DNA of 64,000 nt from Ylistrum balloti (taxonomy: Eukaryota): the NCBI RefSeq assembly GCF_031769215.1, contig NW_026782019.1, positions 558,001 through 622,000 on the forward strand. Reading direction: 5' to 3'. The position numbers were made by a program, and so were the translations under genes. How positions within the stretch are numbered: the first letter of the stretch is position 1; the number at the start of each line of letters is the position of its first letter. Below, piece by piece: positions 1 to 64,000 of the stretch. The notes below the pieces were generated by a model, which was not told the DNA's origin, did no database searches, and saw only the letters and a list, made by a program, of their open reading frames with translations.

Positions 1-570
1 ATTTAGTGTAGATAGTGATATATATATACCACATTTAGTGTAGATAGTGATATATATATATACCACATTAGTGTACAACACAGATATATAGTGATATATA
101 TACAACATTTAGTGATATATATAGTGATATATATACCACATTTAGTGTAGATAGTATATATATATATACCACATTTAGTGTAGATAGTGATATATATACC
201 ACATTTAGTGTAGATAGTGATATATATACAACATTTAGTGTTAGATAGTGATATATATACCACATTTAGTGTAGATAGTGATATATATATACCACATTAG
301 TGTAGATAGTGATATATATACCACATTTAGTGTAGATAGTGATATATATACCACATTTAGTGTAGATAGTGATATATATATACCACATTTAGTGTTGATA
401 GTGATATATATATATACCACATTTAGTGTAGATAGTGATATATATATACAACATTTAGTGTAGATAGTGATATATATATATACCACATTTAGTGTAGATA
501 GTGATATATATACCACATTTAGTGTAGATAGTGATATATATATATACCACATTTAGTGTAGATAGTAATA
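1..570. repeat. Minisatellite, ~30-34 nt unit with variable (TA)n tract; runs off the window start
   Basis: Tandem copies of ATTTAGTGTAGATAGTGATATATATA(TA)nCCAC read directly. The ORFs called here are repeat artefacts. Confidence 0.95.
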
Positions 571-2369
571 TTCATACAACAGTTAGTGTATACAACAGTG
601 TTTGTAATGATATGTATACAACAGCTAGTCTTGATAACGAGAGTTATGATAATCTGCTGTCGGTAATGACATTTACAAAATCGATATTCAAGTAACTGAT
701 ATCAATTAAACAGTGATTGGTGATCGTGACTTCATACGCCTTCGTATACACGAGCGCAGTGATTTTTATGCATATCATATTTTCTTGTCGCACATAAAAT
801 ATCCCATTACAATAGCGTTTTATGTTTTAATTACTTGTACCTAACAAGTATGTAGATTATCTGTTCACAAACGTCTATAGGAATAAGAATGGTAATAACA
901 ATAGTAATAATATTTGTATCAATCCGTATGGTCCTCAATTCAAATATCTACCTTTTATTTCATTTACGTCATAATCACTGGTTTGACAGATTTGCACGTT
1001 CAAAGTAAGTGTTAAAGAACTTTCTCATTAGTACTTTGCGAAAGTTGATATGTTATTCGAATATTTTACAAAATTGTATAAACATGTACAAGAAAGTTGT
1101 GTTGTGTGTTTTGCGATTCTTTTTGTTTTTGTGACGATGCTTTCGATCTGAAAGGGAAATCGGGTGCATGTTTCCATTTCTGTTGACATCCGAATATTGA
1201 ATTCATTGATAACCTTGTGCAAACATCATTTACAGGACTTATAAACACAAAATTGAAGTAGTCCCCTCGGTATCATAATTGAAACATATATGTGAAAGCT
1301 GAAACTACATGTGCTTCCTACTATTTCAGTATTGTTAAAGCACTTTTCTCTGAAGAGAGTACCAATTTCCGTAGCCAAAGGTTGTTTAACGTGATAAGCT
1401 TTGGACTTGCGTGGATAGTAAGGAACACTTGATTGGTCGGAAGTAACGGAAAACATTATAACTGTAACGCTATCGTGATGTACATGCAAGACATTGTAAA
1501 AACGCACTCAGTATGTACTCTGTCTTACTTCCTTATACAAACATGATATCCGGCACAGCGCCTAGATAAGAAGACACGGGAGAGGCTGTTGAACTGTTTT
1601 TGTTTTTTAATACAAGGAATTATTGTCCAACGTGTTAGGGACACAGAAGACTATTTGAATGATTTACAGCTCGCGGATTTTTACTCAGATACAATTCCTT
1701 ATGGAATTGAATTAAAAGTAACGTAGTCATTCTTGATATCCTTTCCAAGACCTGTAACAGACTTCTAACACAAAGGGGAATCGATTAGACAAGTCAATGA
1801 TTTGCTAGAATTACATTTAATCTTACATGTTTTGTTTATGTTTACAAATAACTGTCATTTACTCACCATGTTATTTACATAGCATATTAAGCATAAATTA
1901 AAATGCAATAAAAATAGAACCAAAATTGTTCATAAAGTATTAAAAAAAACACGAAATATTAAAAGAACTTTATATTTTACTACAGAACACACGTGGTTTG
2001 AATTTGAAGTAAGCACTAGACATCCGTTAGTGTCTCATTGACATATTACCACACCTAGATTGTCCTAATTACTGATTAATGCATCCTGTTTACGATTAAT
2101 CTACTGTAGAAACAATCCCGTAAACAATATGCTATGGTACAAACGTATAGATTATCATATTTATGATTTGTATTTACGGTATATTGATAACAGATTAAAA
2201 ACATCGTCTCATTTCGTCCCTGAAGCAAATATCCATCATGATATGATCTGTTGTTTGTTAATATTGACACGACATAATGGAGAGTTGTAGGATGTGAAAA
2301 ATAAAAAATTGATTATGGTCCTATGGTTTGATCTTTATTGAAACAGTCTCAAAACATTATACTTGTTCA

Positions 2370-2760
2370 TGAAACACACTCGTGGCATTGGGCTTTTAAA
2401 ATTATTGAAAATAATCGTAACGTATTACGGTCGTCATTTTGATCTTATTGAGAAATATTCTATTTCTTTGTGCGGTATGGAGTTAGACGTGTTCGTAAGA
2501 GTTTACCAGCTGTTTCTATTGTTGTATACCTTATTCTCATTTGAAAACGCGATGCTACTTAATAGATTCACAAATATTTACATTGTGGATGTCTTCGATG
2601 AAGCAGAAAACACTTATTTTCTGGAACACCTGGTCTTATTCTCCTTGTACATTTTCATGAGTCTCTGTATAAACGTTTTTTGTTTCTATTTTACCCTAGT
2701 TTTAATCAATTTGATTTTGGATTATGAATATATTGACATGTTAGTAATTTCTTAATGTTT
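2370..2760 (+). mobile_element. Penelope-like retroelement fragment (RT C-terminal end plus 3' region)
   Basis: Translation contains YYGRHFDLIEKYSISLCGMELDVF, matching the 'KFYGRHHDLVxRYxISVSQMxxDxF' end of invertebrate Penelope-like RT ORFs (recalled family motif). It is followed by the dispersed motif GATGAAGCAGAAAACACTTATTTTCTGGAACACCTGGTCTTATTCTCC, seen in several other copies in the window. Confidence 0.7.
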
Positions 2761-3815
2761 TTGTTACTAAACAGAAAAAGATAAAGTTTCATCTGAATTT
2801 AGAATATCTTTCATCTTGTCACCAAATATTTCGTCATCTTAAAATAATTTCTTTACATATCTGGACATGTTAACAAGTTTTTTTTCTTGATGCTTTTTAA
2901 AAGTGTGCATTTTTATTGAATCACTGTTGTCAGGAAAGCGCATATGTTATTCAACATTTCCAAATCAATCATTTCTATATATATAGAAGGATTACTTTCA
3001 ATTGCCGACAGAACATTTATTTCATTCAGTAAAATGACCGATTAATTTTCTGTGTTATCAGCAGGTATCGTTGCGACAGTTCGTTTCATAGAATACCTGA
3101 CATTCAGTTTAGGTGACTGACGTTTAATATAGAGAAAAAATGTGCAAGACACACATGTAGACAAGTTTATAAACGATCAAAATCGTAAAAATATTTTTCT
3201 ATCATCGTTTGATTTATGAGGAAACGAAATGAATAATTGGGCTGCTGAAAAGATCTGTATGTGTTGTATGTAAGGTGATTGACTATTCTAGTGCTTCCAG
3301 CGGAAGCGGTGTTAGGTATTACTCAAGGGACATTGGATTCGTATAAAGTTTTTGCTATAATTACAATGTACTCTAGAACTAGGCCTTGTAAATATAAGGG
3401 CGATACTGCTAAGTTCAGTGATCTCTATGCATTGTTTGCTCAGTTGATTCGAACGTAACCTACTCGGCACAAAATCTTTCAACCAGTATTTAAAGGCAAC
3501 ATTATCATAAAGTTAACATCAGTTGACGTCTTCCTGGAAGGAACATAACCAGTGGTAAATGATGTTGCTATCCTGGCACATTGTGTTGTTTTCTAGGGCT
3601 GTGTTTTGAGTACAACATCAGTGTTAATGTCGAGGATTACATTTCGCTATGTTGTCATTATTTTCTTGATGTGTTCAAAACGATAGAGTTGGGATAATAA
3701 CTCAGAAAGTAATAAAAGCACATTAAATGACATCAAAATAGTATTTATTTCCAATACTTTGCGGCACATACATAAACAAAAATGATCATCTATTGGCATT
3801 GTCACGGTTCAGGTA

Positions 3816-4031
3816 CTACAGGTCAAGGTACATCACCTGTGTTGCACAGCATGCACCCAAGAAGCTAAAGATGGCCGCCGCCACCACGATAGCGACACTA
3901 CTGCCGACAGCGTCGATGATTGTACCGACGAATGCAGAAAGGATGAATTGTGCCAAGAACACCATACTACTTACCACCGCAACGTCCGTTCCGAGGCCCC
4001 GGACCGTCTTGTCTACAGGATTCGTAGAGAA
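3816..4031 (-). CDS. SLC45: SLC45-family transporter, last coding exon (71 aa + TAG)
   Basis: Acceptor ttcattcag|TTC at 4032/4031, phase 0. Translates FSTNPVDKTVRGLGTDVAVVSSMVFLAQFILSAFVGTIIDAVGSSVAIVVAAAIFSFLGACCATQVMYLDL*. RGxGxDxA is the SLC45 C-terminal motif. Not in the ORF track because it has no ATG. Confidence 0.93.
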   Translation of the reverse strand, partial: FSTNPVDKTVRGLGTDVAVVSSMVFLAQFILSAFVGTIIDAVGSSVAIVVAAAIFSFLGACCATQVMYLDL

Positions 4032-4647
4032 CTGAATGAAAACGAATCAAATTTAAGATAGTCTTTAACTTTTCTTTTCGTGTGTTAATTTAACTAATAA
4101 TTGGGTATTTAAGAAGGAGTACAATGAATTTATATGAACGATATTGAATAATGTAATGTCATTTTTGTACTATTCAAAAGGCTGTGCCGATGGGTTCTAA
4201 ACTGCAAAAAGAACGGTTAGCATTGTTTGGTAGATATATGATCAATTTATTTTGAAATATGAGGAAGTAAAACGTTTTGCTGTCTTTCAACTTTCTTGGT
4301 CGTTCAGTGAAAAGTGCCTGACTGTTTGGTTAATTGATTAAATCGTAAATATGACACATCAAGGGAAGGTTGTCCTTAGAAACACATGCAGATGTTTTAA
4401 CCTCCATTATTAATTAACACTTCAATGACAAAAGACAACAAGAAAATTCCAACATATCAACATAATCATAATCAAACATGTTTCAAAAGAGTCTGTTATT
4501 TTTTTCCGAATATGTACCTCGTGAATTGAAAAATAGTTTTTTTTGTAATAGAAGGGGGTTAATTTTGTTAATCATAGATTTTTATGCTGATGCACACACG
4601 ATTTACCTCCCTTTATTCACAAAATCTTTATTACTGACAAATCTTAC

Positions 4648-4823
4648 CTGACCATTGGTGTGATAGTTCGCCAGTAATAAATATGGCATTGTAAACAATG
4701 TGGCATACATTATCCCTGCTGACGGGGAAAGCAGGACAGCTGCAATTCGGTGTCTAGTGATAGCCATTATTATCATTCCGAATGTGTACACAAGCTGTCC
4801 ACCAATGTATACCTTTTTGGCCC
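4648..4823 (-). CDS. SLC45: SLC45-family transporter, second coding exon (176 nt)
   Basis: Acceptor ttttcag|GG (phase 1) and donor CAG|gtaaga (phase 0). Encodes (R)AKKVYIGGQLVYTFGMIIMAITRHRIAAVLLSPSAGIMYATLFTMPYLLLANYHTNGQ. Phases join both neighbouring exons in frame. Confidence 0.93.
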
Positions 4824-7685
4824 CTGAAAATGACAAAATCATAAATATTACACAGAAAAGTATAGCATTATACTTTGTAAGAATGATTACTAAATTATTG
4901 TTCTGAGTAAATTAAAATAAACTTGTGTCGAGACATTTCCATTCCAAGCAGGGTCCTTGGACATGTTGTAATAAATGTTCCCTACACAAAAATAAGCCAC
5001 ACGTACGTGAACATTAAGTACGGAATATTGTCCAGGTTATTGATCTATCGGATAACAAATTACATACATTCAACGCCGATGTTTTTTAAGGTAGAAAACA
5101 AATTACTTATTTGGTTTTGAGGTTTTGCATCAACACAACAACATGGATAACAGATTCTAAGACAATGATGAACTCAGTAGCATAACATCCTACAACGGGC
5201 TAATAGAATATCTCACTCCCTTTGTTTAAGATATGGAGCTCAATCCAATTGGGAAATGCTAGATGTTTAAATTTGCAAAGACTGGTCTGGAGGAGTTTTT
5301 ACTAAATGATGTTTTTGAAAAAAAAAACAAGAACCATTTATCTTCTGTGGGTTATGTAAGCGATCTCCATCCACATGGTAAGATTACTAAGTAGCAGAAA
5401 CTCGGCAAGACTCATTATAACCAATACAATAATATCTTTCTCCTATGGGAGTGAAAGTTTCTACTGAACTCCATATCTTCAAAACCTTTTACTTATGCTA
5501 AATGAAGCAAAGTAAATAGTTTCATAAGGAATAGAGAAAAAAATAATTTTGCCGTCATCTCCGATTCATGTAAATTGTTATCACTTTGCTCAATGAATGC
5601 TTAACCATACCTTTTATGTAAGTAATCATATTCACCACCTGATACCGATTCCCCATTTGTACCATCATGGCTGGTATAAAATAGGAATGAAACCATTTAC
5701 TTATCTTTTAATTCTGCCTTAAAAGGACACGATTAGAAGAAAACCTTTCATCTTAAGACGCAGGAAATCTGAATAGAGTGTAAGCCTTTCATCTTCAGAT
5801 TCGTACTTATATTACTGAACAATCTCTTCTGCACCATCGCATCAATTATTAACACAAGATAGTGAGTGTGAAGTATTATGTTTGGATTCAATAGTATGAC
5901 AGCACCTGTGTTCAGCCTCGTGCAAAAACAGTAACCATTCAAGACGTAGTTAAAGTTCAGTGTATTCTTTGACAAAATATAGAAGAATATATCTGGTTTC
6001 ACCGAGTTTTCTGCGATACAAAATTAAAAGCATTAACAGAATGCCGAAATGACTTTACCGTATGAATTTTCTCTCTTTTTATCGAAAATGCTAGTTATTT
6101 ATCAGTTAATAAAAGGACGTTCGAATGATAATTTTTATAACAATTTTGTCGACAGAAAGATGCTTATTTAGGATCACTACGATTTTGAACGTAAGTATTT
6201 TTTGCGATATCATCATTCCTTGATCGGTTTGGGGAATATATTTTTGATAGAGGCAACGTGTCTCCTCGACAGTTTATTGGAATTGTTATGATGGGTTGCA
6301 ACAATTTTATGTATTGCCAATCATTTAATAAGAGAAACATGTAAAAAAATAAAAATAACATCATCGTCAGTGCTTTGTTATATTTATGTTCTTAGAATGG
6401 TGATATTGAACTTGACTGTGTAAAGACAATTATTTCATCATGGAAGATGTTTGCGCTGCACATGCTTCCTGGATTTTGGGTAGACATCTTTTACCTACGA
6501 GACGTTATACACAAAAGACTCTCAATGTGTTGTTTAACATGTGTTAATTATGAAAGAATCAGATAACATTAAATAATATGTGATAAGTTAGGAATACAAT
6601 TTTATAGATATTATAGCACTGTTTTTGTAGAAATGAAAAAAATGAGCGAAATTTCACATTTATTTCAAAAAAAGAAAAGTAAATGGTTTGAATACAGGCC
6701 ATGAACATCAGTGAATATTGATATCTTGCGGTATTTTTCCTTTTACACAATTATGTAATTATTTACCCTTGACATGTTGGCACGCGATGTAATAAAGAAG
6801 GTCGATCGATAAGAAAATAGTATAATGCTTGCTATATAAACTGATAGTTAAAACTTAATTAAGTGTCCGGCTGTCCTACAGATTTCATCGTGTTGGTCGT
6901 TTATTCCCGACAACATGTAATAGAATAACGCTTTGTACGTCTAAATACTCATTTCCGTATCACATGAATACAGATTCTCTCTGCCCACGTGTCTGGGGTA
7001 ATGGTAATGCTAAAATAACAAAGTAATCCATCAGGATTATAGATTCGTATAACCGGTCGGCCTTTCCCTATTTTTGTATGCTAAGTATACATTTCAAATC
7101 AACTTTGCACTCTGTATACCGGGGACTCCTTAATGGCGCGCGCCTGTCTCATTAAGCTTTTCCAGTATGCAAGACAGGTAGGCGCCATTTTGAATTGCCA
7201 GTTCCGGAGGCTAAAAATAAATGTTAGTAGCGTGCTGTCTGGAAAGTTTAAATTAAGAGTAAATTAAGCAGTGCCATTGAAGGAAGTGCTAACATGGAAC
7301 ATCGGGAAAAAACAAATAGCCGCTCTGATATCAGATATATCAGACCTGTGATGTCATTGTTTGCTTTTTTCTAATTATTACTGATTTCATTAGTGAGTAA
7401 ATGATATATCAGTTTTCAATAAGCGACAATTACAATAAACATATCGTTAAATTTGCGATAACCATATCAGAGCATTTCACAGTGTACCGAAAATTAAAAC
7501 GTCTAACATCTTACACGTGACTCGATATAGGATATGAAGAATTTTTTTTACGGTTTTCCAGTAACAAGCATACTATTTTAGCTGTAGCAAGCGTTTATCA
7601 TGCCCAATGATTTGTTGTGTTGGTTCTGATGCTGTTTAATGCTGTTGCTACCGCTGAGGTGGTTACATAAGTGAAATATACTTAC

Positions 7686-9447
7686 TAAATCTGTCGACGA
7701 ACTTTTCTATGCACAACGAATACATGGCACAGGACAGAGAGTACAGAGACATCCCGAACGATCCTAATCGGACCCCCGCTTCATAAAGTTCATGCTTCAC
7801 GCTTCCTACTGGAGCCAAGGGGTCGCCCTCGAATATCGCCTGACCGACAAAGTCTGTGAAGTACAAAGAATAGCAAACCAAGGACATCCAACAGAACAAG
7901 TTAGTCAGACACAAGATGGCAATAGATCGAGGCATGTGGATGATAGACAACAGGTAAGTTTTTAACGTCACTTCCGTCGAGTATGTTACAATATTGTCAA
8001 CTGTCGATTCGGTGATTGCACTAACATTTGCTTTGTCTTTTTCAAGACCAGTATCATCAGAAGATTTTCGGGCTCCACCATTTTGAACCATTAATCCTTC
8101 ATCCAATGAATATTTCCGAGAAGACTTTTTATCGATTGATTGTTTCAATATTTCCCTCGCTTCGTCTTCATTCGTATTATTTCGGCTTTTCCCGAAACTA
8201 CTTCCTGGCTTGCTATCGTCGAATGGCATTTTTCCTTTTCCAGATTTGTTTTCTGTTTTAGCGGCCTCGCCGTTTTCTCGACTGTTAGAAGATCTTATTC
8301 CGGAACTTGAGTGATCAATTACACCTTTTATCGAACTACTTCCGGCTTTAGTTTCATCCAAAGTACCATAGCTTGCAGACATTGTTTGTTTGAGATTCTT
8401 ACTATTTCCTCGAAGCTCGTCTTCCGATTCAGAGGAAGATGTTTCCTCATTCACAAATTTCTTGTATTTTGATTTTCCTTTCTTTTTCTTTTTTCTTTGC
8501 ATTTGTTCCGCCCTACCTCCTCGTAACTCGTCAAGAGGCACCTCCTTAAAACTAGTAACAGTGACTAATACACAGAATACATACGCAATAAGCACCACAG
8601 TGAATACTACTCTCGTGTGACCTCCAAATGATTTCCCGAAATTTGTTTTATTCCAATCTATTCCGCCCATTATGTATCCCACGGAACCTCCAAGACCTGC
8701 CAAAACCGTGAAGGATGTAAGCCCTGCAGAGTGGTCTTCCGCAATACTAATATCCAGTAAGTAGGCCCTACAAGGAGACTGGGCGGCATCACTACTGAAA
8801 TCTAGTAATGCTACACCAAATATTGTTAAAATGATTCCGGACACGTGGTTATCTGGAATTTTGGGAATGTGCCATTCCGAACTTGTAAAATTTCCGAGTT
8901 GCTCTGTTTCCATTTTGTCTAGATTTGTATCGTTATCAGCGTCATTTAAACTGGAATTCAGCGACGTTTTGTTTGTATGATGTGTACCATAGTCTCCGAT
9001 GTATTCACCCAAAGTCTCTCCGTTCGGAACTAATATCAACCCGATGATTATTCCAGCTGATAGTAACAGAATGAAGGGTCTCCGCCGTCCATACTGTAGT
9101 CGACAACGGTCACTCATGGATCCAAGGAGCGGAACAAGAATGAATCCCATCAGAGGACTGACACACCACACAAGTGTCATCAGAGATATAGGGACTCCTA
9201 GTTTGAGTAAGATAGGGCTGACGAAAGCTGTTTCAGCGGCGTAGCACAATTCTATACCACAAACAGCTGCACTAAGTCGCATCAGTTGCCATCTTGATTT
9301 TTTCGTCGCGAGATGCTTGTAATTTGTGTCGCTTCCTGCGTCCATCAAAGTAGTCAACCCCTCGCCAAAGGATATGACGTAAGGTTGTGCCTGATCTGTG
9401 ACTCTTTTGAGGACCTGGATGGTCGAGGTAAGAAGTCCAATCGACAT
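7686..9447 (-). CDS. SLC45: SLC45-family (MATP / proton-associated sugar transporter, lovit-like) MFS transporter, first coding exon. Full CDS join(9447..7686,4823..4648,4031..3816) = 717 aa
   Basis: ATG at 9447 in AAAATG context, 10 nt after an acceptor ttttcag at 9458. Donor TTTA|gtaagt at 7685. Motifs LSAAVCGIELCYAAETAFVSP, GSMSDRCRLQYGRRRPFI, LDFSSDAAQSPCRAYLLD and CWMSLVCYSLYFTDFVGQAIFEGDP are characteristic of SLC45/sucrose-transporter-like proteins. Subfamily (A1-A4) cannot be assigned by eye. Confidence 0.93.
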
Positions 9448-9554
9448 TTTTGCAGATCTGAAAATCATACAGAAAAACATCGAAATAAATAAATTGATGC
9501 ATATAAAAAAACAACAGGGGATATGTCTTAATTTTGGTTGCTAGCCGGCACATA

Positions 9555-9690
9555 TCAATGCCTTGTTCCCTTTTGCGAAACGTGATATTACCTGCTTAAA
9601 TTTACATGGCATGTGTCGTCGTTGAAGCTGAAGACGCGTTCTCTTTCGGAACATCTGGTCTTATTATCTTTGTGTAAATATATCTTTTGT
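9555..9690 (+). mobile_element. Penelope-like element 3' region fragment
   Basis: Contains TTTACATGGCATGTGTCGTCGTTGAAGCTGAAGACGCGTTCTCTTTCGGAACATCTGGTCTTATT, a reverse-complement homolog of the copy at 10270-10380. Confidence 0.6.
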
Positions 9691-10229
9691 CCTTATTTTG
9701 CTCCGATTTGATTGAATTAGAATTTGATTCATGATTCTGATCACATGTTGATATTTTCGTCGTGTTCTTGACTAATTCTTCCCTATTACATTTCACAATA
9801 CTCCTCAATCTCCCTCAAAATAATTCATTCAAAAGAACGATACTTTTTATCGTTACAAACAACATCACACAGAGCTCCTCTCCTACGTTGCTAAGGTAAA
9901 AGTGTGTTTTAATTGTTGGCAGATTACATTTTATTCATATTTATGACACCTGTTCAGGAAATATAACGGTAATAAATACTACTCCATTACAGTTGTGCTG
10001 ATGAGATATAGCACTTCATCAAATTCATATCACGTTCCAGTGATGAGACACCGTTATCACCAATTAGACAGGTGCTTTATAAGCCATTGCATTGAAACTA
10101 GACGATGTTCCTGTCTGGATCCAGGCGAAAGGAAGGTTGGAAAAAAAAAAATGAAGAAAATACCGACATAGCAACATAATCATTATTCAAACTCAAATTC
10201 CACAAACCAGGGCAAATAATGTCAAAAAG

Positions 10230-10660
10230 AAAACGATTTACACGGAGGCTCTCGAAAAAAGGACAGGAGAATAAGACCAGATGTTCCGAAAGAGTCAGCG
10301 TCTTCTGTTTTATCAACGACATCCGCCATGTAAACCTTGGTCAATAAAAATAAGTAATGTCACGTTCTTTAATAAGAGCAAGGTAAACAACAACCAAACC
10401 AGTAGGTAAACTTTCGAGCATCAAATATGTCCAGCGTCATGTCGCACAAAGAAATATTTCTAAATGGCGACCATAAACCTTCCTCAAAATTTCATCAACC
10501 AGCATATTTTGAACTCTTTTGTTACGAGTTTTTCAGGTAGATGACGTCTTGCTGGAATATCGTTATAATGGGACAGGTTCTTAGATACCGAATCAACTGT
10601 GACATGTAAATACCATAGGTTGGAGATGAAGATAAGTTATCTATTAAACCTTTTCCTTAT
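10230..10660 (-). mobile_element. Decayed Penelope-like retroelement (RT C-terminus plus 3' region)
   Basis: Minus-strand translation gives NLSSSPTYGIYMSQLIRYLRTC, then after frameshifts RKVYGRH, matching 'SNIPxxPAYGVYISQLIRYxRAC...RKFYGRHH'. Confidence 0.8.
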
Positions 10661-11736
10661 ACATTGAGGATTTTTTGCGAATTTGATAATTAAGAAAACT
10701 ATCAAGTAACAGCATAAATCATAAAGCGGCCAGCGTTATACTATCCCACGTCAAAATAGAAAATGATATTTCCATATCGTTTTGTTTTTGTAAATCAGTT
10801 TATTTCATGTTTAAGTGATTGTTTTCCTTTAAACTCAATTAAAAAATAAAATTAAATGTTATGATTATATTTTTCAATCATGCTTCTCATAGTCATGAAA
10901 TACATATATGTAAATTTGATATTCCAAGAAACCGTAAAATATTCTTTTAAAAGTTATTGATATGGGAACTTCAGCTTCGATGCTAGTCCTTGTGCCTTAG
11001 TCCAACATTCCAAATTTCATTAAAATTAAGATAACGATTATTTATCATATAAGTATGTTTAATTTAGTACATATCTATAAAGTAGCGTTAATGGATTTCT
11101 AGTTTCCTTTACCCAATATATATGATGGAAAGGCACATATTTGGTGCTCTCTGTCAAATTTTGGTACGGATCAATTTTCTTCGATTGATTGAGTTTAAGA
11201 TGTGCTCTTCACACAACACCGCGATTAATTGCTACTTCCGTTACTAGTTATAACCATTGACCACGATGACCGGTCTGCTGGACAAATGGACAGTGTCTAC
11301 TCGTCATATTATTCAATAAATTTAGCTTAGCACTTCTTGTAGAATATAGTTGTAGTGCATAGAAGTGGTATAGTAATTTAATTTTGCCGAGAACACGTCG
11401 GATATTGTATATCCTCTCATGCCAGTCAGAATTAGGAGGCCTCGGGGGTGATTCTATTCTATACACGATCTACCGATAACGCCATCAATATGTTTGTACA
11501 TATGGATTTTCTGGTTTGGAGATCACAGCTGGCAAGACTGATGTCGTCTGATCTATGTTCTCTAATATCTGACTTTTAAAACATAACAAGGTCACTTATA
11601 AATAGATAGATTCCAAACAAACGTTTCGCCGATTTATCGAATCAGCATAGACAAAATTGCTTTGAAAGCAGTCACCGTTTACTTAATAAAATATAGTCGA
11701 AATTTCAATTTTACCTCGTAGATAAGCATTACTCTC

Positions 11737-11738
<2 letters not shown>

Positions 11739-11783
<45 letters not shown>
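11739..11783. repeat. (TA)n microsatellite, ~22 units
   Basis: Read directly. Confidence 0.97.
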
Positions 11784-11786
<3 letters not shown>

Positions 11787-13454
11787 ATTGTCAGAACTCT
11801 ATTACATATGCTATGCGCAAAGCATTATGGAATTTGAAGACTAAATATAACTGCCTAATTTGCATGTTTTGTAATCAGTCCGTTATGTTCGATCAGAATA
11901 GGGTTACATTTATGAATTATGTAATTTGACATTTTTCGAAACTCAGAGAAATATACTGATCAGTTTTTGGATACAAACTTTGATTTGTATTATGTTTAAT
12001 TCCATCAGAAAATGAACATTTTCTTTAACGGTGACCACCTTAAAAGGAATCGAAATATATATTAGCTTTGTCATGCTATATTTACAATGATAAATGCTTG
12101 GTATCGTTATGATATGACGGGAGGTAAATCAAGTATGTTCACATGATATCAACTATACATGGTCGATGTATTCAAAAGCCTAAGTACGGTCTTACCAGTT
12201 ACAATATTCCCTTGTGTTTTAACAACAGTCCGAATTCATAAGAGAAAATGGAGAGAGAAAAAAATAATAATAAAAAAAAACCAATTTCATCTTGTTTCTG
12301 TCTGGGTTTTATATTAGAACGATCAAATGAAAGATGACACAGTTTTCAATTATTTATAACCTCTATTTGGGTTTCAAATTTACGTTAAGATCTAAAAACC
12401 CCGGAGTAAGCAGTTTACTGAATATAAAAGTACACCATTCCAGTTCAAACTTTCCAAACCTCATCGAGAAATTTAATCTAGAAATAGATGTGAAAAAAAT
12501 ACATCTTAGCGGAAACCGTAGTTCTGCAGCAGAACCCAACCATACGAGTTAGCAACTGACATTTCAAATTGTTTGGTTGCTGCTCTTACGAGCACGAACA
12601 TTACCATATTTAGTTATTCAACGATCGTGCAGACCAGACATAACAATATATTTTTGGAAACTCGAGTCGAGCTCTTTATAGAAAATGATTTCTTTCTTCG
12701 TCAAAACTTCTTAAATTATTCATCAACAAACGTGGGTGATTTCTACATCAAACTTGGGGAAATGTTGGTTCCAAGTGCACAGGAAGTTTTTGATGATGAG
12801 TCAAAAATACATTCCAAGGCTAACAGGAAATCATTATACAAAATCGCTTGCTATAGCCGATAAGCACGTGTCAGCACTCGATAAACGGAACTGCGAGGTG
12901 TGGTAAAGACACATGATATCGGCAAATAGACACATTAACGATGACATGTAAAATAACAAGTTCATTAAACACTGCGAAGGGTGTCCTTTCAAACTTACCG
13001 CTTTATGCAATGTTTCTGCAATCTTGTGGTTTTCACCAAGTGACTAATATCAAATTAATTTGGTATCGATAGTGCAAAAGACGGAAATCAATTCCCAAAT
13101 TATTGTCACAAGAAAACAGTCACTGTCCGCCATAATCAGTAAAAGCGTTACAAATGACCATGTGACCAATCTATATTTCATATCAATATCTCAAATTGGA
13201 AAAATGGAGACGAATGCTAACTCGGTCAGTTTACATCTTATTACCGTTTTCGTATAAATCTTTATACGGCTAATGGGTTTTGCGACATTGACGGATACAA
13301 CTTCCTAGAAACTGTGATGTATAGTGATTGCGTTTGTCAATGGACTTCACAACTGTGCTTGGCTAAAAATAGTTAGTTGATTATCACATGATGATAACGT
13401 GGTAAAGCGTAATTAATATCTAGGAAAACAGGTAAGCATATCTGTTGAGACTAG

Positions 13455-15997
13455 AAGGACGTGGAGTCTATCCAGTACAGGTAAACTCATTTACTATAAG
13501 ACGTGGTGTCTATTCAGTACAGGTATACTCATTTACTAGGACACGTCAGTGTCTATTCAGTACAGTTATACTTATTTACTAGGACACGTCAGTGTCTATT
13601 CAGTACAGGTGTACTCATTTACTAGAAGACGTAGTGTCAATTCAGTACAGGTGTACTAATTTACTAGAAGACGTAGTGTCTATTCAGTACAGGTATACTC
13701 ATTTACTAGGACACGTCAGTGTCTATTCAGTACAGGTGTACTCATTTACTAGAAGACGTGGTGTCTATTCAGGACAGGTATTCTCATTTACTAGGACACG
13801 TCAGTGTCTATTCAGTACAGGTATACTCATTTACTAGGACACGTCAGTGTCTATTCAGTACAGGTATACTCATTTACTAGGACACGTCAGTGTCTATTCA
13901 GTACAGGTATACTCATTTACTAGGACACGTCAGTGTCTATTCAGTACAGTTATACTTATTTACTAGGACACGTCAGTGTCTATTCAGTACAGGTATACTC
14001 ATTTACTAGAAGACGTAGTGTCAATTCAGTACAGCTATACTCATTTACTAGGACACGTCAGTGTCTATTCAGTACAGGTATACTCATTTACTAGGACACG
14101 TCAGTGTCTATTCAGTACAGGTGTACTCATTTACTAGGACACGTCAGTGTCTATTCAGTACAGGTGTACTCATTTACTAGAAGACGTAGTGTCTATTCAG
14201 TACAGGTGTACTCATTTACTAGAAGACGTAGTGTCTATTCAGTACAGGTGTACTCATTTACTAGAAGACGTGATGTCTATTCAGTACAGGTATACTCATT
14301 TACTAGAAGACGTAGTGTCTATTCAGTACAGGTATACTCATTTACTAGGACACGTCAGTGTCTATTCAGTACAGGTGTACTCATTTACTAGAAGACGAAG
14401 TGTCTATTCAGTACAGGTATACTCATTTACTAGAAGACGTAATGTCTATTCAGTACATGTATACTCATTTACTAGAAGACGAAGAGTCTATTCAGTACAG
14501 GTATACTCATTTACTAGTGACAGTACAGTGTCTATTCAGTACAGGTGTACTCATTTACTAGAAGACGTGATGTCTATTCAGTACATGTATACTCATTTAC
14601 TAGAAGACGTGATGTCTATTCAGTACATGTATACTCATTTACTAGAAGACGTAGTGTCTATTCAGTACAGGTGTACTCATTTACTGGAACACGTCAGTGC
14701 TTATTCTGTACAGGTGTACTCATTTACTAGGACACGTCAGTGTCTATTCAGTACAGGTATACTCATTTACTAGAAGACGTAGTGTCTATTCAGTACAGGT
14801 ATACTCATTTACCAGGACACGTCAGTGTCTATTCAGTACAGGTATACTCATTTACTAGGACACGTCAGTGTCTATTCAGTACAGGTGTACTCATTTTCTA
14901 GAAGACGTGGTGTCTATTCAGTACAGGTATACTCATTTACTAGGACACGTCAGTGTCTATTCAGTGCAGGGATACTCATTTACTAGGACACGTCAGTGTC
15001 TATTCAGTACAGGTGTACTCATTTACTAGAAGACGTGGTGTCTATTCAGTACAGGTATACTCATTTACCAGGACACGTCAGTGTCTATTCAGTACAGGTA
15101 TACTCATTTACTAGGACACGTCAGTGTCTATTCAGTACAGGTGTACTCATTTTCTAGAAGACGTGGTGTCTATTCAGTACAGGTATACTCATTTACTAGG
15201 ACACGTCAGTGTCTATTCAGTGCAGGGATACTCATTTACTAGGACACGTCAGTGTCTATTCAGTACAGGTGTACTCATTTACTAGGACACGTCAGTGTCT
15301 ATTCAGTACAGGTGTACTCATTTACTAGAAGACGTAGTGTCTATTCAGTACAGGTGTACTCATTTACTAGAAGACGTGATATCTATTCAGTACAGGTATA
15401 CTCATTTACTAGAAGACGTAGTGTCTATTCAGTACAGGTATACTCATTTACTAGGACACGTCAGTGTCTATTCAGTACAGGTGTACTCATTTACTAGAAG
15501 ACGAAGTGTCTATTCAGTACATGTATACTCATTTACTAGAAGACGTGATGTCTATTCAGTACATGTATACTCATTTACTAGGACACGTCAGTGTCTATTC
15601 AGTACAGGTATACTCACTTACTAGAAGACGTAGTGTCTATTCAGTACAGGTGTACTCATTTACTAGAAGACGTGATGTCTATTCAGTACATGTATACTCA
15701 TTTACTAGAAGACGTGATGTCTATTCAGTACATGTATACTCATTTACTAGAAGACGTAGTGTCTATTCAGTACAGGTGTACTCATTTACTGGAACACGTC
15801 AGTGCTTATTCTGTACAGGTGTACTCATTTACTAGGACACGTCAGTGTCTATTCAGTACAGGTATACTCATTTACTAGAAGACGTACTGTCTATTCAGTA
15901 CAGGTATACTCATTTACTAGAAGACGTACTGTCTATTCAGTACATTTATACTCATTTACTAGGACACGTCAGTATCTATTCAGTACAGGTTTACTCA
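13455..15997. repeat. Minisatellite array, mixed 42/43-nt units, ~59 copies
   Basis: Units GACACGTCAGTGTCTATTCAGTACAGGT(A/G)TACTCATTTACTAG (43 nt) and AAGACGTAGTGTCTATTCAGTACAGGT(A/G)TACTCATTTACTAG (42 nt). The overlapping SIQYRYTHLL ORFs are artefacts. Confidence 0.97.
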
Positions 15998-17439
15998 GAC
16001 GTGCTTTTAGCGAAATTTTTATGCAAAATTGATGCATGTTTGTGCAAAAGTCAGGGAATGGGCTATTTTCTTTACTAAATTTGTTTCCAAGATATGTGTT
16101 TTATATTCTAGAACATAGCGAAATGAAATCGGAAGTAACACAGTAAAAAGGTTGTGTATCACTCATCATGTCCACACAGCAATGTCAAATCTCCACGTTT
16201 ACCCAATCTTTCTTTCATCTGCACGTTAATGCAGTTTCTTTCTGAAAATCACTATTGGTATAATCTGTCCATATAATTCTACGTTAACTCCCATCCTCCG
16301 CTCCACGTATCACCTCCTGATCTTATAGTAATGAAACTTAAAAATTGATTTGAAATGAGGATTTCTACAAAGTGATAGTGTAAGTAGCTATTTTAATTAT
16401 CTCTTCATATTTACTCTTTGTTCGGAATTGGCTAATGTGTATGAAGACTTCCATGTATTCCAGTCTACTTCATTTAGGGTGTATTTAACAGAATTGGATA
16501 AAAAATTCCATGTTGGAACCAACCAAATTAGTGATATTAATCGGCACAAACAATTTATTTACTCTATGTGATAATAACGTAACGATTCGAAAAGACCCGT
16601 TTAATTTGGAATAACTTTGCAGTTTCATTATAAAAATCAGATAGAAGCCTGGTATAGTAATTAAGGAACAAAAATTGAAAAAAAAAAAAATAAATAAATA
16701 AAAAAGATGTTAGGTGCGGTATTATTTAATACTCAGATTAGATTGAATATCTGACAGCTGAACACAGGACAAAGATAATGTTATACCACAAATGAAGTTT
16801 TCTTTGCTGTACGTACATGTAATGTTACGGTTTAAGTTGAACACGTTTTTCAACACCAAAACACATATACCTAAGTCACAGTTGCCAAAACTAAAGGGGA
16901 TTTTCTAAAATATCAAAACTACTATATTTAGTTTTGAGTCTCAACGACGAACCTGTCTTAATATGTATAAAAACGCTCTCGTGCTAATATATGTTTACAT
17001 ATTTCATTACGATGGTAATAAGGGTATAAAAACATGGTAAAGCTATTGTTTTGACAGTAATCGAACCCATTGCTATCTGCTATACCATTTCATTCTGTCG
17101 TGCAAACAATTCTGTAAACTCCCTCTGTGAACCCACTTTTCTGACTGTCAGAACCTCACTCTATTTTTGGCCGTTATCCCACTTTTCCTGTCGACTAGAC
17201 ATAATCGTTAATTCTCAATGTTAACATACACTTTTCACCGCTATCTCCTTTCGTTCATCCACAACTGCCTTCGTCCCCTTGTCACCATTATTTTCCTAGG
17301 CCGATCTTTTTTACATACGTTATCAATTTCCCCCCTCTTTACAATCACTCTTTCTATCGTCCCATCATAAACACCATTTTCCTATTTTATCCCATTACCA
17401 TTTCCCTTTATTTTCCCCATCATGTACTGGTCAGTCACA

Positions 17440-19510
17440 CATCACCATTATTTCTGTCTGTAAATAATCTGTCTTCATACCATACCATTATTTAGCTCTG
17501 TTGTCATACACTGCTGTCGTCCCCACATCACCGCCATCTCTACTATTTCACACTTCCTATCGTCCGCACATGAAGAACACACCTCTTATCTTGTCCCCAT
17601 ATCACCGCCATCTCTACTATTTCACACTTCCTATCATCCGCACATTAAGAACACATCTCTCATCTTGTCCCCACGTTACCACATTCTCTCTTTACAATCT
17701 CACGCTGCCTGTCAACCCAATCCCCACCCTCCCCTTACCACCATGTCCATTAGGTAACACTGTCAATCGTCCCCACATTACCACATTCTCACTTTACTCT
17801 CTCACGCTGCCTGTCGGCCTCATATCACTACTTCTCACTTTTACCTCACAATACCTGTCAACTTAAATAACGACTATCTTTTTTCTATTATTTCACACTT
17901 CCTATCTTCAATACATTACCACCATCTCACTCTATCCTCTTAAGCTTCCTGTCGTCCTCACATAACGATTAGGTCTCTGTATTATATAACGGTTGCTGCC
18001 ATCCCAACATTGCAACCGTCTCCTTCTATCAACTCACAATTCCTGTTAGCCATTATACCACCATCTCTCTTTATTATCTCACGCTGCCTGTCGTCTCCAC
18101 ATTACCACCATCTCTCTTTATTATCTCACGCTGCCTGTTGGCCCCACATTACCACCATCTCTCTTTATCATCTCCCGCTGCCTGTCATCCCTACATTACC
18201 ACCATCTCTCTTTATCATCTCACGCTGCCTGTCATCCCCACATTACCACCATCTCTCTTTATTATCTCACGCTGCCTGTCGTCTCCACATTACCACCAAC
18301 TCTCTTTATTATCTCACGCTGCCTGTCATCCCCACATTACCACCATCTCTCTTTATCATCTCACGCTGCCTGTCATCCCCACATTACCACCAACTCTCTT
18401 TATTATCTCACGCTGCCTGTCATCCCCACATTACCACCATCTCTCTTTATCATCTCCCGCTGCCTGTCATCCCCACATTACCACCATCTCTCTTTATCAT
18501 CTCACGCTGCCCGTCATCCCCACATTACCACCATCTCTCTTTATCATCTCCCGCTGCCTGTCGTCTCCACATTATCACCAACTCTCTTTATTATCTCACG
18601 CTGCCTGTCATCCCCACATTACCACCATCTCTCTTTATCATCTCCCGCTGCCTGTCATCCCTACATTACCACCATCTCTCTTTATCATCTCCCGCTGCCT
18701 GTCGTCTCCACATTACCACCATCTCTCTTTATCATCTCCCGCTGCCTGTCATCCCCACATTACCACCATCTCTCTTTATCATCTCACGCTGCCCGTCATC
18801 CCCACATTACCACCATCTCTCTTTATCATCTCCCGCTGCCTGTCGTCTCCACATTATCACCAACTCTCTTTATTATCTCACGCTGCCTGTTGGCCCCACA
18901 TTACCACCATCTCTCTTTATTATCTCACGCTGCCTGTCATACCCACATTACCACCATCTCTCTTTATCATCTCACGCTGCCTGTCATCCCCACATTACCA
19001 CCATCTCTCTTTATTATCTCACGCTGCCTGTCATCCCCACATTACCACCATCTCTCTTTATCATCTCACGCTGCCCGTCATCCCCACATTACCACCATCT
19101 CTCTTTATCATCTCCCGCTGCCTGTCGTCTCCACATTATCACCAACTCTCTTTATTATCTCATGCTGTCTGTCATCCCCACATTACCACCATCTCTCTTT
19201 ATTATCTCACGCTGCCTGTCGTTCCCACATTACCATTGTTTCCCTGTACAATTATCTCACAATTCCTGCTCTTCTCTTTACCACTATATCTCTCTTTATC
19301 ATATTACAACTCCTGTTGTCCCTGATTACCACCATCTTACAATTCCCTGTCGTCCCCGCATTACCACTATCTCTCTTTACTATCTAACACTTCCTGTTAT
19401 CCCCACATTACCACTATCTCTCTTTACTATCTAATACTTCTTGTCATCCCCACATTACCACTATCTCTCTTTACTATCTAATACTTCCTGTCATCCCCAC
19501 ATCACCACCA
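17440..19510. repeat. Minisatellite array, 47-nt unit; homogeneous core ~18040-19235 with degenerate flanks
   Basis: Unit CATCTCTCTTTATCATCTCACGCTGCCTGTCATCCCCACATTACCAC. The plus strand is strongly C/T-rich and G-poor. Confidence 0.95.
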
Positions 19511-22500
19511 CCACTCTCTATCGTCCTCATCCCCTCCCTTCCCATCTCCTGTTAGCTCTTTCTTTCTACAGTCCTAATACCATTTCCTCATCAGATCGAT
19601 CTAAAAATAAGCCCTTACTCAGCAATATCCTCGGGAATTAACACGGGTTTTATGGAGTTTCAATTATCTTTCCCTATTGACTTTGATATCGGCAGTCACT
19701 ATTATTTATTAAAACAGTGTTTTAATTCTTTCCTACATCATTACACATGTAATAAAAGCACAACTTCGTGACGCACCATTATAGAAACTACCAAATCGGT
19801 TTTATTTTTTTAATTGACGTCATCAAAACCGTACCTCCATCTTCAAAGAAAATATGACATACATGTCCAAGGTCATCTGTTTAGTTGGGAATTACTCTGT
19901 AATTTCTTAGTGTATTCGCATCAGAAACGAGAAAATATTCAGGACGTCGTGAGCTAGTACTTAGAACTGACGAAATCATTACCAGCATCTAAAGCTCGTT
20001 GATATTAGAAATCACCTGGACGACGCCTCCGTATCCGTCAATATTTCTGAACGAAAGAATAATTGCCATGTTATACCACAGTTGAAGTATTCTTGCTGTT
20101 CGTTAGAGTTTTTTTTCCAATAGAATAATGATACTGGTATTTATACATAAGCGTCAGTTTGCAATGAATAGTGCTTTTGGTTTTGAACGTCGGCTGTGAA
20201 TTTTTGTTTGTTTTTGTTTTTTTGTTTTTTTTGTTTGTTTGGTTTTTTTGTTTTGTTTTGTTTTATTTATTTATTTTTTTTTTACTTGAAAAAAACACGC
20301 ATACGTGTTCTAGATAATCACATATGTCCTGTGTTTTGTGAAGACAGCGATATGAAACCAGAAGAAACGTCCTTGGGTATGTATTTGACAGAAAACTTTA
20401 TAATACACTTGCTTCTGTCCTCGTTTTCACAAGAAAGCGGGACGGGGGCTTCACTTACATAGCTGAGCAAAGCGAATGATCCAGACATATAATATAATGT
20501 AATTTTAAAACAATTGACCTTAATTGTTTCACTCCATTTAATCCCGTAAACTTCTTCCATTCTCAAGATACCTACACTAACTCAAACGGAATAAAAGTGC
20601 AGGCTTCATTCAGGAAGGAGACCTTCAGCTAAGTTTGTTAAGCCTCATTTGCAATCATCACCACATTCGAGCGCCCTTAGAGGTCTGCTACAATTAATCA
20701 TGCTGTCTGTTTCAAATTACCACACTACCGTTCTAGCATTACAACCCATCGGAAACCTCAAAACTTGGTAATGATTGATGCAGTGATGAACATTCTCTCT
20801 ATACTGTTGAAAGAATAAGTATAATGATTTCTAGGTTTGTGTTCATTAATAATTCTTCAATTACTGATCAGCTTTGCTTGTTGTCTGAAGTACGCCATGA
20901 ATGACAAACGAGTATTCGCAACGAGGTGACGGAATCGAAAGCTCCTCACTCGAAGACGAATACAGCCGATAAACGGATTAACGACGCGCGCCGAAACGTA
21001 TGTTCATTTATGACAAAATAGCGCTAACCACTTAATGTAGATCAAGTCTTGGAGAGGCCTTTGGATGTACAAACTAATTTCGGTAAGGTACAATTGATTT
21101 AAATTTGAGCAAATCCCATAAAAGCAACATATTCTATATTACGTGTCTCCTCTTGGTAAGGGAAGGTCATAGCATTGCGGATGTTAGCGTAATGCGTAAC
21201 TCTTAATGTTTAAATAGGAATACCTTGTCTACATCGACAGCGGCCGAGTTGGCGGACGTGGTTGTAAAGCTGTGGTCACCCTTTCAAAATGATTTCCGGG
21301 GAAGACACTACGTCTTAGAAATGCATGGGGAAACTGACAGACTGTGTGATGATAAGGTGAACTATTTATCACGAAGTATTTTATTCCTTATATGCTGTAT
21401 GTTATTGGTCTTTTATCTGAAATTGTATTTTATACTACTTCAATGCTTTGTAATGTTCATGTACTTCGCATGATTAAAGAATCATTTCTCATTCACATAC
21501 GTTTTTATGTAAAATAAATAAATAGATAAATAAATGCTATGTTTATCGGCAGTCATTCGAACACATACTTATATGGAACATCTAAGTTACAATTAATGGT
21601 TTTAAACCATGGGCTAGAGTGTCTACAGGTTGATGTAGTCGGGTCTGATCGGGCCTTAGAGACATGGACAGAACGAGACAGGGAGGAAAGACAGGGCACT
21701 ACATCACTGATATCTACACGGTACATGAGATTAAGCAGTTTGGTTTAGAAATATTTTTTACATTTTGAGATTTTTTTTTAAATGCAAGCTTTCGAAAACG
21801 TGTTTTTCCTTCATTAAGCAAGGGTTGCAACTATTCGGAGAATGGACGAAAATGTAATCAGCTGTTAAATTGTCACGACATATCTTCGTTCCAATGACAC
21901 GCTTCTGCTGTAGACAGTCTGAGCACGTTGATGTATCATTAATTTCACCCCTTATTTGGGATCTAAATGGGATGATGAGTTTCAGATAAGCATCTTCTTG
22001 AAATCCGCGATCTGTGTGAGGATAGTGGTAAATTCCTAAAAAATGCGTGAATTGTTTTCGTGACAAAAACGATTTTTCCTGTTATGGCTGTAGACCCAGA
22101 GTCTGACTGACGCCTTTCATTATATAAAGTCATCGGAATAGGGCACAAAACAAATGGTTTTTTGTTTGTTTTTTTTTCGTATTGTGTTTCAAAGCACACA
22201 CGGCGATACTGAAGTTTGGTGATATTTTAATAGTTGAATTAGAAACAGGCGGTGTTAATGTTTTCCATGCCACTAGTTACAGGTGAAAAATGAACTGTAA
22301 GTAACTGTCAGGTATTCAAACCATGAAAATGCTAATAAGCTGGTAGCTTGATGTACTGCAACGAGTTTTAACCAATGGCGATCAAAGAGATCAACCTAAT
22401 TAACAGATATCGTCTCCTTCGTGGCAGTGCTGGGTATATGTACTGACAACAGAAAATACCGCACTGTTAAATTCTATTATATCAGATTTGGTGTTAATTT

Positions 22501-23369
22501 TTGAAATTGGTCCTAAAATATTATCTATATCAGCTGTCATTGATGAAACCTGTTAGCACTATCTGTAGGGCATAGCCAAAGAAAGATTCAAACATCGCGC
22601 AAAGCCGTAAACAAATTCCAGCTTAAATCGATTTTTACTTGTTATATCAATACCGACGGACAGGTAACATATATAGTTTTTCATTTATTCTAAGATTGTA
22701 CAAAGACATATAATTAAATCGCACGTTTCAATTTAAATTTGGAATTAGAGACAGGAAACCAAATATTGAAATGAAATTGCATTATATTTAGCTCAAAAGA
22801 AAACTGTAATTGTCTATTCGTTATGATATATTCTCGTGTTTGGAACTATACATAACTTGGTAAGATTTCCCATGTGTTCTCATCAGATAAACAAATGATG
22901 ATATCAGGACGGTGCCACCGCTTGGGACACATACATATTTTACAACGAGAATCCAGACCTAAACTTGAACATAACAAGGATAGGTTTGGATAGTCTTTGA
23001 ACATTATTATAGCTGGTAATGAAAAAAAAAATCTTATTGAGATTTAAAAAAAAGTTTGCTTTGAAGGCCTTCTAGAACCTTGGATACCCGAACTCGTTTC
23101 CAAGCAAGGCTAGGACCAAACTGTGTGCCATTTCCTTACGTACGACGACCTGAAGATATCGTTAGCTTAAGTGGTGGTCTCTGAAGCATTTAAAAAAATC
23201 CCATTTTTTATCGCAAAATGGAAGTGTTTGAACTAACGTTGTCAGATTTAAACAGCCGCGGTTTATAATTGAATAAATCATTTGATGAAACATCTGTACA
23301 TTATGTATAGTAATTACAGTGATAATCCAAACTCTAATTCATTAAAACTAAGGCATATGAACATAAAAG

Positions 23370-23545
23370 AAAAAAAAGAAGATTTACACGAAGAATCATT
23401 AAGTACAGGGAGAATAAGACAAGACGTTCCGGATGATTAAGCGTCTTCTGCTTCATCGACGACACTCGCGATGTAAATCTTGGGCAATCCAATTAAGAAA
23501 TGTCACGTTCTCTAATGAGAACATTCTATAAAACAAGGACACAAT
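23370..23545 (-). mobile_element. Penelope-like element 3' region fragment
   Basis: GGAGAATAAGACAAGACGTTCCGGATGATTAAGCGTCTTCTGCTTCATCGACGACACTCGCGATGTAAATC aligns by eye with the copy at 10265-10340. Confidence 0.65.
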
Positions 23546-26500
23546 GTATCTGCTGCTTTTATCAAATTCATTAATTAAACTCATGTGCTATGTATTCAGG
23601 AAAGTTGCAACTTCCTTTTGTTCCCTACAGTAAATGCCACTGAATCACTCATTGCAAATGATACTGGGTTTTTCAAACTATCAGCCTTTAAGAAATGTGT
23701 TTAGCCTTGTATGTAGTCGTGTTAATATCACACCGCGTTAGGATGCCCTCTAAATGCCACCTAAACTGACAGCGGCCTTAGATATTAGTGTCCACACATA
23801 AACAAAGTTGATAACAGTTGCCGTTTACAGATGCAAACCATTCTGCATGAAGGAATTTATTACCATTTGCTTAAAAGGAAGACAATAAAATAACGGAGAA
23901 AAAATTCACTCAATTTTTCAGTATAAGATTCCAGCAATTTATCCTCTATAAAAACCACTGTAACCATGATCGGCCAGTTTTTGTATCAACTATGTCCCTA
24001 TTTACCTCCACGATGGATAGCGAACAATAAATACCGTCGGGCCAATTTTATAGCAGCACCGGACAATTGCTTTGTCACGGTTTCCAAGTCTATTTCCTTT
24101 TATTTTTAGTATTTGCCTACATATTTAGCCACTGGTTTCAATAGCGTAATCAATAGCAAGCAATTTATCGTCGTTAAAGCGAGCCGAACAGGAGAAATAC
24201 ACAGCACTTACGTGGGGTTACAAAAGAAATGCCATTTAGCTGTGGAATTCCAGGTGTGGTACCGAGACGTGTCTTGTCACAGATCATTCACGAAAATATG
24301 AATTAACATATCTCAAAAACCGAGATAAGGATATTCTATGATGCTGCTTCCAACCATCGGAAGTCTCACTTCCTTTTGCTTCCTGTCCTTCACGTATCTT
24401 ATTCAAATCAAAGTTGAGCTATATGCTATATTGGTTTCAAGGTTTTAGATTTACGTCCGGCCCATCTGTCTTTTGACATAAGGATATACTCAAATCATTA
24501 TTTTTTTTTCAAAGATGTTATACATATGTTCTTAACGTTAATCTAGACTCAATTAAATGACTTGTCTGTATATAAAAATGTCTACTTACATCCGTCTTTG
24601 TCTTCTATGTCTCTTAAGTAAAAAATACATTGGTTATTTTATAATATTGGTATAGTTTTATGCTATCATATCTAATGAATGGTTTATCCAAGCAACAACA
24701 GTAATTTATGATTTGTCTCAGAATGTGATTTCGCAGTATATTGTATAAACTCACAACAATAAGTTTTGAGGCATGTATTGTGTGATATTACGTTTGCTTG
24801 GTGGTACCTTACCTTTTCATGAGTCTACGGGTAAGTCCAGGTCTTGTTAATATTTCCCTGGTATTTTTTTTTTTTTTTTATTTTGTTTCTTTTTAGTTTG
24901 GATTATGACTTTTTAGACATGACTAAAACATTTTGGTATTTTTTTGTTGTTGTTTATTTTGGAAGAGATTGAGTGTGGTACCTTACTCATCCGTACTTCT
25001 TACTCGCTTTCTTTAACTGGATTTGTACAAAGTCCTTGCCAATCGTTTTCGTATAGGGTCACAAATTTGTCAATACAGTTAATCGATGACGTCTTTGTCC
25101 AACGTGTTATGTACGTGGAGTTTGTTTTAACTCATCGTATTTAAGATATTTCCGGATGTGGTACATTTCAGTTAACATTAATGCATACATATCAGTTCAG
25201 TGACATACTGAGGTCATATTAAGAATCATTTCTAATCTCTGTATGGCTCTGAAAATATGTATATTGAGACTTTTACTTTTTTTTTCTGTGACATGAATAC
25301 GATTTTTTTTAAATATAGCGTGATGTAATGTATCAACTAGTTCAACGATGAAATATCTCAAAATATCTTGTTCGACATAAATAGATTAGTAGATATATTT
25401 TTTTCTTTTCCTTTCACATTTCAAACAGTCTCATTGTAATCTTTCTTTTCTTTAATCATCGTTTTGTCTATTTTGGAACTGGAGCTACCATGCCGTTAAT
25501 AGGTCTACATCTTTTTTACTTTTTGATAAATAATATTCTATTTACTTTATTAAATGGAATAAATGGCACTCGTCTCGTTGATTATCACACAATATCTAGG
25601 GCCTAAAGTCAGAAAATATGTGCGCGACATGAGGGAGGTAGACGACGAGAAAGGATACTTCAACACGCCCCAGACAAACTAGAGTAGACATACGTTACCA
25701 TCTACAAAGGACACCAATGTAGCCCTCAATAGCTCAAGGACACGGACCGTCCATCTGAGCCGGGAGACGGTGACAGCTTTACAAATCTGCGAATTGTACA
25801 ATTGTAAACTCGTGGTCTAAAACCGTCATATAAAAGCCGAGACAGGACATACGTCCTCTTAGAGATCAACATTGAAGTTATATAATATATTTTTATCTTA
25901 TTTTATTATTGTCACTGGTGTATAAACTGCATTTATTTACATTATGCACAGCGTGTTATGTTGAATTTTCTGTAAAATAATGCTGTTTATTCACTGATAA
26001 ACTATTAAAAAGAATTAAGCATTAGGAGAGAAATGTATCGGTGAGTCAAGATGAATGTAATAAATTTGTTTTGTAGACTGTAGCTGACAAATGATAAGTT
26101 TGAGTTTTCTAAGCTGTCTTTCATACATCTCTATGCACACCTGTTTGCCGGGAGATTGAAACCACTCGTAAGATACGTACGGACACCAGGTATCACAGAA
26201 ACACTACTTAGTAAATGAGATCAGACATAGGTTTATATATATATTTCTCTGTATTCCTTATTCAGCACAAATATATCACAGGCATAGTTGTGCTGTCTAA
26301 TGCTGCCCTTGTTGTTCAGATATAATCTTTAATTTCTCAATATCCCCACATTGATTTTTAAGAATATAACTTCACATAATAATATAATTATTGCGGTTTC
26401 CACGGTCTGTACTTAGTCTATTTTGTCGTCGTTTTATTCTTTTTTATGCTTGTACTTAAAAAAGACAAACTTGCTATTCAATGGTTTTCACATCTCATTG

Positions 26501-26906
26501 ACATTCTGTATCCCTGATTGGCCGTATGTTTTATCAGCCACAAATAGATATACAGAATAGATGTACACTATATGTAAAAGCATTTGAACAAATCTACCCT
26601 TGTGTGGTCTTCCTTGGATATTGGCATCAGATTTGAATAATAGATGTTTGATATCCTAGGTAAAGTTTGTAAAATAAAATGACTTAATTCTTTAAAATAT
26701 TGTTTTACATTCCTTTTCTCGTTATATTGACCTGTCAATGTACTTATATAGACCTATCTAGTGTTAATTCGTTATGTCATCTTTTGTTTTGTCCTTCTGC
26801 TTAATCCCTATGTTAGTTGTGTAGAATTACACAGGCACACAGGAGATATTAGCACCACCTACACAAATATAGTTACATACAGAAAGGTCAAAAAGGAGTT
26901 AAACAA

Positions 26907-27730
26907 CATCATACAGTTGTTTCGTCCTTCTAAGACTCATCAGTGATGCTACATCACACAGTTGTTTCGTCCTTCTAAGACTCATCAGTGATGATACATC
27001 ATACAGTTGTTTCGTCCTTCTAAGACTCATCAGTGATGCTACATCATACAACTGTTTCGTCCTACTAAGACTCATCAGTGATACTAAATCATCAGTGGCG
27101 CTACATCACACAGTTGTTTCGTCCTTCATCAGTGATGACTCATCAGTGATGCTACATCATACAACTGTTTCGTCCTACTAAGACTCATCAGTGATACTAA
27201 ATCATACAGTTGTTTCGTCCTTCTAGGACTCATCAGTGATGCTACATCACACAGTTGTTTCGTCCTCCTAAGACTCATCAGTGATGATACATCATACAGT
27301 TGTTTCGTCCTTCTAAGACTCATCAGTGATGCTACATTATACAGTTGTTTCGTCCTTCTAAGACTCATCAGTGATGCTGTGTCATACAACTGTTTCGTCC
27401 TTCTAGGACTTATCAGTGATGCTACATCATACAACTGTTCGTCCTTCTAGGACTCATCAGTGATGCTACATCATACAGTTGTTTCGTCCTTCTAAGACTC
27501 ATCAGTGATGCTACATCATACAACTGTTTCGTCCTACTAAGACTTATCAGTGATGCTACATCATACAGTTGTTTCGTCCTTCTAGGACTCATCAGTGATG
27601 CTACATCATACAACTGTTTCGTCCTTCTAGGACTCATCAGTGATGCTACATCATACAGTTGTTTCGTCCTTCTAGGACTCATCAGTGATGCTACATCATA
27701 CAACTGTTTTGTCCTTCTAGGACTCATCAG
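26907..27730 (-). ncRNA. Tandem array of 18 ~45-nt minimal hammerhead ribozyme units
   Basis: Minus-strand unit is UGAUG-UAG-CAUCA-CUGAUGA-GUC(C/U)-UAGAA-GGAC-GAAAC-(AACU|AGUU)-GUA. It contains the full catalytic core, a 4-bp stem II, a 5-bp stem I and a GUA cleavage triplet in the correct order. Activity is not demonstrated. Confidence 0.88.
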
Positions 27731-28949
27731 TTATTTTAATTGTCTAAATCATCAAATGTAGGAGGCGACCGAGAGGAAATATAAAATGATCGGAACAAAA
27801 GTCATAACCTACAATGGGAGTTAATGAATAAAGCCTCAGAATTCAACAAAGCTACATGTCGTTTTTACTTAAATAGGCTAGATAGCGACTAAAAAAACAG
27901 CGACTGAAAATAAACAGCGACTGAAAATAAACAGCGAAAATAAACATAAATATCAAAATAATAAACAAGAATTACTTGTGTCTAGTTCAACGGTACCTCA
28001 GGTACTGAATCAAGAGCTAGGTGACGTACGTAAAGTGCGGTACATGAATATAAAGTACCGTCAGCTTAACAAGTTTTGAACCCTGCTTGTTCAATAGTGA
28101 TAACAATATGATATATATGCGATTCCTGTTACGTTATTCCCAAGGTACACTGTTTGAAATTTCTATTATATTTCAATTTAATATATCTTTTTTAGCTATA
28201 AGTATGTTATAGCACATGATAAAGTTAACAGAGTATGCATTATATTTTCTGAAAATGGTTAATTTTGACCTATAAAAATTTTAAAAAAGGTTATTTGGCT
28301 ATGTCTTTTCTCACATATTAAGCCACGTATCGATACTAGTGTTTCCTTATACAGAACAATATCGTCATATCTAGTTTTGCTATTAACAGGTCAAAGAAAT
28401 AATCATTATTTCAACAAATAAGTAAAAAAATAGTTAAAAAACCAAAATTGTAAAAAATATTTATCATAATCCTAGGCTAACAATGCACTGCTTACCCGGG
28501 CGAATGTCAATTCATAATTTATACGTTCCTACTATAGCACGTAAATCTCCCAATCTTTTCTACTTTGATCATGAGACAGGAAAACAAGCACGTGATGTTC
28601 AGATATGTAACATACTATACAATATTGATAATCAATATATGTACATGTGTATTAAATAAACACACGCGTATTAACCATGTGTAATTCTATCATCGTACAC
28701 GGGGAAAAATCTAGATCAGTAGCGATACAATAGTTTCACGATATTTATGTTTGATAAGGATTGCGACAGGGAATTGCGGTATTGTAAATAACCTTGTCTT
28801 TACATTAAAGCAATATTTGTTTAGATACGTTGCAGTTATGGGGAAAATCATTAAAGAAAATACCGACAAGTAGACTGAATCTTAATTCAAACCTATACTG
28901 GAGGGGGAAAGACGACAGAATACTCTTTTTTAAGAAGAAAAGAAAAATA

Positions 28950-29110
28950 CGAAAGATTCCTGAAACATACAAGAATAAGACCAAATGCTTCGAAAGGGTA
29001 AACGTTTTCTGCTTCACTGGAAACATCCAACACATAAATTTTGGCCATTGCAGGTAAGTAATGTCAAGTTTAAAGATGATACCAAGATAAACAACAATGA
29101 AATCTATATC
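28950..29110 (-). mobile_element. Penelope-like element 3' region fragment
   Basis: AAGAATAAGACCAAATGCTTCGAAAGGGTAAACGTTTTCTGCTTCACTGG is the same dispersed motif. Confidence 0.55.
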
Positions 29111-29319
29111 ACAAAGAACGTTATTTAAAGTGAATTTAAATGATCATGTGTATTTTCAACGATATTAGGTAAAATATGGTATACTATGTACATATAAAAC
29201 TCTATGGTTAAAGTAAACATGGTATTAGTAGTATCTGCATGTGTATTTGAAATTGAGTTTGTCGAAGTTAAAGAGGTATCGTTTTATGAACAGCTTCATT
29301 TAGATTAGTTATTGTGTTA

Positions 29320-29620
29320 TTGTAACACTAGATTATCTTTTGTTTCCAGTTTTTCATCTGTACATGAAACACCTTTTAAGCAAATACAACTCTGTACTTT
29401 ACAAGAGAAAATATCCATTGTCCGAATCTTACCAAATTGAATCGACATTTTCTTTAGGTTTTGTTCGTTTATTATTTGAAATCTCGCCAACCCTCCGCTC
29501 CCCCTCCTGTGTTTAGGGTTTAATTCGGGATAATATCCTACTTGCATTCCTGAATGATTATCACTTTTAGCCCTAGGAATCACTGACCAGGACAAAGTAG
29601 CGATATTGTTCCTCAGTAAC
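29320..29620 (-). mobile_element. Possible decayed LINE APE-endonuclease fragment
   Basis: Translation GYYPELNPKHRRGSGGLARF resembles the 'R..NPKARRxSGGI' segment of non-LTR endonucleases. Short and diverged. Confidence 0.35.
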
Positions 29621-29914
29621 TTCGTTTACTCTGAAACATGCTGTTACCGTCTTTTATTCAATCTTTGATGTCATTTCTTCACGAATACGTCATTACTGCC
29701 ATCTCTGAAAATGGCATTATGGTTTCATCCAATCCTCTCCCGCTGACAAAACCGGGCTGTTGGATTTGTTGACTCGCGAAAATGTTTACAATAATAGGTG
29801 GAAAGTCGGATTGAGTACTATATTTATAATATTTTATTTGACAAAACATGACCTATTATTAGCGATATCACCTTAGTGGGAAACACTTTTTCTTGTGCGA
29901 TAATGAAATTAGAC

Positions 29915-30025
29915 CTCTTCGACGCTTGTTACATTGAGGGTGAAGCTGAAGAAGTAGAAAACGCTTACCAGTCTGAAACGCATGATGCTAATCTCCGTGT
30001 ACTTTTTCAAATGTCTCAGTCTTAA
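29915..30025 (+). mobile_element. Penelope-like element 3' region fragment
   Basis: GAAGAAGTAGAAAACGCTTACCAGTCTGAAACGCATGATGCTAATCTCC is a diverged copy of the dispersed motif. Confidence 0.45.
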
Positions 30026-30859
30026 TTATTTTTTTTTAATTTTCCTGCTGGTTCATGGAGTTTGACTCTAAAGTGCAATATTCCTTTTGTGTGGATTTAT
30101 CTGATGGCCATAGATCAATAATGTTGACATACATCAAACTGATCGTATACGCTCAGTGGTTTGGTAAACACTAACGACTATTATCACGGATGCCATCTAG
30201 AGATACGTTCCTATTTTCTACTTTTATATTGCAAAAGAAAATATTACAGCAAGTAAAGATATACAAAAAATGTTACATGTTTGAGGACAAACCGAGGAAG
30301 CGAGAATTCTAATGGAGCTGGTAATCAACCTAAATGCTGAGTAAATACATAATAATATTAAAGTCTTGTAGTTTTAAATACATATGACAGAACAAAGTGC
30401 AAGGAAACATCAATACTTTCAGAAACATATATTTCGATTTTAAAACATATACTTTTCAATTTATATTATATATTTTTCCGTTGGAGTTGTTTAGAAATCT
30501 AGGATAAATATTCATCGTTTTGATAATTAAATATTCGATAAGCAACATTTTACACTGTTTGACCGGATTATTGATGTTCCTGGTTCGAGTAAGTCTATGT
30601 TAGACACTATCGCGAGTCATCTCCTGATGTCATAATACCAATAGTGATGAAAAATCTATATAGTGGTAGAGATTTCTCAATTATTTTCATCATCTTATTG
30701 ATGCAAATATATTTTCATGAATACGTGTTTTTTAATATATTATATTCGTATGTCGAAATAAGCTAGTTTGCATGGATTTTGTAGATATACCTTTCCTTAT
30801 ATTAATTTCGCTATTGATATGGAACTCATGCCACCTGGGAAAATTAAAAACAAAAGAAA

Positions 30860-31050
30860 AAGATACAAGGAGACTACTTAAAAGGTAAAAGGAAAATAAC
30901 ACCTGGTGTTCCGGTAGTGTAAGTGTCTTCTGCTTCATCGATGACACCCGTCATGTAACTCTTGGTCAATCCAATCAAACAATGTAACTTTCTTAAATAA
31001 GAACATGGTATATAACAACGGAACCAACTGACACGCATTAAACATTATTT
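30860..31050 (-). mobile_element. Penelope-like element 3' region fragment
   Basis: ACCTGGTGTTCCGGTAGTGTAAGTGTCTTCTGCTTCATCGATGACACCCGTCATGTAACTCTTGGTCAATCCAAT aligns with the copies at 10.3 and 23.4 kb. Confidence 0.65.
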
Positions 31051-31852
31051 CTCAATGAGATCTCTATGACGATGTATATGTGTTTTTAATTGTATCGGCG
31101 AAAGCATCAAGACAAGCAATTAACATCGTTCATCGTATCAATTGTGTGATTACAATTCATAGAAAACTACTATTGTGAAAATATGTAAAATGTATTTATC
31201 TTATAATTATCTGTGACGTGGAAATGAATGATATACAGGACCAAACCTATGTTCCGTGTTGTTCTGTGAAGAGCTTTTGGAGAAATGCTAGTATTTTGTA
31301 CGTTAGTAAGACTATAGAAACATTTACAACAAACCGTTTACAAAACAAATATCCTCCACATACAAGCAGTATTGATCACATAGACCGGTACTTATTTACA
31401 CATTACATAGAACACTTGAATAAAGTACACAAATCGGTGACAAATAATCCCTGGTCTTATTTAACAAAATATTGATTGAATAACTTTTACCTCTTAGATG
31501 TAAAGAAAAAACCATTAAACCGTTACACGAGGTAAATACAAAGTAAATAAACAGAGGCATTATCATGCTAGGGTGATACAATAGTATACTATTGATTATA
31601 AGTACAACGATAAATAAAGATAAACAAATAAAATTATCTGAAGTCTTTAAATTGTGGAGTTAATTAAAGCATACATCATTTGGTTGTCAATAAAAAATTC
31701 TAGATGGTCGTTTTACAATAAAAAATTCATTGAAATTAGAAATGATATATGAGAAATATAATACAGGTAAGAAAGAAATCATATAATTTTTTTCTAAACA
31801 TATTTTAAATGATATATCTTACAATGAAAGATACTAATGAAAGTCGTCTTAC

Positions 31853-32260
31853 CTTTGGATATGTTATCGTCTTGGAGAAGAAACTTTCAACGTGTCCCTG
31901 AGCTCGGCCGATGAGCAGAATGACCAATGAACTAAATGTCAATAGAGGAGTTCGGAATAATAGAGGGGTTCAGAATGTATTATCTCAGCGCGTGCAGGTT
32001 CGTGCCATTTCCAATCGATCAAGCTGGCAGTAGCAGTTTCAATGCTGCCACAATTAGTTATCCAGCAACAGATTTTCAATCAAGACGTTTTGTATCACCG
32101 ATCGGCGGACGAGACCTCTTTTGTGGCTGGCAGAGAGACAGCTGTATGTGGTAGCATTAAACATTCATCTGTGTTAATTGTAGTCTTATCTGCGCGTGAG
32201 CAGTCGACAGTGCCGATACTGTCATGACGCTCCTAGCACCATGTGCTGGTTTCAATTCAC
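31853..32260 (-). other. Candidate non-coding first exon / promoter region, possibly of the SLC45 gene
   Basis: Locally GC/CpG-richer segment ending in a strong donor CCAAAG|gtaagac at 31852. The SLC45 ATG exon starts with an acceptor, so an upstream 5'UTR exon must exist. The link to SLC45 is inference only. Confidence 0.3.
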
Positions 32261-33360
32261 AAGGAATCTGTATTTATCTTTTTATATAAACTAAACCTGC
32301 CGCCTTAGATCTAATTAGAAACTTTTTTTATTAGCATCGTTTGAAGATTCATCGGCATAAAAGAGAATCCTGACGTAAAGATACCACAGTAGATGGTCTT
32401 CGAAACAAAAAGTTTTTTTTCTATAAGAACATTAAAAAACAAAATCAATCAAAAAATAAAATCATGTGACAAATGAGGATTTATTAAAGAAGTATTAATA
32501 AGCAATAAGCAATTAGAATTCAAGACCAATTTGTTCATATTCCTGTGTCGAAATGAAGCATGAAAAAAAGAAAGATAATTGATATGCAAGTGCATACAGA
32601 TGTGTTCCTTGCCTTCTTTTATTTGTATATTAAAAACATATGATTTTTTGTGGATTCTAATGAACTGTATAGACATTTTGTGCCCCTTTGTTTCACTGAC
32701 ATTGGTTTAAAGAATAGAAAAATTGATGTAACTGATATCCTTTGGAATCGCTATTCTTGAATTAATTTTGTATAAGGAATTTTACCCTTGTTGAAAATTC
32801 ATATGATTTTAGATTTTTAAAGACCGTTAGTAGCAAAAAGAATAATGCAGTCAACAAATGAGTTTACACTTTATAAAACGACAATATTCAGCTATGCTTG
32901 GTTTCTCTTATAAAGAAATTTAAATACACTAGATGTTGATAAACATCATGGCTGCCACTACGCTCAGATCGAGATTCATCAGTTTGGTATAGATATATTT
33001 CAGAAGATGTCTATTTTTCACACAAAGAATGAAAAATTATTTTTGCGGCATTTGAAAACGTTTATGTGGGCGGTTTAGCAAACAACAGCGAGCGGAATAG
33101 TTGACACATAAAACGTCACTTAGACTACCTGCTGTATCAGATTGTTAATTGGAACGAAAGTGCGTCCCGACAATATGACAACTGACTTTACACTTTACAC
33201 ACCAAATAATGAACTGTCGTCAAAACTCATTTATTTGCACTCTTTGCGTGATAAAGGAAGAAGACGTTTTTGAAAGCTCACAAAAATACCCTTTTTAATC
33301 GCTGTTTGTTCTAAACATACATATTATCTAGATAATAGATTTATTAAGTTTAATGCCACA

Positions 33361-33720
33361 TGCTTTCTTCTTATTTCACATTTTATTGTGTCAACTTTGT
33401 CTTGTGACGTTGAAAGCAATCCAGGCCCATTACAAAGTATAAACTTGTTCCATTTAAGTTGCCAGAAAAAGACAACCTTGATAGAATGGTAGAAGCCATA
33501 TTTGAGAATAATGATATAGTCTGTATGAGTAAATCTCATTAAAACCTTTCAATAACTAACCTTGATATTAAGATGCATACATTCAATTCCGATCCTCATA
33601 GAAAAGACTTACTAGTCTGGAGGATGGACTTATTGTTACCCCAAAGATTTTGTTATGATAAGTTTAATTCCCTTAGAAAGGGATGATGCTGACTTCTATA
33701 TCTATATATCTATTATTTGA
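33361..33720 (+). mobile_element. Decayed LINE (CR1/L2-like) fragment: 2A-like peptide followed by APE endonuclease N-terminus
   Basis: TLSCDVESNPGPLQSINLFHLS at 33394-33459. Then, frameshifted, ENNDIVCMSKSH*NLSITNLDIKMHTFNSDPHRKD...GLIV, matching 'DIxCxSETHL...P.RKDR..GGG.IVY'. Confidence 0.7.
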
Positions 33721-36700
33721 CTGAGAATGCGAAGCTTCAAATCACATTACTAATATTTCTTTATCAGCTGGTGACCTTGAATTACCTCAGACAGCATTAC
33801 CCAATGCCGCTTATTCACCAAGAAACATTCAAGGCACCGAGTAAGATGTTTTCGATCAAACTGATCTTCTCAACATCAATAACCCCCTGGCCCTGATAAT
33901 GGTATCTCCAAAGGTGGGGTTTCCAGTAATGTTAATTTTCCATAGAGGTCGGCTTAAAGATTTTTCCACCCTTCGATACACCTCACGGATACGTTGCTTT
34001 CTGCCATCAAGTTTGTTCACTTGGCATTACAATTCATCCTAATTATATCAATGACACACTCGCCTAATTAACTAATTACGTAACTAAGATATTAAACTAT
34101 AAACGCCGATTGTCACCAAAAAAAAAAAAAAAAATAAATAAATAATAATTTCGAACCATAAACTAAATTCCGAAATGCTAAAACAGTAATCATACCACTA
34201 TTATTATTGATGTTTGAACATTTTGTGAGAAAAACGTCAATTTTTTGTGAACAAATGGCATTTTGAATGTATTTCATATTTAGTTCTTTCAAAATCATAT
34301 GGCATATATGTAGATTTATCCGTTATCCTAACCGTGCCCAAAGATCGAAACTTCACCATTTGTGCAAAGTATTGATTTTTTTTACTTTGATGTGTATCAC
34401 CACAATGACTTGTTGAACCATAGTGAGCATAGGGGACAACCCTGTTACACTCCAAACCTTTACACGTACACACGTACGTGCTTTGACTAATACATAACAA
34501 CCTAACTTTCATACAAGTAATACCGACATGTCCTCGAATAACTATATCTGTCAATTATAATTAGAACGTTGAATACGATATATCATATGACCGATAGTTA
34601 CTATAAACATCTTTCAACAATATATTATATACCCCAAATACCTCAATGTCGTTAATTGTTCTTTTGACATTACCTTCTACATTGAGGTAGAGACTTCAAA
34701 CACCTAACACAGTACCGTTCTCACAATAAGGGATAGATGTGCAGGTGCGGGTTGTAACGTGGTCTTTAGGAACAATATCAAAACCAAGAAATCTGGTAGA
34801 ACTATCAGACTTCCCAAGCACAACTGGTTATTTGATGTTTTAGAAGCAGATGGCAATACCTTTACTGATGATCAAGAGATAAGTATGTGTGTTAAGTGTT
34901 TTGAGAATAAAACGCCAACTTATCTTTCATCACAAGCTGTGGCGTCCTTGGTCCTCACGTCTTTGTTCACATCATCTCGTAGGGAAAGTAATTATCATTT
35001 ACGTTGAAATTCGCGCTGATGAAAGAGAAATGTTGACTTCCCAGCTACCTTCACGATCAAAGATAATAATCAATGATCTTTTGGAGATCTTTTCGTTTCT
35101 CCTTTCTAGATGATGCAGATTGCAAAGCCTGGACTGGTTGGACAAGAACACAGTTTCCAAAAAAATTCTTATTGTTCATCCTCTTCTGGTACTGGTATTT
35201 ACACTATCTTAACATGTCAATTTCCAGTATATTGACAACATTTCATTCCATAGTAAAACATCAGAAATAATCATTGTTCATTGTTCCTTGGACGTGGACA
35301 TCTTACAAGAGAAGATATTCTGGAACACAATACTGATCTCAGAAGCATTTGTTGGCCGGCGGGCGACTGTCATGCTTGACGGTACATATATCTTAAGAGA
35401 CGAAGCGGAACCTTTTGAAGATCATGAGCATAGGCTTGCCTGGTGGGTACATTCTGGGCACAGAAGGACCTTTTCTTGCAAGCGATAATGGTAGAAAGAT
35501 TCATCATGGATAGCCTCTCTTAGCTCGAGAAAGATGACAACGTCGTTGGTGATCGAAGTTTAGGGATGTTTTGCCATATTAAAATCACGTGATTTGACAA
35601 CCGTATGCCGTTTTATCTACAACTTCGACACACTCAACAGTACGACCTATCATTGACGATTTAAGCAATGGTTGTTTTTCAACTTGCTTCCAACTATTTT
35701 ATTGATGTTAGAACAGTAACAGCCTGTTCCAAAGGTATCCAAGGACCAATATATGTTAGAACACAAGAGCGAAACGAAAAGGATAAGGCAATGGCTGCCA
35801 AAATGAAAGCCAGATCTTACTAGAAGAGCCAAGTCAAACAATCTGCTACTGCGGATAATTATGATTTTTCAAAGTGTGAATACATACAGACAATACCCTG
35901 GGTCACATGATATTTCATGAAACGGTTTTTTTTTAATTATTTTTGCGAGTCCTGGCGATCAAAACTAAAAGAACATCTTGACAATTTCTATAAAATCTCA
36001 TATGAAATGAAAACAAATTCGAGATATTTTAAAAAGAATAGGAAAGAAAAAATGAACTCAGAAAAGTGAGATTATTTACATGTTTTAATATATAAAAATG
36101 ATGGAGACAAATTCAAACGTAGACAATCATATGGTTGTGTTATTTTCATGACATAACAATATAGTTCTAACTTGAAACAGTTAATGGTAAAACACTCCAG
36201 GTTATATGGCACTTGAGACCATTCCGCAGAACGTGGGCGAATTCCCCAGATAACACGCGAATGATGCAATAAATGTTGATGAAAATAGTAATGAAGTTTT
36301 ACATTCCTACGAATAAATGTTATCGAAAAGTACTGATGCTATTAGTGTTAAACTACATCCATCTTTTCTAGTAGATATTAGTTACAGTAAAATCACCTAC
36401 CAATCATTTGGACGTTTTTGTATTGTTTGCATCAGTATTATGACTACCACGTAATTACGAACCGTTTCAAAACAACATTGGAAATCATTTTGCTAATCAG
36501 ACAACTGACTTGTTACAAACACAAATAACATGGATTGTTCCACAGTATACAGATGTCAGGTGTCAGGCAGATATATTTGCTGTATGTTTACCAAGAGTAA
36601 ACTAATAGAATAATGCAACGATTGTGAAATTATGGACAAAAGTGGCTGCAAGTGAAGCGTGCCTGCTTGATCTTCCATACGTTATTGAAACCACCTGAAT

Positions 36701-39270
36701 GATATTCAAAGTATTTACAGTGATGTACAAAGGAGGCCGCAAAATGTGTGACGTGTCAGTATGTGGTTATCAATAACTAAAATCTATATTCTCTGGCGTC
36801 ATTTATGACCTATAAATTAGTTTCGTGATATAAAAACATGCATTGATTATTAATACGACACCATATATAGAATTCTAAACCCACTTTTTAAACAAAAAGG
36901 CTGCAGGTCTTTTAGACACGCGCACGCAATGCCATTCTACATGATTAGAAGAACCACGATACTGGCATTACTAAATGTAATATTGGTAATAGAAAGACAT
37001 TTTTTTTTTCTGAGAAATTCTTGATATTATGTTCTGAAATATCAAGGACTATCTATATTTATCTTATTAAAACATGTCTGATATATAAATCTGATAATAA
37101 CTAATTTGACGATCGTTGGTTTAAACTGCACCTTAATTACCATATAATTTGGAATAATCTTTCTCCTTCATTAAACTGCTCTCACACATACAAAACCATT
37201 TAAGGCCTATATAGCTACAATATTTACCCTTTTGATGTGATTAGTTAGATTTTTTCGTGATAAACACACTTTATTGTAAAAACGATTCAATTAATTTGGA
37301 ATTGATATGATTTGAATAGTTTTTTTTTCTAAGATATTAATACCTGATTATTCCTAAGATGTCTCGTTAGATTCACTTACATTTTTCTATACTACAGACC
37401 GGAAATCAAAATAAAGAAACAGATGCTTCGTCCCTCTCTTCACGATCCACTTTCCGATTCAAGCCGGTAGTTTTTATCAGTTTTCTTCAAGGGCCTAATC
37501 GAATACAGATGCCATTATGTTGAAGAGAATTCCAGTTCCGAACCAATCTTTAGCTTGTCCCCCGTCGTCTGGTGAACGTCATGACGTTTGCTGGCCTTAT
37601 GCTATAGAAATTCGCTAATACCGGGTTTCGTGTCGGTATTGGAAAGTTGACAAGATAAACGTATATGTTTTAGATATTTTTGGTTTCTCCATTCGATTAC
37701 AATGGATTGGAGACAGTCAATAAATCTTCATTTAGTTAAAGTATTTTAAACAATTTGTAACCAAAACAGAGATGGTTTAATTTAAGTAATATCTGTCAAA
37801 TATGAACTAAACTTTAAAGCAGGTATGAGTTTAAACTTAAATTATATTTGATTGGTCTCAAAGGCAACACTGTTTTCTCAGTAAACTATCAAATTTAAGA
37901 CTCAAATCAGTAGTGACTGTCAAAGTTACTCAGTAGATTCTCGCCTGGAACTATTGAATTTTTTGGAACTTTTATATACACATTTTATAGGAATTCTCAA
38001 ATTGTTTGCAGTGAGCTCCTTGTATAGTACCTATAGAAACTAGGTATTATATATATATATATATGGTTGTTACACAATTACGGTCAAATCAATCTACATT
38101 AATAAGCAATCAAAGGACCTGTTCTGAAAAAAAGGTTTTTAATTGTTTTGATTGTGAACATAAGGGGAATTGTTTTCACCTTTTTGTGGCTCTTGTACTT
38201 TTTTCTAACGATTTGTCTGCAATAACATTTGAGAATTAGTCAAACGAGCCAGTCAATTACTCCAAGAAATGACTAGAATTCAATTGATGGTCATTGTTGT
38301 GTTTTTATAAACACTGTGGCTGAAATAACTCATGACAGGCGTTGATAGGAATTTTCGTTTACAATAGTTTATCTAAACTACTGACAGCATCAAACATATG
38401 TTACCTCTCACAGAAGAATCTTTGATAGGAACAGTACGTGACGCGCTTGCATATCGAACGTGCCTTTATAGAGCGAGATAAATTATTTATCACACGATGT
38501 CATTGATGTTGTCCATATACAATTTTCTAACTTTCTGGTAGACAAAAATATTCCATAAAGGAAATCAAACAATGGGGAGATTTTAAAGAGTCAATGTAGC
38601 CCATTGCGCCATGTGAAACAGTGTAGACATGCTATTGGAAGCGAATTGAAGTGACAGAAACAGTAAATAACTACCTTAGGCTTTCAAAGATATTCAATTG
38701 TAAAATTCATTGAAGATTGAAAACATTTTACAATATAATAGAGAAGTAAAGGATGAATTGTACTAGTAGTCTCAAAGCTGGTTCCAACGGATCTCTTTCC
38801 TTGAAATGATGAAAGGAATTTCTCAAACTGTATTTGGCTCAGGGTTCAATGCAGTTGTTTAATGTAAGTTTCATTCATTAATCTTTAAATAGTTTTATTC
38901 ATAAACATACGAATGAATAACGACACTTCAGTGATAAGTTCCTTACAGACACGTGTCAAACTTAAATTAATTCGACAAAAACTCATCATGGTATCAAAGG
39001 TTGCACATTTTGGTCTTTTTGTCGTTATTGTACATGTTTTGTTTACTTTGTTGTTTTACGGCCAATATGCCTTGTATATAAGCTAATTTAAAAAAAAAAA
39101 TGTAATGAACCTTTTTCTTGACATTGTTCAGAAATTGTTTAATATCAATGCAATATCATCACTCAAATAGATATGACTCAATACCAGTATTGTTTAAGAT
39201 ATGCAGTGTTTGTGATTTTACTGTCCTCTTGACTGCTTTTTCTAGTAATAAAATCAAACATACATTATAA

Positions 39271-39792
39271 GTTCACCTGATCAGAAGTACCAAGGTAAGC
39301 TTACGCCGTGACGTCCGTCCATCGGCAGCTCGTCGTCTGACGTCCGTGAACAAGACTTAAAACACTAACAATCATGAACAATTCAACGATATTTGACCTA
39401 ATATGGTCAGAGGCATCCTTGAGAGTAGTGTTCGTCTGATATAAATAGTAGGTCTGAAGTTGTTAAGGGGCGGGGCCAAAAATGGAAATTGAGCAAATTC
39501 TCTAAAATCATTCCATTGGATAAAGAGAAATTAATTTGGTTTAAACTGTAAGTTTTGCCCCCAACTGAGGCGGGAGAGGTGTGTCCTAATATGGGAAATT
39601 GATCATTTGTTTTGTAGAATTGACAACATTCTGTCCCGATTTGGTCCAAAGCATTCTTGGGTGAAGGAGGTTTTTGTATCTATGGTTTCGCTGATCTCTG
39701 GGAAATGGATATGAACTTTTAGAATTCCTTCGCCTTTTGTTGGGATAAAGCAAAGCTTGGTGAGCGACACATACCTTACGGGTCTCTTGTTC
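39271..39792 (+). mobile_element. Non-autonomous Helentron-associated (HINE-like) element with diverged internal repeats
   Basis: 5' end GTTCACCTGA followed by a CGTCCGT-like microsatellite. Internal CAGAGGCATCCTTGAGAG / CAAAGCATTCTTGGGTGAAGG repeat motifs. 3' end GGTGAGCGAC...GGGTCTCTTGTT with a short TCACC/GGTGA inverted repeat. This matches the architecture recalled for oyster HINEs. Confidence 0.7.
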
Positions 39793-41339
39793 AAGTGCCT
39801 ACATCTATGACAAAACGTTTTGTAGCATGTTTTACAAAACTTGTTCCTTCAAAACGTATCTAAATTGCAACCGAAACTTTTATTGCTACCATCTTATAGA
39901 TTTTTGTGCTTCTGCATTCCATGCCAGATGTATCTCTTTCAATTGTGCACACATTATCAATACTTAACTGCGTGTTAATTATCCATTTCAGAGTAGTGAT
40001 AATATGATCGTGATATTAGAACCTAATTTACCTTTCAGTATTGCATAATTGATTTACGTAGGTAATTTTTCTCTACACTGGGTCTTTACAATCTTTCAGC
40101 TGTCATCGATTTTGAAGGGGATGAGACATGGTTGATAGTTTTCCTACAGAAAAACATTAATTGAAAATTCAAATCTATTTTAAAAGACCGGAAAAGTCTA
40201 AGTTCATTGCTTAAATTTTATCTTGTGTGTCTTTGATATGTGCGCAACTCGTGTTTTACCTTTGTGCATTATAAACACAAATGACGTAATTCGCTTTGAA
40301 ATAGTCAGTTAATAGTTACAGGTTTATATTAACACTCTGCGCTAATTCGAATTAAAACTGATGGATTTGTGGGCATAACGTGTCTCGACATGCTTTAAGG
40401 ATAATTGACAGATGTTTGATATTTTATAGATTGCTTCTATAACAATTAATAGACGACTTAATGAAAACGTAAGCATTTATATGAATCGTGCTTAGCATGG
40501 AAAAATAAACAAATCAATCACATTTCAAATTATTAATAATGATCAATAAAAATATAATAAAGTTTTTATTAATAAGCTCATTTGAGAGTAAAAAAGAACA
40601 ATAAGGACATTAAAACGTTAATTTACTTCAAACAAACAGAACAGAATTTTTTTCTATAAATATAAACGTTTTCCAGCAAGATTAATCCTAATACAAGATT
40701 ACAGGATATAATTAATACACTAAATTCTGTTGGCTTATCACGACCCTAGGATCACCATCAATGCTACAAATGTCAATACGGTCTTACCATTTTTCATGAA
40801 TTTAAACCGAAAATATAATTGCTACGGATTTTAGTGTGGGCACAAAATGACGTACCCAATATCTCCTATATATATTCAATATATTCCTGAATCTATGCAC
40901 GAAACGAATTCTCAGCCACACGAACATAGAAGTAGATACTTTGTACTGTTCATTATCACTTCCTGGGAAAGATATACCTGTCAATATGCTGTTTAATCGT
41001 TCATCATCCTTTGTGCTAGAATTGTCAGTAAAATGTCAGGTTTTGATGCCATTTGTAATAGTTGTTCATTATTGGCACGCTAAATCACCAAAGACTTCAG
41101 TGTCCCTGCTGATGATGTCAGAACATTATTAAAGTTAAAGAGATTCATATACCCTTCTGGCATCCGGTTGCGTAGATTGCCTTCCGATTTCGCTTGGATT
41201 GTCAACATCGTAAGCATGTTTCATACATGTCCATAAATATTATGGATTCGTTGATTGCATCAAACGATAGATATTGCATAAATACCTAAAAGTGAGAATA
41301 CCAACATGTCAAAATAATCATATTCCAAACTGATACTGA

Positions 41340-42050
41340 ATAAAACTAGGGCAAACATATGAACAAAATAAAGATTTACACGGACACTCCTGAAAAAGAA
41401 TTAGGATGAGATCATCGACGACATCCGCCATGTAGATCGCTGTCAATCCGAGCAAATAATGTCATGTTTTCAAATGAGAACAAGGTATATAAGGAACCAA
41501 CAGGCACATTAACAAGTATCAACCACGTATAGCTTCGTATCGCACAAAATGACGACCGTAATTTTCATCACACTGCATTTTTTGAATCTTGTATTACGAG
41601 CTTGTTTGTTAGTTGAAGACAGGTCCTTGAATATCTAATCACCAGCGATCATAAGTTTGGGACGAAGGAGTGTTGCTATCTAGAAATGTTGACTTCATTG
41701 TATGAAAGAAGGAGATAATCGGTTGATGTAGAAGAGTCTTTGGTGTCCTTGATTTCCAATTCTAATGGGTGTATACGAAGGACGTAGTCAATAAATTGCT
41801 TGTTATTTACAGTCGTCATCACGATATCTGAAAGTACAATCAACAGTCTTTGCAAGGCATTTCTGATTTACTTTGGTAAGTTCTTCAATAGATTGGGCCT
41901 CTTATGAAAAACAATTATGTAACTGAGGTTGTGTCATCATGAAAGGATGAATTACTTTATTTGGAATACCTAGACATACTAGCCCAAAAGCAGGAGGAGT
42001 AATCCCCTTTTCGAGCAACATTTTAACAAATTCGGATGAAATTTGGTTGA
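41340..42050 (-). mobile_element. Decayed Penelope-like retroelement with RT core
   Basis: Minus strand gives GIP...S*EAQSIEELTKVNQKCLAKTVDCTFRYRDD...NNKQFIDYVLRIHPLELEIKDTKDSSTSTDYL...ENYGRH. This matches 'YEAEFIQ.L...FRYIDD...IYP.ELEIKDTT' and is followed by the shared 3' region. Multiple stops and frameshifts. Confidence 0.85.
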
Positions 42051-43449
42051 CATTTAAAAAAAAAAGACCAGGTGACTGATGCAGCCAATTCAACATGCAG
42101 GTTTTTGAATCTACGAAACCCCGGAGACTATATTTCAACATTTATATACATTTTAACAAGCTTTATTGCGCAATATGTTCTAAGTAGACTAGTAGATTAG
42201 ATTTACTGAACCAAATTGATCCGACCTCCAATGTACACTAGTCGGGCTTGGGATATTGTTAATTTCCCCTTTTCCTGCCCAAATTAAAGTAGAAAAATGC
42301 TTTCTGTTTCTCTGTAAATACGAATCATTGTGGAAAACAATGTTGTTATAATAAGTTTGACGATAAGCTATATACATTGTATAATATATTTGTCATTGAT
42401 ACGAGTTGCTTCCCTTCATTTGTCTTTGCTGTTGAAGAAGATGTGTTATTTGCACACTTTGCCCCAATAGGGTACTATGGCATCTAAACAGTCAAAACTA
42501 CTTTTATATGAAAATTACGAAATCAATTGAATTATCGGGTTAATGTATCTCTTCGAGATAGCAGATGGTAGACACTGCTAGTGGACTTTCAGTCCCCGAG
42601 GTCTACCGTAACCTGTATGCTACGTCCAGAATGAACACACGTACTTAGTGTTCTGTGACATTATCAATTATATCAATTCATTGAATTATGGATTAGTGCA
42701 CCTCCTCTGCTACATTTTGACATTTCTTTCGAGATATTCAAATTAAGGTCCTTAGCATTACTTATTAATATCAAAAACAACTGTATTTGGCTCTACTACA
42801 TCTTATTCTGAAATAGTAATTTTTTGTAACCTATCATCAGATAAAAACGAATTTCTATTCTGTTATATTTTTTTATATAGTTTTGATAATTAATTTGTAG
42901 TAATTTGAAAATCTCTGGGTTCATGATTAACTCTTTCACATATTTTCTGACCAACTGTTTTATTGTCAAATAACGGCATAATTTTCGCAATAGCCTTGCC
43001 ATTGTGTAGTGTGTACTGATTCATATAGATCACATTTATGTGTGTCCTTGAACTATGTTATGACGATGATCTACTTCAAAAGATTGTGCAAAGACACAGA
43101 AATGAATAGTACTTTTTCATCATTTTAGAGCAAGATAGAGATAGTGAAGAGCCAAACAATGAATTAAACCGCATCAGCTGTTTTGTCCTTCTAGTGATGC
43201 TAAGGGCCTAAAATTTGAAACTAAGGAGGAGACTAAGGGAAATCCAAAGTGATAAGAAAAAGCTAAGATTTGGACGAGGAGATGCAGCAGCATTTTTGTG
43301 AAAAGTATTTGAAATTATCCTTAAAATGACACTCCGGTTGTGGTTTTATTTCTTTAGTAATGAAAAATCACTTCTGGCCTTTCCCACTGGCACAGATTTC
43401 GTGTATTGTAAATGCTCGAAAATCAAACATATAGAATCCAGGAACCTAC

Positions 43450-43900
43450 ACCTCTCGAAACACTGCATTGTAAGTTTGAATTTATTACAAAGGGATAACC
43501 CTTGAATTATCGGTGATGTTTAAACACCATAGGTCGGGAAATTAAGGATGGTACCAAATTTATATCATAAAATCGAAAGCATTATGTTAATCGTAGTTTA
43601 TTGGACGTTTTTTCTTAGGTGAGTTATAGGTAGGGAATGCAGAAGTATGTGTCCTTGACTTCCATTTCTGGTAGCTATTAATTATTTGCAGTGTGATAAT
43701 GTCTATTTTTCCTCATTCTCTTTAAAGAAGTTGGCCTTATCTTTCCAGGTGTGCTTGTAATCGGATAACACAAAGACTAGATACAGCGTATCCTGGCAAC
43801 GTTTGTCTATGTTTTAAGTACTTTGTGGGAGTCTTGATAAAATCTCGAAGGAAATTAATGACTTATTTAAGGGTGAAGGTAAGGAATATGACTTGTCGTC
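43450..43900 (-). mobile_element. Highly decayed Penelope-like RT fragment
   Basis: Minus-strand segments PEMEVKDT..YL, YD*HNAFDF and PTYGV occur in the expected order. Confidence 0.5.
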
Positions 43901-45738
43901 GATGAGGATATAAATCAAATCAGTTATAGATTGTGAATGGAAAAACAAAATGACTTGACCAGAAGAAACTGTGATGAATTTAGAATTGGGAGCATAAGGA
44001 AATAATCATGATGTATGTTGTAGAAAAGTATCATCTACACAATATCTGAAACTGTTATTTGTTCAATAGAAGCAATAGCAGTAAGCAGAAAACAGAGCGA
44101 TTCATCCCCAAAATGTAACATTTAAAAAATCCTACAATGGAAAGCAAAAACAACATAAAAATACTCTATAACTGATTTAATGTTTGCTTGTGGCGTATTT
44201 AGTCATGGGTATCTTATTTAAAATAAGATTTAGTGATAGTTTAACTTAACATAAAAAGTTTAAGAGCACAAATACAACATCAAGACCAAAGATCGAAATT
44301 TTTTCAGATCATTTCCTTACCCCAGACAGATATATCCACGTTTTTGCCCGTGTGATATTTATAGGAATCTGTGATCGCCTAGGAGCTGAAATAGGTTGAT
44401 CTTAACCCGAAGGGAAAGATGACTATGTTAGCAAAGTCGAGATTTGACAAGTGTTTAGAATTTTGCTTCCTGTTGGTTGAGATCACCCTTTCTCTGCAAC
44501 AAGCGGATGAATAATTTTTATCTTACCCTTCTGGCTTCATGAGATACTCGTATCTGTCCATGCTAAGAGAATTCCTTGTCTCATCCTGATGTTGAAACCT
44601 GAGAATTCCGTATTAGGATTATGATATGATGCCACAGTAATAATTCACTGGTGCCAACAATGCAATCAACCATTCGTATGTGTGACATCACGTCAGTGAT
44701 AAGAAACACAAAGACAACAAAATCACATATCAAATAAGGTCAGTAGGGTTAAGAGAACAAATAATCATTCACCTCATTCTTGATGTGCAAGCCTCATGTT
44801 CACTAATTTAACCATCTTTCTCAACAGGAAGATATCACTATCTCATCTCAAAGGGGAAAACTATTCTATTATTCTTTGACATCCTATGGAAGTGTTTTTC
44901 GTCAAAATGAATCAATTAATGATACAAAGTATTTATATTTGTGCACATCAAGACTGTACTTTGATCAGGTAGTCTAGTACGACATTTGAAATCGGGTTCT
45001 GTTTCTAATGAAATATCAAATAACAAAAAGATGAATGACAATTTGAATTCTCAAACGTTTTTCTGCAAAACGTGTTTCGAAAACGGAGACTACTAATGCC
45101 GACATGCAATTCCCCAACAACCTTTCCATTCAGTATAAGGGAAGCAACTGGTGTAGCTACAGAGTCATAGGCCTTGTCTTAACATTTTTATATGAGCTTT
45201 TTCAGACTATTGATCAGGGTTTGGAGTATGAGTTGATATGGTGTTATTTTGATCGGCATATTCAATATCCCGCAAAAACTGATACTACTTTGTAAAGTGA
45301 ATATCGTAAGATTTCTGAATAAGTTAAAATGAGCCGGAGGTGCTGACTGAAATCGTTTTAGCAAGAATAACAAAACCTTGAATGTATTGACAATTTTTAT
45401 AACTGATACAATATGTAATTTCACACATTACATTAAATATCATAACAGTGAAACTCGATGATAAAGAATCCTTTGAACTATATACATATCAACAGAAATG
45501 CAACTTGGGACCGAACTATGTGTAATCAAATAATTATAACGGTGTTCTCTGTAAACGTAATTATCTAATATTTAACTTAAACAAGATTGGTTTTACGATT
45601 TCTGTTATAATCGATTTTTCCCCTGATGAACTTCCTACATATTGTATGGATATATACACTTTATAACATCAAGCTACAGGCTCGACTAAACGCCATCAGC
45701 CTAAAATAGTGAATTGTAATTTACAAACTCTCTCTCAG

Positions 45739-45824
45739 ATGGACGACGACGACGAAGACGACGACGTCTACGACGACGACGAGGATTGTGATGATGAGGA
45801 TTATGATGCTTTACGCATACGCAA
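45739..45824 (+). repeat. (GAC/GAT)n trinucleotide tract bounded by splice-like signals
   Basis: Read directly; see the related finding. Confidence 0.7.
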
Positions 45825-46949
45825 GTAAGTCAAGTAATATTCGTTAAACATTCCACAGACTTGGTCAAAGTACTTTTACGATCCAGAGAAGATTTAAATG
45901 ATTAAAATTTATGAAGTTTATACTGATCTTGTTAAATTCATTATGTTAGAGCAAATATAGCACATAAGCATTATACTAAGTATCTAATTTCTTTCTTTTT
46001 GGTGTATACTAATGCCTAAACTGCACATTTTTACAAGTATTTTGCGTTAGCACGTTACATTGAAATATCTATAAAAGCAGTTTTCATACTAGTAAACAAC
46101 AAAAAGGGAAAACAAATTATTATATATACATATCGACATTTTTTTTCTTTTCAGCGTTTATTTAAAAATAACAATCGTCATTCATTTGATGTTATACTCT
46201 ATGACGGAACAGACAACTGAAGGAAAAGCAAAATAGCAGATTTTTTTTGGCGGGAAAGGTGATCAGACTTGACTTTACCGAAGTGTAAATATCAAATACA
46301 TTGGTAAGGTGAAATATAGAATACGTGTCGGAAATACGAATTTAATTCAATCACAGGAATAATTATCATACAAATCTACATATGTACAGTATATATATGT
46401 AAAGGTCATTCCATTTTGATAAAACTGTAAGGAAACTCAGTATTAAAAAAATCACATTCGTTGGTAAGTGACAGAAAACTATCAAATTATGATCTCTTCG
46501 CGAGTACATAATAATAAGGTACTAATTTGTAAAATGAAGATTATTTAGAAATAATATGATATATAACCTTAACCCTGAAAAATAAAGGTTGATTTAAGTT
46601 TGTTTCGATATTTCATTTTACAGCATTGCGAGAGACTGCTAGGACATTTTTCATCGTTATTGCCCTGTGTTTGGTCATCGTTGAAATGAAAACAAAATAA
46701 TGTAAGTTCAAAAATACTTTTAAAGTATATTGGTGTATAAAAGAGCACAGACTCGTGCAGCGTTACATAAGCAAATATACCAAGAAAACACCAACATATC
46801 GACTTAGTCTACATCCAAACTCAAACTTTTTTTTTTTTTTTTAAGTTTAAAAAAATATTTATTCCCTCAGCAATTAATTTGGAGGAGGCTGCCAGGGTTG
46901 CCAAACTCAAACTCAATAAATCTAGAGCGGAATACAAATGCGATTAACA

Positions 46950-47040
46950 CTAAGACTCCTGAAAATGTAGAAGGAGATAAGACCACATGATCCAGGAGAG
47001 TGAGCGTCTTCTGCCTAATCTGTAACACCTGCCATCCCAT
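46950..47040 (-). mobile_element. Penelope-like element 3' region fragment
   Basis: GGAGATAAGACCACATGATCCAGGAGAGTGAGCGTCTTCTGCC is the dispersed motif. Confidence 0.5.
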
Positions 47041-47571
47041 CTCATGCATTATCATATGAGAAAAAAAAGTATACAACAACGGAACCAATAGGTAAGCTCG
47101 GGTAAGCAGCAGAAGAATAAAACCAAACTTGCAGATTTCGTTATCTATTTTACATAATATCAAACTCGGCCTGGATTTGACCTTAAACAGCGACAATTGC
47201 TCGATATGAACCTCGTGTAAATTGCGCAGTCTCGATAATTTCACTAGACATTATTTCAGTTTATTTAAGACCATATATATACATATAGAATCTTAATTTC
47301 CCTTCCATATGTTGATGTTTTCATTGCTAAACTTCAGAACTTAATTCATTGGTGTGTATATAACCAAATATTGAAGTACAAAACGTGTGACAGATTGATT
47401 CGCTATGCACGAATTAGATCATTGATCATTTCCAAGATTTTCTGCATAATGAGCTTCTAATTGAACTAGCAAGGAGGGCAATTAATTAACATTGATTCAT
47501 AGTAATATAACACAAACCAAATTAGCTATACTTACTAAAGCATTCAACTTTTTGTTGACTGCAGAGATGGC

Positions 47572-48699
47572 CTATTTTTTACAAAGCAATGCCATGCGAA
47601 ATTCTTTTATAAGCCATACATAAAGGATGGGGTTTATGACTGGATGTAGCAGTGGCAAAATTGATAAAATACCCTCTGCTGCACGTGCCTCAGAAACACC
47701 AATAAGTATTAATATTCGAACAACGGAGAGAGGAACAAAGGAGACAAACAAACATAACTGGACCAATGTCACAGTTTTCAGTGCATCACTGAGTTTGCGA
47801 ATATTACATGTTTCTTTTCTGAGAATTTTTGTTTCCCTAGCTGAAGGTATTCCATCAGCTGATGATCTTGTGGTTGTGGTCACTCTGACCGAGAAAACCC
47901 TTACAGGGGGCACAACGCGTGTTCTGTTAAGGTGATTCTCGTAACTATGGTAACCAGCAGATGTGTTTTCATGAGAGCACGATTCTTCGCGAAACTTTGT
48001 GTTTACTGTAGTTGTTGTTAGACCTTCTCCATTGACGTTTTCATTGTCATCCGAGCCTCGCATTACAGATTCGTTGTTTGTGAAACTTACTTGCTTCATT
48101 CGTTTTTGCAACCGATATGCAGCGACGGCGTATAAAACGAGTGTAAGAAACACTAGCGGAATGAAAAGCACCTGTGTACCCAAACTTAATCCGAAATAGT
48201 TCGCATTGTTATACATAAAAGCGACAACACAACCAATGAATGAACCTGTTATTGGAAAAGAAATTACAAGACCCACAGAGTATATTGAAAGGATAAGCCA
48301 AGCTGATAATAAGACTGCATACTTTTTGAGACCTTGAAATGCCCGGATATACGTAGATGACGCGCTGATAGCAAGAACTCTTTCAAGTGAAATAATAAAT
48401 GCTTGAAGTAAAGACGTTCCGAAGCAAACAACACTTGCTGTGTACGTGAATAAGCAAAATCCTTTGCTATACATTTTCAAATTGAATCGAGCGCTGATGA
48501 TGAGGATTACGATGAAAGAGGACAAAAAGTCACTGCAGCTGAGACTTAGTGTAAAGATAACATGGGGTCGTTGCCGGAGAAGCGGTCTGGTAAAAAGAAG
48601 GACTACAACCACACCATTCTCTATCAACCCAATCGTTGACAACATTAATACGACGTACGTCCCGATACCAATGGCTGATCCTGTCCTTGACGTGACATT
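47572..48699 (-). CDS. Orphan class A (rhodopsin-like) GPCR 1, main coding exon. Predicted CDS join(54943..54920,48699..47572) = 383 aa
   Basis: Seven hydrophobic segments with TM1 GLIEN, TM2 LSCSDFL, TM3 ISLERVLAI, Cys residues at the top of TM3 and in ECL2, and TM7 HPVINPILYVW. Acceptor tttttttcag|AAT at 48700, phase 0. The ORF-track start MIFIGIFVFFQ is intronic polypyrimidine sequence. Confidence 0.9.
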   Translation of the reverse strand, partial: NVTSRTGSAIGIGTYVVLMLSTIGLIENGVVVVLLFTRPLLRQRPHVIFTLSLSCSDFLSSFIVILIISARFNLKMYSKGFCLFTYTASVVCFGTSLLQAFIISLERVLAISASSTYIRAFQGLKKYAVLLSAWLILSIYSVGLVISFPITGSFIGCVVAFMYNNANYFGLSLGTQVLFIPLVFLTLVLYAVAAYRLQKRMKQVSFTNNESVMRGSDDNENVNGEGLTTTTVNTKFREESCSHENTSAGYHSYENHLNRTRVVPPVRVFSVRVTTTTRSSADGIPSARETKILRKETCNIRKLSDALKTVTLVQLCLFVSFVPLSVVRILILIGVSEARAAEGILSILPLLHPVINPILYVWLIKEFRMALLCKK

Positions 48700-49866
48700 C
48701 TGAAAAAAGACAAAAATGCCGATAAATATCAAGTGAACTTAATATAATGTAAAAAAATAAATATTGACTGAAAACGATATGCAAGATCTGAAAAGGATGG
48801 CGAGAAGTATCAAGAATTGCAGGAGTTGCAAGATATTTTTGATCAAATGAAAACAAAATACAACAGTTACAGACAAGAAAACATTAATGAGAGAAATCCG
48901 TGGGCGATTCTGATTGACTTGCCAGTACTTCTTACTGACTCCAGTCGGTCAAAGAACAGAGAGGAAAGTGAACATTTGATTTTGTCATGGATTGCTGGTA
49001 AAGGGCTAACAAACAAACCTGGAGAAAAAAGTGTACCTTGTATGTCACCTTTCGTAAAATGTTAACAAAGGAGACAGACAATTATGTAATGAAAGCTTGC
49101 CATGACCAAGAATATCAAATAATGTCGAATGAAATAGAAAGATACAATAAAAATCAAAACTCTTTGACAGTAATGTTTAAACTTCTAGGATAATAAGACT
49201 CATATAAGTTAATAGACCAAATCCTATGATATGAATATAAGGCAATGTTGTCTAATACACTCCAATGAAGGAAGATTACATAGATATAGATAGAAAGTTT
49301 TGGTTTGTAACACTAAAAACGGTATTTGTACGAAGGTAATAGTTCGTGTTCTAAGTTTAACGTTGGAAGTTGAACAATCAAGAATATTGCTAGACCAGAC
49401 AGACTGAAATTCATTCCACTCTCAAACGTCCATGCTATACTTTGTAACGAGTCAGGTATCTATAAAAATTTGTATTTTCGTTGTCGAGGTATATTTAAAT
49501 TTCTCGAATTTGACTAATGTAAAACAGTTGTGTAATCTCTGTATATACATAAGATTTGCTTTCAAGAAGCTTAAGACGGTATTATCAGCTGGCTCTGGTG
49601 TGCTAATGCGAATATACATGTGTGTTTTTGTTCAATTTTCACAGATCTGTACAATGACATATCTCTGCTTATCTTGTCAATAGGCAATGTAGTTTCTGTC
49701 ATACAGGAAACAGAAATTGAATTGTCATTGACATACAAAACTTCATTTCCTAACATCAAGTGAAGTTTGACAAGACGATGAGCAGACCACCATGACCAGA
49801 CCAGAACTTCTTTACAGTGTTCAAAACATCAAATGGACAGACAAAATGAAGAAACATCCGTTAAAC

Positions 49867-50022
49867 TACGGAGCCCGTTAACTGACATGCTCCATGCTAA
49901 TTTTATTTCGTTTTTCGAAATATTATTTCGTTTAAACGAAATATTAATTCGAAAAACCGAAATAATATTTCGAAAAAACGAAATAAAATAAGTATGGATC
50001 ATGTCAGTTAACGGGCTCCGTA
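49867..50022. mobile_element. MITE-like element with long terminal inverted repeats, TA-bounded
   Basis: TACGGAGCCCGTTAACTGACATG...CATGTCAGTTAACGGGCTCCGTA, with internal CGAAATA(A/T)TATTTCG modules. Arms of ~60 nt pair with few mismatches. Confidence 0.85.
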
Positions 50023-50331
50023 ATAAACAAATATTTGGAGAAAACAAACATAACAAAATTAAGAGAAAGACAGATGGGAAATTAACCCAGATAGGATTCG
50101 AAATCAAAACGTCATTTACTATGCATTCGCACAAAGGGATAGAACATAAATTACAGTTACTAAATACATGGTGTAGAAGTATTCACTCTTTCTCCGTAAG
50201 TCATTCAAACGAGCATACATGACAAAGTGATCGTTGAATAATTACAATTGAATAAGATGTGTATAATAATTTTAATGATTGTAAATAAGAAAGGTTATAC
50301 TGAAGGTAATACAAGCAGGTCATTGGGGAAT

Positions 50332-50549
50332 ACGTGTTATTTTGGGTATCATTAATACATGCATTAATATCTTGAAATAGAGATTTGTTTTTTCCAAATT
50401 CTTACGATCAAACACGGGAAACAATCAATATAATATTTTAAAAATAGTATATTGATTGTTTCTCGTGTTTGATCGTAAGAATTTGGAAAAAACAAATTTT
50501 TATTTTCAAGATATTAATGCATGCATTAATGATACCCAAAATAACACGT
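50332..50549. repeat. Near-perfect 218-bp palindrome (foldback / MITE-like)
   Basis: Arms of ~108 nt centred on 50440, with only a handful of mismatches or 1-nt indels. Confidence 0.92.
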
Positions 50550-53500
50550 GTAGCAAGTACACAGATGAAAAACAAGGAGAGAATAACATGAATGTAAATT
50601 GTAGAAAAACAAATACGAATTTGTGTAAAAAGAAAAACAATAAGACATTATGATCAAAATGGATTGAAAGTGAAAGACATTAAAAGACACAAAGATATGT
50701 CATGTCGGGAAAACAATGTCAAATAGATGTAAGGTATTAAAATTGAAATTATAATATAAAATATTACCAAGTAAAGAGAACATAATTATTAATGAAAAAT
50801 AGAACAAGATCATTTATGTATTTAAAGCCATTTAAGATTATTAACATTACTTTATTAAATGTACTTGTTTTGATTTATTATCATATCAACATTTTAACGA
50901 AAGTAATCATCGAGTGAAAATCTGACAATTACATCTCGTGATAAGTTACAAGACTACCATTTACGAAGAAATGAATGTTTCATTGGTGTTGGTTTAGTAT
51001 GTAATTATCAAGACTTTGAATGTCAGTGAACACACACAAAAACAAACTAAAACGAAAACAAAAATAAATAAACGAATAAAATAATAAAATATTTAAGACA
51101 TTATTTCTATAATTCTATTTTATTGCAGGTCAAATATATATCACAGCACACATGGCAATGCAGTGTGTCGTTAGAATATTAGATTCTCAAAGAAGTTTCG
51201 TTCGGTTCTTCTTTATCAATTAGGCAAATCGATAAAATTCTGTATAACATATATGCGAGGGCAATATTTTGATCTGAATGATATACACTGGATAATTCAA
51301 AATACTGAAAGACAATACATGATAAAGATACGTTATAGTGAAAAGGTATGTCCAATAATGACAGCACATATCAATATAGATCAGCCTAGCCTTATGGTTA
51401 TGTCAGCAGTCTGACAGGAAAGCAAGCCACCACAGATATAGTTATCTTCTATGTATGATATTTTGCTACAAAACCTCACATATGCTTCCTCTATGCAAGA
51501 ATTACATCAAAGACAAACGTACTAACACATTCGTAAACTCAATTATCTCCTGGTCTCGATATCATACTACTTAATCGTCATATGTAAAATTAATCTATAT
51601 TTTACTAATGTGTTGGTAGATAAAGGTTATCCGTGTTTACAGGTGATTCACTAGGTTATATTGGAAAACATATAATACTGGACATTGAAATTCCATATGT
51701 TCTAACTTTGTAATTGCTATCAGTAACCAACATATATCGTATACCTCTCCTTTGCATATGTTTGATTTTCCTATATTCACAACTAAACACGAAGGCTTGA
51801 CACGGTATGTTATTTATATTAGTGTTGTACCTTGTAGATAACATCAGGGCGATAATGGAACATAAAACAATAAATGAATTACAGGAAACACGGAGACCAC
51901 TCCAAGGATTAACTCACTTGCGTGAGAGGTGATTATATAGTAGACCGTGTGTGTTCTTTAATCCATCTTCCTGCTATAAACTCGAAAACAAATATCACCT
52001 TTTTAACTGATTAATCATAAATCGCCATAAGCAAGATATTATTTTTGAAGATAAGCTTTAACTGTAAATAGCCATTAGTTGATTGAGTCCTAGGCACATA
52101 CCTGCGTTTTTAAAGTATAAAAAGGATATAAATTCATACTGTCACGAAAAGTATTCCGTGATTATCTACATTCGTTAAGCGAATTGTTTTCGCGTTATTT
52201 TGTTGAATGAAATCTAGTGAGCGTACCTATACTTAGCCGTGATACAAACGGAAGACTGCGACACCGATTTGTTATAAACCTTATCGCAAAAATCTATTAT
52301 ACATAAAGTTAGAATTGTAATATTTTAACTTATTCGGTATAATAATGTTATAATTATTACAATAAGCAATTTATGTTTAATAAGAGTTGAAAAAAAGAAG
52401 ACAGATACCATAATAAATTGCCAGTCTAATTTTTTTTTATCGAAACTTTTTTAAGCAATCATTACGCTCTTGTTATACACTGTAAAGCTATTATGTGTGA
52501 TATCCAGGTAATTAGGCAAATCCTGTATCGTTCTCTTGTTGATAAATAGGAAATATACAACGTGTAAACAACTCTGGTGATTCCTTTTAATTGTCACATG
52601 AAGAAGTAAAGAGGATGATGAAAGCCCAGTCACTAAAACACAACTTCAGGTGACGTTCCGAGGTGTGTGGTTAACATCCTCTATCCTCGTCGAAGTTTGT
52701 TTTTGTTTTCAAACTGAGAAACGGATCGGTCTTTGCCTTCGTGGTTTTGGCTTGGTATTCATCCCCCTGAATGGCATGCAACGTGCCTCGCCTACATGTA
52801 TGCTATGTATGTATGGTAGCCATCATGAGCGAAAGTATGTGATCCTATGGTACATTTGTATAACACTAATTAGATAGATAGACCGAGTCGATAACGGAAG
52901 ATATAAAATCCATTTGTATGATGCTAATGTATATAAATGGCCAAACTCAATAACAGATGGACAGTGTTAAGAGTGGTAAACTATAATATCAATTATGTTT
53001 ATTGATTACAAATTAGTTCTGGTAAGAAAATATTGCCCTTTATATTTCGAGTAACATGTTTTTGAACAGAGCGAGTTACTTCGCTTAGCAGAAAAGTATA
53101 ACATATTGTAGAAATACCTTTCATTTTGATACCATTTGGGTTAAAATATTAATGACCGGATTTCTACCACACGATGCATATGTTATTCAATTCAAAAATC
53201 ATTGATTGATCATTGCAACTATTGTTTCACAAAACCGATAAACCACACGTGGTATCACACCTTGACGTTTAACAGGAATTCAAGCGCGGATTAAAATAGT
53301 TATATATTATTCTTGTTATCATTTAATTTTCAAACGTAATTCTAATGTATACTGGACTTGAAAATTCTTTATTGCTTGTTATAAATTGTAATAACTCCTG
53401 ATTCGTGATATTTTGATATCAATTAGTGGCATTTTACATCAGGTAATCTTATTGCGCAGTAACCAAAAAGTCATTAACTTCCATGTGTAGAATGTTTTTC

Positions 53501-53689
53501 TTGTGGTAGAAACCGGTCACACAAACTCGTGGTTGTTGTTTATGATATTTAATTCACTCTCGTTAGTTATTTTTCAAAAGTTACAAAAAACACGAGCTTT
53601 TGAATTTTGAAAAATAACTGACTCGAGTGAAATGAATACCATAAGCAACAACCACTCGGTTTGTAACCTCTATATAAAAGCTTTTCGTA

Positions 53690-53800
53690 AACAGATTTGT
53701 TATTGAAATTATATAAATAGTGAAAGTCATCACCAATAAACTTTATGCACAAAGGACATAACCTTTCCTCATGGGTAACGTTAATCTTCATGTCTGTATA
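53690..53800 (-). mobile_element. LINE ORF2 C-terminal zinc-knuckle remnant
   Basis: NVTHEERLCPLCIKFIGDDFHYLY resembles the 'ERxCxLC...IGDEFHYLFxC' end of invertebrate non-LTR ORF2 proteins. Confidence 0.55.
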
Positions 53801-54546
53801 GACGGTTTTATATTTGCGTCCCTAAATTTACATAAAGAGGTGCGCCCGTTTTGATTAAATTTTTATTAGCGTAGGTTCCAAATTGCACAAATATTTATAT
53901 AACAAAAGGAATTTTCAATAACACAACACCTTTTTTCAAATAAAATGATCCTGCAGTCTTTGCATAACTTTTAGTTTGAATGATTCTCTTGTAATTGTGG
54001 TGGATGACTGAAATACCCATACGTTATTAAAATCGTCAAAGGTATATTGCATTTTCATGTTTTTTTTTTTTTTTTATTTCAAAGACGGTCATTGCATTTT
54101 AGTGCCCTTCAAAACCTGCTTTTGAAATTCAATTGGACCAATTCTGATTTTCCTCAGTTGCTTACAAGGTCTCAACAATTACCCCCTAGCATCACTACCA
54201 TCAAGAAAGGCGCAACAGATAAATGATGCAGTTACCTTCATCATTGGTGTATGTTTTGTGTACTTCTACAGAACCAAACGGATATATTCACTTGAAAGTC
54301 TTTTGTATAGTCATTTTGACATGGATTTGAAATATATAAGAATTGATTATAATGCTTCAAGTAAATTTTCCATTGATTTCTAACGGAAAATACGTAGTGA
54401 CAAATGAATGCAATTAAAACAGGTACGACAGGTAATGTAAACTAACACTATTGAAGACTGTTAAAAGACATAGAAATATACTCATCTTGATGTAACTTTA
54501 TTTAGTTCCAAGTATAATTCATTATGAATGAGATGTTTTCTTCTAT

Positions 54547-54719
54547 TAGATACTAACATTCTTAGCTTATATGGAAGCAAACTAATTAAAATAGATTATT
54601 TCTTTCCAGGGAGCATGTCCTGGTGACCACACAAATAGATACTAACATTCTAAGTTTATACGGAAGCAAAAAATTGAAAAAAAAGATGAACTACTCAAAG
54701 TATCATGTTCTAGTGACCA
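54547..54719. repeat. Diverged direct duplication, ~89-nt period, 2 copies
   Basis: TAGATACTAACATTCT.AG.TTATA.GGAAGCAAA...CATGT.CT.GTGACCA occurs twice. Confidence 0.7.
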
Positions 54720-54919
54720 GGATATTGGAATGTCGAAATGTTACTTCAATTTCATTACAAATTAACAGTTTGCAAATATATTTGTATCTTTACACAAGGT
54801 GCGTAAATTGCAAAGATATCGATACAACGCTAAGCCCTTCTACAAATGACAACAACATACAACAATAATCTAGAATTATAAATGTAGTGATTTTGCAATA
54901 ATATTAGAAAGTAACTTAC

Positions 54920-54943
54920 CATAAGCTCTGTGACATTATCCAT
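54920..54943 (-). CDS. GPCR 1 first coding exon (MDNVTELM)
   Basis: ATG GAT AAT GTC ACA GAG CTT ATG|gtaagt, phase 0. Joins exon 2 to give MDNVTELMNVTSRTG with two N-glycosylation sequons, typical of a GPCR N-terminus. The pairing across 6.2 kb is inferred. Confidence 0.7.
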
Positions 54944-54968
54944 TCTGATGTTATGACAGTAGTTTGAT

Positions 54969-55003
54969 AACTGGCACAGCCTTTGTATGTGACTTGGTAT
55001 ATA
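54969..55003 (-). promoter_or_regulatory. TATA-like box plus initiator upstream of GPCR 1 exon 1
   Basis: Minus-strand TATATA at 55003-54998 and CAGTT with its A at 54972, a 31-nt spacing. The ATG lies 29 nt downstream. Confidence 0.45.
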
Positions 55004-57675
55004 GCTTATCGATCGGTCAGACAGGTGATGCAGTCTCTCTTAATCTCCTGAAATGCGAGACTTTTTTCGTGCTCGGATTTTTTTCCCTTTCGTTTACAAA
55101 GGGACCGGAAGGAGAATTTTCCTTAAAGTTACTTTAGTTATGAACGGAACTTAATCACTTTTCGCGATAAGAAGAAACACGGCAAATGACAAAATGTGAA
55201 GAAGTGTTTTGTTTTTGTTCTTTTCGTTTTTGTTTTTGTTTTTTCGTTTTTGTTGTTGTTTTTTTTTTTTTTGACGCTATTCAAAGCTACTTTTGAAAAA
55301 GATAACAAATTTGGAAATGACACCAACTACATATCATGTATACCTCAACGGATTCGACACTTTAGTATGTACACTTCTCTTGAGTTCAAAAGATGAGATT
55401 GAAAAGAAAATTGTATAACGCTTTCGTAATGGTCTCCTTGTCCTTATTACACGACAAAGGAAAGTTCCCAATCTAAAGCAAGGTATCCATGTACTACACC
55501 GTCTAATCATTTAACAATAAACAAAATCATGAAAAGTTAAGAAATATAGGTTCTCGGTAATAGAAACTATTTAAAATATTCAAAGTAAAGGATATAATCA
55601 GCTGTTTCGATAAAGGGGAAACTTTTATTTACCGTTATAATTACAAAAAGATAGTATACAGATGCTTGATTTTTATATGGAGGTTAATTACATGTACTTA
55701 ACAAATGTTCTGCGTCGCTTATTGTGAGATTATGTATAAAGGGAGCCTGTTACACAATGAATACGATAACGTGAGCGAGTTCTCGTGCTGAAGGTGTGAC
55801 ATCGTACATCATGTTTCCAATATTTATCAGGATTACACAAGCGGATCTCTATGAACGGAAATTTTAGTATTACTGAACTTAAAAGTTTAAAAAAGTGTAC
55901 ATCTCCCTGATTCAAATATTTCTAAGGAGAAAAGACTTGGTATAACATTAAGATCATGATCCTTACTGCTGCAGAAAAGATGACGGGACACAGTCATCAT
56001 GACAAACGTTATGTACTAAGAGAAATTCAGAGACCTGCTCCAGGGTATCAGTACATACAAGTGTTGAAAAGGATTCTACATTCAAGTGTACCATATTATT
56101 GCTTATAGAAGACTTAAAGACAATGTAACTTCACATGTACAGCACAGATAGCTCTACTGTATATCCACTAAGAGTACCAATTAACCCTAAATACACAAAC
56201 TTCAAGTTTCTCTCAGGCCCAAATTATCATCTGCTTACTCTATCTACATGTACAATGTGAATATAGATTTATAGCTAATTTAATGCCAACATAAGGAGGG
56301 AAATCACAGTATGATATTAAGAGTAGTGCAGGCTAAGGTAAGAAGCTGGGTGAGAGCAAGCTTTCTTCTGACGCAGTGTTTTTCGATATTACATTACACC
56401 TCGCATGTGTTCCTTTGGCATAGAGCATCGGAATAATCAATGAGAAATTGGAAATTGACAGCATTTTCTCCGAAAGGACTTCTAGCTCTCCCTCTCTCCA
56501 ACACAGATTACAGATGTTTTAAAACAGCCAGTAGTGTCTTCCCTTTCGGCATCCAAATTCTGAGTTCATTTGATCCAAGCCATCAGACATACGTTAAATC
56601 AAAACAGTGGACGGTACCACTGACTGTCATCCTATATCAGCATGAGACAGTCAAATTTAGTTAACGTCAATGTTTATGTCTATCGGGCAGTTCTTCTGTT
56701 TCAGTTATACATATGTTTTAATTATTTCGAAATATGTTAATACATTTCAATCAAATACAGAATTATTATAATGTTTTCTTCCGCCAATTAAGACTTTTAA
56801 AATGTTTTCAAAATATAACCCTGCTAAAGCAGCACCTAGCAATGGCTGATTTTCATGAAACTTGACTAAAAGAAATAAATATTTATACCTCCGCAACGGG
56901 TTTGTTAAGAAAGTAAATATTTCCAAAAAACGTGGTCCGGCGGGGACATGACGAAATAGCAGCGAAGAAACACATGGCACGGCAGTACCGACAGTCACAT
57001 CCTAATTCTGATAATCTCTTTGAGTTGTTGTGCAATTTATCCCTGTGATGGACTCGTGACGTGACAGAAAACACTGAGATAATCCGATTTAGTAATTTTA
57101 TGTCATATTAACCAGAATTTAAATCGGATGAGTTGTATGTTGTTTACCAAATCAACAGATTATGACATTGCAAAGCATACCGTCAGCTACCCATTACATA
57201 CCTTTGAAAAACCACCAGTGTGTTTCTGTAAGACCAAATCGATTCTGTTGAGTGACGTGATAACAATCTATTATGTTACCATAGCAGATAAATTGCCATT
57301 TATCTATGTCATCAATTTCGATATGCGTGGATGTTGATCTTTGAAGGTATAATCTTAGTTGATATTGATGAGAATTCGGTCAAATATAACCAGTATGATG
57401 GTTGCCATTTATTGCTGAAAGAGAAAAAAACACAACAATTAATTGAACTAGGTTTTTATTGCTATACTAGATCTTGTTTCATCGTTTTGCTTATATATCC
57501 CAAACATATAATAAAGTCAATTATTTTGATATTTGAAATAGCTAGATAGATTCTAAAACGTTCTGAGGTAATACTGATTAGTAATTTGATAGATTACTGA
57601 AAAAAGAATGATACCGGAAGAGTGGGCAACATTTTGATCATATTGCTGACCATGAGCGCGCCAATACAAATACAT

Positions 57676-60132
57676 ATCACCTCGTGTACCGTTCAAGACT
57701 GACCCTAAATTAACGTTCTATCAACTCGTGTACCGTCCAGGACTGACCCTAAATTAACGTCCTATCAACTCGTGAACCGTCCAGTACTGACCCTAAATTA
57801 ACGTCCTGTCACCTCGTGTACCGTCCATGACTGACCCTAACTTAACGCTCTATCACCTCGTTTACCGTCCAGGACTGACCCTAAATTAACGTCTTATCAC
57901 CTCGTGTACCGTCCAGGACTGACCCTAAATTAACGTCCTATCAACTCGTGTACCGTCCAGTACTGACCCTAAATTAACGCTCTATCACCTCGTGTACCGT
58001 CCAGTACTGACCCTAAATTAATGTTCTATCACCTCGTGTACCGTCTAGGACTGACCCTAACTTAACGTTCTATCACCTCGTGTACTGTTCAAGGCTGACC
58101 CTAAATTAACGTTCTATCAACTCGTGTACCGTCCAGGACTGACCACCGTCCAGGACTGACCCTAAATTAACGTTCTATCACCTCGTGTACCGTCCAGGAC
58201 TGACCCTAAATTAACGTCCTATCACCTCGTGTACCGTCCAGGACTGACCCTAAATTAACGTTAACGTCCTATCACCTCGTTTACCGTCCAGGACTGACCC
58301 TAAATTAACGTCTTATCACCTCGTGTACCGTCCAGGACTGACCCTAAATTAACGTCTTATCACCTCGTGTACCGTCCAGGACTGACCCTAAATTAACGTC
58401 CTATCACCTCGTGTACCGTCCAGGACTGACCCTAAATTAATTAACTCGTGTCCGTCCAGGATCACCTATCACCTCGTGTCGTGTAAATTAACGTCCTATC
58501 CAGGACTGACCCTAACTTAACGTCCTATCACCTCGTGTACCGTCCAGGACTGACCCTAAATTAACGTCTTATCACCTTGTGTACTGTCCAGGACTGACCC
58601 TAAATTAACGTCCTATCACCTCGTGTACCGTCCAGGACTGACCCTAAATTAACGTCTATCACGTGTACCGTCCAGGACTGACCCTAAATTAACGTCTATC
58701 ACCTCGTGTACCGACCCTAAATTAACGTCCTATCCTCGTGTACCGGACTGACCCTAAATTAACGTCCTATCACCTCGTGTACCGTCCAGGACTGACCCTA
58801 AAAACGTCCTATCAACGACTGACCCTAAATTCTATCACCTCGTGTACCGTCCAGGACTGACCAAAAATTAACGTAATAAAAACAAGAGTACCGTCCAGGA
58901 CTGACCCTAAATTAACGTCCTATCACCTAGTGTACCGTCCAGGACTGACCCTAAATTAACGTCCTATCACCTCGTGTACCGTCCAGGACTGACCCTAAAT
59001 TAACGTCCTATCACCTCGTGTACCGTCCAGGACTGACCCTAAATTAACGTCCTATCACCTCGTGTACCGTCCAGGACTGACCCTAAATTAACGTCCTATC
59101 ACCTCGTGTACCGTCCAGGACTGACCCTAACTTAACGTCCTATCACCTCGTGTACCGTCCAGGACTGACCCTAAATTAACGTCTTATCACCTTGTGTACC
59201 GTCCAGGACTGACCCTAAATTAACGTTCTATCACCTCGTGTACCGTCCAGGACTGACCCTAAATTGTCGTCCTATCACCTCGTGTACCGTCCAGGACTGA
59301 CCCTAAATTGACGTCCTATCACCTCGTGTACCGTCCAGGACTGACCCTAAATTTAACGTTCTATCACCTCGTGTACCGTCCAGGACTGACCCTAAATTAA
59401 CGTCTATCACCATTAGTACCGTCCAGGACTGACCCTAAAAATTAACGTCTTATCACCTTCGTGTACCGTCCAGGACTGATTAACGTCCTAAACTGACCCT
59501 AAATTTAACTTGACCCTAAATTAACGTCCTATCACCTCGTGTACCGTCCAGGACTGACCCTAAATTAACGTCCTATCACCTCGTGTACCGTCCAGGACTG
59601 ACCCTAAATTAACGTCCTATCACCTCGTGTACCGTCCAGGACTGACCCTAAATTAACGTCCTATCACCTCGTGTACCGTCTAGGACTGACCCTAACTTAA
59701 CGCTCTATCACCTCGTGTACCGTCCAGGACTGACCCTAACTTAACGTTCTATCACCTCGTGTACCGTCCAGGACTGACCCTAAATTAACGTCCTATCACC
59801 TCGTGTACCGTCCAGGACTGACCCTAAATTAACGTTCTATCACCTCGTCCACCGTCCAGGACTGACCCTAAATTGACGTCCTATCACCTCGTGTACCGTC
59901 CAGGACTGACCCTAAATTGACGTTCTATCACCTCGTGTACCGTCCAGGACTGACCCTAAATTAACGTTCTATCACCTCGTGTACCGTCCAGGACTGACCC
60001 TAACTTAACGTCCTATCACCTCGTGTACCGTCCAGGACTGACCCTAAATTGACGTTCTATCACCTCGTGTACCGTCCAGAACTAACCCTAAATTACCGTC
60101 TTATCACCTTGTGTACCGTCTAGGACTGACCC
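57676..60132. repeat. Minisatellite array, 44-nt unit, ~55 copies
   Basis: Unit TCACCTCGTGTACCGTCCAGGACTGACCCTAAATTAACGTCCTA, with locally scrambled segments. Confidence 0.97.
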
Positions 60133-61439
60133 ATCAAGCCTCGAGTGAACGTATTGTTAACGCTGTATTGTATATTATTATTCATATGTAATAGCACAGC
60201 AAGTTGTTTCAATACTGATACCGATACAATAAAGACATATTTTTACGACATAAAGGAAAAAACAAACAAAATCTGATATTTCCATTTTGACCGCTTTATA
60301 AAATCAACACTAATTGGGGGAAAACAAATAAAATTGTCATTCATTGGATATTATAACAGACGGGAAAAGCCCGACGACTGATGAAATAGCAAATTAGCTC
60401 GCTCCAATCCAATCCGGCGGGAAAGGTTGTCGGCTAGAGGAAGTAAACAGAACATAATTCCACAATAACATCGTCCCTTTCTCAGTCTTTGATAAGATAC
60501 CTTGTTTTTTGTTTTTTAGTTATACAAAATAAATTCACAAAACGCAAAAATAAAAAAAAAAAATAATAATAATAAAATAAAATTAATAAATAAATAAACA
60601 TACAACATTTCAGATCCACATTTATTTTTTACCGCAAGTATACATCAGTCCGCTTTCCTACTTGCCGTTACTAATGTGAATATCCATTTTATTGATGGGG
60701 CGAAATAGATAATACACATCGCAAACTGAACTCTTTGATTCATCAGTCCTATTAATTGAACTCTCATAAATCTGTTTGTGATTTTTAAGAAGAAGATTTA
60801 TATGTGGGTAGCGCAGGCTATACAGCATTTCACAAACAACATACGACTGAATATCGTATTTCAATACGATGAAAAAGATTATGAGCTGAACTGCATCATA
60901 TGGCAGTTTCGTCTTTCGAGGACTCGTCACTAATAATAAGGGTTTATATAGGGTTTTAACTAGTTGAAAATTAGCCGAAACAGATATCAAAATCTGTATA
61001 GGTGTATGCGTTAGCTCCATAATTCAAAAACAAATACCGCCAAGCACGTGTGTATATTCTGAGCCGTGACACCTTTCATTTGAATTTAAATAAAGTGTGT
61101 CTATTGCTCTTAGTTTGGCTTTACCTTCCCAAGATGTCGCAATAGGTACTGTTAAGTATGTTGTCTGTATAAAAAGGATATGTAAAAAGCCGCAATACCA
61201 TATTGTGAGATCTCAAGGTGGTAAAAAAATCGCCACTGAAGCGACTGAGAAAAATCCAAAGTAATTGGAAGTAATTTCAAAATCTGGATTCGTAGGGACA
61301 CAAGCCCAAGAATTCAATAGCTTCTAGTAATTTTTTATTATTTACAAAACTTACTATCGCTTGATTTTTCTCGCTATTCTATATAGATCTTCAACCAATT
61401 ATGACAACTATCAAATATTTAGTTCTGAATCATGTCAGT

Positions 61440-62522
61440 TTAAGATAATAACTCCTTTCTCAATCCTTTAATCCGCCAGACATATAGAAGTGGATTAACT
61501 AAAGGATGTGCCATAATTAATAATCTTGTAGTTAACTCTAATACCGGTAAATGAATGTGTGCCAACTTTAACATCTGTATAACCATGTGTGGGATAAAGG
61601 TGAAGAACAATACTACCAGAATAATGAGAACTGTGGTTAAAGCAGTCTTCAGTTTGTCTGTCCGCTTAGAACATCGGACTCCGTGTTTGAAGATTGCGCC
61701 GAGCATTAATGGTGGTTGAGTCTGTGGATTATCATGAAATGGAGTTTTAGGTTGAACGTCGTTTTTAAAATGTGACGAGAGTGGTTTAAGACTTGGGGGT
61801 TTGAATTTTAATCTTAAATGTGTGTAATTACTGGGAATGGCGTCTAACTTGGCTATAAGAGGATTTCTCTCATAAGCATCGCGTTGATGTTTCCTAAGTA
61901 ATCGTGTCAGTGTACAAACAGCCGTAGAATACAGTAGAATGGTTAATATCACTAAAGGTAGAACAATGATGAGCTGAGTCAAAACAAGGATGATCAGCAT
62001 GTTAACATAAGAATACATCCTTTCAAGTTTACAACGGTTATAATTTCCGGTAGTGTTAAAACTGCTGATAATGATCACAACGTAACAGATCAGAAGAACA
62101 GTCGATATAAACGGGGTGTAATATTTTGATTTCCCGGCAAAAATGGAATGAGTTCGACATTTCACAGCGTTGAATCTCTCTAGAGATATCAGGAAGCAGA
62201 GGAACAGGGAACTCCCAAAGAATGCCACCCATCCGGTATAGATCATTTCACAAAATGATTTCGACGGAATTAATTTGGTGTATATCGGTATGTAATACAC
62301 AAGGTTAGTACTACAAACAAGCAAATCACTGAAGCTCAGGCAAAGGATGAAAAACTCATGAGCACGTTTCCTCAGCTTCGGTCTTAAAATTAAAAGAATA
62401 ACCACAACGATGTTCTCGATGAAGCCAATTATCTGCATACATAAACCAACAGCTTCCGGAATGGGATAGGTTACTGCGTCTTCTATATGATACTCTGTTT
62501 GGTTCCATGGCGTCTGTGGTTT
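61440..62522 (-). CDS. Orphan class A GPCR 2, main coding exon. Predicted CDS join(63077..63075,62522..61440) = 361 aa
   Basis: TM1 GFIEN, TM2 LSFSDLL, TM3 ISLERFNAV and TM7 HPLVNPLLYVW. The frame stays open 28 codons upstream of the ORF-track ATG (KPQTPWNQTEYHIEDAVTYPIPEAVGLC, with an NQT sequon), back to acceptor ttacag|AAA at 62523. Confidence 0.9.
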   Translation of the reverse strand, partial: KPQTPWNQTEYHIEDAVTYPIPEAVGLCMQIIGFIENIVVVILLILRPKLRKRAHEFFILCLSFSDLLVCSTNLVYYIPIYTKLIPSKSFCEMIYTGWVAFFGSSLFLCFLISLERFNAVKCRTHSIFAGKSKYYTPFISTVLLICYVVIIISSFNTTGNYNRCKLERMYSYVNMLIILVLTQLIIVLPLVILTILLYSTAVCTLTRLLRKHQRDAYERNPLIAKLDAIPSNYTHLRLKFKPPSLKPLSSHFKNDVQPKTPFHDNPQTQPPLMLGAIFKHGVRCSKRTDKLKTALTTVLIILVVLFFTFIPHMVIQMLKLAHIHLPVLELTTRLLIMAHPLVNPLLYVWRIKGLRKELLS

Positions 62523-62671
62523 CTGTAATGTACATATTGTTGATTAAGGGTACGTAGTGCAATGATGCATATCGAATGCCTTACTGACATAATGCAAACA
62601 TTTATAGAAATGTTTACATGAAGTCTGCCTTACGAAAGCACAGCATGCGTGCCTTTAATGAAGTAATATTC

Positions 62672-62763
62672 TTAAAACTTTATCAAATGACATATCTTTA
62701 AAACTTTATCAAATGACAGATCCTTAAAACTTTATCAAATGACTTATCTTTAAAACTTTATCA
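62672..62763. repeat. 26-nt tandem repeat, ~3.5 copies, within GPCR 2 intron
   Basis: AAAACTTTATCAAATGAC(A/T)(T/G)ATC(T/C)TT repeated. Confidence 0.85.
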
Positions 62764-63074
62764 TCTGTTTTATTTTTGAAACGTCATCATTTGCCAACGC
62801 TTATATCCTTTTGACATCATACACGGCTATCCTTTAAACATGATTGTACTTGTTATATTCTTAAAACGTCACCATAGACGATATTCTTAAAACATCATCG
62901 ATGGCTATATAATTAAACATTATCTCTGTCTATATTCCAACACCACTGGGTATGTTCATGTCTTCTTCATGCCTTTCCTTGTCTTTGGATTCAAATAAAA
63001 TGCTACACATGTTGTCAATAATATATTATATCACCTGTCCATTACAACTACAAATAAATGTTACATTCACTTAC

Positions 63075-63077
63075 CAT
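63075..63077 (-). CDS. GPCR 2 start codon as the last codon of exon 1
   Basis: aacaaacgATG|gtaagtg, with an in-frame TAA three codons upstream and A at -3. Phase 0 matches the acceptor at 62523 (552-nt intron). Confidence 0.7.
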
Positions 63078-64000
63078 CGTTTGTTATACGTTGCTGTCAT
63101 TCACGATAACTGTTTCTTCAAAGTTACCAAAGCTGTGTTGATGACCACTGTATCCCTGTATTGATGGTGTTTATTTCGAACGGACCTTAGTTATACTCAC
63201 TAAGGTATACCTCGTTGATATACACAATTGGTATATGCATTATGCATGGATCATTTAAACTGAATCCAATTATCCGGAGGCAAATTGAATCGGTTTATAT
63301 CATATCGTTATAGACGTCACTACCAGACAGAAACATTGGTCAAATATTAACATGTTGGGTCGTGACTGATATAATACCAACCTACTAAACCCAAGGAAAT
63401 TAAATTTCGACTTATTTTCACAATCGACTTTTATTTACAATGCTATGTAGGTAAAGGAACGTCTTTTTGATAATATTCGCTAAATGATATGATTTATCAG
63501 TCCTCTCTTGACTTACATCTACGATGTAGTTTTGGTGATCATTTTGTCATAAAAAATTCTTTTAGCTTAGTTTTAAGATTCAAGATTCCTTCTGAAGCTG
63601 TAGAAACGTTTCTCAGCTTTAATAGGAAAACGTATCTGTTAAGAGATTTACTCATTGTAAACTACGACTGTGTCAGGAGAGAGAAAATAACATACCCTTT
63701 ATTGCCAAACTAGCATGTGCTACAAATATGTGAATCACTTCAGTATCGGGATAGGCTAAAATACTATCTATTTTTAGACTTCAAACTGACCACAATATAT
63801 CTTGATTACATATTGTTCTGTCTACTACTTGACCTCATTGTAATATCCTTTCTGTATGATTATTACAAGTGGTTTTGGATGATTGATTTTACCATGGAAA
63901 TCATTAATATTCATAGTGTTAAGTGACCTTTCCAAAGGAAGGGGGTTGTCTCCGTTCATTCATTATACTATTATCTCTAATAGTGTTGAGTGACCTTTAC

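What the first reader, a model, noticed from the sequence alone, without database searches (positions are those of the whole stretch)
27425..27730. Two complementary unit variants alternate so that neighbours complete stem III (heterodimeric ribozyme design)
Seen: the 4 nt between GAAAC and GUA are either AACU (type A) or AGUU (type B), which are exact reverse complements. Left-to-right order of the 18 units is A A A B A B A A A A B B A B A B A B, strictly alternating from unit 12 onward. An A/B pair gives a perfect 8-bp stem III (ACAACUGU/ACAGUUGU); A/A or B/B pairs give only 3 bp next to the core. At least five junctions (18/17, 17/16, 16/15, 14/13, 4/3) have an intact core, GUA, full stems I and II and the 8-bp stem III. 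Other units carry inactivating changes (GUG site, CUGAUAA, GAAC). Dimeric minimal hammerheads as I recall them use a self-complementary linker; a two-allele complementary system forming a 90-nt higher-order repeat is not something I recognise as described (inference).
Basis: partly seen in the sequence, partly recalled or inferred. Interest (0 to 1): 0.85.

Follow-up and report, generated by a model that had tools for sequence, protein, structure and literature searches.

The report
Hammerhead array with two complementary linkers
A 0.8-kb repeat in an animal (reportedly scallop) genome is 18 back-to-back copies of a 45-base self-cutting hammerhead RNA whose connecting stem comes in two mutually complementary versions, but these are most likely two mirror-image decay mutations of the family's usual self-complementary stem, arranged by ordinary DNA block duplication and not by design.

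Summary
On the minus strand, 26899-27730 holds 18 linker-bearing 45-nt hammerhead units. A/B junctions give an 8-bp stem III; one scores above Rfam's Hammerhead_3 threshold. Model folding gives A/B junctions 0.92 for the hammerhead fold, A/A 0.16 and B/B 0.07.

The "design" reading is weak:
- Contigs from four organisms show this very abundant family mostly carries ACAGCUGU, a perfect palindrome, which is the known homodimer (double-hammerhead) design.
- A and B are the two possible G:C-to-A:T transitions of its central GC, so they are reverse complements by symmetry. 17 of 20 window-versus-family differences are of that type.
- Alternation is not significant (11/17 heterotypic junctions, P=0.16; run of 7, P=0.10).
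- The order follows block duplications: (BA)x3, and about three copies of an AAAB 180-nt block.
- About a third of the units carry inactivating changes, at roughly the density expected without selection.

No RNA data or other phased arrays could be obtained. Other notes in this scan report many such arrays in this genome, one with complementary stem III variants. Compensatory selection remains possible (about 0.2).

The parts
26899..27730 (-). Whole array: 17 full or near-full 45-nt hammerhead units plus two internal fragments (27133-27146, 27079-27095) and one unit with its stem II half deleted (27096-27132). There are 18 linkers in all.
27417..27730 (-). Strictly alternating part, B A B A B A B (units r1-r7). 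r1-r4 are identical apart from the linker and a G12-to-A change in r1. r5 has G8-to-A. r7 lacks one A of GAAAC.
27611..27661 (-). Junction hammerhead (type III view). It comprises the A linker with its GUA site, the stem I hairpin, CUGAUGA, stem II, GAA and the B linker. It is the only hit above Rfam's gathering score.
   Evidence: RF00008, 51.6 bits against a threshold of 48.5
27655..27662 (-). Example of an A-type linker, ACAACUGU. The other A linkers end at + coordinates 27572, 27482, 27348, 27303, 27258, 27213, 27117, 27010, 26965 and 26920. The family majority here reads C at 27659, giving ACAGCUGU.
27610..27617 (-). Example of a B-type linker, ACAGUUGU. The other B linkers end at 27707, 27527, 27438, 27393, 27168 and 27055. 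Part of the family reads G at 27613, giving ACAGCUGU.
26899..27326 (-). About three copies of a 4-unit (180-nt) higher-order block A-A-A-B, marked by shared private variants: loop 1 U, the GUG site, the UUUAGU stem I, and the loop 2 U. The second copy carries deletions.
   Evidence: variant table; (TRF periods 158 and 113)
27731..27765 (-). Upstream flank (minus sense). It resembles the end of the 'body' of the dispersed repeat that flanks this hammerhead elsewhere in the genome.
   Evidence: loose ends, depth 7886 against about 14 for unique DNA; 50 of 2000 shuffles score as well
26864..26905 (-). Downstream flank (minus sense). It resembles the start of the same repeat body.
   Evidence: depth 363 against 13.8; 12 of 2000 shuffles score as well

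Best explanation
This is a locally expanded, slowly decaying minisatellite. Its unit is the 45-nt type I hammerhead module of a very abundant dispersed or tandem repeat family of retrozyme-like kind. The family's stem III region is ACAGCUGU, a 2-bp stem with the palindromic tetraloop AGCU, which is the classic arrangement that lets two copies in one transcript merge their stems III into a double hammerhead. In this array the central GC of that palindrome suffered the two possible G:C-to-A:T transitions, one on each DNA strand: AGCU to AACU (A) and AGCU to AGUU (B). Because the parent is a palindrome, these two products are necessarily reverse complements. Their order, (BA)x3 followed by an AAAB block repeated about three times, was laid down by DNA-level duplication of multi-unit blocks through unequal exchange or slippage. 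If the minus strand is transcribed, A/B neighbours would still fold into a competent junction hammerhead and homotypic neighbours would fold poorly. That is a by-product and not a selected two-allele system. Shown here: the anatomy, the family consensus, the block structure, the lack of statistical support for alternation, and the model energies. Inferred: neutrality, and the DNA-level mechanism.
For:: in Logan contigs of four organisms the majority letter at the linker positions restores + strand ACAGCTGT. At 27659 T>C takes 87, 96, 86 and 91% of depth. 27479 T>C, and 27434 and 27051 A>G, take 92-93% in X1. 17 of the 20 places where the window differs from the family majority have A or T in the window and G or C in the family. 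Thousands of contigs were laid per run, so this is a huge family.
heterotypic junctions 11 of 17 (P=0.16) and longest alternating run 7 (P=0.10). Shared private variants show 180-nt AAAB blocks. r1-r4 are identical except for the linker.
inactivating changes are G12A, G8A twice, a lost A in GAAAC, GUG three times, and two deletion fragments. That is about 4-5 of roughly 15 substitution events at essential positions, near the 27-36% expected without constraint.
the flanks match the family body ends, so the array sits inside one element copy.
PxP, AxB and PxB all fold equally well (0.91-0.92), so A/B offers no gain over the ancestral design.
the literature describes palindromic loop 3 and double hammerheads in tandem repeats.
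Against: No unit of the array keeps the ancestral AGCU, and none has a linker other than A or B. Both derived forms therefore replaced the parent together, which is what compensatory evolution would also give. Every strictly alternating junction is predicted to fold and homotypic ones are not, so RNA-level selection cannot be excluded. Another first-stage note (s1-249781) reports complementary stem III variants in a different array of this genome, and s1-232037 reports 90-bp dimers. Recurrence would favour function. The family-wide shares rest on k=31 contigs placed on a repeat, so they are rough.
Confidence: 0.7

Rival explanations
1. Compensated heterotypic double hammerhead. The array, or its source lineage, was under selection for self-cleavage of its transcript. 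After one transition weakened stem III, the mirror transition in the neighbouring unit restored a perfect 8-bp helix, and the A-B pair (90 nt) became the amplified functional unit.
For: AxB restores the fold to the ancestral level while AxA and BxB drop to 0.16 and 0.07. All 18 linkers are A or B, with no other variant and no AGCU left. The best Rfam hit is an A-to-B junction. Six heterotypic junctions have an intact core, site and stems. Unchecked notes of similar patterns elsewhere in the genome came up.
Against: Alternation is not significant. An AAAB block with two A-A junctions was itself amplified. Two of the six junctions in the alternating run, and the B-B junction after it, have dead cores (G8A twice, lost A). 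The mirror relation follows from palindrome symmetry plus G:C-to-A:T bias without any selection. There is no expression evidence.
Confidence: 0.2
2. The alternating part was made by rolling-circle reverse transcription of a small (90-nt) A-B circular RNA, in the way proposed for retrozyme circles, and not by DNA duplication.
For: Retrozyme RNAs circularise and are thought to be copied as circles (PMC7229834; abstract of 10.64898/2026.07.22.740005). r1-r4 form two near-identical BA dimers.
Against: The array lies between diverged body ends of one element copy, with single-copy DNA beyond them, and I noticed no obvious poly-A tail next to the array. The rest of the array shows 180-nt blocks, partial units and slippage-type deletions typical of DNA-level turnover. 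Described circles are 170-400 nt.
Confidence: 0.06
3. Assembly artefact: the A/B order is a mis-assembly of a collapsed repeat.
For: Short-read contigs do not span the array interior (table 8).
Against: Both flanks and array edges are reproduced without differences in an independent-looking run (records 1 and 8). The units carry many private variants that give a consistent block structure.
Confidence: 0.04

Closest known systems
Double hammerhead of newt satellite 2 and ASBV (Forster et al. 1988, as cited in PMC4209133 and PMC6466107)
   Same: Hammerheads with a 1-2 bp stem III and a short loop are inactive alone. In a multimeric transcript, two copies merge their stems III into one long helix with two active sites. 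The junction hammerhead here is that same fold seen from inside.
   Different: In those cases the loop is palindromic, so any two copies pair as a homodimer. Here the two loop variants are not self-complementary and only pair with each other. The unit is 45 nt with no spacer, against about 330 nt.
Type I hammerheads of invertebrate non-LTR retrozymes (Cervera and de la Pena 2020, PMC7229834)
   Same: The family consensus fits: helix III of 2 bp capped by a tetraloop, low G+C, tandem or dispersed short repeats, and very high copy number. Most genomic copies in related runs carry a body of a few hundred nt next to the hammerhead (loose ends).
   Different: This array has lost the body completely. 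The repeat unit is the ribozyme alone, well below the 170-400 nt described. No RNA or circle evidence was obtained.
Minimal dimeric hammerheads of Penelope-like elements (Cervera and de la Pena 2014, PMC4209133; Lunse et al. 2017, known to me only through citations)
   Same: A small hammerhead that needs a second copy to build stem III, with palindromic 15.2-16.2 and loop 3.
   Different: Those sit in pLTRs flanking an RT/GIY-YIG ORF and have a long helix II with a bulge. No such ORF occurs in this 64-kb window, and helix II here is 5 bp.
Higher-order repeats of ordinary satellite DNA
   Same: Multi-unit blocks (90 and 180 nt) marked by private variants are amplified as units, which creates periodic patterns of variants without selection.
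   Different: Here the variant that marks the period also changes the predicted RNA pairing between neighbouring units.

Membership tests
Hammerhead ribozyme | Conserved core C3-U4-G5-A6-N7-G8-A9, G12-A13-A14, an A15.1-U16.1 pair, and cleavage site H17 that is not G | tested here: met
   Present in most units. There are 17 pattern matches against 0 expected. Individual units are broken by G8A, G12A, a lost A, or GUG.
Hammerhead ribozyme | Three helices around the core, recognised by the curated covariance model | tested here: met
   RF00008 scores 51.6 bits, above its 48.5-bit gathering score, at 27611-27661 on the minus strand. Further junctions score 36.9-47.1 bits, below threshold.
Hammerhead ribozyme | Self-cleavage activity | not testable with these tools
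   No RNA run was obtained. One search used only contigs and found no end pile-ups.
Double (dimeric) hammerhead | Unstable stem III in the single motif (1-2 bp plus a short loop) | tested here: met
   The stem III region is AC-NNNN-GU, 2 bp with a tetraloop.
Double (dimeric) hammerhead | Palindromic loop 3 that allows two like copies to pair | tested here: not met
   Neither AACU nor AGUU is a Watson-Crick palindrome. The family majority AGCU is. A/B pairs give 8 bp.
Double (dimeric) hammerhead | Tandem arrangement so that two motifs share one transcript | tested here: met
   Head-to-tail 45-nt units. Transcription itself was not tested.
Non-LTR retrozyme | Tandem repeat of about 170-400 nt, each with one type I hammerhead | tested here: not met
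   The unit here is 45 nt. Only about 35-nt remnants of a body are present at the two flanks.
Non-LTR retrozyme | Expressed as linear and circular RNA | not testable with these tools
   No RNA data were obtained.
Penelope-like element pLTR hammerhead | Lies in direct repeats that flank an RT plus GIY-YIG ORF | tested here: not met
   The ORFs of 130 aa or more in the window are an MFS transporter, two rhodopsin-type receptors and satellite read-throughs. Shorter or intron-split RT remnants were not searched for.

The most novel reading that the evidence does not exclude
The A and B linkers are a compensated pair kept by selection on RNA. On this reading it is a natural hetero-double-hammerhead in which a unit can only be cut with the help of the other variant next to it, so the working and amplifying unit is a 90-nt A-B dimer. 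The pattern would then recur in other arrays of this scallop-type satellite. That would be covariation between neighbouring repeat units, giving direct in-genome evidence that these spacer-less arrays act as RNA.
Probability: 0.17. Interest if true: 0.62.

Novelty: new member of a known kind. Interest (0 to 1): 0.3.

Why it matters
If the heterotypic pairing were selected, it would show covariation in trans between adjacent repeat units. That would be good evidence that the abundant 45-nt hammerhead arrays of this genome are transcribed and self-processed, and it would be the first natural obligate heterodimeric hammerhead. As it stands, the case shows how a palindrome under G:C-to-A:T mutation pressure automatically produces mutually complementary variants, and how block duplication can then make them look designed. 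This matters as a caution for the many similar arrays flagged in this genome.

Tried and rejected
(1) I translated the in-frame ORF across the array (27422-27727, minus strand) to fish for other arrays among predicted proteins. No candidate was found, so no contigs could be fetched.

(2) I ran exact-pattern scans of metagenome and viral contigs. These gave only seven single hammerheads with the same stem II and unrelated flanks, and no arrays.

(3) The look-up of sequencing runs with kind 'any' returned only contig-level, mostly DNA runs. No raw RNA reads were available, so cleavage-site ends could not be examined.

(4) Contigs at k=31 cannot phase linkers 45 nt apart, so genome-wide A/B adjacency could not be counted.

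(5) I looked for an asymmetry of B over A, which would suggest G.U tolerance at the RNA level. I rejected it as unreliable because contig placement among near-identical units is arbitrary.

(6) I tested whether the 42-nt (13450-15997) and 44-nt (57675-60132) satellites in the window are hammerhead-derived. Neither has an Rfam hit at E<=1.

(7) Lunse et al. 2017 (PMC5785218) is not held. Its content is used only through citing reviews.

(8) I compared core intactness at heterotypic junctions (6 of about 9) with homotypic junctions (3 of 6). The numbers are too few to tell.

Full report
**What is there.** On the minus strand, window 26899-27730 is a head-to-tail array of a 45-nt unit. Each unit reads CUGAUGA, then GUCC(U)UAGAAGGAC (stem II), then GAAAC, then 4 nt, then GUA, then UGAUGUAGCAUCA (stem I hairpin). 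A pattern for the core plus stem II matches 17 times against 0 expected. Rfam's type III hammerhead model scores 51.6 bits (threshold 48.5) at 27661..27611. That hit runs from one linker, through the GUA site, stem I, core and stem II, to the next linker. With relaxed thresholds, further junctions score 36.9-47.1 bits.

All 18 linkers are ACAACUGU (A, 11 units) or ACAGUUGU (B, 7 units).

**Pairing.** A with B gives eight Watson-Crick pairs (-8.7 kcal/mol). A with A gives 3+3 pairs around two A.C mismatches (-1.0). B with B gives eight pairs including a tandem G.U (-3.4), so 'only 3 bp' is not exact for B/B. In 53-nt junction constructs that differ only in their linkers, the probability of the core-proximal stem III pairs is as follows:
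- 0.92 for A-B and B-A.
- 0.92 for the palindromic parent with itself.
- 0.91-0.92 for the parent with B.
- 0.52-0.81 for the parent with A.
- 0.16 for A-A.
- 0.07 for B-B.

The six-unit alternating transcript folds better than shuffles (z = -4.7), and its first junction adopts the hammerhead fold in the minimum-energy structure. The physical claim, that heterotypic neighbours complete stem III and homotypic ones do so poorly, therefore holds in the model.

**What the family looks like.** I laid Logan contigs of four runs from four coded organisms on 26700-27900. This placed 12,927, 1,105, 5,164 and 4,889 contigs on the array, with summed word depths up to about 1.3 million against about 14 for the single-copy flanks. 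The family is therefore huge and shared among species.

At the linkers, the majority letter differs from the window. At 27659 T>C takes 87, 96, 86 and 91% of depth. At 27479 T>C takes 68-96%. At 27434 and 27051 A>G takes 92-93% in X1, and at 27613 A>G takes 27%. Each of these changes restores + strand ACAGCTGT, that is RNA ACAGCUGU, a perfect 8-nt palindrome. This is the design described for metazoan type I hammerheads: a helix III of 1-2 bp capped by a 2-4 nt palindromic loop, working as a double hammerhead in tandem repeats (PMC4209133; PMC6765202; PMC6466107; PMC7229834).

The other recurrent difference, every 45 nt (27636, 27591 and so on), is U for C at the free core position N7. On the + strand this is a CpG-to-CpA change. 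Overall, 17 of the 20 places where the window differs from the family majority have A or T in the window and G or C in the family.

**Why A and B are reverse complements.** AGCU has one G and one C. The G-to-A transition gives AACU, and the C-to-U transition gives AGUU. At the DNA level these are the same C-to-T change on the two strands of a palindrome. Their products must therefore be mirror images. Under the G:C-to-A:T drift this array shows, A and B are the two expected first-step variants of the loop. The exact complementarity therefore needs no selection.

**Order of the units.** Shuffling 11 A and 7 B gives at least 11 heterotypic junctions in 16% of trials, and an alternating run of at least 7 in 10%. 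The junctions are also not independent. Private variants show that r10-r13, r14-r17 (with deletions) and r18-r20 are copies of one four-unit block: A (loop 1 U), A (GUG), A (UUUAGU stem I), B (loop 2 U). This matches TRF's periods of 158 and 113. That block carries two A-A junctions and was still amplified. In the alternating part, r1-r4 are identical except for the linker and one G12A change, as expected for a recently doubled 90-nt BA pair. Both linkers occur on both the C and U backgrounds at stem II position 11, which points to exchange between units.

**Constraint.** Six linker-bearing units carry an inactivating point change: r1 (G12A), r5 and r8 (G8A), r7 (a lost A) and r11 and r19 (GUG). 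r15 has GUG together with a deleted stem II half, and there are two deletion fragments. Counted as events, about 4-5 of roughly 15 substitutions hit essential positions. That is close to the 27-36% of the unit that is essential, so no purifying selection is visible since the expansion (my count).

**Setting.** The flanks just outside the array align to the sequences that, in other genomic copies, continue from the two ends of the hammerhead. These are the 'loose ends' of about 255 nt. Shuffles reach the observed scores in 50 of 2000 and 12 of 2000 trials. Beyond about 35 nt on each side the DNA is single-copy. The array is therefore a tandem expansion of the 45-nt ribozyme module inside one copy of a dispersed repeat. 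This agrees with earlier notes of this scan on other arrays. The ORFs of 130 aa or more in the window are an MFS transporter, two rhodopsin-type receptors and satellite read-throughs, with no Penelope-type RT among them. Earlier notes name the genome as a scallop (Ylistrum balloti). I did not test that.

**What speaks for function.** No AGCU unit and no third linker variant survive among the 18 units, so both derived forms replaced the parent together. Six heterotypic junctions are fully intact. Two unchecked first-stage notes mention complementary stem III variants (s1-249781) and 90-bp dimers (s1-232037) in other arrays. I could not reach other arrays: the protein-based and pattern-based searches of public collections were blank or unrelated, k=31 contigs cannot phase neighbouring linkers, and no RNA reads were available. 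The literature library holds nothing on heterotypic double hammerheads or on scallop hammerheads.

**Verdict.** The pattern is real, and its predicted consequence for RNA folding is real. The best explanation (0.7) is neutral: two mirror-image decay mutations of the family's palindromic stem III, arranged by DNA block duplication in a partly dead array. Compensatory selection for a heterotypic double hammerhead remains possible (about 0.2), and a genome-wide census of adjacent linkers would decide it. Other reports of this scan had already found the 45-nt hammerhead arrays themselves on other DNA of this genome.

Noticed in passing
window 27636, 27591, 27546 and so on (every 45 nt): All units of this array have U at the free core position N7 (CUGAUGA), where about 92% of the family depth has C (CUGACGA). 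On the + strand this is a CpG-to-CpA change, so the whole array descends from a founder that had already lost that CpG.
   Followed up: partly
window 26700-27900 versus runs X1, X6, X8, X9: The hammerhead family is present at very high depth in four differently coded organisms. In X1 only 1% of the laid sequence runs on into unlike DNA, suggesting that much of the family there is in spacer-less array form. In X8 and X9 many copies have a longer loop 1 (GAUGUUAGGGACAUC type) and further linker variants, seen as + strand ACATCTGT and ACATTTGT.
   Followed up: partly
window 13450-15997: A 42-nt satellite of about 60 copies with a 128-nt higher-order period. Its unit shares CTAG...GTCAGTG...TACAG with the + strand of the hammerhead unit, but no Rfam hit appears at E<=1.
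   Followed up: partly
window 57675-60132: A 44-nt satellite of about 56 copies at 79% identity, with 105- to 138-nt higher-order periods. No Rfam hit.
   Followed up: partly
window 17770-19521: A 47-nt satellite of about 38 copies that creates spurious long ORFs (18010-19434 and others).
   Followed up: no
window 27884-27937: A short 17-nt tandem repeat (AGCGACTGAAAATAAAC, 3.3 copies) about 150 nt upstream (minus sense) of the array.
   Followed up: no
window 47572-48732 and 61440-62438 (minus); 7663-9480 (minus): Two intron-less rhodopsin-family receptor ORFs (Pfam 7tm_1, E 8e-19 and 4e-21) and one ORF with an MFS transporter match. These are ordinary animal genes near the array.
   Followed up: partly
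L001-L007 (metagenome and viral contigs): Seven single hammerhead-like motifs with the very same stem II (GUCCUAGNAGGAC) in unrelated microbial or viral contigs. L004 and L007 are the same 55-kb contig. Their flanks are unrelated to this window's family.
   Followed up: partly
window 27133-27146 and 27079-27095: Two partial units that look like slippage deletions between the repeated UGAUGA words of the core and stem I. The same word identity (core UGAUG equals stem I strand UGAUG) also allows misfolding in long transcripts.
   Followed up: no

What the first reader, a model, noticed from the sequence alone, without database searches (positions are those of the whole stretch)
26907..27730. Minisatellite built entirely of 45-nt minimal hammerhead ribozymes
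Seen: the minus strand of every unit carries CUGAUGA, stem II GUC(C/U)-UAGAA-GGAC, GAAAC, a GUA triplet and stem I UGAUG-UAG-CAUCA. Example 27662->27610: 5'-ACAACUGUA^UGAUG UAG CAUCA CUGAUGA GUCC UAGAA GGAC GAA ACAGUUGU-3'. The unit contains essentially nothing except the ribozyme. Established: minimal hammerheads that cleave as dimers are associated with Penelope-like retroelements, and tandem hammerhead 'retrozymes' in animals give circular RNAs, but with units typically several-fold longer. Inference: a transcript of this array would self-process into ~45/90-nt RNAs, making it a near-minimal catalytic satellite or selfish replicon, possibly mobilised by the Penelope-like RTs whose remnants are abundant in this window.
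Basis: partly seen in the sequence, partly recalled or inferred. Interest (0 to 1): 0.92.

Follow-up and report, generated by a model that had tools for sequence, protein, structure and literature searches.

The report
Spacer-less hammerhead ribozyme minisatellite
This 0.8-kb repeat really is about 17 back-to-back copies of a 45-base self-cutting hammerhead RNA motif, but it is one partly dead copy of a common ~400-base mobile repeat whose single ribozyme was multiplied as DNA, not a tiny self-replicating RNA.

Summary
Window 26906-27731, minus strand, holds 17 recognisable 45-nt units plus two fragments, and each unit is a hammerhead ribozyme (HHR). One unit passes Rfam's type III threshold (51.6 bits; cut-off 48.5). 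By sequence, 6 units are intact, 4 have weakened helices and 7 are dead.

- **Carrier element.** The array sits inside a dispersed non-coding element found at roughly 700-900 or more loci. It has a ~330-nt 5' arm, a ~95-nt 3' arm and a ~38-nt terminal direct repeat. Two further copies in this window carry a single decayed HHR.
- **Ribozyme type.** The family unit is a canonical animal type I "dimer-acting" HHR with a palindromic helix III (ACAGCUGU). The spacer between ribozymes has shrunk to a 3-nt loop.
- **DNA-level growth.** A two-unit block containing a dead unit is duplicated here. Core-killing mutations are homogenised in sister arrays. Core and non-core positions decay equally.
- **Helix III alternation.** The alternating complementary variants are a local 90-bp repeat, not a family feature.

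No Penelope-like remnant was detected in the window with the queries available, and no RNA data exist. The scan has met this family repeatedly on other DNA of this genome. A 2026 preprint already reports retrozyme units down to 51 bp. I class this as a new variant of a known kind.

The parts
26906..27731 (-). Tandem array of 17 recognisable 45-nt hammerhead units plus two broken fragments (27101-27168)
27609..27662 (-). Best unit: a complete hammerhead with an 8-bp helix III. Predicted cut between 27654 and 27653.
   Evidence: RF00008 scores 51.6 bits, above the gathering score. Unit table.
27654..27707 (-). Intact unit. Predicted cut between 27699 and 27698.
27564..27617 (-). Intact unit. Predicted cut between 27609 and 27608.
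27474..27527 (-). Intact unit.
27160..27213 (-). Intact unit by the criteria used (helix I 4/5 bp).
27002..27055 (-). Intact unit.
27429..27707 (-). Local 90-bp higher-order repeat. Helix III strands alternate ACAGUUGU / ACAACUGU six times, giving perfect 8-bp helices between neighbouring units.
   Evidence: The two variants are single transitions of the family palindrome ACAGCUGU. Adjacent T-A or A-T pairs number 11 in the sample, 8 of them in this array.
27205..27311 (-). Two-unit block (UAU loop unit followed by a dead GUG-site unit) that recurs at 26912-27018.
   Evidence: The two blocks differ at 2 of 107 positions and share 4 derived states at which both differ from the reference dimer.
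26912..27018 (-). Second copy of the duplicated two-unit block.
27732..27870 (-). Remnant of the 5' arm of the carrier element, ending ...CCUCUCGGUCGCCUCCUACAUUUGAUGAUUUAGAC and running into the first, partial unit. The upper limit is approximate.
   Evidence: MAFFT alignment with sister loci. BLAST to the L038 arm covers 27682-27800 at 75.6%. Alignment score 57 against a shuffle maximum of 23.
26812..26905 (-). 3' arm of the carrier element. It starts UGAUGUUGUUUAACUCC and is diverged.
   Evidence: Alignment score 38 against a shuffle maximum of 22.
43080..43330 (-). Another copy of the same element, with one internally deleted hammerhead between the 5' and 3' arms.
42500..42800 (+). Another old copy of the same element, with one heavily decayed hammerhead.

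Best explanation
The array is the expanded ribozyme module of one old copy of a dispersed, non-coding, retrozyme-like element.

**The element.** It has a ~38-nt terminal direct repeat, a ~290-nt remainder of the 5' arm, a hammerhead, ~55 nt of 3' arm, and the same ~38-nt repeat again. This amounts to slightly more than one turn of a ~400-470-nt unit.

**The original ribozyme.** It is a canonical animal type I hammerhead with a 6-bp open helix I, a 4-bp helix II with loop UAGAA, and a helix III of only 2 bp capped by the palindromic AGCU. Alone it is inert and it needs a second copy to build helix III.

**What the duplication did.** Tandem duplication of a 45-bp segment put partner ribozymes side by side. 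Each 8-nt palindrome then serves as the 3' strand of one helix III and the 5' strand of the next, and helix I is closed by a UAG triloop. This is why Rfam reads the units as type III.

**Array dynamics.** Arrays have grown and shrunk to between 3 and more than 60 units by slippage or unequal exchange of DNA, regardless of catalytic competence. The copies now drift neutrally.

**Steps that are inferred, not shown.** In the active source elements the ribozyme was needed to process the element's RNA, by excision of unit-length RNA and perhaps circularisation, before reverse transcription by an RT supplied in trans. A minus-strand transcript of 27474-27707 would still cut itself after GUA.
For: **Hammerhead identity.**. 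The fold of a trimer has z = -4.7 against shuffles, with the central unit in the HHR junction.

**Abundance.** The family consensus 35-mer occurs 2216 times in the 648-Mb genome, against 0 for the reversed control. Arrays lie on many contigs.

**Type I reading.** In palindromic sister arrays both RF00008 (up to 50.5 bits) and RF00163, the type I model (up to 37.5 bits; gathering score 34), pass threshold.

**Shared arms.** 33 of 40 arrays have the 5' arm and 35 of 37 the 3' arm. The terminal direct repeat is seen at both ends, and one locus has a whole 3' arm in front of the 5' arm (L052). The 5' arm is itself a repeat with 704 candidate places at 68-71% identity. Single-HHR copies lie in the window.

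**DNA-level growth.**
- A duplicated block includes a dead unit.
- Array-wide fixation of core-killing changes occurs in sister arrays, for example G5A, G8A and A9U.
- Core and free positions vary equally (0.046 against 0.067, p=0.62).
- Most helix changes break pairs (1023 broken, 572 kept).

**Constraint in the source lineages.**
- Units are 6.7% from their consensus while the adjoining 3' arm is 18% from its consensus in the same 22 loci (paired Wilcoxon p=1.4e-6).
- The best cross-locus identities are 93-95% for arrays and about 70% for arms.
- The commonest variants sit at positions a hammerhead tolerates: N7, loop 1, loop 2 and the centre of helix III.

**Literature.** Animal type I HHRs with a 1-2-bp helix III and a palindromic loop act as dimers in tandem repeats (PMC4209133). 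Non-LTR retrozymes are such repeats (PMC7229834). Retrozyme units as short as 51 bp have been reported, together with local amplification by unequal crossover (bioRxiv 10.64898/2026.07.22.740005).
Against: - No RNA data exist, so neither transcription nor cleavage is shown.
- No autonomous partner was found. Sixteen loci with GIY-YIG hits, including intact PLEs, share neither arms nor this ribozyme, and the PLE hammerhead found is of another design.
- Target-site duplications and exact ends could not be defined, because the arms are about 30% diverged.
- The loci sampled were the top-scoring ones, which favours well-kept arrays. A genome-wide bound from the exact-match count only says that units are at most about 11% from consensus.
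- No significant depletion of array-fixed changes was detected at core positions (10 of 43, p=0.26). The case for selection therefore rests on the arm-versus-unit contrast.
Confidence: 0.68

Rival explanations
1. Ultra-minimal RNA replicon or retrozyme. 45- or 90-nt self-cleaved RNAs are circularised and copied by rolling-circle reverse transcription, and the arrays are the cDNA concatemers.
For: The unit is nothing but a ribozyme. Units are much better conserved than the arms. The six-fold alternation of complementary helix III strands would be the natural product of a 90-nt circle. Retrozymes are thought to spread in this way (PMC7229834).
Against: Arrays almost always sit between the same arms, and in the same orientation relative to them. 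Single-unit copies of the carrier exist. Arrays contain partial units, blocks whose spacing is not a whole number of units (113 and 158 bp) and duplicated dead units. Catalytically dead variants are homogenised over whole arrays. The alternation is confined to this array: outside it there are 3 T-A and 0 A-T neighbours against 20 A-A. A cleaved 45-mer carries only one helix III strand and cannot re-form the ribozyme on its own.
Confidence: 0.07
2. The carrier is a DNA-level mobile element (MITE- or Helitron/Helentron-like), of the kind that carries internal tandem repeats in bivalves. The hammerhead is passive cargo that happens to form the repeat.
For: From my own knowledge, not tested here: bivalve genomes are rich in non-autonomous elements with a central minisatellite between conserved left and right arms. 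A small hairpin (GGACUUUUAGUCC) lies in the 5' arm. Array growth is clearly a DNA process.
Against: The ends are direct repeats, not inverted ones. One copy shows the 3' arm running straight into the 5' arm, as in a circular or tandem template. Missing 5' arms (7 of 40) outnumber missing 3' arms (2 of 37), as expected for 5'-truncated retrocopies, although the difference is not significant. Every eukaryotic hammerhead family described in the papers read is tied to retroelements. The ribozyme is far better conserved than the arms.
Confidence: 0.13
3. The array has a host function at this locus, for example a transcript-destabilising or RNA-processing cassette.
For: Six units are still intact. 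The fold is much more stable than shuffles.
Against: It is one of hundreds of similar arrays. It is intergenic as far as ORFs show: the nearest large ORFs are 7TM receptors at 47.5 and 61.4 kb and an MFS transporter at 7.7-9.5 kb. Seven of 17 units are dead. Decay is neutral across core and non-core positions.
Confidence: 0.03

Closest known systems
Animal non-LTR retrozymes (Cervera & de la Pena 2020, PMC7229834; Li, Clavereau & Pollet 2026, bioRxiv 10.64898/2026.07.22.740005)
   Same: Head-to-tail DNA repeats, each carrying a type I hammerhead with a short palindromic helix III that needs a neighbour. They are AT-rich, non-coding, dispersed in many copies, and variable in repeat number from dimers to dozens. 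The carrier element (~400-470 nt, terminally redundant) fits the usual monomer size.
   Different: Here the repeated unit is the 45-nt ribozyme alone, with a 3-nt 'spacer'. This is below the 150-450 nt of the 2020 paper and below the 51-bp minimum of the 2026 preprint. Neighbours share helix III strands, and the array is nested inside a larger element rather than being the element. No circular or linear RNA has been shown.
Minimal hammerheads of Penelope-like elements (Cervera & de la Pena 2014, PMC4209133)
   Same: Dimer logic through a palindromic helix III region, association with retroelements, and very high copy numbers in invertebrate genomes.
   Different: PLE min-HHRs have a 6-8-bp helix II with an unpaired base before it and a short helix I. 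This genome's own PLE shows exactly that design. The 45-nt family has a 4-bp helix II, no bulge and a 5-6-bp helix I. No RT/GIY-YIG ORF adjoins the arrays examined.
Classical hammerhead satellites (newt satellite 2, Schistosoma Sm-alpha, cave-cricket pDo500), as cited in PMC7229834
   Same: Satellite-like tandem DNA whose transcripts carry a type I hammerhead per unit.
   Different: Their units are a few hundred bp with a long non-ribozyme part. This comparison rests on my own knowledge and on the citing paper; I ran no sequence comparison.
Plant LTR retrozymes and viroid-type type III hammerheads (PMC4918200)
   Same: Rfam's type III model gives the best score, and helices I and II are both closed by loops.
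   Different: The type III appearance is a by-product of head-to-tail type I units. No LTR/PBS/PPT organisation is apparent in the arms and flanks read, and the host is an animal.

Membership tests
Hammerhead ribozyme (Rfam clan CL00010: RF00008 / RF00163) | Conserved core C3-U4-G5-A6-N7-G8-A9 and G12-A13-A14, the A15.1-U16.1 pair, and a cleavage-site base that is not G | tested here: met
   Ten of 17 units keep every core base and a GUA site: 6 fully intact and 4 with weakened helices only. The other 7 are dead: 5 by core or cleavage-site changes (G8A twice, G17 twice, loss of A15.1), 1 by a rearrangement that removes its upstream helix III strand and cut site, and the partial edge unit.
Hammerhead ribozyme (Rfam clan CL00010: RF00008 / RF00163) | Three helices around the core, and a score at or above the curated threshold | tested here: met
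   RF00008 scores 51.6 bits against 48.5 for one unit, and 17 more hits fall below threshold. Helix counts are, and the minimum-free-energy fold. In sister arrays both RF00008 and RF00163 pass their thresholds.
Hammerhead ribozyme (Rfam clan CL00010: RF00008 / RF00163) | Site-specific self-cleavage | not testable with these tools
   This needs in vitro transcription or end-mapped RNA. No RNA run was offered.
Animal non-LTR retrozyme | Tandem DNA repeats with one type I hammerhead per unit | tested here: met
   45-bp period. The type I reading is CAUCA-core-helix II-GAA-AC[AGCU]GU-A^UGAUG. RF00163 reaches 37.5 bits in sister arrays but only 24.8 bits in this array, whose palindrome is mutated.
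Animal non-LTR retrozyme | Unit length within the described range (150-450 nt; 51-972 bp in the 2026 preprint) | tested here: not met
   The unit is 45 bp. The carrier element of ~400-470 nt would fit.
Animal non-LTR retrozyme | Expressed as unit-length linear and circular RNAs | not testable with these tools
   The only public run holding the stretch is not on record as RNA.
Animal non-LTR retrozyme | Dispersed multicopy family with more-than-unit-length copies and terminal redundancy | tested here: met
   Dispersal. A ~38-nt direct repeat lies at both ends of the carrier, and there is one 3'-arm-to-5'-arm junction. Target-site duplications are unresolved.
Penelope-like element pseudo-LTR hammerhead | min-HHR design: long helix II with an unpaired base, and a short helix I | tested here: not met
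   The family has a 4-bp helix II and no bulge. A PLE of the same genome has the min-HHR design.
Penelope-like element pseudo-LTR hammerhead | Lies in the repeat that flanks an RT + GIY-YIG ORF | tested here: not met
   There is no RT ORF near the array, and no tblastn hit of the RT-element ORFs (two of them confirmed PLEs) in the window. The arms and the ribozyme are absent from 16 GIY-YIG loci, apart from one unrelated nearby copy. Only a few PLE families were sampled.
Bivalve MITE/Helentron-type elements with internal tandem repeats | Terminal inverted repeats or Helitron-type ends | tested here: inconclusive
   The ends seen are direct repeats.

The most novel reading that the evidence does not exclude
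Placing two or more dimer-dependent hammerheads back to back may be an adaptive design, not just slippage. A built-in partner would let a single-copy insertion process its own RNA without a multimeric transcript. The released 45/90-nt pieces, with 5'-OH and cyclic-phosphate ends, could be ligated into the smallest natural ribozyme circles and occasionally re-copied into DNA. That would make this the lower size limit of the retrozyme life style.
Probability: 0.07. Interest if true: 0.85.

Novelty: new variant of a known kind. Interest (0 to 1): 0.42.

Why it matters
It shows how far a ribozyme-bearing repeat can be compressed: a unit with no spacer, in which every 8-nt palindrome is used by two neighbouring ribozymes. 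It also offers a natural series of about 800 arrays (a rough estimate) for studying how dimer-dependent hammerheads behave in cis.

For genome annotation, it explains a common 45-bp minisatellite of this bivalve genome as the expanded ribozyme module of a retrozyme-like element. It cautions against reading such arrays as type III hammerheads or as independent RNA replicons.

It does not open a new class of system. The nearest published cases are non-LTR retrozymes, with units down to 51 bp in a 2026 preprint.

Tried and rejected
1. **RNA evidence.** The look-up of sequencing runs returned one run that is not on record as RNA. I did not use read laying, because it turns away stretches with long repeats and contigs could not show expression.
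2. **Autonomous partner.** Among the GIY-YIG loci, two ORFs were confirmed as intact PLEs (RT plus C-terminal GIY-YIG). None of the loci shared the arms or this ribozyme. Rfam found no hammerhead in them. A hand scan found a classic min-HHR in one, of a different design.
3. **tRNA or other small-RNA head in the arms (SINE idea).** ARAGORN and Rfam found nothing but hammerheads.
4. **The same ribozyme elsewhere.** An exact 33-nt junction pattern had no match in metagenome contigs. A 25-nt core pattern hit one phage-like contig with unrelated flanks, probably by chance.
5. **Structural three-unit pattern for any spacer-less hammerhead array.** The 120+ metagenome hits and 17 viral hits were, in the 137 loci examined, coding Glu/Lys-rich repeats with periods that are multiples of 3. 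None had a helix II consistent with a ribozyme.
6. **Selection on the catalytic core within arrays.** No significant signal was found.
7. **Compensatory change as a family feature.** Double compensatory pairs show only a mild excess (48 against 33 +/- 5.6 in shuffles), driven largely by this array's own alternation.
8. **Fuzzy-regex tiling of units.** This first under-counted units and later timed out. I replaced it with Hamming-distance tiling and BLAST.
9. **RVT_1 search of the whole genome.** It listed only the 150 best places, none in the window, so it was uninformative.

Full report
**Observation.** The minus strand of 26906-27731 is a 45-bp tandem repeat. Every unit reads helix I UGAUG/UAG/CAUCA, core CUGAUGA, helix II GUCY/UAGAA/GGAC, GAA, then an 8-nt segment and an A. 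Rfam's type III hammerhead model scores 51.6 bits at 27611-27661, above its 48.5-bit gathering score, with E=1.8e-8 for the whole window. Seventeen more hammerhead hits below threshold tile the array.

Scoring each unit against the established requirements (core bases, A15.1-U16.1, G10.1-C11.1, cleavage base not G, helices) gives the following:
- 6 intact units;
- 3 units with helix III at 6/8 bp;
- 1 unit with helix I at 3/5 bp;
- 7 dead units: G8A twice, G17 twice, loss of A15.1, one rearranged unit and the partial edge unit.

A three-unit transcript folds far better than shuffles (z = -4.7), with the central unit in the hammerhead three-way junction. The opposite strand folds as well but lacks the core.

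**The family.** The genome (648.5 Mb, 1372 contigs; earlier scan notes call it a scallop, which I did not test) holds this unit on many contigs. The 35-nt consensus from the core to the cut site occurs 2216 times, against 0 for the reversed control. With about 6% divergence per site, this suggests on the order of 20,000 units in about 800 arrays. That is a rough inference.

I tiled 1013 units from 44 distinct arrays. The family unit has CUGACGA (N7 = C) and a perfectly palindromic 8-nt segment, ACAGCUGU. Read from one ribozyme's point of view, this is CAUCA-core-helix II-GAA-AC[AGCU]GU-A^UGAUG. That is a type I hammerhead with a 2-bp helix III capped by a palindromic tetraloop, the design described for animal hammerheads that work only as dimers in tandem repeats (PMC4209133). 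In palindromic sister arrays both the type III and the type I Rfam models pass their thresholds. The type III look is therefore a consequence of joining type I units head to tail with only UAG between them.

**The alternation.** In this array the palindrome has mutated to ACAGUUGU ('T') and ACAACUGU ('A'), in the order TATATA.TAAAAT|TAAA. T next to A restores a perfect 8-bp helix, T-T gives two G-U pairs, and A-A gives two mismatches. Across the other 43 arrays A lies next to P or to A (48 and 20 cases) and next to T only 3 times. The alternation is therefore a local 90-bp higher-order repeat, one event amplified three times. It is not a designed heterodimer.

**The carrier.** The sequences on either side of the arrays are homologous between loci. 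A 3' arm of ~95 nt is present in 35 of 37 arrays with a visible end, and a 5' arm in 33 of 40, this array's arms included. The 5' arm is itself a dispersed repeat, with 704 candidate places at 68-71% identity over ~320 nt. The element begins and ends with the same ~38 nt (…AAAGGTGCTATTCACTTGTGTGTCTTTTGTACAATCTT), as searches show. At one locus a whole 3' arm runs directly into the 5' arm (L052), as expected if copies are slightly more than one turn of a circular or tandem ~400-470-nt template.

The window holds two more copies of this element with a single, decayed hammerhead, at 43080-43330(-) and 42500-42800(+). This agrees with earlier scan notes of a ~397-nt terminally redundant hammerhead repeat in this genome. 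The array boundaries fall inside helix I: the 5' arm ends …UUAG-CAUCA and the 3' arm starts UGAUG-CAG…. The ancestral single ribozyme therefore had an open 6-bp helix I leading into the arms.

**How the arrays grow.** A two-unit block containing a dead GUG-site unit occurs twice in this array. The two copies differ at 2 of 107 positions and share 4 derived states at which both differ from the reference dimer. Partial units shift the register by 23 bp. In sister arrays, catalytically lethal changes (G5A, U4A+G8A, G8A, A9U/A) have spread through whole arrays. Among units, core positions vary as much as free positions (0.046 against 0.067, p=0.62), array-fixed changes are not depleted in the core (10 of 43, p=0.26), and most helix changes break pairs (1023 against 572). 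This is DNA-level duplication and neutral decay.

**Was the ribozyme ever needed?** In the same 22 loci, units are 6.7% from their consensus and the adjoining arm 18% from its own (p=1.4e-6). The best cross-locus matches are 93-95% for arrays but about 70% for arms. The commonest variants lie at N7, in loops 1 and 2, and at the centre of helix III. I read this as constraint on the ribozyme in the lineages that produced new copies. One caveat is that my loci were top-scoring ones. A bias-free bound, together with the rough candidate count, only says that units are at most about 11% diverged.

**Partner and mechanism.** The genome has intact Penelope-like elements: an RT + GIY-YIG ORF of 755 aa, in 5.36-kb tandem copies. 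None of 16 loci with GIY-YIG hits shares the arms or this ribozyme. One PLE carries a classic min-HHR of a different design. tblastn with the ORFs of these RT-bearing elements finds nothing in the window. The arms contain no tRNA or other known RNA. Retrotransposition in trans is therefore inferred from the terminal redundancy, from the non-significant excess of missing 5' arms, and from the literature. It has not been shown.

**Comparison with what is known.** Non-LTR retrozymes are the closest class, with 150-450-nt units in PMC7229834. The 2026 preprint by Li et al. reports consensus lengths from 51 to 972 bp and proposes local amplification by unequal crossover. A 45-bp unit with shared helix III strands, nested in a larger element, is a more extreme variant than anything I found described. 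I found no paper on hammerheads in scallops.

**Verdict.** The hammerhead array is real, and the layout is neat and apparently undescribed. Mechanistically, however, it is an expansion of a known kind of element. It is largely decayed at this locus, has no expression data, and has already been met many times elsewhere in this genome by this scan.

Noticed in passing
window 43080-43330 (-) and 42500-42800 (+): Two further old copies of the carrier element, each with a single decayed hammerhead. One has an internal deletion of GACGAGUC and of the cut site.
   Followed up: partly
L073 = G000:C422:242000-251999 (tandem copies also at 240-262 kb): An intact canonical Penelope-like element. ORF1 is 485 aa with no Pfam hit. 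[quoted passage not shown] The element is repeated head to tail every 5.36 kb. Neither Rfam nor my pattern scan found a hammerhead in it.
   Followed up: partly
L076:6060-6115 (G000:C30, about 570 nt after an RT+GIY-YIG ORF): A classic PLE minimal hammerhead: CUGAGGA-U-GGCAUAC-CUA-GUGUGCC-GAAA-CUAG. It has a 7-bp helix II, a bulged U and a palindromic CUAG, and is clearly different from the 45-nt family.
   Followed up: no
L077:5652-5676 (IMGVR_UViG_3300025151_000045): A phage-like contig has one hammerhead-like site identical over 25 nt (core, helix II GUCC/GGAC, loop UAGAA) to the scallop family. The flanks are unrelated, so this is probably convergence on the common helix II.
   Followed up: partly
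window 13450-15997, 17770-19521, 57675-60132: Three other long minisatellites with 42-, 47- and 44-bp periods (38 to 60 copies). None matches an Rfam family at gathering score.
   Followed up: no
window 27884-27937: A 17-bp minisatellite (AGCGACTGAAAATAAAC, 3.3 copies) lies in or just upstream of the 5' arm of this copy.
   Followed up: no
window 47572-48732 (-), 61440-62438 (-), 7663-9480 (-): Two intronless rhodopsin-family 7TM receptor ORFs and an ORF with an MFS transporter domain are the only sizeable coding features in the window.
   Followed up: no
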